DNA from: Ignavibacteriota bacterium
Lineage (GTDB): Bacteria > Bacteroidota > Ignavibacteria > UBA10030
Assembly (NCBI GenBank): GCA_963701295.1
Contig: OY969585.1
Coordinates: forward strand, 96,001-160,000
Direction of reading: 5' to 3'
DNA: 64,000 nucleotides
A program made the position numbers and the translations under genes. Shown piece by piece: positions 1-64,000 of this stretch. Under the pieces are notes generated by a model. It saw only the letters and a program-made list of their open reading frames with translations. It did no database searches and had not been told where the DNA came from. The first letter of the stretch is position 1, and every line of letters starts with the position of its first letter.

Positions 1-890
1 AAGATGGACACCAAGCGTTTCACCAAAACAAATGCAGCTATCTGAACGGCAAATGCGCGAATATGAAAAGATGTAAAGAGAGCGAAATACCCGAGATCTT
101 TTACCACTATCCCTCCGGGTAGAAAGAATACACCCAGTCGGACAACAGAAAGAACTGCTTCGATGAGGATAGCATGGATAAAAGTAATATGAAATCCTGA
201 TGATTGAGCAACCAGCATTGTTTCCCAGACATCCATCGTCCACAGGAAAAGATAGAAAAGCGCTGGATAGAGGATGCTCCATGCGTTCCTTTTACCTAAT
301 GCAGCGAAGCATTCGTCGGCCTTTTTGAAAGAAGGAAGTGCACGCTTTAATCGGTCTTTAAACGATTGGATATTTATACCGTGGAGTAATTCCCATGCTC
401 TACAGGCGAGTGTACCACGCATAAGGTTCCGAACGATAATGCCAAGGCTGAAGCTTACAAGGATGAGTACACTAATTGCGATGAACAACGTTCCATTTTG
501 AACATAGGAAGTCAATAATTGCTGTTCCGTAACAAAGAATCCAAGTATACAAGCTGTGCAGATAAAGATGAGTTGTGTGATTCCCAATAGCCAATGACGA
601 GTAATCAAACTACCGAGTACTTCAATAGGCGGAACATGAAAACGGCGCTTAAGAATGTACAGCTTGATCGGATCTGTCATAGCAAAACCGCCGGGGATAG
701 AGAGCAGCACAGATTCGGCGCTCAACTGGGCACCAAACAGAGATTTTACTCCGATCTTCGATATAGGGAATAGCATGGACTTCCAAGCGATTGTATCCAA
801 TAACATGCCTATATAAAAAGGAAGCGGTAACACGAGCAGCATCCAATTATATTGAATTATAGAGAAATTGAATTGAGAGAGAGTGCTCAA
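1..890 (-). CDS. Lysylphosphatidylglycerol synthase TM-domain (UPF0104/flippase-like) membrane protein, 3' end runs off the window
   Basis: Absent from the ORF track because it has no stop in the window. Manual translation gives an open frame from TTG 890 (or ATG 842): ...MLLVLPLPFYIGMLLDTIAWKSML...SIPGGFAMTDPIKLYILKRRF...FFLPGGIVVKDLGYFALF... It has many TM segments and the two PGG motifs typical of this family. Confidence 0.7.
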   Translation of the reverse strand, partial: MSTLSQFNFSIIQYNWMLLVLPLPFYIGMLLDTIAWKSMLFPISKIGVKSLFGAQLSAESVLLSIPGGFAMTDPIKLYILKRRFHVPPIEVLGSLITRHWLLGITQLIFICTACILGFFVTEQQLLTSYVQNGTLFIAISVLILVSFSLGIIVRNLMRGTLACRAWELLHGINIQSFKDRLKRALPSFKKADECFAALGKRNAWSILYPALFYLFLWTMDVWETMLVAQSSGFHITFIHAILIEAVLSVVRLGVFFLPGGIVVKDLGYFALFTSFHIRAFAVQIAAFVLVKRLVSI

Positions 891-1687
891 CAGCTGCTTC
901 CTTCTGAAGGTTCACTTTTTCAGTTGAAAGATAATTATTCTATATTATCCAATGATTAGGAATGCATTATGAAGATGCAAAGTTAATATGAAATTGCAGC
1001 CTGCAATATTTATCGACTTGCATGGATGAGCAATGATTTATACTGTCCAATACATTGTTCGTATTTTTCTTTCGTATATCTAATGAGAATAGATGTTGGT
1101 TGAATGAGTAGAAGACGCTTCGTTATATTGATTGTCACGGCTTGTTCCAATGCTGCACAATGCCAGAGCGTTCAGCAGCAGGACTCGGTTTCGACTAAAT
1201 CTCTTTTTCAGCGTTCCTTGTTCCGACGCCAGGGAGTTTCTTGACTGCATCAAACTTCGCCTTCATGAAGCGACGCATCCTGATGAATCCTCATTTATAT
1301 CAGTAGGGATTGTCGCGGGAACGAATGTGGCTCGCGACATTGAAGAAATATCAAATCTTTTCTCAACCGCTCTTTTTTTGTTGTCCTCTGGTTTTGGATT
1401 TACCATGGAATTTTAATCGAATACGTATAAGCATACATCACTTATCACGGCATAGTGAAGTCGTAGTCTACCTGCATTCCTTAATGCAATCAATGCTTGG
1501 AAACTTATTATACTTATGCAAGTATTTTACCAATGGAGTGGACAGGTTTGTATAAAGGGAAATCTGACGTGTAAGCCTTGATGGACATCGATAATGATTG
1601 AGAGGCGGGTTTGTTCGCCATCGCTTCATCATATATGTCTTTTCGATAGATAGATCAGCACCGACGAGTATCGATGACAACTACATC

Positions 1688-1717
1688 TGCGCCATAGGCG
1701 GTTGCACCTCTGGCGCA
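1688..1717. repeat. REP-like imperfect palindrome
   Basis: TGCGCCATAGGCGGTTGCACCTCTGGCGCA. Related half-copies occur at ~11005-11022 (GCGCCACAGGCGCCATCC) and ~55626-55645 (CCGCCAGAGTCGGACCCGCC). Confidence 0.45.
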
Positions 1718-1809
1718 AAAGAACATAGATGGCATTATAGATTGCATGATACCTCGAGAGTTTTTTTCTCTTAACTTATTCCTTTTTAAAATAGTTAAGT
1801 GACCCTGAA

Positions 1810-2250
1810 TCATACTGCCACATCTGTACCACGTCCAAAGGGTTTCCTCGCGATATTAGGAAAGAAGCCGGCAATGCCGCAGAGTATGGACAGAACAATG
1901 ACGGCGAACGGCCAAACCCAATTATTGGCGTTCCACCGTGCATCACCTGGAGACGAAGGATCATACAGAACGGAGACTATCTTTCCCGGCCGCAATTTTG
2001 CCCTCTCTAAACCACTCATGCCTTTTGTACTTGGAAGAGCCTCCTTGATTCGGAACGTCTGACCTTCAACAGTGTACTGAATGGTGAAATTTGATCCGTC
2101 TCTTGCTACGACTTGCCCCTGAGTTTCGGACGCTGATGAAGTAAAAATCAAGTAGTCCGACAAAAGGCAAACCCCATAAGGCAATCCAATGGCTGACAAA
2201 ACGATTAAGAATAAAATTCTTGGCTTTTGTGGATATGGTGGCATGTTCAT
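1810..2250 (-). CDS. DUF3592-like small membrane protein
   Basis: N-terminal TM, TQGQVV, IQYTVEGQTF, GKIVSVLYDPSSPGDAR, then a C-terminal TM. Start placed at ATG 2250 (MNMPP) rather than the track's 2370. Confidence 0.7.
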   Translation of the reverse strand: MNMPPYPQKPRILFLIVLSAIGLPYGVCLLSDYLIFTSSASETQGQVVARDGSNFTIQYTVEGQTFRIKEALPSTKGMSGLERAKLRPGKIVSVLYDPSSPGDARWNANNWVWPFAVIVLSILCGIAGFFPNIARKPFGRGTDVAV

Positions 2251-2317
2251 TTGAATTCTCAAATGATGATAAACGGGATCACATTTGATTGTGACGATGC
2301 TCGACGCAATTAGGACC

Positions 2318-2376
2318 ACCTGACGGATGACGGCTCTGCCCAAAAGGCAGCGGACAATTGATTTTAGCAATTAACC
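2318..2376 (-). mobile_element. Degenerate attC-like integron cassette site
   Basis: Minus strand GGTTAAT...AATCAATTGTCCG CTGCC TTTT GGGCAG...GTCAGGT, 59 bp, lying between two co-oriented genes. Both core boxes are imperfect. Confidence 0.3.
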
Positions 2377-2382
2377 ACATAT

Positions 2383-2898
2383 CTATTTCCTTTTGATCTT
2401 CACTCGTGCAAAGGGTTGCAATTTCCCGTTCTCTTCGCCATCCATCAACCATTGCCAAGTGTCAGTACCTTTTTCGTACACGAATGTTGTATGGAAAAGA
2501 CTGCCATCACTGCCCTTAAATAAGAACGCAATCTTATCGTCGCTCCGTTCTGCATGACCGATGGCTTGAGCTGAGAGGCCACCGCTACCGGTTACATCGA
2601 GCCAAAGACAAGCGTACTGGTTTGATGGTTTATCCCAGCCGAAAAAAACAATTGCTTCATACATCGCCTCACCATGAGCGTTTTTTTCGCGCGACACTTC
2701 ATGAAGTCTCACGTACTGATGACCGAGTACCCATTCTGTAACAATATCGTGTATCGTCTCTTTTCCAGCTATGGTACCTTGAAGAACCCACTTCCCAATC
2801 AGATGATCAAGCAAGGAATCCTTGAATGTCGTTTGTTGTGCTAAAACAGAGGAAGAAACCAGAACAATGAAAAGGAAGATTTTCATAATTATTTTCAT
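2383..2898 (-). CDS. Secreted DUF1579-like protein
   Basis: Signal peptide (MKIIMKIFLFIVLVSSSVLAQ), LDHLIGKWVLQG, EWVLGHQY, WLDVTG. GGAGA RBS lies before ATG 2898. Confidence 0.7.
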   Translation of the reverse strand: MKIIMKIFLFIVLVSSSVLAQQTTFKDSLLDHLIGKWVLQGTIAGKETIHDIVTEWVLGHQYVRLHEVSREKNAHGEAMYEAIVFFGWDKPSNQYACLWLDVTGSGGLSAQAIGHAERSDDKIAFLFKGSDGSLFHTTFVYEKGTDTWQWLMDGEENGKLQPFARVKIKRK

Positions 2899-2926
2899 TG
2901 AATATATCTCCAAAATACTATTTTGC

Positions 2927-2945
2927 GTCTAACATGTAATTAGAT
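2927..2945 (-). mobile_element. attI-like simple site (L box, 5 bp spacer, GTTRRRY)
   Basis: Minus strand ATCTAAT-TACAT-GTTAGAC, ~29 nt upstream of the ATG of the 2383-2898 gene. The geometry matches attI1 (CCCTAAA-ACAAA-GTTRRRY). Confidence 0.35.
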
Positions 2946-3332
2946 AGACTTAGTCTATATTTTGTCTGTAATAGGAAAATATAAAAACTTTGTGCTTCCT
3001 ATTGCATCCACAAATTGCCAATCCTCGGGCTCAATGTGCGGCCACAATTCCCTTCCATAGTTTGGAATATTAAAAACAATCATAGGAATGTGTATGTTAT
3101 CCGCAGGGACATTTAATGAAACGTTTCTGCAATAGCAATAAATTTTAATTTCTCAAGAACTGCCATTGGCAATTCCCAAGTGTAACAATCAACGATTTGA
3201 GAATTTTTTATGTTATAAATATACGCGTTTCTCGATGGGAGGGCAAGATCAAAAGTAATAAGTAAAACAGTAACGAGTTATTAAGTGACATCAGAATTTA
3301 CTTCCCAATACTCATAAAAGTTCAGGGAGAAC

Positions 3333-3372
3333 TTGTAAGAGAACTTAACAAATTGGTAATGATTTGTTCATC
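3333..3372 (+). promoter_or_regulatory. Pho-box-like direct repeats upstream of pst operon 1
   Basis: CTTAACA (3344), GGTAATG (3355) and GTTCATC (3366) at 11-bp period, with a weaker unit at ~3333. The CTTAACAA unit is shared with the box at 11881. Confidence 0.5.
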
Positions 3373-3439
3373 GTTTGGAAAAGCGGATTTACTATTTTAT
3401 TACCATCAATTATGAGCAACAATTTGCAAGGAGGTTCAA

Positions 3440-3589
3440 ATGAAACAATGGTTATCAGCACACATCCTCTCTTCCGAAGATTTCATGCCGGAAGACACCT
3501 TCCCCCCGAGTAATGAAGAGTTTTATATAACCCTCAGTATGGTGGGCATTGCCTTAGTGCTCTTTGCCGTTATCGTGCATCTTCTCTGA
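3440..3589 (+). CDS. 49-aa single-TM small protein, first ORF of the pst1 locus
   Basis: AAGGAGGT RBS, then ATG 3440: MKQWLSAHILSSEDFMPEDTFPPSNEEFYITLSMVGIALVLFAVIVHLL*. Below the ORF-track size cut-off. Confidence 0.6.
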   Translation: MKQWLSAHILSSEDFMPEDTFPPSNEEFYITLSMVGIALVLFAVIVHLL

Positions 3590-3730
3590 ACTTAATTTAT
3601 CTCTTTCATTTGTCATTACAGAGCCATAAAATATTCTCAGAAATAGATTTATACATTCTCTTTACTTTCGCGCAGCAAGATGTAAAAAAATCAATCCACA
3701 ACCATTCACAAACAAAAGGAACAACTCACA

Positions 3731-4876
3731 ATGAAGAAAACCCTACCTATCATTGCATCCCTGATATTGCTGAGCTCAACAGCAATTTTCGGCCAAGGAA
3801 AATTCAGCGGCTATATGTTTGGGGATTACTATTATAACGTTACACGTGATCCGAATATCGGGAGTTCGAACATCGCCAGCCCAGCTGGAACGACCGCATA
3901 TCAAGCATTCCAATTACGACGAATTTATTTCACTTACGATAACGACATCTCCGAGCAATTTACCACCCGGTTTCGATTAGAAGCCGATCAGGCGGCTGCC
4001 ACAAGTGCCCCGACCGCATCAGGTGACGTTCTCCCCAGCGGCAAAGTCGGTGTGTTTGTCAAAGACGCTTACTTGATGTGGAAAAATATTTTTACCGGAA
4101 GCAACCTGATATTTGGTGTTCAGCCCACTCCCGCCTATGATGTCTCTGAAGCGGCTTGGGGGTATCGTTCACTTGAAAAGACAATTATGGATTTACGCGG
4201 GATTGTTTCTTCACGTGATCTCGGAGTTTCTCTGAAAGGAAAAATCACAGACAATGGGATGATCAACTACTGGGCAATGTTTGCAAATGGAAGCGGCAAC
4301 AACGTGGAAACAGATAAATACAAGCGCTACTATGCACACATTCAACTCAAACCAGTTACAAACCTTCAAGCAACATTATATGTAGATTATAAAGATGCAG
4401 CAAACATACTCAACAGCTACACAAAGAGTAGTGTCAACAACAGCGCCGTAACTACTGCATTGTTTATTGGCTATAGCGAACCGTATAGTTATAATATCGG
4501 CGTTGAAGCCTTCATGCAATCCATTTCCAACGCTCTCAAAGATACACTCACAAAAGCATATTCGTCAAAATCTATTTTAGGTTACTCTGTGTTTGGTTCT
4601 TTCAACATCATACCTGAACTTGCAATCGTTGCTCGCTATGACAATTTCAATCCAAGCACTGATGATATGGGGAAAGACCCTGTTTCAGTAACTGCCGCTG
4701 TCGCAAACGGAAATTTATCGCGTAACTATGTGATCGCCGGATTATCATGGAAAGTCGACAAGAATGTATCGATTATGCCGAACATTTTGTACGAGACCTA
4801 TGAGACACCGAAGGGCGGAAAATCCATAGATGCTTCTACGACCGCCCGCCTCACATTCTATTATGTATTTTTATAG
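3731..4876 (+). CDS. Outer-membrane beta-barrel, probable phosphate-selective porin
   Basis: Signal peptide, porin-like FQLRRIYFTYD and VKDAYLMW segments, C-terminal strand RLTFYYVFL. Directly upstream of pstS. Confidence 0.75.
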   Translation: MKKTLPIIASLILLSSTAIFGQGKFSGYMFGDYYYNVTRDPNIGSSNIASPAGTTAYQAFQLRRIYFTYDNDISEQFTTRFRLEADQAAATSAPTASGDVLPSGKVGVFVKDAYLMWKNIFTGSNLIFGVQPTPAYDVSEAAWGYRSLEKTIMDLRGIVSSRDLGVSLKGKITDNGMINYWAMFANGSGNNVETDKYKRYYAHIQLKPVTNLQATLYVDYKDAANILNSYTKSSVNNSAVTTALFIGYSEPYSYNIGVEAFMQSISNALKDTLTKAYSSKSILGYSVFGSFNIIPELAIVARYDNFNPSTDDMGKDPVSVTAAVANGNLSRNYVIAGLSWKVDKNVSIMPNILYETYETPKGGKSIDASTTARLTFYYVFL

Positions 4877-4891
4877 TCAACAATTCAGCAG

Positions 4892-4921
4892 GAATCCCGA
4901 AGTCTGAAGATTTCGGGATTC
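4892..4921 (+). terminator. Intergenic stem-loop (porin-pstS), attenuator or mRNA stabiliser
   Basis: GAATCCCGAAGTC-TGAA-GATTTCGGGATTC followed by TATTTTAT. Confidence 0.55.
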
Positions 4922-4939
4922 TATTTTATATAGAAGGAG

Positions 4940-5977
4940 ATGAAAATGAAATTAACGAAGATAATTCTGAGCCTGCTCGTTGCAGTTTCGCTGGGAAGTG
5001 CAGTGCAGGCACAATTAAAACTTAATGGCGCAGGTGCAACGTTTCCCTATGTCATTTATTCCAAATGGTTCGATGTGTACAGCAAAGATAACGGTGTTCA
5101 GTTCAATTACCAGTCGATAGGAAGCGGAGGCGGAATAAAACAAACGATCGAAGGAACAGTCGATTTCGGGGCAACAGATGGACCGATGTCGAACGATCAA
5201 CTCAAAGAAGCAAAAGAAAAACAGGGAACAGATGTTTTACACATCCCGACCGTCATGGGAGCGGTTGTCGTGACGTATAACCTTCCGGAAGGCGGAAAAG
5301 ATCTGCATCTTTCACCGGATGTACTGGCGCAAATATACCTTGGCCAGATCACAAAGTGGAACGATGGACAAATTGCAAAAATTAATTCCGGAAAAAATTT
5401 GCCGGATAAATCGATTATCGTCGTTCATCGATCGGATGGAAGCGGCACGACAAACATCTTTACTGATTATCTTACAAAAGTCAGCAAAACATGGTCCGTG
5501 AATATTGGCAAAGGAACTTCCGTGAACTGGCCGGTCGGCCTCGGTGGGAAAGGAAACGAAGGCGTTGCCGGCCTTGTGAAGCAATCGGATGGCTCCATCG
5601 GGTACGTCGAGCTTGCGTATGCCGTAAAGAACAACCTCCCGTATGCAGTTCTCCAGAATAAAGCCGGTAAATTTGTAGATGCAAGTTTTGAATCTGTTTC
5701 CGCAGCAGCCGCAGGTGCCCTCGACAACATGCCGGAAGATTTGCGCGTTTCAATTACAAACGCAGATGGAAAAGAATCTTATCCAATCTCCGGATTTACA
5801 TGGCTCTTGGTTTATAAAAACATGAAAGATAAATCCAAAGCACAGGAAATCGTAAAATTCTTGAAGTGGGCGATGAACGATGGGCAATCCTATGCAAAAG
5901 ATTTGTACTATGCTCCCCTGCCTAAAGAAGTAGTGGCACTCTGTGAAAAGAAAATTGAAAGCATTCAAACAAAGTGA
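4940..5977 (+). CDS. pstS: Phosphate ABC transporter substrate-binding protein (E. coli-type PstS)
   Basis: GAGATFPY, YQSIGSGGG, VDFGATD, HRSDGSGTT, GSIGYVE, YPISGFTW. Confidence 0.95.
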   Translation: MKMKLTKIILSLLVAVSLGSAVQAQLKLNGAGATFPYVIYSKWFDVYSKDNGVQFNYQSIGSGGGIKQTIEGTVDFGATDGPMSNDQLKEAKEKQGTDVLHIPTVMGAVVVTYNLPEGGKDLHLSPDVLAQIYLGQITKWNDGQIAKINSGKNLPDKSIIVVHRSDGSGTTNIFTDYLTKVSKTWSVNIGKGTSVNWPVGLGGKGNEGVAGLVKQSDGSIGYVELAYAVKNNLPYAVLQNKAGKFVDASFESVSAAAAGALDNMPEDLRVSITNADGKESYPISGFTWLLVYKNMKDKSKAQEIVKFLKWAMNDGQSYAKDLYYAPLPKEVVALCEKKIESIQTK

Positions 5978-6002
5978 TTTGAATAATTACTTGAATATAA
6001 TC

Positions 6003-6032
6003 AGTAGCCGGACAACTTCTTGTCCGGCTACT
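6003..6032 (+). terminator. Perfect 13-bp stem-loop between pstS and pstC
   Basis: AGTAGCCGGACAA-CTTC-TTGTCCGGCTACT. This is the usual position of a hairpin that stabilises pstS mRNA. Confidence 0.7.
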
Positions 6033-6054
6033 CAATTTCCTTATTGATATCATT

Positions 6055-7023
6055 ATGGATTCAGTGCTGACCGGACAAAATATACCCAAAGCTTCAAAAG
6101 GTAGGTTGCAAAACCCAGGCGATTTTCTTTTTAAAAATCTTACGCGATTTTTTGCGGCACTCATACTTGTACTCGTAGTGCTCATGGCATATGAAATGAT
6201 GCGCACATCGGCATTATCATGGCATAAATTTGGATTTAACTTTTTTGTACGCAGCATCTGGGATCCAGTCCAGGATGAGTACGGCGCCCTTCCATTTATT
6301 TACGGAACATTGGTGTCGTCTCTGCTTTCTCTTCTTATTGCAGTTCCTTTGAGCCTGGGCATCGCTGTATTCTTGACCGAAGTAGCTCCACGGTGGCTTG
6401 AACGCCCGGTCTCGTTCTTTGTAGAAATGCTGGCGGGAATTCCCAGTATCGTGTACGGTGTATGGGGATTTTTCGTGATGGTTCCCTGGCTGCGCAGTAC
6501 CATAGAACCATTCATCTCAAATCATTTGGGATTCATTCCGCTTTTCCGCGGCGCACCGTACGGCGTCGGGATGCTTGCAGCCGGCTTCATTCTTTCGATC
6601 ATGATTTTGCCGATTATTGCATCTATCTCGCGGGACGTTCTGAAAGCAGTGCCTCGTTCGCAAACTGAAGCATCGCTGGCACTCGGTTCAACGCGCTGGC
6701 AGGCGACACGCATTGCATTGGCATATTCGCGTTCCGGCATTTTTGGCGCTGTCGTCCTTGGACTTGGGAGAGCAATCGGTGAAACTATGGCAGTGACAAT
6801 GGTTATCGGCAACCGCCCGACAATTTCGGCGTCTCTCTTTGAGCCGGGTTATACGATGGCAAGCGTGTTAGCGAATGAATTTACTGAAGCAACCTCGGAA
6901 ATGTACATTAGTGCGCTCGTTGAAATCGCGTTGACATTGTTCATCATCACTATCATTATCAATTCATTTGCGCGATTGCTTATATGGAGCGTCACTTCCA
7001 ATGAAAGAGCCCAAAAGGCATAA
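6055..7023 (+). CDS. pstC: Phosphate ABC transporter permease PstC
   Basis: WDPV..YGALPFIYGTL, EMLAGIPSIVYG, GRAIGETMAV. Confidence 0.95.
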   Translation: MDSVLTGQNIPKASKGRLQNPGDFLFKNLTRFFAALILVLVVLMAYEMMRTSALSWHKFGFNFFVRSIWDPVQDEYGALPFIYGTLVSSLLSLLIAVPLSLGIAVFLTEVAPRWLERPVSFFVEMLAGIPSIVYGVWGFFVMVPWLRSTIEPFISNHLGFIPLFRGAPYGVGMLAAGFILSIMILPIIASISRDVLKAVPRSQTEASLALGSTRWQATRIALAYSRSGIFGAVVLGLGRAIGETMAVTMVIGNRPTISASLFEPGYTMASVLANEFTEATSEMYISALVEIALTLFIITIIINSFARLLIWSVTSNERAQKA

Positions 7024-7027
7024 GAGC

Positions 7028-7882
7028 ATGGAGAACTACCGATTTCATATTCGAAAATTTATAAGCCTGCTTATGTTCACATTGTGCGGATTAAGCGTGC
7101 TTGTAGCACTCGTTCCGCTCATTCTCATTTTTTATCGGACTGCCGCATTTGGATTTTCTGCTATCAATTGGGATTTTTTCACACAGATGCCCAAGCCTGT
7201 CGGTGAATCCGGCGGAGGCCTGGCAAATGCGATTGTCGGTACCATGATTCTTGTCGGATTAGGATCCTGCATGAGTTTGCCGATCGGTGTTATGGCGGGA
7301 ATTTATTTAGCCGAATACGGAAATAATTGGTTCGGACAATCCGTCCGTTTTTTGACAGATGTTTTGAACGGTGTTCCTTCTATTGTCACGGGTGTTGTCG
7401 CATATACCGTGGTTGTGCTGCCTATGAAACATTTTTCGGCATATGCCGGCGGTGTAGCGTTAGGCATTCTAATGATTCCGACTATTACCCGAACGACAGA
7501 AGAAATACTGAGGACCGTTCCGCATTCACTGCGGGAGGCCGCTCTAGCTCTTGGAATTCCCCGTTGGAAAACATCGCTTCAAATTGTCTTACGTACCGCA
7601 ATGAGCGGTGTTGTTACTGGTATACTGTTAGCCGTTGCAAGAGCGGCCGGAGAAACTGCGCCTCTGCTATTTACAGCGCTCAACAATCGTTTTTGGAACA
7701 CCTCCATGAATCAGCCGATGGCTTCGCTTACTGTCTTCATCTACAATTACGCGGTATCGCCGTTTGACGATTGGATTGCACAAGCTTGGGCAGGAACTTT
7801 CGTGTTGATGACATTAATTTTACTTCTAAGCCTGACGGTTCGGTTTGCTACACGCAATAAATTTGCCGGGAACCTATTATGA
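7028..7882 (+). CDS. pstA: Phosphate ABC transporter permease PstA
   Basis: [39 protein letters not shown]. Start placed at ATG 7028. Confidence 0.95.
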
Positions 7883-8709
7883 GAGATTATCCCGGAACAA
7901 CACAAACTTTCACCGAGATGGATACGATACCTGAAAATGGCAAAGGGATTCCTGTGGACCATAACAAAATAGTCGCAGAAAATGTATCGGCATTTTTTGG
8001 CAAGGTACAAGCAATTAAGGATATTCAAATAAGTATTCCGGAGAATTCAATTGTAGCCATCATCGGCCCTTCGGGCTGCGGCAAGTCGACATTCCTTCGT
8101 TCGATCAATCGAATGCATGAATTAATTCATGGAACAAGAGTCACAGGAAAGATTCTTCTTGATGGAGAAGATGTGTACAGTATGGATCCAGTGCTTATTC
8201 GAAAAAAGATTGGTATGGTATTCCAAAAACCCAACCCGTTTCCAACGATGTCTATTTTCGACAATGTCGCTGCGGGCTTACGCATGGGAGGTGCGCATGA
8301 CCGCAAGAATGTCGCGGAGATTGTCGAGCGAAGTCTTCAGCAAGCAGCGTTGTGGAATGAAGTGAAAGATTCACTTTCAAAGAGCGGGGTCGGTCTTTCG
8401 GGCGGACAGCAGCAGAGATTGTGTATTGCACGTGCACTCGCTGTTAATCCAGAAGTACTTTTGATGGATGAACCGGCAAGCGCTCTTGATCCGATTGCCA
8501 CTGCAAAAATTGAAGAACTCCTTTTTGAATTGAAAAAGCGTTATACGATTGTTATTGTCACACACAACATGCAGCAAGCAGCTCGCGTGAGCGATTATAC
8601 CGCTTTTTTTTATATGGGGGAACTGATCGAATACGATATAACAAAAAAGATATTCACGGCGCCATCGATTAAACAAACAGAAGATTATGTTACAGGAAGA
8701 TTTGGATAA
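7879..8709 (+). CDS. pstB: Phosphate ABC transporter ATPase PstB
   Basis: [62 protein letters not shown]. Confidence 0.97.
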
Positions 8710-8728
8710 TAACGAGGAGAAAATAAAG

Positions 8729-9412
8729 ATGGATAGGCATTTTCAACATGAGCTGGAAAGTTTAAAAACAATACTCATCAAAATGGGAAGCATTGTCGAA
8801 GAAAATATTACCAATGCCCTTCAAGCATTGTTGGATCGAAATGAATCCCTTGCGCAAAAAGTTTTCGAAAACGAGGTGCGTATAAACACCCTTGAATTAG
8901 AGATAGACAATGCTATCATTGACTTGCTCGCACTCCAGCAGCCAGTCGCAAGCGACTTGCGGTTTATTATCGCAGCGCAAAAGATCAATAATGATCTCGA
9001 ACGTATCGGCGACCATGCAGTCAATATTGCAGAATCCGATTTAAACCTTCTCAAAATGAAACCATTAGATACTCTGTTAGAACTTCCCAAAATGGTAGTG
9101 ACGACAAAACTTATGCTGCGCAATGCACTTGACAGCTTTATCTTGCTGGATCCAAAAATGGCACAGACAGTGCTTGAAACCGACGACCAGATTGACAACC
9201 TCAACAGGTCTATGACATCAGAAGTTATTGAAATGCTTAGGTCAGATAAACGGTCAATAGAATGTGGATTGGAACTTATTCGCATCAGCCGAAATTTAGA
9301 ACGCGTTGCAGACATTGCCACTAACATCGCCGAGGATGTAATATTTCACACCCAAGCACGAGTTGTGAAACATCATGCAGAAGAAAAAGAATTAATTCAA
9401 ACCCGGCAGTAA
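8729..9412 (+). CDS. phoU: Phosphate signalling protein PhoU
   Basis: LLALQQPVASDLR, DLERIGDHAVNIA, NLERVADIATNIAE. GAGGAG RBS lies before ATG 8729. Confidence 0.95.
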   Translation: MDRHFQHELESLKTILIKMGSIVEENITNALQALLDRNESLAQKVFENEVRINTLELEIDNAIIDLLALQQPVASDLRFIIAAQKINNDLERIGDHAVNIAESDLNLLKMKPLDTLLELPKMVVTTKLMLRNALDSFILLDPKMAQTVLETDDQIDNLNRSMTSEVIEMLRSDKRSIECGLELIRISRNLERVADIATNIAEDVIFHTQARVVKHHAEEKELIQTRQ

Positions 9413-9417
9413 CAATA

Positions 9418-9849
9418 CTATTTCAGATTAATAAGAATAACGCCGACTGAACTCAATATAATACCGACGATATTTATGAACGTTATCTCTTCTCTGTACC
9501 ACAGAACTCCAATGAATGCTAAAGCAATCGTAGTAAAAGAACCAGCGATGATTGATGTTGTACTTATTTTCCATCCAGTTCGATACGCGTACAGAAAACC
9601 CAATTCAACCATTACAAGAGAAAAACCTAATAACACAATCGGCTACCATTTTTGACTGTTGAACAATAATGTTCCTTTTTTAATTTCACTATTGAATATC
9701 AAAACTGCAACACAGCTCACGAATGCAATGAAATATGCCGATGCTATGGCAATGAGTGCATTCGCTTCTTTGGGAATATTTTTCTGACACACACTGTACA
9801 GTAAAACGCCAATTATGATAAGTGGGATGGAAAGAGTATGCCAATTCAT
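9418..9849 (-). pseudogene. EamA/DMT-like small transporter interrupted by an in-frame TAG
   Basis: Track ORFs 9643-9849 and 9418-9636 are in the same frame: ...NSQKW*PIVLLGFSLVMVELGFLYAYRTGW...LWYREEIT... The TAG is at 9643-9645. Confidence 0.75.
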
Positions 9850-9871
9850 AAATTATCTCCTAATTTTTGCT

Positions 9872-9931
9872 GCCTAACAGAATCACAATACGCAACGGGC
9901 GAAACCTGTCCGCTTCATTGCGATGTGAGGC
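9872..9931 (-). mobile_element. attC-like integron cassette recombination site (60 bp)
   Basis: Minus strand GCCTCAC ATCGC AATGAAGC GGACAGGTTTCGCCCGTT GCGTATT GTGATTCT GTTAGGC, read as R''/L''/L'/R'. It overlaps the upstream stop codon and is followed by RBS and ATG. Confidence 0.55.
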
Positions 9932-10736
9932 CGAATCGCTGTCCTATTTTCGATAAGTACTCAAGCGCAACTTTTTCTGGCTCCCCTTCAGTTTCAGTGC
10001 CGTTCACATTCGGACGCAAAGATCGGTAGAGATCGACGGAGGCTCGGAGAGCACGAAGGCAATCGGCAGCCTCGTAGTTCGCAATTGTTCGGCGCAGTTC
10101 CACGGCAAATTCTGGCGCTAACATCTCAATCTTTCGAACGCCCGCCGGGCGGCGGCCCGCACGATAAAGGGCTAACGGACCGAGAACGTTCACTCGCAAG
10201 AATGAAAGAGACTCGATCGCTTCAAACAGTTCACCTCGGCCGATTTTTGTCGCAACGTAATGCACCCAAATCCAGAAACGCTCTTCGATCCACCGCGGGT
10301 TCGGGATCGGGTACTCCGGCTTCCCTTGCTTTAGCACCCTAGTGAAACGTCCTTCGCGCTCCCAGAGGATGGCTGGATCCTCGACTCGCTTGGCAACGTC
10401 TTCAAGAGATACAAACTTCAGATCGATGTGCAAGAGGGGTTCATCATACAGACAGATGAGCAGCCGCGGCTCGCTGACATGTTCGCCGGTAAATGCTGCC
10501 ACGAGATGCCCCAACGAAGCGGCAATTGTTTGGCGCTCGGCCATTACACTCAAGTACTCGTGCGGTTCGATGGCGATGATGAGATCGAGGTCGCTAAATT
10601 CGTCCATGGAATTGGTGAGATACGACCCGCCTGCCGCGACACCCACGATCCGACTGTCAGCGCTCAATAGCTCAACTAACCTGCGGAGAAATTGCCAATG
10701 CGGCTTAGGAACAGTATTGAAGATTTCTTTAATCAT
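9915..10736 (-). CDS. DNA-pol-beta-superfamily nucleotidyltransferase (aminoglycoside/lincosamide NTase-like)
   Basis: GGSY....DEFSDLDL motif, HIDLKF, RFWIWVHY...KIGRGELFEA. Visibly more GC-rich than its neighbours. GTTAGAT core at 10752-10758 just upstream. Confidence 0.8.
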   Translation of the reverse strand: MIKEIFNTVPKPHWQFLRRLVELLSADSRIVGVAAGGSYLTNSMDEFSDLDLIIAIEPHEYLSVMAERQTIAASLGHLVAAFTGEHVSEPRLLICLYDEPLLHIDLKFVSLEDVAKRVEDPAILWEREGRFTRVLKQGKPEYPIPNPRWIEERFWIWVHYVATKIGRGELFEAIESLSFLRVNVLGPLALYRAGRRPAGVRKIEMLAPEFAVELRRTIANYEAADCLRALRASVDLYRSLRPNVNGTETEGEPEKVALEYLSKIGQRFGLTSQ

Positions 10737-11035
10737 GTCGATCCTCTGTCGATCTAACAGATGGCAACTATATTACTGTAGTTTATTAATATCACACGCA
10801 ATAGCGTGTGCCTGAAGCTACGCAGATCTATGATAGAACTTAAAATGTACCATCGCACGACCTGAGTTCCATGTATTTTACTTTTAAGTTTCACAGAAGC
10901 TCTACATGTCATGATTTTTGCATGCAATAAATTTGTATGGCACTTCGTACAATTATATTTTTAAGCCTCCGGCCGTGATGTATTCTTCTGGACAAGCCGA
11001 GTGAGCGCCACAGGCGCCATCCTGCTACATTAGAA

Positions 11036-11626
11036 TTAATATTGATAGCAGGATTTGAGCGGCATATTAGGTATTTTCATAATTGCAGACCAACAGAAAG
11101 GCAATCGAGGTCCTTGGTCTATTTTGAATCCAACATTTTCAGCAATTTTCTTTGTTAATTCAAAACCTTTTCGGGATACATGAAATAATTTTGGTTCTAC
11201 AATTAAGACTTGTCCATTTTCATTCAAGATAGATCTCAGCTCTTTAAAAAACGGTTCTTTGTTGGGGATTTCATGAACCATAAAAAATGCTAACCCAAAA
11301 TCAATCTTTTCTGACACATTTATTTTATCTTTGCCACACTTTACAAGTTTGATTCTCTTTTCTAATTCTGTTCCACGAATTTTGTTGGCAAGTTTTTGCA
11401 GCATTCCATCTTGCAAATCAGCCGAGACTACTTTTCCATTCCTGCCAACCATTTTTGCTAACTCAACAGAAAAAAAACCAGGGCCACATCCAACATCGAG
11501 AACGGTCATTCCTTCTCGAATATAAGGAGACAGTATCTTTTGTGGGTTTTGCAACCACTTCCTAATTTTGCCGTCGAGTGAATTCGCAAGCTCAACAGGA
11601 CAAACACGATTTCTATCATTATCCAT
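11036..11626 (-). CDS. Class I SAM-dependent methyltransferase
   Basis: VLDVGCGPGFFS, VSADLQDGML, FFMVHEIP, GQVLIVEP. GGAGA RBS lies before ATG 11626. Confidence 0.85.
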   Translation of the reverse strand: MDNDRNRVCPVELANSLDGKIRKWLQNPQKILSPYIREGMTVLDVGCGPGFFSVELAKMVGRNGKVVSADLQDGMLQKLANKIRGTELEKRIKLVKCGKDKINVSEKIDFGLAFFMVHEIPNKEPFFKELRSILNENGQVLIVEPKLFHVSRKGFELTKKIAENVGFKIDQGPRLPFCWSAIMKIPNMPLKSCYQY

Positions 11627-11880
11627 ATATTCTCCAATAATAAAAAAAATAAACATGGTATTCGGTTGACTGAGTCGACCATATGCGGCTATGAAGTTGT
11701 ACATAGCAGACATAATTTTTCTTCTTCCCAAACGCTGTTTCTTCAATATGCATCATAAATTTAAATCAGCAAAGATTGCTTAATACCATGGTAACCTCGG
11801 GAACAGAGATAATATGTTTTTTCTTGAGTATAATGTCAAGAAGTGTACTGGGGCGTATGTTATTAAAGTTTCGAACCATT

Positions 11881-11928
11881 CTTAACAATTTCATAACATC
11901 TTGTTTACAGAATGTTTACGTATATTTG
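11881..11928 (+). promoter_or_regulatory. Four-unit Pho box plus TAnnTTTG-type promoter element for pst operon 2
   Basis: CTTAACA (11881), CATAACA (11892), GTTTACA (11903), GTTTACG (11914) at an exact 11-bp period, then TATATTTG (11921-11928). Confidence 0.75.
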
Positions 11929-11967
11929 AAACATTAAATGATTCATAATTTCATAAGGAATTCAAGT

Positions 11968-12837
11968 ATGACTAAATCATCACATTTCATTATTGGCACA
12001 ACTCTGACGCTACTCTTTCTCAGCGGCTGTGCAAGGAAGAGCAATGAACAATCCAATGCCCTGCAAATTAAAGGGTCCGACACCATGGTAAATCTCGGAC
12101 AGGCTTGGGCTGAAGCATATATGAAACTAAATCCGGGAACATCTATTGCAGTAACGGGCGGCGGCTCCGGAACAGGGATATCAGCGATAGTGAACAATAC
12201 ATGCGATATCGCAGAAGTATCGCGTGAGATGAAAGAGAGTGAAATCAAACTTGTTGAATCAAAAGGATTTACTCCAAAAAAAATTATTGTTGCTCTGGAC
12301 GGCCTTGCTGTTGTAGTGAATCCGGCAAATAAAATCTCCGAACTCATGATCGACCAGCTTGCTGATGTGTTTACGGGAAAGATTAAGAATTGGAAAGAAC
12401 TCGGTGGACGCGATGCAAAGATCGTACTACTCTCTCGCGAAGTCAACTCTGGAACGCATGTATATTTTAAAGAACATGTTCTCCGCCACGGGATAGCAGA
12501 TGGGAAAGAAGAATTTGCACCGGAAGCGCTGCTCCTTTCAAGCTCTCAGGCAATTGCCGATGAGGTGTCGCAAAATCATGATGCAATCGGATACTACGGC
12601 ATGGGATATATCACATCAAAGGAGAAAGCCTTGAAGATTTCGAAGGAAAAGAATTCCCCGGCAGAAGCTCCTACAATGGAAAATGTTATCAGTAATGCTT
12701 ATCCCATTTCACGTCCGCTTTTGATGTACACGAAAGGCGAACCGCAAGGTCTAGTAAAGAAGTTTATTGACTATATTCTTTCTCCTGCTGGGCAAGAGAT
12801 AGTGAAAAAACTGGATTTCGTTCCGGTGCAAAAGTAA
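11968..12837 (+). CDS. pstS: Phosphate-binding lipoprotein PstS (second, divergent type)
   Basis: Lipobox LSGC, IKGSDTM, VTGGGSGTG, SREVNSGTH, YPISRPL. AAGGA RBS lies before ATG 11968 (track start 11938). Confidence 0.92.
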   Translation: MTKSSHFIIGTTLTLLFLSGCARKSNEQSNALQIKGSDTMVNLGQAWAEAYMKLNPGTSIAVTGGGSGTGISAIVNNTCDIAEVSREMKESEIKLVESKGFTPKKIIVALDGLAVVVNPANKISELMIDQLADVFTGKIKNWKELGGRDAKIVLLSREVNSGTHVYFKEHVLRHGIADGKEEFAPEALLLSSSQAIADEVSQNHDAIGYYGMGYITSKEKALKISKEKNSPAEAPTMENVISNAYPISRPLLMYTKGEPQGLVKKFIDYILSPAGQEIVKKLDFVPVQK

Positions 12838-12856
12838 TCATCATTTCACTTGCACA

Positions 12857-13753
12857 GTGCTCAAGCGAATGGACCTTCGTATTAGAATTCAGAAAATAAG
12901 AGAATTCATCATTGAACGGATGATTTCTCTCAGTGCGATTCTGTCCATCATCATTGTAGCATTGATCTTTGCATTTCTCTTGAAAGAGGGGCTGTCCATC
13001 TTCTGGCGGGTTCCTCTTTCCGATTTTTTATTCGCACGAAATTGGTATCCTATTTCCGAACCTCCGCAATTCGGAATTTTGCCTCTGATCCTCGGTTCAA
13101 TTCTCGTCACGGCAGGCGCGGGAATAATTTCGATTCCCATCGGAATCGCCAGCGCACTCTTCATAGCAGAAATCGCCCCGCGTAAAACGAAAGAAGTGAT
13201 GAAAGCCGGCATTGAACTCCTTGCAGCTATTCCTTCTGTCGTCATAGGTTTTATCGGAATGATAACGCTTGGCCCGATGATAAAAACGATATTCAATCTT
13301 TCTACCGGCCTCACCGCATTATCAGGCTCTATCACGCTCGCATTTATGGCAATGCCGACGATTGTTTCCATTGCAGAGGATGCGATTACAGCCGTACCCC
13401 GTCAGTACCGCGAAGCGGCAATTGCCATGGGAGCTACAAAGTGGCAAACCACATGGCGCATTGTTGCATACGCCGCCCGTCCAGGAATGCTTGCCGCGGT
13501 CATGCTTGGTATCGGAAGAGTAATCGGTGAAACGATGGCAGTTATGATGGTAACCGGAAACGCCGCACTCATTCCCCACAGCATCCTTCAACCTGTGCGT
13601 ACGTTGACTGCAACCGTTGCGGCTGAAATGGGTGAGACAGTTCAAGGCGGTGAACATTACGCTGCACTCTTTGCAATCGGCATCGTCTTATTCATCATTA
13701 CTTTCTTAATTAACGGTGTAGCAGATATTTATCTCAATAAAACAAAGAAATAG
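12857..13753 (+). CDS. pstC: Phosphate ABC transporter permease PstC (copy 2)
   Basis: WYP..FGILPLILGS, ELLAAIPSVVIG, GRVIGETMAV. Alternative start ATG 12869. Confidence 0.93.
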   Translation: MLKRMDLRIRIQKIREFIIERMISLSAILSIIIVALIFAFLLKEGLSIFWRVPLSDFLFARNWYPISEPPQFGILPLILGSILVTAGAGIISIPIGIASALFIAEIAPRKTKEVMKAGIELLAAIPSVVIGFIGMITLGPMIKTIFNLSTGLTALSGSITLAFMAMPTIVSIAEDAITAVPRQYREAAIAMGATKWQTTWRIVAYAARPGMLAAVMLGIGRVIGETMAVMMVTGNAALIPHSILQPVRTLTATVAAEMGETVQGGEHYAALFAIGIVLFIITFLINGVADIYLNKTKK

Positions 13754-14616
13754 TGAGCCCGGATAAATTTATGAATGTCCAAGTAGAACAAAAGATTGCT
13801 TTCAGTATTCTCTTCTTCTGCACATTGCTGGTCATTCTACCGGTTCTGGTGATTCTTTTTATTATATTCGCCAGAGGAATCAGTGCCATAGATATTTCGT
13901 TTCTTACCGAGATGCCGACGAACGGAATGACTGCCGGTGGTATTTTGCCTGCAATTCTTGGCACACTCTATCTTGTGCTTGGAGCAATTCTCTTTGCTGT
14001 ACCGTTGGGAGTTCTCTCCGCAATTTATCTTGTTGAGTATTCGCGTGAAAACATATTAAGCCGTATTGTGAAACTCGCGATTGTCAATCTTGCCGGAGTT
14101 CCATCGGTGGTCTATGGTCTCTTCGGATTAGGCATCTTTGTTTTGTTCTTAGGATTTGGCGCATCGATTCTTTCCGGTTCGCTGACTTTAGGAATTATGA
14201 TTTTGCCGGTGATCATTACTGCATCTCGTGAAGCGTTGGAGAGTGTTCCAAAATCATTTCGCATTGTCAGTCTATCACTCGGTGCGAGTAAATGGCAAAC
14301 GATTCGACATTCTGTGCTGCCGCATGCACTCCCGGGCATTCTCACCGGGACCATTCTCGGCCTCGGCCGAGCTGCGGGTGAGACAGCTCCCATCTTGTTT
14401 ACTGTTGCAGCGTTCTATCTTCCAAAACTGCCGACCTCGTTATTCGACCAAACAATGGCGCTGCCGTATCATCTGTATGTTATTTCCACACAGGTTCCGG
14501 GTATTCCGGAAAACGTTCGTTACGGAACTGCCCTTGTTCTCCTTTTACTGGTATTACTTTTAAATCTCACTGCCATTATTCTGCGATACCAATTCAGAAA
14601 GCGCAAAAAATGGTAG
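13753..14616 (+). CDS. pstA: Phosphate ABC transporter permease PstA (copy 2)
   Basis: [37 protein letters not shown]. Confidence 0.93.
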   Translation: MSPDKFMNVQVEQKIAFSILFFCTLLVILPVLVILFIIFARGISAIDISFLTEMPTNGMTAGGILPAILGTLYLVLGAILFAVPLGVLSAIYLVEYSRENILSRIVKLAIVNLAGVPSVVYGLFGLGIFVLFLGFGASILSGSLTLGIMILPVIITASREALESVPKSFRIVSLSLGASKWQTIRHSVLPHALPGILTGTILGLGRAAGETAPILFTVAAFYLPKLPTSLFDQTMALPYHLYVISTQVPGIPENVRYGTALVLLLLVLLLNLTAIILRYQFRKRKKW

Positions 14617-15372
14617 AGACCGAGAGAGTAAAAATTTCTATCCGCGATTTTTCTATTCACTTTGGTGATGTCACAGCACTCAAAGGGTTAAATCTTGATA
14701 TTTATAAAAATGAAATATTTACGATCATCGGTCCGGCGAACTCAGGAAAATCATCATTACTGCAATCATTAAATCGCTTGAATGATCTCACTCCGTCATA
14801 TAAAAGAACCGGCACGATTCTTATTGATGACCAAGAGATAGACTCTGTCGATGTGGAATCACTTCGCAAAAGAGTCAGCATCGTGTTTGCATTGCCCTTT
14901 CCACTTCCAATATCCATCTTTGATAATATTGCCTACGGACCGCGTATGCACGGCGTTAAAAACAAATTGAGGCTTGCCGAGATCATTGAAAAGGGATTGC
15001 GTGAAGCATATCTTTGGGATGAGGTAAAAGATCGGCTCGATTTGCCTGCGATGAACCTTTCTGGCGGTCAGCAGCAGCGATTATGTATTGCGCGCATATT
15101 AGCAGTTGAGCCGGAAATTATTATGTTCGACGAACCAACATCTGGTCTCGATCCGATTTCTACAGCACGTGTCGAAGAAACCCTACGAGTACCTGAAAGA
15201 ACGTTACACGATTATTCTTGTAACAAACAATGTTGCTCAGGCAGCTCGTGTAGGTGATAGAACAGCATTTCTCTTGATGGGAGAGCTGATTGAATTAAAT
15301 GAAACAAAACGCCTATTCACAATGGCGCAGGATAAACGCACCGATGATTATCTTACCGGGAAATTCGGATGA
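14610..15372 (+). pseudogene. pstB: PstB-family ATPase (2a), frameshifted near 15180-15190
   Basis: ORF 14610-15257 ([27 protein letters not shown]) continues in ORF 15106-15372 ([18 protein letters not shown]...DDYLTGKFG). One extra base in GAAACCCTACGAGTAC. May be an assembly error. Confidence 0.8.
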
Positions 15373-16132
15373 GTACAGATAAACCAATCATCGAAGCGCG
15401 TCATCTCAATTTATTCTACGGGAAATTCCAGGCACTTATCGATATAGGCCTCGTGATCGAACAACAGCACATTACCGCTTTGATCGGGCCTTCGGGATGC
15501 GGCAAATCGACACTTGTGCGTGTATTCAATCGAATGAATGATTTGATTGAAGGAGTTCGGGTCAACGGAGAGGTAACGGTTCAGGGTGACAATATTTTTG
15601 CTCCGGAAACCGATCTCATAGCGCTGCGAAGAAAAGTCGGCATGGTATTCCAGCGGCCAAACCCATTTCCGTTATCTGTTCGAGATAATCTTACATTCGG
15701 CCTTGAGATTCATCGCGAGCACTCAAAAAAGAACCACTCTGGTATCATCGAGCAATCATTAAAAGACGTATCCTTTGGGATGATTTGAAAGATCGCCTCG
15801 ATCAATCTGCGCTGCGCCTTTCTCTGGAACAACAGCAGCGCTTGTGTATTGCGCGTGTCTTGGCAATGAAACCGCAAATCATTCTTATGGATGAGCCATG
15901 TTCAACGCTCGATCCCATTGCAACATTGAAGATTGAAGAACTGATGCAAGAATTAAAAAAGGATTATACAATCGTCATAGTCACACACAACATGCAGCAA
16001 GCCGCGCGCGCCAGTGATTACACCGCATTTCTTTATATCGGCAAATTGATAGAGTTTGGAGAAACAAAACGCATCTTTTCTGCCCCGGAAGAAAAACAAA
16101 CGGAAGATTATATTACAGGAAGATTTGGATAA
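15369..16132 (+). pseudogene. pstB: PstB-family ATPase (2b), frameshifted near 15772
   Basis: ORF 15369-15788 ([18 protein letters not shown]) plus ORF 15785-16132 ([16 protein letters not shown]). Adding one C (TCC[C]TTTGGGATGATTTG) restores [10 protein letters not shown]. May be an assembly error. Confidence 0.8.
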
Positions 16133-16146
16133 GAGGAGATACCGCT

Positions 16147-16824
16147 ATGGAACGTCATTTTCAAAAAGAATTAGAAAGCCTTAAGACCTCACTCGTCAAA
16201 ATGGGAAGTGTGGTGGAAGAAAATATTGCGATAGCAATTCGTTCAGTGATGGAGAAGAATCAAGAACTGGCGCTCAAAGTCATCGAAGCAGACACACGAG
16301 TCGATGCTCTTGAGATCGAAATCGACAATGCCATCGTTGATTTACTTGCCTTGCAGCAGCCTGTAGCAAGCGACTTGAGATTTATTCTAGCTGCATTAAA
16401 AATTAATAACGATTTGGAACGCATTGGCGACCATGCTGTGAACATCGCTCAGGCGGCACAAGTACTCTGTTCGCTCCCCAACGCAGAGTTACTAGACGAA
16501 ATTCCTAAAATGGCAGATATCACAAGGACAATGTTGAAAGAAGCGATCGACAGCTTCATCCTTCTCGATCCTGTGAAAGCACGTATTGTTTTAAAAACCG
16601 ACGACCAGATCGATGATCTCAACCGAATAGTCATACGAAAAGTCATTGAATTGCTGAAGACCAACAAACAGACTGCCGAATGCGGGCTGGAAGTAAGCCT
16701 TGTGAGCAGAAACATGGAACGTGTTGCCGATTTAGCGACGAACATTGCCGAAGAAGTTATCTTCCATACACAGGCACGCGTCGTCAAACATCATGCAGAG
16801 GAAAAAAAGAAACCAGTTTCATAA
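16147..16824 (+). CDS. phoU: PhoU (copy 2)
   Basis: LLALQQPVASDLRF, DLERIGDHAVNIA, NMERVADLATNIAE. GAGGAG RBS. Confidence 0.95.
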   Translation: MERHFQKELESLKTSLVKMGSVVEENIAIAIRSVMEKNQELALKVIEADTRVDALEIEIDNAIVDLLALQQPVASDLRFILAALKINNDLERIGDHAVNIAQAAQVLCSLPNAELLDEIPKMADITRTMLKEAIDSFILLDPVKARIVLKTDDQIDDLNRIVIRKVIELLKTNKQTAECGLEVSLVSRNMERVADLATNIAEEVIFHTQARVVKHHAEEKKKPVS

Positions 16825-16896
16825 TATTCTTGTTCATAGAATACGAAATCTTGCAGCAACGGTACTTCGAGATTCTTCTTCCTCTCATCGACGTAT

Positions 16897-19695
16897 CTAA
16901 ATCTCATTCTTCGGCGGATTATTCTTCTCTTGCATCTTCGCCATAAGTTGCGGATACAATTTTTGCGCACACTCTGGACAAACGCCATGACTAAATGTAG
17001 CTTCCGAGTGCTCATTGATGTACTCTTCCAACTGGTTCCAGTATCCTTTATCATCACGTATTTTCTTACAGCTTGCACAAATTAGAATAAGGCCATTCAA
17101 CACTTTGATTTTGGCTAAAGCTTCATCAACACTTTTTATTAGTTCTTCTTTACGCTTGAGGAGTTGTCTTACACGCAGACGATACACACCAAAACCGGCT
17201 CCAATAAAAGCAACGATCACTAATCCATAGAACCATATTGTTTTCCAAAAAGGAGGAGTGATGATAATTCGAATAGAAGTTCCCTTATCATTCCATACGC
17301 CTTGATTATTAGAAGCTTTGACACGAAATGTGTATGTCCCTCCCGACAAATTCGTATATGTTACGAAACGCCTATCCGCATCCGTATAATTCCATTCTTT
17401 CTCAAATCCTTCCATCATATATGCATAGGAATTTCCCTTTGGTGAAACATAATGAAGGCCTGCAAATTCAAAAGAAAAAACATTCTCTTTATAGGAAAGA
17501 TGAACCTCGTCGCACTCTGAGATGGAACGTTGAAGAATTGTGCGTCCGTCAATTCCCTTACCTATTGGAACAGGTTTATTAAAGATTTGAAAATCGGTGA
17601 TCACAACTGATGGGCGAGATGTATCAACACGGATACTGTCTGGGTGAAAAATATTGAAACCATTCGTGCCGCCAAAAATCATCTCTCCGCTTTTAAGCTT
17701 ACAACAGGCATTTGTTGCAAACTCATTGCTTTGAAGTCCATTACTCTGATAGTAATTCTTAAATTTAATTGTGCGAGGATCAAGTTTAGATAATCCATGA
17801 TTGGTGCCGATCCAGAGATTGCCATGATCATCTTCAAGTATTCCTTGTACACTGTTGTCTGGTAACCCGTCACTTTCGAAATACTGATGGAAAGTTTCGG
17901 TATTTTGATCAAATTTATTGAGACCGTTTGATGTGCCTAACCAAATTGCACCGATGCGATCTTCATGGAGACATATAACTTTATCATCGCTTATACTGTT
18001 GGAATCTCGACTATCAGACCGATAATGGAAGAATATTCCTTTTTCAGGATCAAAACGTTCCACCCCCTTGAACAGGGTTCCAATCCAAAAACTACCCGAA
18101 GAAACCTCACACAATGTCCAAACACAATTGTCGCTTATACTCTTCGAGTCATTTTGATCGTGAACATATCGAGTAAATTCTCCCTTTTCATAATCGAATC
18201 GATTTATGCCGCCGCCAAAGGTTCCTACCCACAAATTTCCTACTCGGTCCTCGCAAATTCTCCATATAAAATTATTACTTAAACTATGAGGATTATTGTT
18301 ATCCAATTGATAATGGATGAATTTCCCTTTCTTCCGATCAAAATAATCCAAACCATTATCTGTGCCGATCCATAATTTATTGTATCTATCTTCGTATATA
18401 CTTCGAACCACATCATTGCTCAGACTATTAGAATTGTTCGGAATATGAATATAGTGCGTAAATTGATTTTTCCCCCGGTCTAAACAATCTAAACCTCCTC
18501 CATCAGTTCCTATCCAAATCATTCCCTGGCGATCTTCGTAAACAGCATGGACCGTATTCTTACACAAGCTGTTTACATCATTGGGATGATTTCTATAAAG
18601 TTTGAATTGTCTTTTACCCATATTATATTTATTGATTCCATTATAACTCGTTCCTACCCATAGTATGCCCAACTTATCTTCAAAGATTGAAAGCACCGAA
18701 TTACCGCTAAGGCTTGCAGGATCTTGAGGATTGTTTCGATAATGAACAAATTTATCATTGATCCCAACTTTTGAACCAGCAACAAATTTATCAAGTCCTC
18801 CACCATCGGTACCGATCCAGAGATTTCCGTCATGATCTTCGATAATAGATCTGACAATATTGTGACTTAAACTATTAGGTTTGTTCGGATTGTTCTGATA
18901 ATGGACAAATTGCTTCTTTTGAGGATCAAACCGATTCAATCCACCGCCCCATGTCCCTACCCACAGATTCCCTACATGGTCTTCGCAGATTCTCGATGAG
19001 CCATTTATACTGTGAGGATTATCAGGATCATTTTGATAGCAGGTGAATTCTCCTTTCTTTCGGTCAAAATAATTCAATCCGTCATCAGTGCCAACCCAAA
19101 GACGTCCGTGCCTATCCTCAAGAATCGATAATACATTATTCTGTCTCAGACTTTTGGGGTTACTCGGATTACATTTGTAATGTATAAATTTTTCTTTTTT
19201 CCTGTCAAACTGATCGAGACCTCCTCCTTGTGTACCTATCCAAAGTGTTCCCGACCGATCTTCGTAAATAGATCGAACAAAGTTAGTACTTAAGCTATTC
19301 GGATCATTCAGATTATTTTTGTAATGAATAAATTTTTCTTCTTCTCTATCAAAGCGATTAAGTCCATCTTCCGTTCCAACCCAAAACGTACCCAAGTGAT
19401 CCTCTATAATAGATTCAACACTATTATTGCTCAGGCTAAACGGGTTTTTAGGATCGTTTTTATATACCTTAAAAGTATATCCATCATAACGATTGAGACC
19501 TGCATAAGTACCAAACCATAAAAAACCCTTGCTGTCTTGACAGATGCTTAATATCGAACTCTGGGATAGCCCGGATTCAGTCGATATCCTTTCAAATTGA
19601 ATTTCATCCGTCTGAGAATAGGATCGGGGGGCAAAGAATATTATTGTAATGTTCAATGCAATAGCCAGTCTATATATTGCATTTTTCATTTTCAT
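16897..19695 (-). CDS. Beta-propeller/Y_Y_Y membrane sensor with a C-terminal Cys/His domain; no PAS, no kinase
   Basis: Signal peptide, ~14 Reg_prop repeats (EDxxGxLWxGTxGGGL), Y_Y_Y (YAYMMEGFEKEW...YTNLSGGTYTFRVKASN), PPFWKTIWF TM, then ICASCKKIRDDKGYW...FSHGVCPEC. Track start is 19722. Confidence 0.85.
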   Translation of the reverse strand: MKMKNAIYRLAIALNITIIFFAPRSYSQTDEIQFERISTESGLSQSSILSICQDSKGFLWFGTYAGLNRYDGYTFKVYKNDPKNPFSLSNNSVESIIEDHLGTFWVGTEDGLNRFDREEEKFIHYKNNLNDPNSLSTNFVRSIYEDRSGTLWIGTQGGGLDQFDRKKEKFIHYKCNPSNPKSLRQNNVLSILEDRHGRLWVGTDDGLNYFDRKKGEFTCYQNDPDNPHSINGSSRICEDHVGNLWVGTWGGGLNRFDPQKKQFVHYQNNPNKPNSLSHNIVRSIIEDHDGNLWIGTDGGGLDKFVAGSKVGINDKFVHYRNNPQDPASLSGNSVLSIFEDKLGILWVGTSYNGINKYNMGKRQFKLYRNHPNDVNSLCKNTVHAVYEDRQGMIWIGTDGGGLDCLDRGKNQFTHYIHIPNNSNSLSNDVVRSIYEDRYNKLWIGTDNGLDYFDRKKGKFIHYQLDNNNPHSLSNNFIWRICEDRVGNLWVGTFGGGINRFDYEKGEFTRYVHDQNDSKSISDNCVWTLCEVSSGSFWIGTLFKGVERFDPEKGIFFHYRSDSRDSNSISDDKVICLHEDRIGAIWLGTSNGLNKFDQNTETFHQYFESDGLPDNSVQGILEDDHGNLWIGTNHGLSKLDPRTIKFKNYYQSNGLQSNEFATNACCKLKSGEMIFGGTNGFNIFHPDSIRVDTSRPSVVITDFQIFNKPVPIGKGIDGRTILQRSISECDEVHLSYKENVFSFEFAGLHYVSPKGNSYAYMMEGFEKEWNYTDADRRFVTYTNLSGGTYTFRVKASNNQGVWNDKGTSIRIIITPPFWKTIWFYGLVIVAFIGAGFGVYRLRVRQLLKRKEELIKSVDEALAKIKVLNGLILICASCKKIRDDKGYWNQLEEYINEHSEATFSHGVCPECAQKLYPQLMAKMQEKNNPPKNEI

Positions 19696-19804
19696 TCTTT
19701 CTATAGTGAAAATGAATATCAAGAACAGAAAAAGAAAATAAATAGTGAAGAGAGGTTTTGGCTTATAATCATCGAAAATACTTCCTCCTTCATATTATAA
19801 CACC

Positions 19805-20400
19805 CTATTTTTTCTTCATATAGTCTGGATAGAGTTTTGCCGCACAGTCCGGACAAATGCTATGACTAAACTTGGCATCTGATCGATCTTGGATATACGA
19901 TTCGATTTGCGTCCAATATCCTTGATCATCACGGATCTTCTTGCAATTCGCACAAATCGGTACCAGCCCACTTAACAACTTTACATCAGCAAGGGCATCT
20001 TGAAGCTCGGTGATAAGACGTTCGCGTTCGACTTCTGCCTTTTTGCGTTCAGTGATGTCACGGCCAATACCAACCAGGCCATTAGTTTGACCTTTTTCAT
20101 CTCGTAATGGAAGCTTTGAAGTGACCAGCCAATGTTTTTGACCCTGTTCATCAATTACATATTCTTCTCTGTTGATCACCGGCTGACCGGTTTGAATCAC
20201 TGTTCGGTCGTCAGCAATAAAACCTTCTGCTAATTCCTTCGGAAATAAATCGAAGTCGTCCTTTCCGAGTACGTCCGCTTCCAATTTAAGACCCATATTG
20301 TGGATATCTGCCAGGTTAGCGATAGTTTTTCGGCATTGAATATCTTTCACATAAATTGCATCCGGGATATTATCAATTAATGTTCGAAGAAGGTTGCGCT
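19805..20400. repeat. Direct repeat B, copy 1 (PAS + Cys/His domain coding)
   Basis: Colinear with 23419-24014 at a constant offset of 3614. Both proteins end in an identical LQDALADVKLLSG...YPDYMKKK. Confidence 0.85.
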
Positions 20401-22992
20401 CTTTTGTAAGGGCTGCTTCCATTCGTTTTTGTGCTGCAAGATCTCTGGCTTGCGCTCGCCACCTGTAAATCCAAAAGATAATGCCTGTTATAACGACAAA
20501 CAGTATAAATCTGAACCAAAGAGTATGCCAGAATGGGGGTGTGATGAAGATTTTCAGCGAGACACCTTTTTCATTCCAAACCCCATCGTTATTGCTTGCT
20601 TTTATCCTGAAAGTGTATTCGCCCGGGTTTAAATTCGTATATGTCGCTATTCGGTTATGAGCACTTGTAGTATGCCATCGATCATCGAATCCTTTCAATG
20701 TGTAGGTATATTTGTTTTTTTCAGGATTTGTAAAATCTAATGCAGTAAACTCGATAGAAAAAAAGTCCGCTTTATGAGACAAGATTATTGTGTCAGTTTC
20801 AGTGATTGATTTTTTAAAAATAATGTTGCCGTCAATCTCCTGTCCAACAGTTATCGAATTGTTGTAAATCTTAAAATCTGATAATACTATCTGAGGGGGA
20901 ATACTATTGGTTGTTAAACTCTTTGGATCGAAAATATTAAACCCATTCGGCCCTCCAAATAACAACTTTCCATCTGTTGATTGGCAGTTGGCGTTAGAGA
21001 AAGCATAATCTTGCAGCCCATCGGTATAATCATAGGTATGGAAGGATTTAGTTTTTGGATTAAATTTTAAAATCCCGTTTGTTGTGCTTACCCATAAATT
21101 GTAATCATTATCTTCCAATATTGCTTTAATACTCATATCCGGCAATCCGTCTTTATCAGAGAAAGCAGTAAACTCATTTGTTTTCATATCTAGTTTATTC
21201 AGGCCCCAACCATCACTGCCAAACCACATATTGCCTTCATGATCTTCGAAAATACAAAATATATTATCATTACTGAGACTATTATGATCATTCATGTGTC
21301 TGTAATGATTAAATTTTATTTTGGGAAAAGATTTGTTGAAATCATAATCGTTTAATTTTACCATTTCCAGTCCTGAGGAAGTAGCAATCCAAATATAATG
21401 GCGGCTGTCTTCAAATATAGTGGTTGTATATTTTTCGACAAAACTATCAGGATCGTTTGGGTCATTTTTATAATGATAAAACCGGTTTGTTTTCCGGTCA
21501 TATAAATCCAATGTTCCATTCAGCCCTGCTGCCCACAGATTATGTTTGCTATCTTCCAATAAAGCCCAAACATTATTATCGATTAGACTATACTTATTGT
21601 TCGGATCATGTATAAATCGAATAAATTTATTCTCTTTTCTTTTATAACAATTGATGCCATGAGCATACGTGCCAACCCAGACGTTATCTTCAAAATCTTT
21701 AGCAAGGCAAACAACAGCGTTGCCGCTAATAGAATTTGGGTTACCGGGATTATTAAGAAAATGTTTGAACTTATTAGTTTTTTTATCCCAGAAATTCAAA
21801 CCGCCGCCATCCGTTCCAATCCAATATTTTTCATCTTTATCTTCAATAATTGAGGTTACAGATTTATTGCTCAAGCTGTTTTTATCAGAAGGATTAGGAG
21901 TGTGTAATCCGAAATTCGTTTTCTCCTCCTCATCCATATTCAAACCTGCATTAGAAGTGGCTACCCAAATTATTCCAGACCTGTCTTCAAAAGTTAGATT
22001 GATTCCATCGCTGCTAAGTGAGTTTGGGTTTGTTGTTTCATATTTACAATAATCAAATAACTCTGTCTTTTTATTATAAAGTGAAATACCGCCGCCATCG
22101 GTACTAATCCAAAAAATTCCGTCTTTATCCTGCCTGATGTGGTTTATAATGTTAGCAGATACTGAATTTTTCTTCGGTACGTTTATATATTGTTTGAAAA
22201 CATTATGATTTTTATCCCACGAAATTAAACCCGCACCGGACGAACCAAACCAATATAAACCGTCAGTATCTTCCAAAAACATAGACATCCTGCTTGCTTG
22301 TTTTTCTATATTGGGAATTAAGATTGGATAATGTTCATAATTACCAGTTTGTGGATTGAATCTATCAATTATTTTATTGCTCGCGCTAATCCAGATATTG
22401 GAATGTTTATCTTCATAAGCGCCATAAATTACATTTCCACTAATACTATTCGGATTATCATTGTTGTGTTCATATCGTTTAAAAACAGATTTTGCTTTAC
22501 TAAAATCGGTACCATCATTGACCGGTAATGTCCAGATGCCTTCCGAAAATGTACCTAACCATAGAACTCCTTTTGAATCACAGAAAATACTAGTGAAGTG
22601 GTTGCCGTTCTCATTCGCATAAATAGATTTGAACCTTTCTTTCTTTTTATCGAACATAGTAAGCCCGGTGGAGAAATAATCCAAATCCTGTCATTATTAT
22701 CTTCAGCGAAAAATTGTATTCCGTTTGAAATCGTAGCAGGATCACTTTCTACAGGTTTATATGCTTTAAATTGATAACCGTCATAACGAAATAATCCATT
22801 CCATGTTCCTATCCATAAAAAACCATGTTTATCCTGCGAAATTGCATTGATATAATTATTTGTAAGTCCCTGTTCCTTAGAAAATTTCTTAAACTCTATA
22901 TTTCTATTTTGTCCGAAACCATTATTCAAAGTAATGATAAGAATAATGAAAATGCTAAGGACTTTAATAATCCGAAAAGATTTCATGCTCAT
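19805..22992 (-). pseudogene. Beta-propeller/Y_Y_Y sensor + 1 PAS + Cys/His domain, frameshifted near 22670
   Basis: ORF 22555-22992 supplies the signal peptide and first blades (QDKHGFLWIGTWNGLFRYDG). ORF 19805-22684 continues (GLTMFDKKKERF...PPFWHTLWF...PAS...PICANCKKIRDD...SHSICPDC). Confidence 0.8.
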
Positions 22993-23165
22993 CCTTCATG
23001 GATGATACTAGGTATGAAGTTCTTCGCTATTCTTCTCAATTTATTCCTGCTGCTCGATGAAAAGATTGTTTGCCTTTTTCAGATCTTCACTCCACGAGCA
23101 AAGTTCTTTGCCACTAATATATATATAGCAACAATAAATCAATTTTTGCTCTAAGGCAACATCCC

Positions 23166-23408
23166 CTATGAATCTTCCTTTTGTGTAAAATCCGGATACA
23201 GTTTCTTCATACAATCAGGACAGATACCATGGGTGAAACGAGCCTGTGATCGCTCTTGAATATACGCTTCAACTTGAGTCCAGTATCCTTTATCATCACG
23301 AATCTGTTTACAATTTGCACAGATAGGAAAATGAGAATATCCTATCACTTGTTTCAATCCATTGAAATACGCGTTGTGAAGCACCATGCGGAAGAGAAAC
23401 ACTAGCAT
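23166..23408 (-). CDS. Stand-alone Cys/His (putative Zn-binding) domain protein or gene remnant
   Basis: PICANCKQIRDDKGYWTQVEAYIQERSQARFTHGICPDCMKKLYP. Its DNA parallels 27667-27830. ATG lies 10 nt after the upstream stop. Confidence 0.55.
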   Translation of the reverse strand: MLVFLFRMVLHNAYFNGLKQVIGYSHFPICANCKQIRDDKGYWTQVEAYIQERSQARFTHGICPDCMKKLYPDFTQKEDS

Positions 23409-23418
23409 TTCTGATATA

Positions 23419-24014
23419 CTATTTTTTCTTCATATAGTCTGGATAGAGTTTTGCCGCACAGTCCGGACAAATGCTATGACTAAACTTGGCATCTGATCGA
23501 TCCTGGATATACGATTCGATTTGCGTCCAATACCCTTGGTCATCACGGATCTTCTTGCAATTCGCACAAATCGGTACCAATCCACTTAACAACTTTACAT
23601 CAGCAAGTGCATCTTGAAGCTGTGCGATGAGCTTCTCACGCTCAGCTTCAGCTTTTTTTTGTTCAGTGATGTCATGGCTAACACCAACCAGACCGATAGT
23701 TTGACCTTTTTCATCTCGTAATGGAAGCTTTGAAGTGACCAACCAACGTTTCTGACCCTGTTTATCAATTACATATTCTTCTCTGTTGATCACCGGCTGT
23801 CCGGTTTGTATCACTGTTTGGTCGTCAGCAACAAAGCCTTCTGCTAGTTCTTTCGAAAATAATTCAAAGTCGTCTTTCCCTAAAGCTTCAGCCTCTGATT
23901 GCAGACCCATGTTGTGCACATCGGCTAAGTTGGCGACGGTCTTGCGGGAGGCTGTGTCTTTTACATAAATTGCATCAGGAATATTATCAATGAGTGTCCG
24001 AAGAAGGTTGCGCT
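23419..24014. repeat. Direct repeat B, copy 2
   Basis: Colinear with 19805-20400. Confidence 0.85.
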
Positions 24015-27000
24015 CGCGTTGCAATGACTCCTGCGCCCTCATAAGGTCGCTGATTTCGCGCGAGATCCCCACGAGCCCCACGATTTGACCACTGTCATCG
24101 CGCATCGGGACTTTTGTGGTCCAAGTCCAAATGGTCTGTCCGTCCTCCAATTGCCTGCTCTCAATGAGGCCTATGATCGGTTCGCCTGATTCCATCATTC
24201 GCTGTTCAATTTCTATTGACTTTCGGCCATGCTCCTCGCCCCACAGGTCTATATCGGTCTTTCCGACGATCTGACTCATATCGTCCACATTCAGGTCTCG
24301 CATTTCTTTACGGTTCATTCTAATATGACGGCACTGCCGGTCTTTAAAGTAAATACTATCCGGGATGTTATCCATCAGTGCATCTAAAAGTGATTTTTCA
24401 TGTTTTAGTGCTTCCTCAATATGCTTTTGTTCTGTAATTTCTCGACCGACACCCACAAGACCAGTAATCTGACCCTGTTCATCCCGCAAGGGCAGCTTGG
24501 AGGTAAGCAACCAATGTCCTTTGCCCTCTTTGTCAATAAGAAATTCCTCCTTATTGAGCACCGGTTGACCAGTTTGGATAACCGATTGATCATCGGCACA
24601 GAAAGCTGCCGCTATATCTGACGGATAGATATCGTAATCATTCTTTCCCAACACTTCAGCTTCTGATTGTGCACCCATATTGCGAACATCCGCTGCATTA
24701 GCGACGGTCTTGCAACATTTAGTGTCTTTCACATATACCGCATCCGGTAGATTATCGATCAATGTCCGAATAAGATTGCGCTCTTGAGTAAGGGCTGCAT
24801 CCATCCGTTTTTCTGCTGATAGGTCTCTTGCTTGCATACGCCACTTGTAGATCCAGAAAGCAATACTCCCAAGAACAATGAGGAGAAGTCCATAGAACCA
24901 AAATGTTTTCCAAAAAGGAGGAGTGATAATGATGCGAATAGAAGTTCCCTGATCATTCCATCTGCCTTGATTATTGGAAGCTTTGACACGAAATGTGTAC
25001 GTCCCTCCCGGCAAATTCGTGTACGTCACGAAACGCCTGTTTGCGTCCGTGTAATTCCATTCTTTATCAAATCCTTCCATCATATATGCATAGAGATTAC
25101 CCTTTGGTGAAGCATAATGAAGGCCTGCAAATTCAAAAGAAAAAACATTCTCTTTATAGGAAAGATGAATTTCATTACAGTCTGATATGGATTTTGCAAG
25201 AATTGTGCGTCCTTCTGCATTCTCACCTATAGCGACAGGCTTATTAAAGATTTGAAAATCGGTAACCACTACCCTTGGAAGGGATGGATCATCTATAATA
25301 CTGTCCGGATTAAAAATATTGAAACCATGGACTCCGCCAAAGATCATCTCACCGCTCCGGCTTCTAAAGCAGGCATTCGCACTAAATTCATTGCCTTGCA
25401 GTCCATAATTTTCAAAATAGCTTTTAAAGTTACCGGTACTGGGATTATATTTTGATAAACCATGATTGGTACTGATCCAGAGATTGCCATGATCGTCTTC
25501 CAGTATTCCGTGTATGCTGTTGTTTGGTAATCCATCGCTTTCGTTATATCGATGAAAAGTTCCGGCATTTCGATCAAATTTATTGAGACCGTTCGATGTG
25601 CCTACCCAGAAAGCTCCTGCGCGACCTTCATAGAGACAAATGACTTTATTATCGCTTATGGTGTTGGAATCCCGATTATCAGACTGATAATGAAAGAATA
25701 TTCCTTTTTCAGTATCAAAACGGTACAAGCCTCCTGTAAGGGTTCCAATCCAAAAAATATCGGAAGAATCTTCATGCATTGTCCAAATAAAACTGTCGCT
25801 TATACTCTTTGGGTCATTTTGATCATAATTATAACGAGTAAATTCACCCTTTGCATAATCGAATCGATTCAATCCTCCGCCAAAGGTTCCTACCCACAGA
25901 TTCCCTGCCCGGTCTTCGTAGATGCTCCATGCACTATTATTACTTATACTGTGAGGATTATTGGGATCATTTCGATAGCGGATGAATTTCCCTTCCTGTC
26001 TGTCAAAATAATTTAACCCATCATCTGTACCAATCCATAACCTATTGTGCCGATCTTCATAGACACTTCTGATCGTGTTATTACTCACACTGTAAGGATT
26101 CTGCGGATTATACACATAGTGCGTAAATCGATTTTTTTTTCGGTCTAAACGATCTAAACCTCCACCACCGGTTCCTATCCAGATCATTTCCTGGCTATCC
26201 TCGCAAATGGCATGGACCGTATTCTTAGACAAGCTGTTTATATCATTGGGACGATTTCTGTAAAGCACGAAATGTTTTTTGCCCGGATTATATTTATTGA
26301 TACCATTGAAATTTGTTCCTACCCACAGGATGCCCAACTGATCTTCAAATATTGAAAGCACCGAATTACCGCTCAGACTCGTAAGATCTTGAGGATCGTT
26401 TCGATAATGAATAAACAGATCATTGCCTCCAACTTTAGAACCAGCTACAAATTTATCGAGTCCCCCACCATCGGTACCTATCCAGAGATTTCCATTATGA
26501 TCTTCGTGAATGGATCTGACAATATTTTGATTTAAACTAGTAGGATCGTTCGGATTGTTCCGATAATGGACAAACCGATTCTTCTGAGGATCAAACCGAT
26601 TCAATCCGCCGCCCCATGTCCCTACCCACAGGTTCCCTGAGCGGTCTTCATAGATTCTCCATATACCAGTAGGACTGATACTGTGAGGATTTTGAGGATC
26701 ATTTACATAACGCGTGAATTCTTTTGTTTCCCTGTTAAAATAATTCAATCCGTAATCGGTGCCAATCCAAAGACGTCCATGCCTATCCTCGAGAATCGAT
26801 AATACATTATTCTGGCTCAGACTTTTGGAATTACTCGGATCATTTATGTAACGGATAAATTTTTCTTCTTTTCTGTCAAACTGATTGAGCCCTCCCCCCT
26901 GGGTGCCTACCCAAAGGGTTCCCGACCGGTCTTCATAAATAGATCGGACATAATTATTACTCAGACTGCCCGGATCATTCGGATTGTTTGTGTAGTGAGT

Positions 27001-27366
27001 AAACCGTTCTTTTTCCCGATCAAACCGATTGAGACCACCTTCCGTTCCAATCCAAAGTGTACCCAAATGATCTTCAATAATAGCCTCAACATTGTTTTTG
27101 CTCAGGCTAAATGGATTCTCAGGATCGTTTTTATATACCTTAAAAGTATACCCATCATACCGATTAAGACCTTCATAAGTCCCAAACCATAAAAACCCCT
27201 TGCTGTCTTGACAGATGCACAATACCGAACTCTGAGATAACCCTGATTCAATGGATATCCTTTCGAATTGAATCTCGTTCATTTGAGAATGGGATGGGGA
27301 AATCAGAAAAATAGCGGTTATGCCCCATAAGACAAACACCTTCGATAAATTAGTTTTCATATTCAC
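23419..27366 (-). CDS. Beta-propeller/Y_Y_Y membrane sensor + 3 PAS + Cys/His domain; no kinase
   Basis: Signal peptide, Reg_prop repeats, Y_Y_Y, PPFWKTFWF TM, three PAS/PAC units (DNLPDAVYVKD, DNIPDSIYFKD, DNIPDAIYVKD), PICANCKKIRDD...SHSICPDC. Confidence 0.88.
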   Translation of the reverse strand: MNMKTNLSKVFVLWGITAIFLISPSHSQMNEIQFERISIESGLSQSSVLCICQDSKGFLWFGTYEGLNRYDGYTFKVYKNDPENPFSLSKNNVEAIIEDHLGTLWIGTEGGLNRFDREKERFTHYTNNPNDPGSLSNNYVRSIYEDRSGTLWVGTQGGGLNQFDRKEEKFIRYINDPSNSKSLSQNNVLSILEDRHGRLWIGTDYGLNYFNRETKEFTRYVNDPQNPHSISPTGIWRIYEDRSGNLWVGTWGGGLNRFDPQKNRFVHYRNNPNDPTSLNQNIVRSIHEDHNGNLWIGTDGGGLDKFVAGSKVGGNDLFIHYRNDPQDLTSLSGNSVLSIFEDQLGILWVGTNFNGINKYNPGKKHFVLYRNRPNDINSLSKNTVHAICEDSQEMIWIGTGGGGLDRLDRKKNRFTHYVYNPQNPYSVSNNTIRSVYEDRHNRLWIGTDDGLNYFDRQEGKFIRYRNDPNNPHSISNNSAWSIYEDRAGNLWVGTFGGGLNRFDYAKGEFTRYNYDQNDPKSISDSFIWTMHEDSSDIFWIGTLTGGLYRFDTEKGIFFHYQSDNRDSNTISDNKVICLYEGRAGAFWVGTSNGLNKFDRNAGTFHRYNESDGLPNNSIHGILEDDHGNLWISTNHGLSKYNPSTGNFKSYFENYGLQGNEFSANACFRSRSGEMIFGGVHGFNIFNPDSIIDDPSLPRVVVTDFQIFNKPVAIGENAEGRTILAKSISDCNEIHLSYKENVFSFEFAGLHYASPKGNLYAYMMEGFDKEWNYTDANRRFVTYTNLPGGTYTFRVKASNNQGRWNDQGTSIRIIITPPFWKTFWFYGLLLIVLGSIAFWIYKWRMQARDLSAEKRMDAALTQERNLIRTLIDNLPDAVYVKDTKCCKTVANAADVRNMGAQSEAEVLGKNDYDIYPSDIAAAFCADDQSVIQTGQPVLNKEEFLIDKEGKGHWLLTSKLPLRDEQGQITGLVGVGREITEQKHIEEALKHEKSLLDALMDNIPDSIYFKDRQCRHIRMNRKEMRDLNVDDMSQIVGKTDIDLWGEEHGRKSIEIEQRMMESGEPIIGLIESRQLEDGQTIWTWTTKVPMRDDSGQIVGLVGISREISDLMRAQESLQRERNLLRTLIDNIPDAIYVKDTASRKTVANLADVHNMGLQSEAEALGKDDFELFSKELAEGFVADDQTVIQTGQPVINREEYVIDKQGQKRWLVTSKLPLRDEKGQTIGLVGVSHDITEQKKAEAEREKLIAQLQDALADVKLLSGLVPICANCKKIRDDQGYWTQIESYIQDRSDAKFSHSICPDCAAKLYPDYMKKK
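24029..24768. repeat. Direct repeat A, copy 1 (two PAS domains, ~740 bp)
   Basis: Near-identical to 28664-29403 at offset 4635. The peptide ADDQSVIQ...REISDLMRAQE is identical in both proteins. Confidence 0.9.
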
Positions 27367-27666
27367 TCTTTCGCTTATGATTGCGAGTATGACAGTTCCT
27401 CATATTTCATTCATTACTAAGATTGTAAAATAAGAATATCCGATCAATAGTTCCGATTTATTTAAATATGCATTATGAAGTATTCTAAAGACAAGCCTGT
27501 CTGATGTACTATTCTTTCATGTCAAAGACCGGATAAAGCTTTGCTGCACAATTTCCTATTCTACATTCCATGATCCTAATCTTACCGAAAAATCATTTGC
27601 CATCTTCGCTATTTAAGATGTTCACGGATTTCCGTTTTGCAATTTCATTTTCAAAGATAGTATTCT

Positions 27667-30300
27667 CTACTCATCTTCTTTTTGTAAAAATTCCGGATAC
27701 AGTTTCTTCATACAATCAGGGCAGATACCGTGACTAAAGCGAGCATGCGACCGTTCTTGGATATAGGATTCTACTTGCATCCAGAATCCTTTGTCATCAC
27801 GTATTTGTTTGCAATTTGCACAGATAGGAACAAGTCCGCTCAGTGTTTTGACTTCAGAAAGAGCAGCTTGAAGTTTTTTGATAAGTTGTTCACGTTCTTC
27901 TTCGATTCGCTTCCGTTCAGTGATATCGCGATCAATGCCAATGGTCATTATCTTTCCCTGCATCTTAAAGGGAACCGCAGTGTATTCAATGACATTATCC
28001 TTTCCATCTGGCCGGATCCAGCTATATGATCCGCCAAACACAACATCATGGACGTTGGATTCATGATGGTCATCACTGAGCGATTTTGCAATGTCCATAG
28101 TAGTTCCAATTTGCAGCAATTCTTCTCGACTCCGCCCAGCCATCTCAGCATAGCGTTTATTGCAATCGATGAGCCTTCGATGTTTTCGATTAGAAGTTTC
28201 CTCAAAAACACTGAGACCATCGTATGCATTTTCAAAAACAAATCGAAATTTATCTGCAGTTTCCCGAAGTGTTTCTTCCATTCGTTTGCGCTCAGTGATG
28301 TCACGGTCAATACCAACAGTTCCAATGACTTTGCCTTCGACATCCCGAAGAGGGACTTTGGTCGTCGAAACCCATCTCTCTTTTTCTTCTTTGCTTGCGT
28401 CTACTGCAGGACCTTCGTAATCATATAACCCCTTACCTGATTGAATAATCTCCTGCTCATATGCATAGTATTGCAATGCCAAATCATGCGGAAAAAGGTC
28501 AAAATCCGTTTTCCCGATAAGTTTGTCCTCAGATGAAAATCCGAATTTATGCACCACAGCAATATTGCCTACGATATAACGGCCTTTGGTATCCTTTATA
28601 TAGATGTAATCTGGCAAGTTATCAATTAATGTACGAAGAAGAGTGCGTTCACGTTCGCGCTCTTCCTGCGCCCTCATAAGGTCGCTGATTTCGCGCGAGA
28701 TCCCCACGAGCCCCACGATTTGACCACTGTCATCGCGCATCGGGACTTTTGTGGTCCAAGTCCAAATGGTCTGTCCGTCCTCCAATTGCCTGCTCTCAAT
28801 GAGGCCTATGATCGGTTCGCCTGATTCCATCATTCGCTGTTCAATTTCTATTGACTTTCGGCCATGCTCCTCGCCCCACAGGTCTATATCGGTCTTTCCG
28901 ACGATCTGACTCATATCGTCCACATTCAGGTCTCGCATTTCTTTACGGTTCATTCTAATATGACGGCACTGCCGGTCTTTAAAGTAAATACTATCCGGGA
29001 TGTTATCCATCAGTGCATCTAAAAGTGATTTTTCATGTTTTAGTGCTTCCTCGATATGCTTTTGTTCTGTAATTTCTCGACCGACACCCACAAGACCAGT
29101 AATCTGACCCTGTTCATCCCGCAAGGGCAGCTTGGAGGTAAGCAACCAATGTCCTTTGCCCTCTTTGTCAATAAGAAATTCCTCCTTATTGAGCACCGGT
29201 TGACCAGTTTGGATAACCGATTGATCATCGGCATAGAAAGCTGCCGCTATATCTGCCGGATAGAAATCGTAATCATTCTTTCCCAAGACTTCTGCCTCTG
29301 ATTGTCCGCCCATATTATGAACATCTGCTAAATTAGCGACGGTCTTGCAACATTTAGTGTCTTTCACATATACCGCATCCGGTAGATTATCAATCAATGT
29401 CCGGAGAATATTACGTTCATGCTGAAAAGTCTCTTCTGTTTGTTTGCGTTCGGTGATATCACGAATTGTGAATATATGTAATTCCTTACCGCCCATTCGA
29501 GTGATTCTTCCACGAATCTCTGCAGGAAATGTTGTGTCATTTTTCCGCAGACCAAGAATTTCATAAGATTCTCTTATGTCCAATTGAATCGCCCCATTGA
29601 CGTGAGCACGTAATTCGGGTACGACTATATCGAGGAGTGATTTTCCAATGAGTTCACTCCTCTTATATTCATACATATGTGCAAGTTGATCGTTCATATC
29701 GACAATAATACCATTTTCCGTTAGTGCGATACCTTCAAAGGAAGCCTCAGCAAGCGTCCTGAATCTGTGCTCACTTTCATGCACCGCTTGTTCTATTTGT
29801 TTCTGTGCCTCTTCAGCTTTTTTACGAGAAGTGATATCCTTCACTGCCGAAATAACTGTTGGTTTTCCCTTCAACTCAAATAAATGATTACTCACCTCGA
29901 CCGGAATTCTATGACCATTTTTTGCAAGATGTATCCCTTCCCAGATTGTATATTTCTGTGTCATAAGTTTTTTCATCATCACTTCAACGTGGGGAATGGT
30001 CTCGGGGGCATGAATGTCGTATGGACCTTTTTTAAGAAGTTCCTCCCGGGTATATCCTAATTGTTTGCAGGCAACTCCATTCACTTCGAGAAACTTAGAA
30101 GGCACTCCCTCTTGATTGTGATATTCATAGACAAATATTTCATCATTAACGCTATTGAAAAGAAGATTGTATAACTCAGTAAAAGGCAGCAATACTGTTT
30201 TTGCCCTCTTGTTTGATGCAGCCCCATTTTTTTTTATGCGCTTGCGCAATCGAGCAACTTCGTTAAGAAGTTGAGCCTTTGTTTTAATCATGTGTTTCAT
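27667..30300 (-). CDS. Cytoplasmic six-PAS protein with a C-terminal Cys/His domain; no kinase
   Basis: N-terminal KTKAQLLNEVARLRKRI coiled coil, six PAS/PAC units ending in DIT/EIT/EIS motifs, then LSGLVPICANCKQIRDDKGFW...SHGICPDC. Confidence 0.88.
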   Translation of the reverse strand: MKHMIKTKAQLLNEVARLRKRIKKNGAASNKRAKTVLLPFTELYNLLFNSVNDEIFVYEYHNQEGVPSKFLEVNGVACKQLGYTREELLKKGPYDIHAPETIPHVEVMMKKLMTQKYTIWEGIHLAKNGHRIPVEVSNHLFELKGKPTVISAVKDITSRKKAEEAQKQIEQAVHESEHRFRTLAEASFEGIALTENGIIVDMNDQLAHMYEYKRSELIGKSLLDIVVPELRAHVNGAIQLDIRESYEILGLRKNDTTFPAEIRGRITRMGGKELHIFTIRDITERKQTEETFQHERNILRTLIDNLPDAVYVKDTKCCKTVANLADVHNMGGQSEAEVLGKNDYDFYPADIAAAFYADDQSVIQTGQPVLNKEEFLIDKEGKGHWLLTSKLPLRDEQGQITGLVGVGREITEQKHIEEALKHEKSLLDALMDNIPDSIYFKDRQCRHIRMNRKEMRDLNVDDMSQIVGKTDIDLWGEEHGRKSIEIEQRMMESGEPIIGLIESRQLEDGQTIWTWTTKVPMRDDSGQIVGLVGISREISDLMRAQEERERERTLLRTLIDNLPDYIYIKDTKGRYIVGNIAVVHKFGFSSEDKLIGKTDFDLFPHDLALQYYAYEQEIIQSGKGLYDYEGPAVDASKEEKERWVSTTKVPLRDVEGKVIGTVGIDRDITERKRMEETLRETADKFRFVFENAYDGLSVFEETSNRKHRRLIDCNKRYAEMAGRSREELLQIGTTMDIAKSLSDDHHESNVHDVVFGGSYSWIRPDGKDNVIEYTAVPFKMQGKIMTIGIDRDITERKRIEEEREQLIKKLQAALSEVKTLSGLVPICANCKQIRDDKGFWMQVESYIQERSHARFSHGICPDCMKKLYPEFLQKEDE
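28664..29403. repeat. Direct repeat A, copy 2
   Basis: Near-identical to 24029-24768. Confidence 0.9.
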
Positions 30301-30978
30301 AATGTAACTCCAACAAAACCTATAATACTCATATCTTATACCAGCTTATTCTGTTTCTCAATACTGCAAGCAATGAATAAAATAAAGAGAAGAAGCACTA
30401 TAGAATTAGGCTTCATAAAAGTATCACCAAGATTATATATGAATAAATAATCGCGAAACTGTAGTGAGAAGAATTCTATTAAGAAATAACTCATATTCCA
30501 TCTCTCCTACGGTGATAACAGTCACAGGAACGTAGGTATGGCATTTCTGCATACTATGTGGGAATATCAGAGATGATGAATGAGACAGCATCAGAATGAA
30601 TATTCGCATGTGCCCACGATGCAATGCTTACATCTGTTCCCCTTTTTCACCGAGATGTACGTTATGGCATTCAACAATAAAATCTTATAAAGAATCACCA
30701 AGACATCATCTGGTGGTAATTTTCGGCAAGATTCTTATCGTCAATGCCGGATGCGCGCTACCACTATTATTTGTACAAATTTACTTTATATCCTCTTCAA
30801 AATCAAAAAATGTTAAAATAGAAAGTAAGGATAAAAAGCAACGAGATCTTCTTGCTCGGCCACGAGAAGTTGCTGTTGCAGTGCATTGATGAGGCCTTTA
30901 CATGTTTATCTAAAATAACTCATGCTATTCAAACATCTTTATATCGCCCTGCCAGGGCTTTGTTTTTTTCTGGTTTAT

Positions 30979-31635
30979 CTACAAAACTGTTTTATATTCG
31001 ATTGCGAATTTAAGGAGGGAATGACTTCCGTGGATTTCAAGCTTGTTGCAGATGTTGGTTCGATGATTCTCGACGGTCCGATAACTGATATGTAAATCAT
31101 CTCCGATTTCTTTACTCGTTTTGTTTCCCGAGATGAGGCGTAGTACTTTGCGTTCGGTGGGTGTGAGGTTCTCCAACTGAGGTTTCTTCTTGAGCAGTGA
31201 ACGGACGTAATCACTTCTGCTGACGAGGTATTCTGAAATAGACGGACTAAGGTAGTACCGTCCAGTTGCAACAGTCTTAATAGCGGCGACGATATCACTT
31301 ACTGCGCTATCCTTCAACACATACCCTTTCACTCCAAGATCCATCGCTTCGTTGAACATATCTTCTTCTTTGTACATCGTTAAAAGGACAATGTGAGACG
31401 GGAGATGTCGTTTGATGATTTCCCCTGCGACCTGAAGGCCAGTTAATCCCGGCATTTCAATATCTAGCACGATAACATCCGGCTTGAGTTTTTCTGTAAG
31501 ATACAGTGCTTGTTGTCCGTCCCCCGCTTCACCGATGATTTCTATGGAACGTTCTGATCCAATTGCTAAGAGCAGGCCTTTGCGAAATATCGGATGATCA
31601 TCTGCAATGATGATTCGTAATTTAGTTTTCGCCAT
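30979..31635 (-). CDS. NarL/FixJ-family response regulator (REC + LuxR HTH)
   Basis: IIADDHPIFRKG, VLDIEMP, GYVLKD, LTPTERKVL...TSKEIG...SYRTVENHRTNICNKL. Confidence 0.93.
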   Translation of the reverse strand: MAKTKLRIIIADDHPIFRKGLLLAIGSERSIEIIGEAGDGQQALYLTEKLKPDVIVLDIEMPGLTGLQVAGEIIKRHLPSHIVLLTMYKEEDMFNEAMDLGVKGYVLKDSAVSDIVAAIKTVATGRYYLSPSISEYLVSRSDYVRSLLKKKPQLENLTPTERKVLRLISGNKTSKEIGDDLHISYRTVENHRTNICNKLEIHGSHSLLKFAIEYKTVL

Positions 31636-32425
31636 CTATTCTATCGTACGTTTTTATTGTTATTAATACTCTGGTTCCTTTTCCAAGGTTCGATTCAATT
31701 CTCATCGTTCCTCCAATAAACCGAGTACGTTCTGCAATTCCCTGCAAACCTATCCCGCGTTCATTTTGAGTTCGCTGCAGTGAAACATTAAATCCGGTAC
31801 CGTTATCTTCTACGTCAATATTCAGCCGATTATACCATCGCTTGATGGTAACTTTTCCGGCAGTTGCATTCGCATGTTTGATGATATTGTTGACGCATTC
31901 CTGTATAATTCTATAGACATGAATTTCCATTTCTTTTGGAATAAGATTATCAATGGGATCGATATCTGATGTAAAGGAAATCGTCGTCGTCTGCGCTGCT
32001 CTATTGATAATCGATTCGAGCGACTTCTTTAATCCTAATCTATCAATCTGGTAGGGACGAAGATTATTTGTGATCTCTCTGGTTTCTTGAATTGCCTGCG
32101 ATGCTGTATGAGAAATCTCATCGAGTTGTTCTCGCACTTTTTTCTTGTTCTTCAGATCACTTAATGCCAACAATGCCCTGTTCTTAATGATGAGAAGCTC
32201 CTGGCCAATGCTGTCGTGCAATTCAGTAGCTATGCGTTTTCGTTCTGCTTCCATCGAATCAATTAATTGGCGCGTAAATACATTTTGTTCATGTAAGGAA
32301 CGGCGACGATGCTTTCGCTGAAAATAGAATAAATATCCAATCAGCGCGAGAATACAAAGCAGAATGATCTGGAAATATAACGTTTCCCAAATTGGTGGTT
32401 GATCTGCAAAAAAACCTGTTTTCAT
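31622..32425 (-). CDS. HisKA_3 histidine kinase with a single TM and no sensor domain
   Basis: PPIWETLYF TM, ERKRIATELHDSIGQ, YRIIQECVNNIIKHA, EDNGTGF, GIGLQGIAER. Start uncertain (ATG 32425 or TTG 32482). Confidence 0.88.
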   Translation of the reverse strand: MKTGFFADQPPIWETLYFQIILLCILALIGYLFYFQRKHRRRSLHEQNVFTRQLIDSMEAERKRIATELHDSIGQELLIIKNRALLALSDLKNKKKVREQLDEISHTASQAIQETREITNNLRPYQIDRLGLKKSLESIINRAAQTTTISFTSDIDPIDNLIPKEMEIHVYRIIQECVNNIIKHANATAGKVTIKRWYNRLNIDVEDNGTGFNVSLQRTQNERGIGLQGIAERTRFIGGTMRIESNLGKGTRVLITIKTYDRIDGEN

Positions 32426-32688
32426 GAAGTCTAATTGAATAATGATCTCCTCCCCATAGAAATAATCAAAAAGATAAAACAACTCTTTTCACAAACATAG
32501 TACGAGAAAAACGTAGGAGTGTCAAGAAAGGGATTGAGAGAAAAGGAAGACTCTTCTTAAACAACCGTTGAAGACATCATCGCTTTGTTGTATATTGAAA
32601 GTAAGATTTAAGAAATACGATATGAGACCTTATTTGCTCTCTATCTGAAATCTCTCATTCTCAACCACGAAAAAAGATTATATTGCCG

Positions 32689-34701
32689 ATGTCGTTCCAG
32701 CTCATCTCAGACCTCACTCCTTCCGGCGATCAACCAGAAGCAATTCGACAGCTTGTTGAGGGGATAGAACGCGGCGACCGGCATCAGACGCTGCTCGGCG
32801 TTACTGGCAGCGGAAAAACCTTTACTATTTCGAATGTCATCACGCACATCGATAAACCCGTGCTCGTGATGTCTCACAACAAGACACTCGCAGCGCAACT
32901 ATATGCCGAGTTTAAAAGTTTCTTCCCCAATAATCGCGTCGAGTTCTTCATCAGCTATTACGATTATTATCAGCCGGAAGCATACATCCCGACCACCGAT
33001 ACTTACATCGCCAAAGATTCTTCGGTAAACGATGAAATTGACCGTCTGCGATTGCGTGCAACGAGTGCCTTGCTCAGCGGCGATCCCAATGTTATCGTCG
33101 TTGCTTCAATCAGTTGTATTTACGGTATTGGCGCACCTGATGAATGGATCAGCCAGACATTAACGCTGAAAAAAGGAGATCATCTCGGCCGTCAAGGACT
33201 ACTCAAACGACTTATCGACTTATTGTATATACGGAACGACTATGAGTTTGCTCGCGGGACATTTCGTGTGCGAGGTGATGTGGTAGAAGTTATCCCCAGC
33301 TATGAAAATGAAGAGGCAATACGAATCGAATTTTTCGGTGATGAAATTGAGCGTATCTCGTACATCAATAAAGTGGATGGCCGAGTTGTCGGAGAAGCTG
33401 ATTTTGAAATGATTTATCCTGCCAAACAATTCATTACGTCGCGTGAAACCATTGAGCGGGCGATGGATGGCATCTATACGGAATTGCGTGAGAGAACAAC
33501 TGAACTCCGTTTTCTCGGGAAACTCGTCGAAGCACAACGAATTGAACAACGAACACGGTTTGACATGGAAATGCTGCGCGAAGTCGGTTATTGTTCAGGC
33601 ATTGAAAATTATTCACGCCATTTCGCAGGCAGGCCGCAGGGTTCACGTCCATCATGTTTGTTGGATTATTTCCCGAAAGATTTTCTTACCATTATTGACG
33701 AATCACATGTTTCTGTACCGCAAATCGGCGGCATGTATGCCGGTGATCGTTCGCGGAAAACGACCCTCGTGGAGTACGGATTCCGACTCCCATCAGCGCT
33801 CGATAATCGACCATTGACATTCGATGAATGGGAAGCGATGGAGAAACAAATCATTTTTGTCAGCGCAACGCCGGGACCATACGAACTGCAGAAATGCCAA
33901 GGCATCTTTGTGGAACAAGTTATCCGCCCCACCGGCCTGATTGATCCAGATGTCGAAGTTCGTCCAAGCAAACACCAGATTGACGATTTGATTGCTGAGA
34001 TTCGGACACGCACGGCACGAAAGGAACGCACATTGGTAACTACCTTAACAAAGCGTATGGCTGAAGACCTGACAGAATACCTAACGAATATTGGAATCAG
34101 AGTCCGTTATATCCATTCGGAAGTGGATGCATTGGAACGCGTGGAAACACTGCGTGATTTGAGATTGGGCGAGTTCGATGTTCTTGTGGGTGTGAATTTG
34201 CTTCGGGAAGGGCTCGATTTACCAGAAGTTTCTCTGGTTGCCATTATTGATGCGGACAAAGAAGGATTCCTTCGATCCGAACGCTCGCTCATCCAAACTG
34301 CAGGCCGCACAGCACGCAACGTTAACGGCAAAGTTATTCTCTATGCAGATAGAATGACCGGGTCAATGGAACGAATGATCAGTGAAACAAATCGTCGTCG
34401 CACAAAACAAATCGATTACAATACGAAGCATGATATCACACCTGTTACGATTTATAAGACGGTAGAGGAAATTCTCGCCGCTACATCCATTGCCGATGTG
34501 AAGATGAAACGGGAAGAACGTGATCAGAAATCCAAACCTCTGGCCATTGCCGAGACAGTAGCAAAGTACCTCACAAGCGACCAGAAGAAAGATCTGCTGA
34601 ATGAATTAAAAGCGGAGATGAAACGGGCGGCAAAAGATTTGGAATTCGAACGTGCCGCGGAATTACGGGACGAAATTGAAAAGTTGGAAAAGAAAAGCTA
34701 A
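32689..34701 (+). CDS. uvrB: Excinuclease ABC subunit B
   Basis: [47 protein letters not shown]-terminal UVR domain. Confidence 0.98.
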
Positions 34702-34877
34702 CCGAGTCTGGAAAAGGAAGAGGCGAAGAAATTTAGTACATTTGTAAAGAAGAATTACTGATATCTCTTCTACAGCTTACGAGGCCGCCATGCAAACCTA
34801 AACACAGAGAGCAGCATTCATCCGTTTGTTCGACATTTTTTTCAGCAGCGCGCCATAAAACATAACATTTAATAATT

Positions 34878-35576
34878 TTGACCGTTACCACGTCGATATT
34901 AAATATTTTCCTTGATTTCATTTACCCACCAGTGTGTATCTCTTGCAATACGCCTTTACCGGATGGGAGCAAGAAGATCTGCCAGAATTGTTGGAGTGCC
35001 ATTCCTGTTCTTACCAAAGAGCATTCTCTCTATCAGCAAACCCGTTCCAAACTCATTGCCGAAGGTTGTATTGACGATCTTATTTCTTGTTACGTATTCG
35101 AAAGAGAAGGACCGTTTCAACACATTGCACATGCACTGAAGTATCAAGAGTATAAATCATTTGGAGTAGAATTGGGGAAGCAGATCGGTGGATTGGTCCA
35201 GGATTGGAATGTAGAAACCGATATTATCATTCCAGTACCGCTGCATCGAATCAAACATCGTGAACGCGGTTATAATCAGTCTGAATTTATTGCACAAGGC
35301 ATTGCTTCGATCATCGGCAAACCAATAATAGTGAATGCAATTCGTCGAACACGCCACACACAGACGCAGACTACATTGAATCTCGAAGAACGTTATAAGA
35401 ATATGAAAGACGCGTTTAAAACTTTACCGGGTGCTTCCAAAAAGTTTTATGGAAGAACTTGTCTTTTGGTAGATGATATTATCACCTCTGGAGCAACAAC
35501 GAATTCCTGTGCCAAGGAAATCCTTGCGGCAGGTGCCAAGTCTATCATTGCCGCTTCTGCGGCTCTTGCAAAATAG
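34878..35576 (+). CDS. comF: ComF-family phosphoribosyltransferase-like protein
   Basis: YPPVCISC...CQNC, PVPLH...RERGYNQS, LLVDDIITSGAT. Confidence 0.88.
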   Translation: MTVTTSILNIFLDFIYPPVCISCNTPLPDGSKKICQNCWSAIPVLTKEHSLYQQTRSKLIAEGCIDDLISCYVFEREGPFQHIAHALKYQEYKSFGVELGKQIGGLVQDWNVETDIIIPVPLHRIKHRERGYNQSEFIAQGIASIIGKPIIVNAIRRTRHTQTQTTLNLEERYKNMKDAFKTLPGASKKFYGRTCLLVDDIITSGATTNSCAKEILAAGAKSIIAASAALAK

Positions 35577-35775
35577 TTTCCGTATTGTTCAGCACATTCT
35601 TATAAGAGTAAATCACTTTTGAAATGTATAAATCAATTCATTTTCTTGAATTTCCATTAAAAGACGTTACTTTTTCTTCTTTGTAAAAAATTATATGTGA
35701 CAGAGGACACATTTTTTAAAGACGAACGTTATGATATTTGTCCCGTATCACATTGTAGTGTGAAGGAATAATACA

Positions 35776-36903
35776 ATGACAAAGCCAAACATTCAACAAG
35801 AACAACCGATGACATATCAAGTAAACCCTTCTCGGAATGATTCAATAAAATTAGTAAGCGAAATTCTTAAACGGACAAACCAATTAATTCAAAAAGGTGA
35901 CTTTGATCGCGCACAAGGAGAATTGTTGCTTGCGAATCGGACAGCAAAAGGACAGTATAGAACACCTCCTTTTTCTTCATCAGTTAATGATAATTTTGTT
36001 GTACCTCAAACATTACATGCACCACTGCCGTTAGCGCCCATGGAAGCGATGATGGCTGTAATTTCATCCTCAAAACAAACCGACGACGTTCTGCCTCGGG
36101 CAACAATACAAACCCCAGAAGCTCTATCCGAGAAACCACAGGTTCCTTTTCCAGAACAAACCAACGATCGAAGCGTTGAGTTCAAATGCTATCGCGAAGC
36201 ACTTGCAAAAGCATGGTGTGATGGAGCGCTAACAGATGATGAAGAGCGGCATTTACAGGAATTACGGACCGTGTTAGAGATTTTAGATGTTGAACATAAA
36301 ATGTTTGAGAAGGAAATTAAGTATTCATGTTATAAAGAAGCTTTCGCCAAGTTTATATCCAACGGTTCGGCCGCTTTAGTAGACACAAAATCAATCTCCG
36401 ATCTTCAAAAAGCATTCCATGTCTCGCAGGAGGAGCATATGAAGATTTTAGGCCACTCCATGCAAATAAAGCAACAGAAACAGCGTGATAAAATTCTTAT
36501 CATTGACGATGACGATGAGTTCTTGAATCTGCTATCCAGCTCAATGACGGAAGACGGATTTGATGTCATTGCTGTGGAGACATCCGATGAAGCCTATATG
36601 CTTTTACACAAATGCATTCCCGATCTCATTTTGTGCGACATCAATCTTAAGACCTCAACAATGAATGGATTCGTTCTTTACGAAAAAGTCCAAGCGAATA
36701 AATATCTTCAAAACATTCCTTTCGTTTTCCTAACGGGACTTACGGATGAAAAGTTAGCTTGGACAGGAAAAGAACTCGGCGCCGATGACTACTTATTAAA
36801 GCCAATTTCCAGGCATACGCTTCTTTCTACACTTCACGGCAGATTAAAACGCTTTAGGCAACTCAGAGGCTTCTCTTCAACCCCTACACCAGCGTTTTGC
36901 TGA
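35776..36903 (+). CDS. Response regulator with TerB-like helical repeats and a C-terminal REC domain (paralogue 1)
   Basis: AWCDGALTDDEERHLQELR, ILIIDDD, PDLILCDINL, FLTG, DYLLKP. Confidence 0.8.
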   Translation: MTKPNIQQEQPMTYQVNPSRNDSIKLVSEILKRTNQLIQKGDFDRAQGELLLANRTAKGQYRTPPFSSSVNDNFVVPQTLHAPLPLAPMEAMMAVISSSKQTDDVLPRATIQTPEALSEKPQVPFPEQTNDRSVEFKCYREALAKAWCDGALTDDEERHLQELRTVLEILDVEHKMFEKEIKYSCYKEAFAKFISNGSAALVDTKSISDLQKAFHVSQEEHMKILGHSMQIKQQKQRDKILIIDDDDEFLNLLSSSMTEDGFDVIAVETSDEAYMLLHKCIPDLILCDINLKTSTMNGFVLYEKVQANKYLQNIPFVFLTGLTDEKLAWTGKELGADDYLLKPISRHTLLSTLHGRLKRFRQLRGFSSTPTPAFC

Positions 36904-37147
36904 GGAATTTCCACAACAAACGGCCCTTTTAGAAAAGATCGAGTAGATTTTACCTGTTCCTCTCTTTCTGCAAAAATTACTTTTCTACAATCTCTAAGTA
37001 AATTACCTATGAGGGGGTAGCAATCCTTTAAAAAACACCCGAATTCTCCTTGTTTTTGAACCTCTATGCATCCTGATAGATTTAATAGGGCACTGAAAAA
37101 GTCGGAACAGTTATTGTTGGATTAGGCATAAGAGTTAAATAAGGAAT

Positions 37148-38380
37148 ATGAAAATGACTAACCAAAATATACCACAGCAAAATTTTCAATCGATGCACGA
37201 ACTTACACCTCGTGACGACAATAAGAAAATCGTCAGTGAGGTCTTGAAACACGTTGATCAATTGATCCGGAAGGGCGATCTCGATTGTGCACAGAGAGAA
37301 ATTGTTAAAGCCAAAGAACTTGACCCTCGAAACGTCTACGCACTTGCATTGGAAGAACGAATTTCCGCCCTTAAAACAGAGTTCGAATGTACTAAAATAG
37401 AGATTGAATGTACGGAGAATGTAAGACGTCTTGATGATTTCATACAATCGAGCGTTACTTCCAAACATCCTCAATCTGTAGCCGAGACTCTGTCGATGTC
37501 GCCTTTATCGAGACCCGCACCGATAGTCTCAAGTACGACACTCGTTCCATCAGCAGCAACTTTATCATCGCTCCCATTCAATAAATCATCAGATATGATG
37601 ATGAAAGACTATGAACCACAGCAAGAGCGTGCTGTTGATCGGAGTATTGAGTTGGAATCTTATCGCAAGACACTTGCTGAGATGTGGTATGATGGGGCAT
37701 TGACAGCAGATGAAAAGCGCCGTTTAAATGAGTTACGGACATTGCTGGAAATTACAGAGGCTGAACATGAGGGAATCGAAAAGAATGTGAAACGAGAATG
37801 CTACAAGAGTGTTATTATTCGGCAATTATCGAATAATCCAATTTCTTTATCCGATGCAAAATCTCTTTCTGATCTACAAAGTACATTTCAAATCTCCGAA
37901 GAGGAACATATCCAAATTCAAACGCAGTTGATGAACGTTATTCAACATAAACAGAGGAACAAGATTCTCGTCATTGACGATGACACACGGCTTTTAGAAT
38001 TGCTTGAATCATCGTTGGAAGACAATGGGTTCGATGTTACAGCGTTATCAACATCAGACGAGGCATACGCGTTACTCCGAAAGTTTGTGCCTGATCTGAT
38101 TCTCTGTGATATCAATCTTGAGACCTCAACTATGGGCGGTTTTACATTCTATGAGAAAGTACAGGAACTGAAAAATGTTCAAAGTATTCCCTTCGTTTTC
38201 TTATCCGGACTTACAGACGAGGTTCTCGTCCGCACCGGTAAGGAACTTGGAGTGGACGATTATTTGATGAAACCCATTTCTGAACAGACATTAGTCTCAA
38301 CATTACGAGGAAAATTGAAACGCTTTAAGCAACTAAAAAAGGCAGTGGGAAATCCAATGCCAGCAATGGTGGCAGCATAG
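37148..38380 (+). CDS. Response regulator: TPR-like + TerB-like repeats + C-terminal REC (paralogue 2)
   Basis: AQREIVKAKELDPRNVYALALEERI, MWYDGALTADEKRRLNELR, ILVIDDD, PDLILCDINL, DYLMKP. Confidence 0.82.
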   Translation: MKMTNQNIPQQNFQSMHELTPRDDNKKIVSEVLKHVDQLIRKGDLDCAQREIVKAKELDPRNVYALALEERISALKTEFECTKIEIECTENVRRLDDFIQSSVTSKHPQSVAETLSMSPLSRPAPIVSSTTLVPSAATLSSLPFNKSSDMMMKDYEPQQERAVDRSIELESYRKTLAEMWYDGALTADEKRRLNELRTLLEITEAEHEGIEKNVKRECYKSVIIRQLSNNPISLSDAKSLSDLQSTFQISEEEHIQIQTQLMNVIQHKQRNKILVIDDDTRLLELLESSLEDNGFDVTALSTSDEAYALLRKFVPDLILCDINLETSTMGGFTFYEKVQELKNVQSIPFVFLSGLTDEVLVRTGKELGVDDYLMKPISEQTLVSTLRGKLKRFKQLKKAVGNPMPAMVAA

Positions 38381-38514
38381 GGGGCGCTTTCAATCATTGT
38401 TTTAAAAAGTAACAGCCGCGAGACGACAGGATAGATCAGCGCTGAATATTCACAAAACCATCTTGACGAGAAGATATTCCAGCATCGTTCCCCTACTTCA
38501 AGGGATTTCTTTTA

Positions 38515-39426
38515 TTAGTACTTCACTGCTTGCAGTTCTCTCAATAAAACAAATCGTCTGTATAGGACGCACAATATAAGAATTCCGTTCATGAGAAAGA
38601 TGTTGAGATAAAGATACAATTCTAAGCGGTTTAAGACCGAACATAACATCAGTAAAAAAAACTCCGTACCGAAACCAAGTAAGCCGGAGATCCGTAAAGA
38701 AATAATATCAGAATACCACTCTTGGCCCCTTTGACAAGGTTCACAAGAAGAACCTTCTGAAGAATCTCTTGGTTCATTTTCGTGCAACCTTCGGAAGTTC
38801 CTTCCATAACTCCATCGATCAACTCTCTCAATAAGTCGATCTTGCCAACCATAGATACATTGAAAAATCCGCTGAAGAACAAGCTCGACGCCGCCTTCCT
38901 TCAGATCTTCTTCTCGAATTTCTTCGGATATACGATTGCTCGCAAACTGTTTCTGCAAATGGAGAAAGTTCACCTGATAAAATACGTGATAGGATACTCG
39001 AAGCGAAATACCGATAACCCCGACCAAGGCGAGCAACAACATCCACCAATGACCGCCTGATTGATATAAAATCCAACCGATGGCACTGAACACTGCCGCA
39101 TCTACTACAAAGTCACCGATAGAATCCAAAAATCTTCCGACACGGCTGTATTGCTGTTTCGCTCGCGCAAGTTGGCCATCAGCAGAGTCCAGTAAGTCTT
39201 TGAGCGTAACAAGCAGTCCGGCAACAATAAATGCTTCTGGAGTCCCTTTCAAATAGAAAAATGCAGCAACAAGTCCAGCGATTGTTGATGCGATGGTCAC
39301 TTGATTCGGTGTAATAGGTGTATAATAGAGTGCCCAGACGATCAATCCAGCAATGGGACGAAGCAAGTACGTGTTGATAAGTTCGTCTGAGATGTCAGAC
39401 TTGAGAGATTTTCGATAAGAATACAT
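38515..39426 (-). CDS. CDP-alcohol phosphotransferase family protein
   Basis: ITPNQVT and DSADGQLARAKQQYSRVGRFLDSIGD, which matches DxxDGxxAR...GxxxDxxxD. Confidence 0.9.
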   Translation of the reverse strand: MYSYRKSLKSDISDELINTYLLRPIAGLIVWALYYTPITPNQVTIASTIAGLVAAFFYLKGTPEAFIVAGLLVTLKDLLDSADGQLARAKQQYSRVGRFLDSIGDFVVDAAVFSAIGWILYQSGGHWWMLLLALVGVIGISLRVSYHVFYQVNFLHLQKQFASNRISEEIREEDLKEGGVELVLQRIFQCIYGWQDRLIERVDRWSYGRNFRRLHENEPRDSSEGSSCEPCQRGQEWYSDIISLRISGLLGFGTEFFLLMLCSVLNRLELYLYLNIFLMNGILILCVLYRRFVLLRELQAVKY

Positions 39427-39430
39427 TTCA

Positions 39431-40231
39431 TCAAACGATGTTCATTCGTTCCGCAAGTCGGAGATCTTCTACTGTATCTATTTCAATTGCTGAAAATGCA
39501 CTGACATCAATGGCTTTGAGTTGAGTTCCATGGTTAATCATTTCCTGAAATGACGCCTCATAGAATTCTGTTCGCCCCACACCACTCTTAACGCGTTGTT
39601 CGAGAATCGTGAAGAGGTGCGCTGTTGTTTTGGCAGAAAACATTTCGATGCCGATCGACTCTCCATAGGTTTCATTGAGTGGCGTCTCTTTGCCAATCAA
39701 TACAATATTCCCATAGCCATCTATCTTTACTCGAATTTCTTCTTCACTATGTTCACCAGACACGCGAACAGCAACGCAATCTTGCGAATGCTTGCTCAGA
39801 AACAACGGCAGCAATTCTGACGAAAAAAGAATATCGCTGTCAAGTAGAATTAAGCCAGAAGACACATAGCCTTCTTTATTCTCAAGAAATTTTCTTGCAA
39901 GGAGAAGCGAGTAAGCGTTATCTGTTTCAGCATAATCCGGATTGAGGATAAAGCGAATATGTATTTGCGGAAAATGCCGTTTGACAAATTCCCGAATCAT
40001 CTTTCCCCGGTAGCCGATAACGATAGCAATTTCTTTGACACCGGCATGAAGAACATTTTCGATGGCTCGTTCAAGTAGTACCCCTCCGCCGACTTCCAGC
40101 AAACACTTCGGTTTTGAATCCGTCAATGGGCGCAAACGCGTGGAAACGCCGGCAGCAAGGATGATGCAGCGAGGGAGCTGCGATTTTGTGATTGAATGAT
40201 TTAGGGATTGATAATTGATCATTTCAATCAA
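39431..40231 (-). CDS. LicC/IPCT-like cytidylyltransferase (NTP transferase)
   Basis: ILAAGVSTRLRPLTDSKPKCLL, NPDYAETDN, EIDTVED. Confidence 0.85.
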   Translation of the reverse strand: MIEMINYQSLNHSITKSQLPRCIILAAGVSTRLRPLTDSKPKCLLEVGGGVLLERAIENVLHAGVKEIAIVIGYRGKMIREFVKRHFPQIHIRFILNPDYAETDNAYSLLLARKFLENKEGYVSSGLILLDSDILFSSELLPLFLSKHSQDCVAVRVSGEHSEEEIRVKIDGYGNIVLIGKETPLNETYGESIGIEMFSAKTTAHLFTILEQRVKSGVGRTEFYEASFQEMINHGTQLKAIDVSAFSAIEIDTVEDLRLAERMNIV

Positions 40232-42249
40232 CTACCCACGGTTCTAATAATTTTTCTCCAATGCCTTCGATAAAGCGCGAGGGCTTTGTCAAAATCATAC
40301 CGCTTTCACGGTCGTAAATATTCATCGGATAGGTGATAATCAGATGCTCCTTTGCGCGGGTACAAGCGACGTACATGAGCCGGCGTTCTTCTTCCATTTC
40401 CTCATCGCTCGCTGCAGATCGCATTGTCGGGAATCTTCCTTCGAGTGCATAGATGATGAAGACAGCATTCCATTCCAATCCTTTGGCACTGTGAATAGTC
40501 GAGAGTGTCAGGTATTCTGTTTCCGGTCCTGGTGATTCAATATCAGCGATACTTTCGTTCGGCGGCTCAAGTGCTAAATCTGTCAATAATTCATCGATAG
40601 ACTTATAGCGCTCAGTGATATTTTGGAATGTCTCAAGATCTTTCTTCCGCTTGAGGTGATCTTCATAGCGAGCACGGAGAATTGGTTCATAGTATTGAAG
40701 GATATGAGATGTCTTTTCTGCCGGAGAAATGTTGGGCGCAGCAACTTCTTTCAGCATATCAAATAGTTTACGGACATTATCGGGATAGCTACCGTATTCC
40801 ATCCAGAATTTTGTTGTTGCTGTCACAGCTTCTTTGAATTCCTTCGCCAAACCAACACGACGTTTCAGAATATCGTCCACAACTTTTTCCGCAGTACGCG
40901 GGCCAACACCATCAATAAGCAGGAGAATGCGATTCCACGATACGACATCGCGCGGATTTTCGAGCACACGTAGATATGCCACAACATCTTTTACATGTGC
41001 TGTTTCGATAAACTTAAATCCACCAAACTTTAGGAATGGAATATTCGCCTTTGCTAATTCGATTTCTAAATCAAACGAATGGAATGAGGATCGAAACAAT
41101 ACAGCCATCTCTTCCAGCGGGACGCCCATCTCGTGGTATTCAAGAATCTTCTGCACGACGTATCGTGACTGTTGGTTCTCCGTCTGAGCCGAGACAAGCT
41201 GTGGTAAGCTGCCACCAGATTTCTTTGTGAAAAGTTCTTTGGTGTACATTTTAGCCACCCAGATTTCTTCCACCACGCAACAAGATTTCATTCGCTAGGT
41301 TCAAGATCGGTTGTGTGCTTCGATAATTTTCTTCTAACTTGATAATTTTACAATCCTTGAACTCCTCACCGAACATAAGAATATTCTGAATCGTAGATCC
41401 TCGGAAAGAATAAATACACTGTGCATCATCGCCAACAACCATCAAATTCCGGTGCTTAGATGCCAGCAGCTTTATAATTTCTGCTTGTAGTTTATTGGTA
41501 TCCTGATATTCATCCACCATAATATATTTATAACGGTCAGAAAGCGTCACACGCACCGCTTCATCCTGGCGCAGCAACAACGCAAGATTTAGAAGCAAAT
41601 CATCATAGTCCATCAAGTTGTGTTCACGTTTGTATTTCGCATAGGTACCGTGAAGCATAGAGATGTCGGTTTCGATTTCAAGGTACTGCGGATAATCTAA
41701 TGCCAGCAGTTCTTTCACTGAAGTCACCGTGTTTAGTGAACGGCTATAAAGATCGTATAATGTCTCTTTACGCGGAAACCGTTTCTCTTTTGTATCAAAT
41801 TTCATCCGTGTCCGGATCAGATTGATAACATCTTCAGCATCCGCTTGATCGAGAATTGTGAAGTTGTTCTCGTACCCAAGTTGACCGGCATATTTTCGCA
41901 GGACGCTGTTCGCAAACGAATGAAATGTTCCACCTGAGACTCGCTCACATCGACTGTCCAATAGAATTGACGCTTTTCTCAACATTTCTTGTGCGGCTCT
42001 GCGCGTAAATGTCAGCAGCAATAACGAATCCGGTTTAACACCTATTTCCACTAGATAAGCCACTCGGTACACAATTGTGCGTGTCTTCCCTGTTCCTGCT
42101 CCGGCGATAATCAAGTGCGGACCATCGACTGATGTCGCAGCTTCATATTGCGCAGAATTCAATTCCTGTTGATAGTTGATGCGCAGGTGCTGCGGCTGAA
42201 CAAGATGAAGATGATCACCGGGGAGCGGCTTCAGTGTGAATTTCTTCAT
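40224..42249 (-). pseudogene. UvrD/PcrA-family helicase, frame broken near 41250-41280 (probably an assembly error)
   Basis: ORF 41251-42249 (AGAGTGKT, TFTRRAA, DEYQDTN, ENYRST) plus ORF 40224-41291 (STIHSAKGLEW, EEERRLMYVACTRA). Confidence 0.85.
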
Positions 42250-42505
42250 TTCATGCCGAATAAATGTGGATGCGTGCTCCGTCGCTGAAGCTTTTAAACG
42301 TAAGAGTCCTTTTACGCAAATAAGTATATAAGTTCATTTCGTGAATGAAGATAGCTGAAAAAATCTGGAAAATGAAACATTCCTAACTTGAGTTTTCAGC
42401 AACAAAGCTGTAAGTTTAAAACATTGTTTTTAACAACTTAGCGATGTAATTCCTTGATAGGAATCGCTACTTTTTCTTTATCATCTAAAACTTCAGACTG
42501 AACAT

Positions 42506-43753
42506 ATGAATATTCTTGTCTTAAATTGCGGCAGTTCGTCTCTTAAATTTCAGATCATTCAAACCGATCTTGAAATGATTGAGAAAAATGCAGACAAACA
42601 GCTTGCCAAAGGTCTCATCGAACGAATCGGTAGCCAAGCGCTCGTTTCACTGCAAGCTGCCGGTAAAACAGCAGTAAAACATGCAGCTCCACTGCGCGAT
42701 CATCGCGCCGCGCTTGATCATGTTATCAAATGGATTATTTCGAAAGATGCCCAAATTCCCGATATTCAATCGCTCGCGGATATTCATGCGGTGGGCCATC
42801 GTGTAGTCCATGGCGCAGAGCAATTTACGAAGTCTACGATTATCACGGATGCGGTTATTCGCGGAATCGAAGACTGCATCGATCTTGCCCCGCTTCATAA
42901 TCCGGCAAACCTTAAAGGTATAAATGCAGCACGCGAGCTTCTTGGCGCTGGTATACCGGCAGTAGTTGTGTTTGACACTTCATTTCACTCAACTATGCCA
43001 GAGACATCATTCCTGTATGCTATTCCATACCAACTTTATCGGCGACACAAAATCCGGCGATATGGATTCCACGGCACATCACATCGGTACGTAGCATACC
43101 GTTATCGACAACTCACTGGGAAAATACGAGAAGAGACAAATGTTATAACAATACATCTTGGTAATGGATGTTCAGCATGCGCAATCAAGAATGGAGCTTC
43201 GTTTGACACGTCGATGGGGCTTTCGCCGTTAGAAGGATTGGTCATGGGAACACGAGGCGGCGATATCGATCCGGCAGTGCTTGAGTTTCTTTCACACAAA
43301 GAAGGCATGTCGATGAGCGAGATCGACACATTGCTCAACAAACAATCTGGGTTGCTCGGCATTTCAGGATTAACAAACGACATGCGCGACTTGCTGGAAG
43401 AGGCGAAAGACCATCAGGATCGGCGTGCCACACTTGCCATAAACATCTTTGCACAACGTGCAAAAAAATACATCGGATCATATTTAGCAGAAATGAACGG
43501 CGCCGACGCCCTTATCTTTACCGGCGGTATCGGAGAAAATGCAGCTACTATTCGACAACGCATATGCGCCAACCTCGAGTGGCTTGGGATTGAAATAGAC
43601 GAGAAGCTTAATAATGAAAAGGTTGGAGGGAAAGAGGGAGAAATCAACACACAGAAAAGCCGCGTGAAAGTGTTCGTCATCCCGACGAACGAAGAGCTGC
43701 TTATTGCACGTGATACGGTTCGTTGCATTGTCGATGTGCCGAAGAAGAGTTAA
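42506..43753 (+). CDS. ackA: Acetate kinase
   Basis: ILVLNCGSSSLKF, GHRVVHG, LAPLHN, YGFHGTSH, FTGGIGEN, IPTNEEL. Confidence 0.97.
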   Translation: MNILVLNCGSSSLKFQIIQTDLEMIEKNADKQLAKGLIERIGSQALVSLQAAGKTAVKHAAPLRDHRAALDHVIKWIISKDAQIPDIQSLADIHAVGHRVVHGAEQFTKSTIITDAVIRGIEDCIDLAPLHNPANLKGINAARELLGAGIPAVVVFDTSFHSTMPETSFLYAIPYQLYRRHKIRRYGFHGTSHRYVAYRYRQLTGKIREETNVITIHLGNGCSACAIKNGASFDTSMGLSPLEGLVMGTRGGDIDPAVLEFLSHKEGMSMSEIDTLLNKQSGLLGISGLTNDMRDLLEEAKDHQDRRATLAINIFAQRAKKYIGSYLAEMNGADALIFTGGIGENAATIRQRICANLEWLGIEIDEKLNNEKVGGKEGEINTQKSRVKVFVIPTNEELLIARDTVRCIVDVPKKS

Positions 43754-43793
43754 CCACAAAGAAAGTATTTGCTTTTATTGTACAGAATCACAT

Positions 43794-43824
43794 AAAAGCG
43801 CGGGCAATGAAGTTCGCGCTTTTT
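43794..43824 (+). terminator. Intrinsic terminator after ackA
   Basis: AAAAGCGCGGGC-AATGAA-GTTCGCGCTTTTT. Confidence 0.7.
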
Positions 43825-43910
43825 GATTTTCTAGGGTTCGTTTCTATCTGGTTTTATTGGTAAATATTTTGCATTCTAAAACAAGAATTCAAATCAGTTA
43901 TAGGTGTGCA

Positions 43911-46049
43911 ATGTCAGCAGTTTTTAAAATTAAAAATCCTTCACATCTTCATCTCTCCGTACGTCTCCGCGCACTCGCACGAAACCTCTGGTGGACATGG
44001 AATCCGGAATCCCATCATGTATTCAAAGAACTCTCACCTCTTGTATGGCGGTACTCAAACCATAATGCTGTAGCGGTGATGAATGAAATTTCCAACCAGG
44101 AATTGGAAGCCCGGCTGCGCGATCATGACTTCGCACGAAAAGTGCATGTTGTACTCGAAGAATTTGAATCTTATATGACAAAGCCATCGACATGGGCAAA
44201 ACGCCATGCGATAGCGTTGAAGAATCCAGTAGCATATTTCAGCGCTGAGTTTGGACTGCATGAATCGCTGCCGATTTATTCCGGCGGCCTTGGAATTCTT
44301 TCCGGTGACCACACAAAGTCTGCAAGCGACCTCGGTATCCCATTGGTCGGGATCGGATTGTTTTATCGTCAGGGCTATTTCCAGCAGAGATTAAATGCAG
44401 ATGGCTGGCAGGAAGAATCATATCCTTCAAACGATCCAGAACATCTTCCGCTTGAATTGGTTCTCCAGCCCGAAGGAGGGCGGCTGCTCAACTCTATAGA
44501 AATTGGACATAGTACAGTATATTTCCAAACGTGGACTGTACGCATCGGGCGAGTAACTCTCTATCTGCTCGATACGAATCTTCCGGAAAATGATCAACAT
44601 TTCCAAGGATTGACTTCTACAGTGTACGGCGGCAACATCGACACACGCATCGGACAGGAAATTATTCTTGGCATCGGCGGTGTGCGGCTTCTCCAGTCAC
44701 TTGGAATCACTCCATCTGTCTTTCATATGAACGAGGGGCACTCCGCATTTCTCGTGCTTGAGCTGCTGCAACGGGAATTAAAATTTAGAAAAACACGCGA
44801 AGAGGCAGAGCAGATAGTTCGCTCGAAGTGCGTTTTCACAACGCATACACCAGTACCGGCTGGACATGATCGATTCAATTCAGAATTGATGGCATACTCC
44901 TTCGGCAAATTCTGGAATTCTACAGGATTACCGCACGAAGATTTGATGTCCTATGGACGAGTGAATCCATCCGATACAAATGAACTATTCACGATGACTG
45001 TGCTTGCCATTAAGATGTCGCGTGCAGCAAATGGTGTGAGCGAGCTGCATGGACATGTGAGCAGGGAAATGTGGAAAGACCTCTTCCCCGGCAAGACAGT
45101 GGATGAAGTTCCCATTGGACACATCACCAACGGTATCCATACACCGGGATGGGCAACAACGCACGCGCATGATTTCTGGAACAAGCGGCTTGGTTCTGAT
45201 TGGACAGAGAAATTGATGGAACCAAAGTTCTGGAAAAAGTTTGCAGATGATGAACTTGCTACCGATGAGGAACTGTGGGCATTACGCTATAATTTGCGAC
45301 GGGACCTCGTGGAGTACGCTCGACGCCAGCAAGTAGAACGACAGTATGGTTATAGCATCGGTACATCATTTGCAACAAGCCACATCCTTTCTCCCGATGC
45401 ATTGACGATCGGTTTTGCGCGCCGGTTTGCAACATATAAACGCGCACCGCTGATATTCCGACATTTGGAGAAAATTATTCCGCTACTCAGTAACACGCAA
45501 CATCCCATTCAAATAATATTTTCCGGCAAAGCACATCCGCGTGACAATGAAGGCAAACGATTTATACAACAGATTATTGGGATCACACGACATCCTGAAC
45601 TTATCGGCAAAGTGATTTTCCTCGAAAATTACGATATCAATGTTGCGCGTCATCTTATCTCCGGTGTCGATGTTTGGTTGAATACTCCGCGCCGTCCGCT
45701 TGAAGCGAGCGGAACCAGCGGCATGAAAGTCACCATCCATGGAGGATTAAATCTAAGTATTATGGATGGTTGGTGGCGCGAGGGTTACAATAGCAAGAAT
45801 GGATGGAAAATCGGTGACGACCAAAACGATGCCGATCTTGAAACTCAAGATGAACGTGATTTTGAGAGACTGATTCATGTACTTTCAGAGTCAATCATTC
45901 CGGAGTTCTACAATCGGGATGAGCATGGTATTCCCCGGATATGGCTAAAACGCATCAGGAACGCTATGCAAACACTCCTTTCACAATTTAGTACAGATAG
46001 AATGGTAGGAGAATACGTACAAAAATACTATATAAACGAAGAAAGATAA
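43911..46049 (+). CDS. glgP: Alpha-glucan (glycogen) phosphorylase
   Basis: NLWWTW, AYFSAEFGL, YSGGLGILSGD, HMNEGH, RRFATYKRA, EASGTSGMK (PLP Lys). Confidence 0.95.
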   Translation: MSAVFKIKNPSHLHLSVRLRALARNLWWTWNPESHHVFKELSPLVWRYSNHNAVAVMNEISNQELEARLRDHDFARKVHVVLEEFESYMTKPSTWAKRHAIALKNPVAYFSAEFGLHESLPIYSGGLGILSGDHTKSASDLGIPLVGIGLFYRQGYFQQRLNADGWQEESYPSNDPEHLPLELVLQPEGGRLLNSIEIGHSTVYFQTWTVRIGRVTLYLLDTNLPENDQHFQGLTSTVYGGNIDTRIGQEIILGIGGVRLLQSLGITPSVFHMNEGHSAFLVLELLQRELKFRKTREEAEQIVRSKCVFTTHTPVPAGHDRFNSELMAYSFGKFWNSTGLPHEDLMSYGRVNPSDTNELFTMTVLAIKMSRAANGVSELHGHVSREMWKDLFPGKTVDEVPIGHITNGIHTPGWATTHAHDFWNKRLGSDWTEKLMEPKFWKKFADDELATDEELWALRYNLRRDLVEYARRQQVERQYGYSIGTSFATSHILSPDALTIGFARRFATYKRAPLIFRHLEKIIPLLSNTQHPIQIIFSGKAHPRDNEGKRFIQQIIGITRHPELIGKVIFLENYDINVARHLISGVDVWLNTPRRPLEASGTSGMKVTIHGGLNLSIMDGWWREGYNSKNGWKIGDDQNDADLETQDERDFERLIHVLSESIIPEFYNRDEHGIPRIWLKRIRNAMQTLLSQFSTDRMVGEYVQKYYINEER

Positions 46050-46115
46050 CCGCAGCTTAAGAAAGAAGTCCTTTCCTTTGTAAAACGACTTCTGTGAACT
46101 TCATGAAACACTTTA

Positions 46116-46144
46116 TTGACATTCTACTCCTACCCCACTATCTT
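46116..46144 (+). promoter_or_regulatory. sigma70-type promoter
   Basis: TTGACA (46116), 17-bp spacer, TATCTT (46139). GAGGAG RBS at 46181 lies before ATG 46196. Confidence 0.55.
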
Positions 46145-46195
46145 TAAAGTGGGATAGTGAATGTCTACCTGTATCTGAACGAGGAGCATGCTGTT

Positions 46196-49147
46196 ATGAC
46201 CAATCCATCAGAAATGCGCACACAGAAGATATCTGCAATCATGTTCACGGACATTGCCGGCTTTTCCAAGAAGCTTTCAGAAGACGAAGTGCGGGCATTT
46301 GAACTTCTCAAAACTCACGATGCGCTTATTCGTGTTCTCACCGCCAAGTTCGACGGCAAAGTAATCAAGTCCCTTGGCGATTCGTTTATGGTGGAGTTTC
46401 CGAGCGGCATCAACGCCGTAAAATGTGCTGTTGAAATCCAAAAACGATTCTGGAATTTTAATCGTGGTAAAACGGAATCTGATACAATCAGAGTTCGCGT
46501 AGGCATTCATCTCAGCGAAACCTCTATCCGTCATAGCGATATTCTTGGCACAGACTCAGCAATTGTCTCAAGAATACAGGCAATGACTGAACCTAACCGC
46601 ATTTGTATCTCTTTAGAAGTATACGAGAACATCAGGAGCGCACTCCCGCTGAATGTATTTAAAGTCGGGTCGATAGAACTTAAGGATATATCTCGTCATA
46701 TAGAAGTTTACGAAGTACTTATCGATTCCATTCCTGAACTTGCGCAGCCATCAGCTACCGCTCAACAGATATCATCATCACAACAGAGTACAGTTGCAAT
46801 AAAACACGAAGAAGAGGAATTTCTCGAAGCAAAAAGAATCGAAGAAACCAAATTGCGCATATTGGGTGATCAGGCAAAAATGGAGGAGGAGCGAAAAAAG
46901 AAGATTGCTGCTCACTATACACGAGCAGAGATTTTCTTTGAGGCAGGTGCTCTGGAGAAGGCTGAACATGAACTTGCAGAAATCGCGAAACTTGATCCGC
47001 AGCAGCGTCCGCCGACGGAACGAGAGCGCCAGGAAAAAGAGAGTGATCGTATCATTCAAGATCATCTCATAAAAGCGCGCGAGTTTTTCGTCGTGAAGGA
47101 ACTTGCTGCAGCTGAAGAAGAAGTAAACGAGATTTTTCGAATCTTACCGCTCCATGTGGGAGCTCAACAGCTCCTGATGCAAATTGAAGAGGAACGATAC
47201 AGGCAGGAAGAGAGAAAGCGGGCCAAGCAGACAGAGGAGACTACCATCAAGCAAGTTTCCGAAGAAGAACGAAAGATCGAAGCATTGATCGAACAGGGGG
47301 AAGCACTGCTTGAAGAGGAAAAATTCACGGAAGCCACATTTGTATTACATGATCTTTTTCTCATCGATCCAAACCATTCCGGCGGACGACGATTGGAGGA
47401 ACGTATTCGTCAAGCAGAACAGGCGAAAGCAGAATTCCAACGTATTCATGCAGAACAATCACACGAGGAACAGCGCTTTCAAGAGCTTGCCAAGCTTCAG
47501 AGAAAAGTAGAGGATCAAATACAGAGACAGACTGAAGCTCCTCGGGAAATCATTCGGAAACCAAGATCAAAAAAGCCACTTCAGATCACAGCGGTAGTCA
47601 TCCTCGTAGTCGCAGCATTCTTTATTCTTCCGAAAATTTTCGAATGGATATTTCCCAAACATGTATCGATTGCCATCTTAAGGTTCACCAGTTCGACAAG
47701 TGAAACGAATGACTTGGATTTATTGGATGTACTTCCCATTCTGTTAGCAGAAGATTTTGCGCAATGTGACCATATAACTGTCATTGCTCCATCATCTTCA
47801 CTTCTGTATATGTCCGATCCGATACATCTGCGAAAGATCGCATCAAACTTGCAGGTAGAATATCTCCTTGTTGGAACCATCCAGGAAAACGATGGACGAT
47901 ACAGCATCCAGCTCAGCCTTCTCGCCCCTGACGAAGAAAAGACCACGTATATTGGAACAGTGGAAGGATCGCTCTCAACGCTCAGTGAAATGCGTATTAC
48001 AATTCTGCAAAAGGTTCTCGATAAAACTGGAGTGCGATCCGATCTACCTGTTCTGTCGCAGCCTGCCAACACTGGGGCACTTGCAAAATACATAAAAGGC
48101 ATCCATTTGATGAGGCAAAAATCCGGCGTGGAAGTCGATTCTGCAAGAGTTTTACTACAGACCGCTCTTCAAATCGATCCTTCGTTGTGTATTGCATACG
48201 AATCGCTGGCAGATCTGCAAATCCGTACATTTCAGATGATGGACGATCCACAGTTTCTTCAATCCGCAACGGAATATGCACAGCGAGCCTTGCGATGTTC
48301 GCCCAACAACGCTCTTGCCCATCGAGTTCTTGCTACAAGTAATCGTCTCTCACAGAATTATTATTCGGCTTTATCTTCCATTAACCAGAGTATGGCATTA
48401 CTTCCGCAAAGTCCAGAATGCTACCGGGAACTCGCGCTCCTCTCTCTCATCGCCAGAAGATTTGACGAAGCTACTTCGTATGCATCCAGCGCATTGCTCT
48501 ATGATCCGAAAAATGTCGAATCGCATTTTACACTTGGACTTGTTCAACAGATGAAACAGGACTACTTTGGAGCAGAAAATTCATATCAGCAAGCACAACT
48601 GCCGGGGGATAATAATTTAATGCTCATGGCATACTATGTACAGAACGTGTGGATCGGCGAAGGGAACTATGATAAAGTGGTGCGCTATTGCACCCAAATG
48701 ATTCGCATATCGCCGGAGAATTATCGCTACTACTATTGGATCGGACGTGCCTATCAACTCTCGCTCCAAATCGGCACAGCACAGGAATGGCTGAAAAAGG
48801 GATTAACAATAACGGAACAAGTCATTGACGACGATCCTAATGATGCAATTGCTCACACATACGCCGGATTGATCTATTCACGCCTTGGAAAATTCCCTGA
48901 AGGTGAAGCAGCAATGAATAAGGCGATACTCCTCGACAGCAGTTCTGTCGAAGTTGTATTCCGCAACGCAGACCTTTATTCTATCCAGAGGGATAAACAA
49001 AAAGCTATCGCAGCGTTGCAAAAGGCTGTACAACGACAATACGATTTTGCTGAAATCTTGAATCCGGATTTATCTTTTATTGCGCTCGAACCTGAATTCC
49101 TTTCAGCCGTCACTCAGAAGATTGATGGCAAGTGGCCGGTGAAATAA
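46196..49147 (+). CDS. Class III nucleotide cyclase domain + TPR/coiled coil + TM + TolB-N-like + TPR protein
   Basis: AIMFTDIAGF, KSLGDSFM, RVGIH; TM ITAVVILVVAAFFILP; SIAILRF...YLLVGTIQ; many C-terminal TPRs. Confidence 0.82.
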   Translation: MTNPSEMRTQKISAIMFTDIAGFSKKLSEDEVRAFELLKTHDALIRVLTAKFDGKVIKSLGDSFMVEFPSGINAVKCAVEIQKRFWNFNRGKTESDTIRVRVGIHLSETSIRHSDILGTDSAIVSRIQAMTEPNRICISLEVYENIRSALPLNVFKVGSIELKDISRHIEVYEVLIDSIPELAQPSATAQQISSSQQSTVAIKHEEEEFLEAKRIEETKLRILGDQAKMEEERKKKIAAHYTRAEIFFEAGALEKAEHELAEIAKLDPQQRPPTERERQEKESDRIIQDHLIKAREFFVVKELAAAEEEVNEIFRILPLHVGAQQLLMQIEEERYRQEERKRAKQTEETTIKQVSEEERKIEALIEQGEALLEEEKFTEATFVLHDLFLIDPNHSGGRRLEERIRQAEQAKAEFQRIHAEQSHEEQRFQELAKLQRKVEDQIQRQTEAPREIIRKPRSKKPLQITAVVILVVAAFFILPKIFEWIFPKHVSIAILRFTSSTSETNDLDLLDVLPILLAEDFAQCDHITVIAPSSSLLYMSDPIHLRKIASNLQVEYLLVGTIQENDGRYSIQLSLLAPDEEKTTYIGTVEGSLSTLSEMRITILQKVLDKTGVRSDLPVLSQPANTGALAKYIKGIHLMRQKSGVEVDSARVLLQTALQIDPSLCIAYESLADLQIRTFQMMDDPQFLQSATEYAQRALRCSPNNALAHRVLATSNRLSQNYYSALSSINQSMALLPQSPECYRELALLSLIARRFDEATSYASSALLYDPKNVESHFTLGLVQQMKQDYFGAENSYQQAQLPGDNNLMLMAYYVQNVWIGEGNYDKVVRYCTQMIRISPENYRYYYWIGRAYQLSLQIGTAQEWLKKGLTITEQVIDDDPNDAIAHTYAGLIYSRLGKFPEGEAAMNKAILLDSSSVEVVFRNADLYSIQRDKQKAIAALQKAVQRQYDFAEILNPDLSFIALEPEFLSAVTQKIDGKWPVK

Positions 49148-49588
49148 TGGGAGAGTTGACCTCTTACCATTGGTTTTTGCATCAGGTAACGAGTGGCGAC
49201 AATCGTGATTTCTTAAATAAAGCAAGGATTTTCCACATCACTTCAACAATCTTCTACGATCAATAACAGTAGCCTATTATTCATTGTCAATAGTACCTAC
49301 AATCTCATGAAAAGTGATTTTCTTCTGTTCTTTTCACACATTCATTACTGTTCATCCAAAATACTTTTTCACCATCCGTAAAATAATGCGGTGATATAAT
49401 TTCAATTTGTCATTTCATACAATAAAAAATCGCTGAGAAATTTATTCCGCACATTTTAAGTAATGAACTCTTACAATTCTATACTGAATAGTTACTGTAA
49501 TTCTTCATTTGCCTCCTGCCCATTTTTTGCATAAGTTAGACTGTGCTCCATAATCATCAAATCCATAAGTTCTTTAGATAACGACATT

Positions 49589-50065
49589 ATGTCTCTCCGA
49601 CGAAGAGTTGTACGAGAACGGGTTTTACAGGCACTGTATGCATATGAACTGTCTCAAGAACCGATTGAGATGATCATTGAGAATATCGCCGGTGATTTGC
49701 AGAAGCAACCGGAATCATTCGCCTTCGCCAAACAGCTCATCCTGAAGGTCGTTGACTGTAACCAAGAATTAGACGATCTCATCCGTCAACGTGTGGAACA
49801 CTGGGAATTCAATCGCCTTGCCATTATCGATAAGATCGTTTTACGAATGAGTATTTGCGAGTTATTGCACTTTGAAGACATCCCTCCAAAAGTCACGATG
49901 AACGAAGCTATCGAAATTGCACGCGCTTACAGCACCGATAAAAGCGATAAATTCGTCAATGGTGTGCTTGACTCTATTCTTGAAGATCTGAAAAAGGATG
50001 GCCGAATTAGAAAATCGGGGCGTGGACTTGTTGATACTCATGTGACGAAGAAACTTAAGTTATAA
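49589..50065 (+). CDS. nusB: Transcription antitermination factor NusB
   Basis: RRVVRERVLQALY, DKIVLR, IPPKVTMNEAIEIA, KFVNGVLD. Confidence 0.96.
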   Translation: MSLRRRVVRERVLQALYAYELSQEPIEMIIENIAGDLQKQPESFAFAKQLILKVVDCNQELDDLIRQRVEHWEFNRLAIIDKIVLRMSICELLHFEDIPPKVTMNEAIEIARAYSTDKSDKFVNGVLDSILEDLKKDGRIRKSGRGLVDTHVTKKLKL

Positions 50066-50066
50066 T

Positions 50067-51347
50067 GTGAGCACCCACCTCTTTTCATCTTCTTCCCGTC
50101 TGGCGACTCGTGGACAAGTTTTTTCATGGGCGCTCTTTGATTTTGCGCATACTGCATTCTATGTCCTGATTTTAACGGTAGGATATCCCCTTTATTTCAA
50201 AGAGATTGTCGTCGGCAGCAGCGGCCAGGGAGATTTTCTCTGGGGCTCCGCATTCAGTATTTCTATGTGCATCGTGGCACTTTTCTCACCAGTCCTCGGA
50301 GCAGTGGCGGATTATGGGGCGGGGAAAAAAAGATTTCTGGGAATTTTTACCGCGCTGTGTGTCCTCGCAACGGCAAGCCTTTTTTTTGTGCACGCAGGAA
50401 TGATTTTTGCCGGAATGGCATTCCTGATTTTGTCGAATATAGGGTTTGAGGCCGGACTCGTCTTCTACGATGCATTTCTTTTGGAGATTACAACTGCACG
50501 AAGTTATGGCCGAGTGTCGGGGTACGGATTTGCCCTCGGTTATGTCGGATCACTTGCATCATTGGCGGTGGTATACCCACTCTATGCAGACGGATTCGGA
50601 CTCGACAATCTCTTCAATGTCCGGCTCAGCTTTCCTATCGCAGCAGCATTCTTTTTTGTATTCGGGCTTCCTCTTTTTCTGTTTCTGCCGGATAAACAAC
50701 GGACCGCCAGTCTCAAGCTGGATTTTATCTTGATTGGTTTTGCGCGACTACGAACCACGTATCAGCAATTTCCACGGTTTCGCAATGTAGCCCGATTTCT
50801 GGTTTCCTATTTCATTTATATCGATGGGGTCAATACCATCATCATTTTCTCTTCTATCTTCGCCATGGAAACTCTCAAGATGGGCGTCAGTGAAATTGTC
50901 GTATACTTTGCCATGGTTCAGACATCTGCCATATTTGGCGCTGTTCTCTTTGGGATTCTCTCCGATCACGCTGGCCATAAGAGAACGCTCAGCATGACAT
51001 TGCTTCTGTGGCTGAGTATCGTGATTATAGCATATTTCATTCAGGACAAATCGCTGTTCTATGGTGTCGGAGTTCTTGCGGGATTGGCACTCGGGTCATC
51101 TCAATCAACCAGCCGAGGCCTTATGTCGATCATTACGCCACAGGAAAAGAGAACTGAGTTCTTCGGATTTTACTCGTTCTTTGGAAAAGCTTCCGCGATC
51201 ATTGGACCATTTGTTTTCGGATTCGTTTCGTCCTACTTCAATCAACGCCTTGCAATTCTCTCTATCGGGCTGCTCCTTCTCACTGGCCTCATTATTTTGC
51301 AGCGGGTCGAAGAACGCCCACCGGAAAGTTCTCCATCGGCCACATAA
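50067..51347 (+). CDS. MFS transporter, UMF1/ATG22 family
   Basis: SWALFDFA, PVLGAVAD, FYDAFL, RVSGYGFALGYVG, EFFGFY; ~12 TMs. Confidence 0.88.
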   Translation: MSTHLFSSSSRLATRGQVFSWALFDFAHTAFYVLILTVGYPLYFKEIVVGSSGQGDFLWGSAFSISMCIVALFSPVLGAVADYGAGKKRFLGIFTALCVLATASLFFVHAGMIFAGMAFLILSNIGFEAGLVFYDAFLLEITTARSYGRVSGYGFALGYVGSLASLAVVYPLYADGFGLDNLFNVRLSFPIAAAFFFVFGLPLFLFLPDKQRTASLKLDFILIGFARLRTTYQQFPRFRNVARFLVSYFIYIDGVNTIIIFSSIFAMETLKMGVSEIVVYFAMVQTSAIFGAVLFGILSDHAGHKRTLSMTLLLWLSIVIIAYFIQDKSLFYGVGVLAGLALGSSQSTSRGLMSIITPQEKRTEFFGFYSFFGKASAIIGPFVFGFVSSYFNQRLAILSIGLLLLTGLIILQRVEERPPESSPSAT

Positions 51348-51375
51348 ACCTTCACCAATCAGAAAGGAACCTCAT

Positions 51376-52314
51376 ATGCGCATTCTCATTTTTACTGCTC
51401 TGATTACTTCCTTATTTGGGTGCAGCACAGAACAAAAGGAAACCACCACGAAAGGCCGGCTGCACATTTTCATTCCGGAGTCCATCGCTCCTGTTATGAT
51501 CGACGAGGTGAACGAATTTCTGAGTCTCTACAGACAAAGCGGCGCTCAAATCACATTCACCATTGCTTCATCTGAAACGGCAGCCCGTCGCTTTGTTCAA
51601 GATACCGGACGAATTGTTTTTCTCTCTCGTCCGCTCACGCTGCAAGAAAAAGAGTATACCAAAAAGATTTCCTCCGACTTCAATGAACTGGCTGTTGCAT
51701 ACGATGGAATCGTTGCGGTCGTTCATCCGATAAACAAAGCACAACAGATGACGACAACGGAAATTCAAAAACTTTTGACAGGAACTATCTCGCGATGGGA
51801 ACAACTCGCATTTGCTAAACCGATGAAAGGAACGATCAAAATCTATTACGAGGACTCATCGGACGTCTTAGAATACATTACGCAGCGATTGCTGAAGCAA
51901 GGTGAGACCTACGCAAAAATATCTGCGAAAATCACACGAACTTCTTCCGATCTTCAGACATTGCTGTCAGTAGAAAAAGATCCGATGTCTCTTGGTTTTG
52001 TGGCATTGAGTTGGATTGATTCAGCGCATTCGAAAGCAAAAATCCTCAACCTGGGCCGCACAAAAGAAGACACCGACACGACCTTTGCACCTCCGCCTGA
52101 GTCAGCCGGAAAATTCTTTTCTCCACACCCTGCGTACATTTTTCTTAACTATTATCCTCTCAAACGCACGATTTATATGTACACACGCACACACGTGGAT
52201 TTGGCAGCAGGATTCGGCACATACGTCGCTACAGCGGAAGGTCAAAAGATCTTTCTGAAACGAGGCCTTCTTCCCGGCACGCAGAAGATAAAGTTGAAAA
52301 CGAATCAACCATAA
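51376..52314 (+). CDS. PstS-like (PBP type 2) substrate-binding lipoprotein
   Basis: Lipobox LFGC after ATG 51376 (AAGGA RBS), AYDGIVAVVHP, YPLKRTIYM, EGQKIFLKRGLLP. Confidence 0.8.
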   Translation: MRILIFTALITSLFGCSTEQKETTTKGRLHIFIPESIAPVMIDEVNEFLSLYRQSGAQITFTIASSETAARRFVQDTGRIVFLSRPLTLQEKEYTKKISSDFNELAVAYDGIVAVVHPINKAQQMTTTEIQKLLTGTISRWEQLAFAKPMKGTIKIYYEDSSDVLEYITQRLLKQGETYAKISAKITRTSSDLQTLLSVEKDPMSLGFVALSWIDSAHSKAKILNLGRTKEDTDTTFAPPPESAGKFFSPHPAYIFLNYYPLKRTIYMYTRTHVDLAAGFGTYVATAEGQKIFLKRGLLPGTQKIKLKTNQP

Positions 52315-52359
52315 AATCGAATGTCAATATCTCAAACGTTTTAAACTCTTCAGGGATTA

Positions 52360-55300
52360 TTAAAAATCTGCTCCGAATGACCAGTAATAAAACGGTTCAG
52401 AAAAACCGGAATACTTAAATTGCCATGCAATATCTATCCGCAATGGAATGCCAAGGAGAAATAAACGCGTACCTACGCCAGTCCCTACGAGCAGGTCATT
52501 GAATACTGTTGCACCTGAGCCCGGATCATTGGCCCACATTTTCCAGCTCTTCGAGTCTGTCCATGCTGAGCCTACATCAACAAATGCCGCACCGAGGATA
52601 TCGGCGAACCCAATCGGCAGCGCGCCAAAGATGAGGTACTTTAAAAGCGGAAAACGAAATTCCATATTTGCAACTGCGAAATGTGTTCCAATTTGCTGAG
52701 CGTAGTTGAAACCGCGTAAGGGTAAGACGGGCGTGAGAAATGCAAAATCTTCCACGTTCTTTATAGGAATTTCATTACCTTGAAGTGTTGGATTGATCCA
52801 TCCTTCTGTTCCGCCGATAAAGAAATTTTGCTTATTTCCGCCTGTGCTTATGCCGCCGGAAAGCCGGTACGCAAGGATAAATTCCTTCGCTAATCTATTA
52901 TAGCTTCGATAATCCGCAGTAAAGGTTTGAATATCCAATCCTTCACCTCCAAACTTCGGCGTTCCGTAGAATGTAGCGTTGAAGCGCGAACCATTATTAG
53001 GGCCGAACCATGCCCCCTGCCAGAGCGAATTATCTCTCACATAGCTCACAAGCGGCAGAATAAGCGATCGCTGTTGTGATGGTTCCGACGGATAGTCCAA
53101 ATTATCACGCGACAAATTCAGCCACATCAAAGAACCATCAATCCGGTTAAACCGATCAATCGGATAAGACACCATGGCACCGATCCCCCATGAGCTGAAC
53201 CGGTACAGCGTATCAGACGACGCATCCTCAGGTCCAAGTAAAAGAAACTTTGCATTATGAAATGCCTGGAAACCCCAATCGATGCGCCCTGGTAAATAAT
53301 AGTATGAGAGGCCGTAATCGCTGTTCTTTAAGTCAATGAGTAAATTTGTTTGAAAAACGATTTGATGCTCACCTAGCATATCGCTGAATGCAACGATCGT
53401 ACTTCCTTCCAATCCATAAAACGAACTATAGCCTGCCGCGCCATAGACAAGGTCGGGCGAGAAGTTCAGCTTATAGCGCCGCGGAATGTAATTACCTTCA
53501 CTATCCTGATTGTCGGAGATATCTACTTGCGAAATCGGAGGCGGAGCATTTGTCGTATCGTGCATCGCGTCCGTGGAAAAGACATAATTGGAAAGGTCCG
53601 TTTCAGGACCAGGATGATAGGTTGTCTCTACTCCAACGGTATCGGCAACTACGACAACATCGTTGTGCACCGCTATCGTATCAGAAGTGGGAAGAACTGA
53701 GACAATCTCTTTGGGTTTTTCTTCCCGTGGAAGATGGTATTTCATTTTATAGAATTCAGTCGGCTCCAATGAAGTCACACTGAGTTTCCGGTCTAATGGA
53801 CGCAGCATCAGGTAGATATCAAATCCTGCTTCATTAAGGGATGAGAAAACTAATTTCGATCCATCACGTGAAAGCGAGAGTTGGTACAACCCACTAATGG
53901 AGTTGGTAATGGGATAAAACTTACCGGAGTCCAATGATTGCACATAAAGATTATTAATACCGTTGATATCGGCGATGTATAGAATCTTTTTGCCGTCAGG
54001 AGATAGGACAGGTGAAGACTTGCTGCCGTTCGGTTGTGTGGTAATACGACGAATAGCCCGGGTGGCAATATCGAGCGAGTATAAATCAGATTGTCCAAAA
54101 TCATAATTCCAAATTTTAAAATTTGCCGGCACCATGGATGGCGATGTAATATCTCCCCGGTCCGATGCAAAGTAGATTGTTTTACTATCCGGGGAAAAAA
54201 CCGGGTCCATATCAGAGAAAATATCATTCGTGAGATTCTTCAGCTCTTTTGTAATAAGGTTATAGATGTAGATATCTGACTGCGGCGTTTTAACTCCAAC
54301 AAACGTGAGCATAGTGCCATCTTTACTCCAATCAACCGAGAAGATGCCATCCAAATCAAATTCGATCTTTTCTTTTTCACCAGTTTTGACATTCACCATG
54401 ATAATCGCATCATGTTCCCCTGCTTTGACAGCGAGAGCAATTCTTTTTCCATCTGGGGACCATGTGACACCTGGGGTGAGCAAATGCATTTCTTCCAAAT
54501 CATTTGTCTTTTGCCCGCTCACCACCTTATCAAGAATCTCTCCGTCCAATGCCGACATGATATAGACATCGAAATAATCATCCCTGTCGGATATGAATGC
54601 AATCTTATCGCCTTGTGGAGAAATTGCCGGACTCGTGTTATAGAAGTTATCATCTTTTGTATGGTTCGTCAGCCGCTTATAAGAAAAATCCACGGGTTCT
54701 TCGCGTTTGGCAACATCGGGCCAGTAATACACCTTCTGCTCCTTCTGCCAGCGCTCGGAAAGTTCTTTCACTGTCAGTCCGATGGCAGATCTAAATCCCT
54801 TATCGACACTTCGAGCGCTTTTAATACTGCTGAAGATCTCAGCAATTTTTTGCTCGCCGTATTTGTTGGCAATATAATACCACACAGACTGACCACCCCG
54901 GTATGCAAAGTATCCATTTAAGTATGGAATCGGCGGTAAATAATTGTGTACGGTTGCATCTCGCAGGAACATATCCGAATTATTATCCCACTTCAATGAC
55001 GCATATTCCGCGATGCCTTCGTTCATCCACAACGGCAGCTGTACTGGCGCTTTGTTGGAGATAAGGGATTGGATCGTGCCGCCATAAAACATGTCATTCA
55101 GAACTCCATGAACCAATTCATGGTGTATGACATGCCGGAACTGTCCATAATTTCCTTCAAATGGAACGACGATGCGATTTTTAAAGAGTTCTGTCACGCC
55201 GCCGATTCCTTCTTCCAAATATTCATTAATAACATTTGTTTGTTGAAACTCGTTATGTGAGTTATAGACGACAAAAGAGATACGGTTGTTGATTTCATAT

Positions 55301-55530
55301 CGAAGAAGCTTCTTGATCGATGCATAGGCTGCTTCTGATGCATTGGCAGTGAACTGTGCTATATCATACCCATCCTGCGAGAAGTAGATATCAAAGTGAT
55401 CTGTCTGGATATACTGCCAGTGAAAATTTTTGTATTGGACCTTATTTTTGCCAAAGACAGAATTCTGTGCCTCTCCCTGCACAACCATCCCGCAAAGAAT
55501 TAATCCGATGAGAATGCAACGTTGTATCAT
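52360..55530 (-). CDS. Metallopeptidase + PD40/WD40 propeller + Omp85 barrel protein
   Basis: FGKNKVQY, HHELVH...NEGIAEY zincin motif, SPDGK repeats, PLRGFNY, C-terminal WSFGADF. Confidence 0.85.
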   Translation of the reverse strand: MIQRCILIGLILCGMVVQGEAQNSVFGKNKVQYKNFHWQYIQTDHFDIYFSQDGYDIAQFTANASEAAYASIKKLLRYEINNRISFVVYNSHNEFQQTNVINEYLEEGIGGVTELFKNRIVVPFEGNYGQFRHVIHHELVHGVLNDMFYGGTIQSLISNKAPVQLPLWMNEGIAEYASLKWDNNSDMFLRDATVHNYLPPIPYLNGYFAYRGGQSVWYYIANKYGEQKIAEIFSSIKSARSVDKGFRSAIGLTVKELSERWQKEQKVYYWPDVAKREEPVDFSYKRLTNHTKDDNFYNTSPAISPQGDKIAFISDRDDYFDVYIMSALDGEILDKVVSGQKTNDLEEMHLLTPGVTWSPDGKRIALAVKAGEHDAIIMVNVKTGEKEKIEFDLDGIFSVDWSKDGTMLTFVGVKTPQSDIYIYNLITKELKNLTNDIFSDMDPVFSPDSKTIYFASDRGDITSPSMVPANFKIWNYDFGQSDLYSLDIATRAIRRITTQPNGSKSSPVLSPDGKKILYIADINGINNLYVQSLDSGKFYPITNSISGLYQLSLSRDGSKLVFSSLNEAGFDIYLMLRPLDRKLSVTSLEPTEFYKMKYHLPREEKPKEIVSVLPTSDTIAVHNDVVVVADTVGVETTYHPGPETDLSNYVFSTDAMHDTTNAPPPISQVDISDNQDSEGNYIPRRYKLNFSPDLVYGAAGYSSFYGLEGSTIVAFSDMLGEHQIVFQTNLLIDLKNSDYGLSYYYLPGRIDWGFQAFHNAKFLLLGPEDASSDTLYRFSSWGIGAMVSYPIDRFNRIDGSLMWLNLSRDNLDYPSEPSQQRSLILPLVSYVRDNSLWQGAWFGPNNGSRFNATFYGTPKFGGEGLDIQTFTADYRSYNRLAKEFILAYRLSGGISTGGNKQNFFIGGTEGWINPTLQGNEIPIKNVEDFAFLTPVLPLRGFNYAQQIGTHFAVANMEFRFPLLKYLIFGALPIGFADILGAAFVDVGSAWTDSKSWKMWANDPGSGATVFNDLLVGTGVGTRLFLLGIPLRIDIAWQFKYSGFSEPFYYWSFGADF

Positions 55531-55624
55531 ACAATCCTCAATTCTTTTCAGTCATTACTTCTTAAAAAATAGTGTAGAAAAAAACATATCGAAAAGCAAA
55601 CCAGTGATGAATATATGAGCCTCT

Positions 55625-55685
55625 TCCGCCAGAGTCGGACCCGCCGGACTGCGTAGCCGGCAGGTGTGCTTTTGTCGTAGAGTCT
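55625..55685. repeat. Nested GC-rich REP-like element in an intergenic spacer
   Basis: TCCGCCAGAGTCGGA followed by the inner palindrome CCCGCCGG-ACTGCGTAG-CCGGCAGG, set in AT-rich DNA. Confidence 0.45.
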
Positions 55686-55730
55686 GGAACGCAATGAGTA
55701 CTTAACTCCTTTAATTTCCTTTTCACTGTA

Positions 55731-57944
55731 TCAGTGTTTATGCCGTCGTAATGCTTTCGCTTCTTCTCTTTCGATAAGAGCAAAATCGACTTGGCGTTCT
55801 TCAGGATTCACGCGCACAACTTTGACTTCTAATGTATCGCCCAATCGATACTGTTTATGAGTACGTCGTCCTTTCAATGTGTACTGTTTTTCATCATACA
55901 CATAATAATCGTCACGTAAGTCGCGAATATGTATCATGCCCTGCACAAGCAAATCGGTCAGTTCCACGAAGATGCCGAAGTGTGTGACACCGGAAATCAC
56001 CGCATGGAATTCATCGCCGATATGACGCTTCATATATTCCACTTGCATCACTTTCACAGCAGCACGCTCGGCTTCCATTGCTAACCGTTCCATTTCGGAT
56101 GATTGCTTGGCAATGTACGGCAAGCGTTGACGAAGCGCGTCCAATTCCTTGAGCGAAATTCCTTCGTTATATTGTTTCAGCATACGGTGAACTGCTAAAT
56201 CCGGGTACCGGCGAATGGGAGATGTAAAGTGTGCATAGTAATCGAATGCTAAGCCGTAGTGACCGATATTTCTGTCAGAATATATCGCTTTTGCCATCGA
56301 ACGCAATGCTACTTCGTTGATAACATTCTCAACTTCCGTGCCTTTTATTTGTTCTAAAAGCCGTTGTAAAGATTTAGACGTAACACCACCATCAATGTTC
56401 AACTTAAATCCGAACTTCTCTACAAACAGCGCAAGTTCACCGATTCGTTCCGTATTGGGCGAATCATGCACGCGATAGAGGAATGGCTTTGCTTTCTCTT
56501 CTTTTTTCGCAAATCCAATATGGCGTGCTACGATGCGATTTGCCAAAAGCATAAACTCTTCCACCAATCGATGGCTTTCCAAACGAACTTTTTTTTTGAT
56601 TTTTATCTGTTGTCCATGTTCGTCTAACTCGAATTTCGCTTCGGCAGAATCGAAATCGATACTGCCTTCCTTCAATCGTTTCTCCGTCAGTGCCGTGCTC
56701 AGACGGTACATACTCCGTAAAGATTCGGCGAACGGTCGATCGTTCGGCGAAATTGCATCATTCCGTTCTAATCTTCCAAGAACTTCCTGTACACGCTCGT
56801 AACTGAATCTTTGTTTACTGCGGATGATGCTCTCGACGATCTTATATTCTTTGACACTGCCCCGGGGAGAAATGTTTATGAAGATAGTGAATGCTAACCG
56901 ATCTTCATCCGGGCGCAGGCTGCATAAACCGTTGGAAAGTTTTTCCGGCAGCATGGGAATGACACCGGCAGGGAAATAGACACTTGTACTGCGCTTCAGT
57001 GCCTCTTTATCAAGTGCACTTTCGGCTTGCACATAATATGATACATCTGCGATGTGTACACCGAGGCGGTATTGACTATCGGACAGCAGTTCCAAGGAGA
57101 CTGCATCGTCGAAATCCTTTGCATCTTCCGGATCGATAGTAAAACAAAGCAATTCACGGAGATCGCGCCGGCGATCAATTTCAGACTGTGGGATGTCTGA
57201 TACAATGGCATTCGTTTCATTCAAGACTTCAGCGGGAAAAGTTGTTGGTAAATGATACTCGCGCACAACCGATTGGATTTCCGCCGATAGCTCACCGGAT
57301 TTGCCAAGCACCTCCAATATTCGTCCTTCTGGATTTTGATGAAGTTTTCCCCAACCAACCATTTCTACAACAATTTTGTCGCCTTCTTTCGCTTCGTGGA
57401 GATGTTCCTTAGCAATCAGGATTTCGCGTGCCAGTCGTCGATCATCAGGCACAACAAAGAATTGTTTGTGTACCCGTTCAAGGGTTCCGACAAATGTACG
57501 AATACCGCGCTTGATAATCCGCACTATTTCGCCTTCGCGTCGCGCACCGCGTTCTTTTTGTTTTGCACTTTGTGCTAAAAGTGAAACTTCAACCGTGTCT
57601 CCATGCGATGCATCTCCAAGATTATCTTGCTGGATAAAGAGTTCTTCACCGCCTTCTTCAACCGTTACGACTCCGAAGCCGCGAGACGTCACTTCCAACT
57701 TACCGAAGAAGAGTTGTGCTTTGTGTAGATGGCTGTATCTCTTACCATGGATGCGCGAAATCTTTTGATCATCTTGCAGCGAGCGAAGCGCCATCTTGAA
57801 AAGCTGTTCGTCCTTTTCAGAGCGTATTCCAATACGCCGAGATAATTCTTTTAACTTAAAGGATTCATTCGGAAAACGTGCAAGAAACTGCAGAATACGA
57901 TCATGAAGCGATTCAAAACTCTCGCCAATATTTTTAGCTGACAT
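55731..57944 (-). CDS. rnr: Ribonuclease R
   Basis: FTIDPEDAKDFDDA, VHIADVS, EEFMLLAN, HFTSPIRRYPDL, S1 domain. Start at ATG 57944 (GGAGT RBS). Confidence 0.96.
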   Translation of the reverse strand: MSAKNIGESFESLHDRILQFLARFPNESFKLKELSRRIGIRSEKDEQLFKMALRSLQDDQKISRIHGKRYSHLHKAQLFFGKLEVTSRGFGVVTVEEGGEELFIQQDNLGDASHGDTVEVSLLAQSAKQKERGARREGEIVRIIKRGIRTFVGTLERVHKQFFVVPDDRRLAREILIAKEHLHEAKEGDKIVVEMVGWGKLHQNPEGRILEVLGKSGELSAEIQSVVREYHLPTTFPAEVLNETNAIVSDIPQSEIDRRRDLRELLCFTIDPEDAKDFDDAVSLELLSDSQYRLGVHIADVSYYVQAESALDKEALKRSTSVYFPAGVIPMLPEKLSNGLCSLRPDEDRLAFTIFINISPRGSVKEYKIVESIIRSKQRFSYERVQEVLGRLERNDAISPNDRPFAESLRSMYRLSTALTEKRLKEGSIDFDSAEAKFELDEHGQQIKIKKKVRLESHRLVEEFMLLANRIVARHIGFAKKEEKAKPFLYRVHDSPNTERIGELALFVEKFGFKLNIDGGVTSKSLQRLLEQIKGTEVENVINEVALRSMAKAIYSDRNIGHYGLAFDYYAHFTSPIRRYPDLAVHRMLKQYNEGISLKELDALRQRLPYIAKQSSEMERLAMEAERAAVKVMQVEYMKRHIGDEFHAVISGVTHFGIFVELTDLLVQGMIHIRDLRDDYYVYDEKQYTLKGRRTHKQYRLGDTLEVKVVRVNPEERQVDFALIEREEAKALRRHKH

Positions 57945-57972
57945 TGGTGACTCCGATGGACATGAAAAAACC

Positions 57973-60900
57973 TTAGAATGTGAATCGATAGCCCAACCGA
58001 ACTCCATCTGATGCCCGGCGCTGCTCTTCTGCATTCTGAATGCCTTCTACGCGGCGTTCGATTGTGAGAATGAGGTTGCGGTATCCATCCGAACCGACGA
58101 TGGTGCTGACCGGGAGCTCGACGCTCACATTGGCATTCGTAATATCGTTCAAAACTCTCCCGCCTGCACGGATCACAGTTTCTCCCACCTGTCCCGTCAC
58201 TCGCAAGTCTGTGGATTGAGTAGAAAACTGTCCGCCAATATATATTACATCCACAGATTGGATATAACCCCACGTACTGCGGCGGAGAGCTTCACTAAGA
58301 GGTCCGGTTACCATTCCAGATGCCAAAGCAAAACCGAGATTCGTGCCTATGAGCCCCATACGCTGTTGATCAGTTAGCTCATCGCGAAATTGACCAGAAA
58401 TAATAAAAGCCATCGCATTTGCCTCTTCGTCGCTTCTTCCTTCTTTATCTTCCCATTTCCTCCAGTCTTTATCGGAAAAAGTCTTCGTCTGCAGTGAAAT
58501 TTTCGTCTTCGGCTCATTTCGCGTCCCTGTGACCTGAAGCGTTACTAGTACTTGTTCGTCTACAGTATCTGTGGTACTACCCGTCTTGGTCGCATGATGA
58601 ATACCCTGGTACGTTCCTGACACTTCGAGTTCAGGATTCAAAACATCTCCCGTAAAGAGAAGTTTTCCTGTTGCTTCAAACTTTTTGAAAAAGTCATAAT
58701 ACGATCGGTTGCTGACTTCCACCTGACCTGTCAATCGGGAAATTCCAGGACTTCGGTTAAAGTAAAGGCGTCCCTGGAGATCCGCGAAAAGTTCTTCACT
58801 CGTTTGTGTGTTGAACACGAATCGGAGCGTTGTCGGCCCTTGCGTCTCGATACCAACATCATAGCTGATGCCATCAAGGAACGAGTTGTGCACAGCTTCG
58901 GATAATGGAGACGGAAATTCTGCTCCATTTGCAGCCTTGCCGCTGGTTTGTGGAGATTTTGTTTTCCCATTATACGATTTAAGCTCTTCAGAGGTTTTGG
59001 GAGCAGTTCGCGCTGTATCATCAAGGAATGATACGTTCACGGCACGCGCACGCACAAATTCTACTTCACGTTCCGGCGGTAATACCAATTGCGCATCTTT
59101 GATGAATACATCCCCACGCACCATAGACGCAGAGAGATCTCCTTGCCAGCGAAGTCCTTTCGGACCTGTGGCTGCAAACAAATCACCATAGAGTTTTTGC
59201 CCTACAAATCGTTTATCTTCACTCATTACCTTCAGGTCACCTTGCGCCACTATATCAAAATGTCTGAGATTCAACCCAAGAAGAGTGAAGTTACCCGAGA
59301 CCTTCATCGTTCCAATAGGTTTTGCTCCCTTCGGATCATTCTGGATAGTGAAATGTTCTAGTTGAATGCGATCACCTGCAGGAATCAGGTCGCCATCCAA
59401 GACGTATCGAATACCAAGCGGATCGAACACCAAGCTTGCCTGTTGAATGGACATCGATCCTTCATATTGCGGAGCATCGAAAGGGCCTTTCATTCGCATG
59501 TCACACGTCATCATTCCATTGAGATTGGATATTTCAGGAATAAATGGATCAAGAAACTTTAAATCCATCCCGGTAGCTTTCAGGGTAAGGTCTACCTGAC
59601 CTACAAGCTTGTGCGGTGCCTCTCGTGCGAGTACAAATTCGTACGGTAATGACCCTGAAAGCAGCAAGTCCGGTGATGCTTGTGGATCATCAGAATGACT
59701 TATGAATTTCACAAGCAACGTGAGAACATATTCTGAATATGCAAGGTGTGACTCAACTTTACCGAATACCTGACTCTTATTTTGCAGTACATCTTCCGCA
59801 CGAACTCCATCAGCTTTGAGATCGACGATGATGTTGGGACTTTCAAAACTCCCGCGGAAGGAAGTGATTGCATCTACTCTCCCGCCGAACTGCACGGAAG
59901 ATTTTGCGTATGGTCCGCGATGAAGAACATGTTTCAAATTGGAGAGAAGAAATCCACTGAGCGAAATATTTAAATCCGAGATTCCCGTTGGACTAAAATA
60001 CCCTGAGAGCAACGCTTTTTCTGATTCATGAACCATGGTCAGCGATTGAATATAAAATCCATCACGTCCTAAAACCAGCCGAATCGTATCTGCGTTTTCA
60101 GCAACGTATTGTTCTACTTCAATGTGTAATTCTGGCATCTCAAATTCCATCAAGCTCGCATTGACTCGAGATACACCTCCAATTCTCACTCGCGCTGTCG
60201 AATCGATGAATGCCGAAAATTGAAAAATACTCGAATCGGATTTTACATTGAGCTGACCGGAAAGTTGATTAAAGAGAAAAGCATTAATCGTAAAATTTTT
60301 TAGATCTGTTTCAACCGATGCATCAAAGGTTTGAAATATTGTTTGAGCACTAATTCCACCGAAGGAGTATTGAATTGCTGCCGTATCTACAGTGAGCGTA
60401 TCTGTCCCTGCACGAAGTCCAAATTGTTCAAGGTTCACTTTGCCTTTGAGCTGCAGAGCTGTTGAATCCCCAACAATACTGCCTTCCACAATGCCCTGTC
60501 CGCTCATCGGAATATGGATAAATAGTCCAATTGGTTCGAAATCGTTTACAGTCAAATGAAATTGCGATTCTATAGGAACATTCCTTCTGACACGTGAAGG
60601 TTGAAATTTCTGTTCTGCGGCGATTGTGCCCTTGTGCGAACGGAGAGAGTCCAGACTTTGGAACCGATAAGCGATCGCTTCCGTTACGAGCCGATATGAA
60701 TTATCCCATGCAGCGATAAATGAGCCGGGAGAAAAACGGCCTTCCACATCCAAATCACCTATGGTCGACGTTACCTGTAAATTACTCTGAAGGTTGTCTC
60801 TCAGAGTGAATATTGCCTTCGCTTCTCCCGATTCAAATTCCTCTGTTCCGAATGCCGAACGATAGAAGTCCAAATTTACCGTGTCTGATCGTGCGGTCTT

Positions 60901-62556
60901 CCCGCTGGCGCCGGTCGCCGTGAGATCAAATGACAAAGCACTCCCATATCTTTTGTCCTTGAGCAATTCAGCGAGATCGAGTGATCTGATTTTAGCAATG
61001 ATGTTGTAATTCGACGAATCTTGTCGGAAGAACTGAAGAGAACTCGAAAGCTCATAGGTACAACTTCCCACAGAAGCCGCAACGTGAGATCGCAGCATTG
61101 CATCAGCGATGTCAAATACGAAGACAGAACGCTGCACAGACAATCCATTGAACAATGAGGAATCCATCTCTATTCTTGCAAGTCCTGTCATAGTACGCGG
61201 ATCAAAGCCCGTTCCATCGATTGTCATCCGAGCATTAAGGTTGCTACTCATCTTCTCATCTTGGAGAATAGTGCTCAATGCCAACGAATGCATAGCTAAC
61301 GTTCCTGAATACGTGATATCTTCCGGAAGGATTTTCATTTTCCCATCAATATCAATATTTCCTGCAGCAGTACCGCAAGAGATGTGCGCTTTGAAATCCA
61401 GCGGCCGCCCTTCATAACTCAGAGAATACTTGACAGGACCGAGAAAAGTAAAATCTGGCAGTTTCAAGCCTGGCAAACAATCGATGAGATCGCGCGGTGC
61501 GATAACGTTATCATCCGCTTGCACTGTCATTTCCAAATTGCTCGCAGAATGCAAATTTCGCAGACGCCCTTGAAGCTGAACATACGAGTGAGGCATTTGG
61601 ATAGCAAGTTTTTCAATTTTCAAATCTCCAAATGTACCGCTCGCTTTCAAACGGAGCTTCAGTTCGCGATCAAGAAAATCCACCGATGGATAAAGAAATT
61701 GCTTCAATTCCTTTGTATCGATATCTTCTGCCGAGAGTGTAAGATCAACGGGCTTCATCTTCAACTCTTCCACACTCGACAAGGAAGTGATGTCCACACC
61801 TTTTATTCCTGCGTCAAGACGCACATGAGATTTTGAAGTTTCGATATGCACATTTCGCGCGCTTACTTCGTCCTTCGCAAGCAAGAAATCTCCCTCAAAG
61901 TGTTTTAATGCAAACGACGGCTCTTGAGAAGTAAATTCGAGATTTCTCAGCTTCGCTTCATATCTGCCGTTTTTAATTCTTGCAGCGGTTTCCAACGACA
62001 GTCCAAAGAGATGAATCCGGGCATAATCGATCACACTGTCCGGAGGGACTTTAGAGGTACCGTTCTGCCGTTGAGAAAGAAGGAGAGAATCTGTTAAAAT
62101 CAATTCTGCATCCTGCAATTTCAGCCTTTTGATGTCGATGGTCCATGCAAATGGAGTAGTGTCCGCCTCTGTCAGTTTGATGAGATGTGCAACGTTCCAT
62201 GATCCATCGATTGAGCGATAGACATGGATATGCGGTTTTACAATAACGACATTGTTGATTGCAACCCGTTTAAAGAAAAACCCCAATAAATCGTATTTGA
62301 ATTCGATGTGCTCCGATGAAATAAATTCATTGTCAGATCCATGGACAGATACACTATCCACCGAAAAACCGGTGAGAAGATTACCATCGATGCTTCCGAA
62401 CTGAAGCTGACCGTTGATTGCAACGCGTGATTCGAGGAGGAGTGTGTTACGAAGATATGTCTTGAATGAGCGGGTCCGGGTATACCCGATGATAGCGATG
62501 AGAACAAACAAAAGAACACCACTCAAATAATATGTAATTCGAAAGAACTTACGCAC
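57973..62556 (-). CDS. TamB/AsmA-family translocation-assembly protein
   Basis: N-terminal signal anchor, RSIDGSWNV, long beta-rich body, FTGDVLNPEL, QVTGTRNEPK, C-terminal GYRFTF. Confidence 0.8.
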   Translation of the reverse strand: MRKFFRITYYLSGVLLFVLIAIIGYTRTRSFKTYLRNTLLLESRVAINGQLQFGSIDGNLLTGFSVDSVSVHGSDNEFISSEHIEFKYDLLGFFFKRVAINNVVIVKPHIHVYRSIDGSWNVAHLIKLTEADTTPFAWTIDIKRLKLQDAELILTDSLLLSQRQNGTSKVPPDSVIDYARIHLFGLSLETAARIKNGRYEAKLRNLEFTSQEPSFALKHFEGDFLLAKDEVSARNVHIETSKSHVRLDAGIKGVDITSLSSVEELKMKPVDLTLSAEDIDTKELKQFLYPSVDFLDRELKLRLKASGTFGDLKIEKLAIQMPHSYVQLQGRLRNLHSASNLEMTVQADDNVIAPRDLIDCLPGLKLPDFTFLGPVKYSLSYEGRPLDFKAHISCGTAAGNIDIDGKMKILPEDITYSGTLAMHSLALSTILQDEKMSSNLNARMTIDGTGFDPRTMTGLARIEMDSSLFNGLSVQRSVFVFDIADAMLRSHVAASVGSCTYELSSSLQFFRQDSSNYNIIAKIRSLDLAELLKDKRYGSALSFDLTATGASGKTARSDTVNLDFYRSAFGTEEFESGEAKAIFTLRDNLQSNLQVTSTIGDLDVEGRFSPGSFIAAWDNSYRLVTEAIAYRFQSLDSLRSHKGTIAAEQKFQPSRVRRNVPIESQFHLTVNDFEPIGLFIHIPMSGQGIVEGSIVGDSTALQLKGKVNLEQFGLRAGTDTLTVDTAAIQYSFGGISAQTIFQTFDASVETDLKNFTINAFLFNQLSGQLNVKSDSSIFQFSAFIDSTARVRIGGVSRVNASLMEFEMPELHIEVEQYVAENADTIRLVLGRDGFYIQSLTMVHESEKALLSGYFSPTGISDLNISLSGFLLSNLKHVLHRGPYAKSSVQFGGRVDAITSFRGSFESPNIIVDLKADGVRAEDVLQNKSQVFGKVESHLAYSEYVLTLLVKFISHSDDPQASPDLLLSGSLPYEFVLAREAPHKLVGQVDLTLKATGMDLKFLDPFIPEISNLNGMMTCDMRMKGPFDAPQYEGSMSIQQASLVFDPLGIRYVLDGDLIPAGDRIQLEHFTIQNDPKGAKPIGTMKVSGNFTLLGLNLRHFDIVAQGDLKVMSEDKRFVGQKLYGDLFAATGPKGLRWQGDLSASMVRGDVFIKDAQLVLPPEREVEFVRARAVNVSFLDDTARTAPKTSEELKSYNGKTKSPQTSGKAANGAEFPSPLSEAVHNSFLDGISYDVGIETQGPTTLRFVFNTQTSEELFADLQGRLYFNRSPGISRLTGQVEVSNRSYYDFFKKFEATGKLLFTGDVLNPELEVSGTYQGIHHATKTGSTTDTVDEQVLVTLQVTGTRNEPKTKISLQTKTFSDKDWRKWEDKEGRSDEEANAMAFIISGQFRDELTDQQRMGLIGTNLGFALASGMVTGPLSEALRRSTWGYIQSVDVIYIGGQFSTQSTDLRVTGQVGETVIRAGGRVLNDITNANVSVELPVSTIVGSDGYRNLILTIERRVEGIQNAEEQRRASDGVRLGYRFTF

Positions 62557-62638
62557 GTTCTCTTTCTCACTCAGCCGTTACAGTGAAGGCGTACATCGAT
62601 GCGTTCGCCGGTTTCTTGATACACCGCAGAGTGCATGC

Positions 62639-63118
62639 TCATTGCGTTCCGCTGGCAGCGATCTTTTGGATAATGTTTGTCGTGGAGCAATTGGGCACAT
62701 AATCGATCGTTTGTACCTTTCCTCCTGCCGCTTCGACGATGTCTTTCCCCACTATGTCATCGATTGCCCAATCGGATCCTTTCACCAATACATCCGGCAC
62801 AACCGCTTTGATGAGATTAAACGGCGTATCTTCATCGAACAAGCAGACATAATCCACTACGCGAAGAGCAGCAAGCACAAACGCGCGGTCATCCTGAGAA
62901 ACGACGGGCCGCTGCGGCCCTTTCAAATGCTGTACCGAAGCATCGGTATTCATGCCTACAAGAAGCACATCACCAAGAGCTTTTGCTTTCATCAAATATT
63001 CCACATGCCCGCGATGCACAATATCGAAAACGCCATTCGTGAAGACGACCTTCTTCCCCTTACGTTTCAATAGATCTCTGATTTTTAGCAAGTCGGTGCG
63101 TACAACCACTTCACCCAT
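62639..63118 (-). CDS. rfaE2: D-glycero-beta-D-manno-heptose 1-phosphate adenylyltransferase
   Basis: VFTNGVFDIVHRGH, NTDASV..LKG..RP, FDEDTP, PDVLVKGSD. Confidence 0.93.
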   Translation of the reverse strand: MGEVVVRTDLLKIRDLLKRKGKKVVFTNGVFDIVHRGHVEYLMKAKALGDVLLVGMNTDASVQHLKGPQRPVVSQDDRAFVLAALRVVDYVCLFDEDTPFNLIKAVVPDVLVKGSDWAIDDIVGKDIVEAAGGKVQTIDYVPNCSTTNIIQKIAASGTQ

Positions 63119-64000
63119 TAGCGATTACCTCCGTTGCTGTTATCTTTCAAGATTGTTTGGATGAGAATGTCCTTTTCAATCGGTACAATACCAACTTCTC
63201 CGCATACAATTCCTCCGGCATAATTGGCGAGCGCAGCCGATTCCCGAACAGATGCACCAGCCACCATTGCCATTGTGAGAGTTGCAATCACAGTATCGCC
63301 TGCACCTGAAACATCTGCAACATGTCTTGCTTTTGTTTCCACATGCGCTAACGAACCGTTTCGTTCAAGAAGAATCATTCCCATTTCGCCGAGTGTCAGT
63401 AATACATTGTCGGCAGCAAGTTTTTTAAGAAGATCGCGCGCTGCTCCTTCCATGTCGTCAAACGTATGGAGCCGGTGACCCAGCGCTTCTTCGGCTTCTT
63501 TGCGGTTTGGCTTGAAAACGGACACACCTTGATATTCGAAAAAATTATTCGATTTTGGATCTACGGTAATAGGCTTTTTATGATCTTTCGCCAACTGAAT
63601 GATGGATCTAATCAAGCCTTTCGTCAGCACACCTTTGTTGTAGTCTTCGAGAATGATTCCATCCAGTGACTTTATTCGATTTTCAAGCGCAGCAAGAACC
63701 TTTCCTTGTGTGCCGGCGTTGAGATCGATCTTTTCCTCCTGATCGATTCGCACAACATGCTGTCCGTGCGCAATAACGCGTGTTTTGATTGTTGTGGGAC
63801 GCGAGCTATCGACAACAATTCCATTTGTAGGAAAACCCTTTTCTGTTACCAACGTTCGCAGTGATTCCGCACCTGCATCCTTGCCGACAACGCCGATCAT
63901 AATCGGCACACCACCAAGCGATGAAATATTGTTCGCAACATTTGCCGCTCCGCCAAGCCGTGTGGACTCATTATCTATTTCAACTACAGGGACCGGCGCT
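63118..64000 (-). CDS. rfaE1: D-glycero-beta-D-manno-heptose-7-phosphate kinase, 5' end outside the window
   Basis: The frame stays open to the window edge (APVPVVE...LGGAANVANN). RPTTIKTRV, EDYNKG, VDPK, DVSGAGDT. Confidence 0.93.
   Translation of the reverse strand, partial: APVPVVEIDNESTRLGGAANVANNISSLGGVPIMIGVVGKDAGAESLRTLVTEKGFPTNGIVVDSSRPTTIKTRVIAHGQHVVRIDQEEKIDLNAGTQGKVLAALENRIKSLDGIILEDYNKGVLTKGLIRSIIQLAKDHKKPITVDPKSNNFFEYQGVSVFKPNRKEAEEALGHRLHTFDDMEGAARDLLKKLAADNVLLTLGEMGMILLERNGSLAHVETKARHVADVSGAGDTVIATLTMAMVAGASVRESAALANYAGGIVCGEVGIVPIEKDILIQTILKDNSNGGNR

Follow-up and report, generated by a model that had tools for sequence, protein, structure and literature searches.

A conserved Cys4/His module as the putative shared output of five neighbouring sensor genes in an Ignavibacteriota bacterium

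Several small zinc-binding proteins, namely CsfB/Gin, Fin and the ZAS anti-sigma domains, bind sigma factors or RNA polymerase, and in the Rad50 zinc hook a single zinc is shared by the CxxC motifs of two chains where a coiled coil ends. Rubredoxin also carries two cysteine pairs, in the spacing CxxC-29-CPxC. In archaeal response regulators, the Cys-rich output domains HalOD2 and TackOD1 are attached to REC and predicted to bind zinc (Galperin et al. 2018, PMC5847659). According to the passages of that paper that describe them, HalOD2 is confined to a few haloarchaea and has two CXXC motifs 20–25 residues apart, and TackOD1 has 11 cysteines (PMC5847659).

The window analysed here comprises 64,000 nucleotides of an Ignavibacteriota bacterium (assembly GCA_963701295.1, contig OY969585.1, positions 96,001 to 160,000), and all coordinates refer to it. 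ORF translations revealed that five neighbouring genes, co-oriented on the minus strand between 16897 and 30300, are each closed by the same tail of about 50–55 amino acids, with the pattern CxxC...HxxCPxC. The five tails have 29 invariant columns in common and are 58–76% identical to that of g5, confirming the shared tail proposed in a sequence-only reading of this DNA. The consecutive, co-oriented arrangement in that reading also stands, with the correction that g2 is interrupted.

The g1 gene (16897..19722, 941 aa) encodes a signal peptide, a Reg_prop propeller (Pfam, 1.9e-79), a Y_Y_Y domain (3.4e-18), a PPFW membrane helix, a helix of around 35 aa and the Cys4/His tail (16900-17118, tail match 3.5e-39), with no PAS in Pfam. 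The main frame of g2 (19805..22684, 959 aa) contains Reg_prop, Y_Y_Y, a membrane helix, one PAS and the tail (19808-19993, 4.9e-42), and a 145-aa ORF in another frame (22555..22992) carries the signal peptide and the first propeller blade (Reg_prop 1.2e-9). Both frames span the same bases, and the one-base frameshift near 22650-22684 may be genuine or may come from the assembly. The g3 gene (23166..23408, 80 aa), which starts 10 nt past the g4 stop, consists of the tail alone (9.3e-39), with no Pfam family above its cut-off; the same tail-only small ORF and junction are retained in congener G004. The g4 protein (23419..27366, 1315 aa; tail at 23422-23607) combines Reg_prop, Y_Y_Y, a membrane helix, three PAS and the tail, while g5 (27667..30300, 877 aa; tail at 27670-27861, 2.6e-42) is soluble, with six PAS and the tail but no propeller (PAS_4 2.1e-69 in six stretches). 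The membrane helix is absent from g3 and g5. Pfam therefore agrees with the architectures described earlier, that is, Reg_prop and Y_Y_Y inputs with zero, one and three PAS, a six-PAS protein and a tail-only gene. It also agrees on the missing outputs, as HisKA, HATPase, GGDEF, PP2C and HTH had no match in the five genes at E ≤ 0.01, and no cyclase was found.

The array is a recombining mosaic. The sensor part of g4 is 82% identical to that of g1 over 2.4 kb, two of its PAS are 94.6% identical to those of g5, and its last PAS and tail are 86.8% identical to those of g2. Genes related to one another as mosaics do not represent five independent inventions. The g2 and g4 tails are identical as proteins, with all five differences in 186 nt being synonymous, and the g3 and g5 tails differ with a dN of 0.072 and a dS of 1.09. 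The tail, stand-alone g3 included, is under strong purifying selection.

The tail is a real, separately conserved module outside the curated output families, and it stands where an output domain would be expected. All Pfam and NCBIfam models stay below their cut-offs on it, in keeping with the earlier suggestion of an undescribed system; the Pfam FUR model does not match, and Pfam Fin gives sub-threshold matches on two of the five tails (best E 0.13). Around 20 of its 50 positions are nearly invariant across phyla. In 64 aligned sequences, C35, C38, K39, R42, W48, E52, H65, C68, P69 and C71 are invariant, among them the four cysteines and the histidine previously put forward as ligands, and, judged by sequence, the module probably binds metal.

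The tail profile matches 23,261 protein clusters at E ≤ 1e-3, of which 18,695 also pass E ≤ 1e-10, and of 600 pattern matches from species genomes 583 held up as tails. This recurrence, together with the purifying selection, supports the view that the tail genes are not truncated kinases. The hosts include Ignavibacteriae, Desulfobacterota, Spirochaetota, Nitrospirota, Acidobacteria, Verrucomicrobia, anammox Planctomycetes, Dehalococcoidia, Myxococcota and others. A match is present in 26 of 31 relatives, all 15 congeners examined have 6–13 matches, and five other genomes contain 3–12 copies each. The 3.64-Mb host genome alone has 11 copies (E 2.6e-42 to 3.3e-17 with the same profile), so the pattern is not due to chance, and these 11 paralogues retain nearly the same tail.

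The matches examined were the best-scoring ones and are biased towards relatives of this window; in 145 of the best 150, the motif ends at most 48 aa from the C-terminus. The partners in the 122 proteins scanned from these 150 were PAS_9 (61), MASE6 (17), Y_Y_Y (9), REC (7), Reg_prop (6), GAF_2 (5) and HAMP (5), with no kinase, cyclase or HTH in the 25 families listed of 40. The same picture was obtained for 120 listed of 2,972 longer homologues. Among the matches listed, the tail is fused only to input or receiver domains (PAS, REC, GAF, HAMP, MASE6, Reg_prop). These fusions and the nearly uniform tail of the 11 paralogues fit the earlier proposal that many inputs converge on one output.

The linker between PAS and tail measures 35 residues in 118 of 121 cases, 42 in two and 49 in one, and in diverse phyla 35 residues in 24 of 28, 28 in one, 21 in one and 74 in two. 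Lengths of 7n residues (21, 28, 35, 42 and 49) suggest that PAS and tail are rigidly coupled. In the structural model, the linker is a parallel coiled coil and the two tails would intertwine, the CxxC of one chain lying against the CPxC of the other. This homodimer passed its controls, with a score of 0.54 (best of three controls, 0.00); in the calibration, from which our complex run differs by its zinc ions and custom alignment, 20 of 30 proteins solved as same-chain pairs attained the mark, as did 1 of 23 single-chain structures. Runs showed 100% contact agreement, and the partner pLDDT was 80 or more. The contacts repeat in heptads at residues 8–25 and then involve 25–40 and 59–71, and the score could come from the coiled coil alone. 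The closest inter-chain pairs are C68-C35', C71-C35' and C38-C71'; given that each CxxC faces the other chain's CPxC, metal sites may bridge the subunits. Residues 36–50 form a hairpin in one monomer model and a helix in the other, which makes the fold of the exposed loop uncertain. Some natural proteins carry two sensor-tail units per chain, an arrangement that fits pairing of tails.

In the dimer model, eight cysteines and two histidines gather around the axis. This could be taken to mean that the tail is itself the sensor, a redox, oxygen or metal switch gating dimerisation through thiol-zinc chemistry (as in PerR and RsrA) or a dimer-bridging iron or iron-sulfur centre. For PerR, the nearest relative, the title of PDB 2fe3 names a Zn(Cys)4 site, many lineages with the tail live anaerobically or in sediments, and the 29 residues between CxxC and CPxC reproduce the rubredoxin spacing. 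However, such proteins would have inputs but nothing to serve as output, aerobes (for example Geothrix, Acidobacteria and Verrucomicrobia) carry the family too, and Rubredoxin PF00301 has no match on the tails at E ≤ 5, making a sensing tail very unlikely.

The relationship to PerR, through the Fur/PerR dimerisation domain, is a weak link. Among PDB sequences, the tail matches the C-terminus of PerR best (E 0.065), in an alignment that includes GICPDC, and PerR occupies the top four Foldseek rows for the tail model, with Fur and Zur lower (E 0.45, probability 0.23; PerR 2fe3 and 4i7h, Fur 4ets, Zur 4mtd). In hhalign, both Cys pairs fall in register over 52 columns with a score of 21.9 and a probability of 16%, compared with at most 7.3 for 60 column shuffles, 3.3 for the reversed alignment and 8.2 for a DksA-type C4 domain. 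The host genome has no FUR match at E ≤ 1e-10. Since most invariant residues lie within the modelled dimer interface, conservation may be purely structural and the module only a dimer cap. Together with the PerR matches and the hhalign margin, this would suit a mere Zn(Cys)4 dimerisation cap derived from Fur/PerR, with the PAS or REC parts doing the signalling, for instance through contacts with other proteins, or the proteins acting as decoys. We consider this unlikely: the hhalign probability and Foldseek values are low, the number of nearly invariant positions and the nearly invariant DDxGY loop, exposed in the dimer model, are not expected of a plain cap, and tail-only genes under selection would be left unexplained and REC-tail regulators without an output.

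Since DNA-binding domains make up most of the known outputs in REC and PAS proteins, the tail might instead be a DNA- or RNA-binding zinc finger. Its carriers would then be transcription factors of the one-component or receiver-controlled kind, with the propeller forms anchored in the membrane. One Reg_prop-tail gene of the host genome lies within a sugar-use locus (GH94, GH130, a sodium:solute symporter and galactokinase), a setting in which a hybrid two-component regulator would be expected in Bacteroidota, and K39, K40, R42 and K74 are conserved. Nevertheless, the tail core has a mean net charge of -0.17 (range -6 to +3 in 262 tails), it matched no known DNA-binding fold, and tails that are nearly identical among the paralogues of one genome could not recognise different operators. 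A nucleic acid-binding role is therefore given a low probability.

Upstream of the array, also on the minus strand, a NarL-type response regulator (30979..31635; Response_reg 2.2e-24, GerE 2.5e-15; MctR/NarL-like in NCBIfam, under equivalog cut-offs) is followed by a short histidine kinase (31622..32482; HisKA_3 7.6e-17, HATPase_c 9.8e-15). The kinase, previously described as sensor-less, indeed has no sensor domain, but it keeps one PPIW membrane helix and a short outer stub. Its N-terminus, PPIWETLYF, resembles the PPFWKTIWF of g1, g2 and g4, and the protein looks like a Reg_prop kinase of which only the kinase half is present. Congener G007 has a fused Reg_prop+Y_Y_Y+HisKA_3+HATPase_c kinase, so the locus gives the impression of one kinase half accompanied by several sensor halves. 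As kinase and sensors have the PPxW membrane-helix motif in common, a local link is conceivable, in which the array tails or PPxW helices would feed the kinase and this would phosphorylate the regulator. The pair directly adjoins the array in six of eight congeneric arrays at the syntenic site. However, this reflects shared ancestry within one genus and, being confined to it, is not independent evidence; the G005 and G006 arrays occupy the same site without the pair, and no kinase orthologue at ≥ 65% identity was found in 7 of 16 congeners, which keep 6–12 tails. Moreover, 678 nt lie between g5 and the regulator, neither g3 nor g5 has a membrane helix, and the six other tail genes of the host genome stand in unrelated contexts, none near HisKA_3 kinases. 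No recurrent partner emerged from the 87 same-strand genes that flank the tail at 80 loci in many phyla (HATPase_c 10, REC 9, HisKA 7, GGDEF 4), and neither HisKA_3 nor GerE was within the 25 commonest families. Reading of the tails by the adjacent pair, as first suggested, thus fails as a general rule, and we regard it as decidedly unlikely here. A real receiver link for the tail is provided by a host-genome operon encoding a PAS-HisKA-HATPase kinase, a REC protein and a REC-tail protein.

We give about an even chance to the five genes being alternative sensors that share one output, the uncurated C-terminal Cys4/His module of around 50 residues, probably metal-binding. A propeller, PAS or REC signal would shift the coiled coil and reshape the tail dimer, which would then engage or release one target common to all paralogues, encoded elsewhere and most likely a protein. 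The array would be a fast-recombining sensor set in a syntenic hot spot beside uvrB, and the vicinity of the HisKA_3 kinase and NarL regulator a genus trait rather than a requirement of the module. From the sequence-only reading, a conserved uncurated module in non-truncated genes is retained, whereas the possible reading by the kinase/regulator pair does not generalise.

Compared with known systems, g1, g2 and g4 share the periplasmic propeller, Y_Y_Y and PPFW helix with Reg_prop+Y_Y_Y kinases and Bacteroidota hybrid two-component systems. The Cys4 tail replaces HisKA and HATPase and, relative to the hybrid systems, also REC and the AraC HTH, the three proteins having no receiver. Like the DHp of PAS kinases and the GGDEF of PAS/REC diguanylate cyclases, the tail would be a C-terminal dimeric module behind its inputs, joined to PAS, REC, HAMP or membrane segments by a heptad-quantised coiled coil; unlike them, it has around 50 residues and no recognisable catalytic motif. 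With Fur/PerR it shares two CxxC pairs in the order strand-CxxC ... strand-CxxC-helix, aligned at CxxC-x-K-I-x-D and G-I-C-P-D-C, and dimerisation, by model for the tail. In contrast, it lacks the winged-helix DNA-binding domain, the stretch between its Cys pairs is 6–7 residues shorter, and it closes a signalling coiled coil behind sensor domains. As far as the published description of HalOD2 and TackOD1 goes, the tail resembles them as a REC-attached, predicted zinc-binding output and differs in its 29-residue spacing, conserved His, CPxC and wide bacterial range. No significant similarity to CsfB/Gin, Fin, ZAS or Rad50 was shown for the tail, and these serve as a working analogy rather than as a family assignment. 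In that analogy, the tail would be a short Cys-rich metal module acting by protein binding, and its model suggests, as in the Rad50 hook, CxxC motifs shared by two chains at the end of a coiled coil.

The five consecutive genes g1 to g5, all on the minus strand, end in the same C-terminal module of about 55 residues (hereafter the tail), built around four cysteines and one histidine in the pattern CxxC...HxxCPxC. This module is genuine and very common, and no curated model covers it. The five tails share 29 invariant columns and show 58–76% identity when the g5 tail is taken as the reference. The genes g1 (16897-19722), g2 (19805-22684) and g4 (23419-27366) code for the same input, comprising Reg_prop (7.7e-49 to 1.9e-79) and Y_Y_Y (3e-20 to 3.4e-18) domains and then a PPFW membrane helix, with zero, one and three Pfam PAS domains, respectively, before the tail. 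The small gene g3 (23166-23408) is tail-only, no Pfam family being found above cut-off, while g5 (27667-30300) carries six PAS domains and no other Pfam domain before the tail. HisKA, HATPase, REC, GGDEF, phosphatase and HTH domains (AraC-type included) are all absent from g1–g5 in Pfam searches at E ≤ 0.01. The open reading frames, the domain searches and the tail alignment thus bear out the sequence-only reading, which had proposed five co-oriented genes with one common tail and no kinase, cyclase, phosphatase or HTH.

The tail profile was searched across genomes, with domain partners and neighbours tabulated, and a large family was found. The genome of origin (3.64 Mb, single contig) holds 11 tail copies, and the six that lie outside the array are fused to a Reg_prop/Y_Y_Y sensor, a PAS-GAF sensor, REC (in two cases), a small PAS-like domain and a membrane-only N-terminus. 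The tail is matched in 26 of 31 related genomes, that of origin included, and all 15 congeners have 6–13 matches, often in tandem arrays. Across 1.84 billion cluster representatives, the profile matched 23,261 proteins at E ≤ 1e-3, a number that falls to 18,695 at the stricter E ≤ 1e-10. In species genomes, at least 583 of 600 pattern matches were confirmed among the matches listed. These listed matches come from Ignavibacteriae (the group of the present genome in this count), Desulfobacterota, Spirochaetota, Nitrospirota, Acidobacteria and Verrucomicrobia, and also from anammox Planctomycetes, Dehalococcoidia, Myxococcota, Calditrichota and others. Five further genomes, reached via their loci, have 3–12 copies each, and four of them are not labelled as metagenome bins.

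The position of the tail within its proteins is highly regular. The CxxC...HxxCxxC pattern is present in all 150 matches listed and ends no more than 48 residues from the C-terminus in 145 of them. The five exceptions each combine two complete sensor-tail units in one chain, and their second tail lacks the histidine; in the metagenomic proteins P0005, P0006, P0007, P0015 and P0030 this residue is replaced by E, S, E, N or Q. As a pattern in the sequences, this loss hints at asymmetric tail pairs. Pfam partners, assigned for 122 of the 150 listed matches, were PAS_9 (61), PAS_4 (57), MASE6 (17), Y_Y_Y (9), REC (7), Reg_prop (6), GAF_2 (5) and HAMP (5), and none of the 25 partner families listed, from a total of 40, was a kinase, cyclase or HTH family. 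This picture was unchanged in the 120 longer homologues listed out of 2,972, which are annotated solely as 'PAS domain S-box protein', 'response regulator' or 'hypothetical'. Furthermore, one operon of the same genome is ordered as a PAS-HisKA-HATPase kinase, a REC protein and a REC-tail protein, and therefore the tail also stands where an ordinary response regulator has its output domain.

Two other loci of this genome illustrate the settings of the tail genes. A sixth Reg_prop+Y_Y_Y+tail gene (L026, G000:C1:1861411-1872169) lies within a sugar-use cluster containing a GH94 phosphorylase, GH130, a sodium:solute symporter and galactokinase; in Bacteroidota, a hybrid two-component regulator is expected at such a site. 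In the second locus (L028, G000:C1:2021549-2028201), a REC-tail gene follows the gene for a 1001-aa protein with REC and PPDK_N (PEP-utilising) domains, and the two are flanked by two glutamate dehydrogenase paralogues.

The tails fall below the cut-off of every Pfam and NCBIfam model, and at E ≤ 5 the sub-threshold Pfam matches are solely to generic zinc-ribbon families; in this sense no curated output family is matched by the tail. The spacing of the cysteine pairs presumably equals that of rubredoxin. The Rubredoxin model (PF00301) does not match the tails at E ≤ 5, and the search of the 31 genomes found no rubredoxin gene at E ≤ 1e-8. The nearest ESM Atlas clusters are unnamed hypothetical proteins, and a full-text search of non-subscription journals found no paper on the module. 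Structural comparison was based on two monomer models. The 85-aa model gave a best Foldseek E of 0.45 against the PDB and a best VIA-align Z of 2.3 over 48,161 chains, with nothing at Z ≥ 2 among Foldseek's own 246 chains, and the 59-aa model gave a best E of 4.5 and a best Z of 3.1. No fold can be assigned from either monomer model, and this absence of a match does not make the fold new.

A weak but specific sign points to the dimerisation domain of Fur/PerR as the nearest known relative of the tail, in terms of common origin and not of membership. The sole near-significant match in a PDB sequence search was the C-terminus of PerR (E 0.065), and the top Foldseek entries for the 85-aa model are PerR, Fur and Zur at E 0.45 or worse, without VIA-align support (no Z ≥ 2). 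Alignment by hhalign to a profile built on 20 Fur proteins of related genomes covered 52 columns with a score of 21.9 and a probability of 16%, placing both CxxC pairs in register with Fur, where they frame a strand-helix-strand unit. All 60 column shuffles scored below 21.9 (maximum 7.3), as did the reversed alignment (3.3) and a DksA-type C4 profile (8.2). The homology and fold searches thus left Fur, PerR and Zur closest, but at an hhalign probability of 16% and a Foldseek E of 0.45 at best, and the Pfam FUR model (PF01475) does not match any of the five tails at E ≤ 5. That the tail is a plain Fur-like dimer cap, as this register might suggest, is unlikely. Fur-family genes themselves are scarce in the group, with none in the genome of origin at E ≤ 1e-10 (PF01475) and one in only four of the 15 congeners.

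The array genes are mosaics of one another. The g1 and g4 sensors are 82% identical over 2.4 kb, two PAS domains of g4 and g5 are 94.6% identical over 834 bp, the last PAS and tail of g2 and g4 are 86.8% identical over 597 bp, and the tails of g3 and g5 are 84% identical. A one-base frameshift near 22650-22684, in the run ...ccaccgggctt..., interrupts the gene g2 and leaves its signal peptide and first blade in a separate ORF (22555-22992, 145 aa) overlapping the ORF of 959 aa. Because the gene beyond the break still appears selected (dN 0.067 and dS 0.54 against g4), the break either arose recently or is an assembly error. Between the g2 and g4 tails, 5 of 186 bases differ, and each of these changes is synonymous. 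For g3, dN of 0.072 and dS of 1.09 against the g5 tail indicate that it has long been maintained by selection and is not a decaying remnant. Moreover, the congener G004 has an equivalent small ORF with the identical junction, 10 nt past the large gene. These genes are not truncated kinases, and their tails, including that of the tail-only g3, are under selection.

The congeneric arrays (L012, L014–L022) lie between uvrB, which in the window is on the plus strand opposite to the array (32683-34701), and the homologue of the ORF at 16147-16824. Their composition differs in every species examined, from 2 to about 7 tail genes with propellers present or absent, and the array of congener G008 contains several broken or short ORFs. 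This uvrB-side site is a hot spot for duplication and recombination.

The array adjoins two minus-strand genes overlapping by 14 nt, a NarL-type REC+GerE regulator (30979-31635; Response_reg 2.2e-24, GerE 2.5e-15) and a short HisKA_3+HATPase_c kinase (31622-32482; HisKA_3 7.6e-17, HATPase_c 9.8e-15). The kinase had been described as sensor-less; it retains one membrane helix. This N-terminal helix (PPIWETLYF) matches the PPFWKTIWF of g1, g2 and g4, and the congener G007 encodes a fused Reg_prop+Y_Y_Y+HisKA_3+HATPase_c kinase. The locus therefore resembles a kinase half plus several sensor halves, with the tail replacing the kinase core.

It had been proposed that this kinase–regulator pair reads the tails. 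The pair lies directly upstream of the array in six of the eight congeneric arrays at the syntenic site, and coupling of the array to the adjoining kinase in this locus is a distinctly improbable reading. As a general account the proposal is not supported, and reading by this pair is at best local. An orthologue of the kinase (≥65% identity) is missing in 7 of 16 congeners, which still hold 6–12 tails; three of these seven lack any match at E ≤ 1e-40, and in the remaining four there are only 40–43% paralogues. Congeners G005 and G006 have arrays at the same site without the pair, and other tail genes of the genome of origin are found at the sugar-use locus, between hybrid kinases and beside the REC-PPDK_N gene. 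Finally, a census of 87 same-strand flanking genes at 80 loci (51 of the 72 neighbours upstream and 36 of the 72 downstream) revealed no recurrent neighbour family and a modest two-component share (HATPase_c 10, REC 9, HisKA 7, GGDEF 4).

A spacer of 678 nt without a long ORF (30301-30978) separates the regulator from g5. The regulator might control the array from this spacer, in which footprinting found no 12-mer common to at least five of seven congeners. A promoter and terminator scan of 16500-33000 gave counts near shuffled expectation (62 against 50.1 ± 7.3, and 12 against 11.5). In a search of sequencing runs, no RNA run was listed for this sequence, and the best DNA run shared a fraction of 0.14 of the words.

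The junction between the inputs and the tail is of nearly constant length. Counted from the DIT motif that closes the PAS domain up to the first tail cysteine, the linker is 35 residues long in 118 of the 121 junctions; two junctions have 42 residues and one has 49. In a sample from diverse phyla it has 35 residues in 24 of 28 cases, 28 in one, 21 in one and 74 in two, the last two probably reflecting a false upstream motif. Linkers of 7n residues are a hallmark of a continuous coiled coil and are likewise found in PAS kinases and PAS cyclases.

Modelling of the tail-tail complex agrees with such an arrangement. The homodimer of helix and tail, with two zinc ions added, scored 0.54, against 0.00 for the best of three controls. 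The score mark is attained by 20 of the 30 proteins whose solved structures are one-chain pairs, compared with 1 of the 23 that were solved as a single chain, a rough calibration since the alignment was our own and zinc was supplied. The runs showed 100% contact agreement, with a partner pLDDT of at least 80. In the numbering of the modelled helix and tail, contacts are heptad-spaced at 8-25 and continue at 25-40 and 59-71, and the cross-chain pairs of highest confidence are C68-C35', C71-C35', C38-C71' and strand 62-66 with 31-35'. According to this model, the tail would form a dimer that continues directly from a parallel coiled coil, the two tails are predicted to intertwine, and the metal sites may bridge the two chains. 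These cysteine contacts could also be read as a redox or metal switch, which is very unlikely. All ten invariant residues fall in the modelled interface, and the nearly invariant DDxGY loop (43-47) lies outside it. The two AlphaFold monomers (pLDDT 85 and 83) concur on the first and last strands and on the C-terminal helix; at 36-50 they conflict, so the shape of this loop is uncertain.

Taken together, it can be proposed that an input signal would shift the coiled coil, that this shift would reshape the tail dimer, and that the dimer would then bind or release a target that all paralogues share and that is encoded elsewhere. That the paralogue tails converge in this way, through the heptad-locked linker and the tail dimer, on a shared target elsewhere is a reading to which we give roughly even chances. 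The earlier proposal of many inputs with one shared non-kinase output fits these data, the tail standing only behind inputs and being nearly identical among paralogues. A protein target is preferred to DNA because of this near-identity and because the core lacks a basic character (its net charge averages −0.17 in 262 tails), and for the same reasons binding of nucleic acid by the tail is quite unlikely. By analogy with small zinc anti-sigma proteins, which capture such targets, the convergent tails might tentatively represent a new kind of output, in which metal would staple the intertwined dimer together at the end of a signalling helix and the dimer would take hold of, or let go, a single conserved target (e.g., a sigma factor or an RNA polymerase surface) without catalysis or DNA binding; this more specific version we consider doubtful.

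If this more specific version holds, PAS, REC, GAF and propeller sensors in their tens of thousands, from more than a dozen phyla, would feed one non-phosphorylated signal, and the interchangeable sensors of this array would tune that single node. Bacterial signalling censuses sort proteins by output domain, and an uncurated, multi-copy module in the output position leaves the pathways of its proteins invisible to them. Discovery of the target would explain what a sizeable set of sensors does in sulfate reducers, Ignavibacteria, spirochaetes, Acidobacteria and further groups, and could bring to light a form of output that relies on neither enzyme activity nor DNA binding. Beyond the module itself, the window contributes a recombining array, a selected tail-only gene, a heptad-quantised linker and a testable dimer model, and cultured hosts are available (Geothrix oryzisoli, Desulfopila sp.).

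In comparison with known systems, g1, g2 and g4 have the same periplasmic Reg_prop and Y_Y_Y domains and membrane helix as the Bacteroidota-type hybrid two-component systems, whereas the cytoplasmic HisKA, HATPase_c, REC and AraC-type HTH of the latter are absent from g1–g5. Fur-family proteins have an N-terminal winged-helix DNA-binding domain, in place of which the tail proteins carry Reg_prop, PAS, REC, GAF, MASE6 or HAMP. The nearest published modules are the archaeal output domains HalOD2 and TackOD1, which differ from the tail in cysteine spacing, cysteine number and host range (PMC5847659). In organisation the tail resembles the signalling-helix-coupled outputs: it likewise stands C-terminally behind its inputs, on a linker quantised in heptads.
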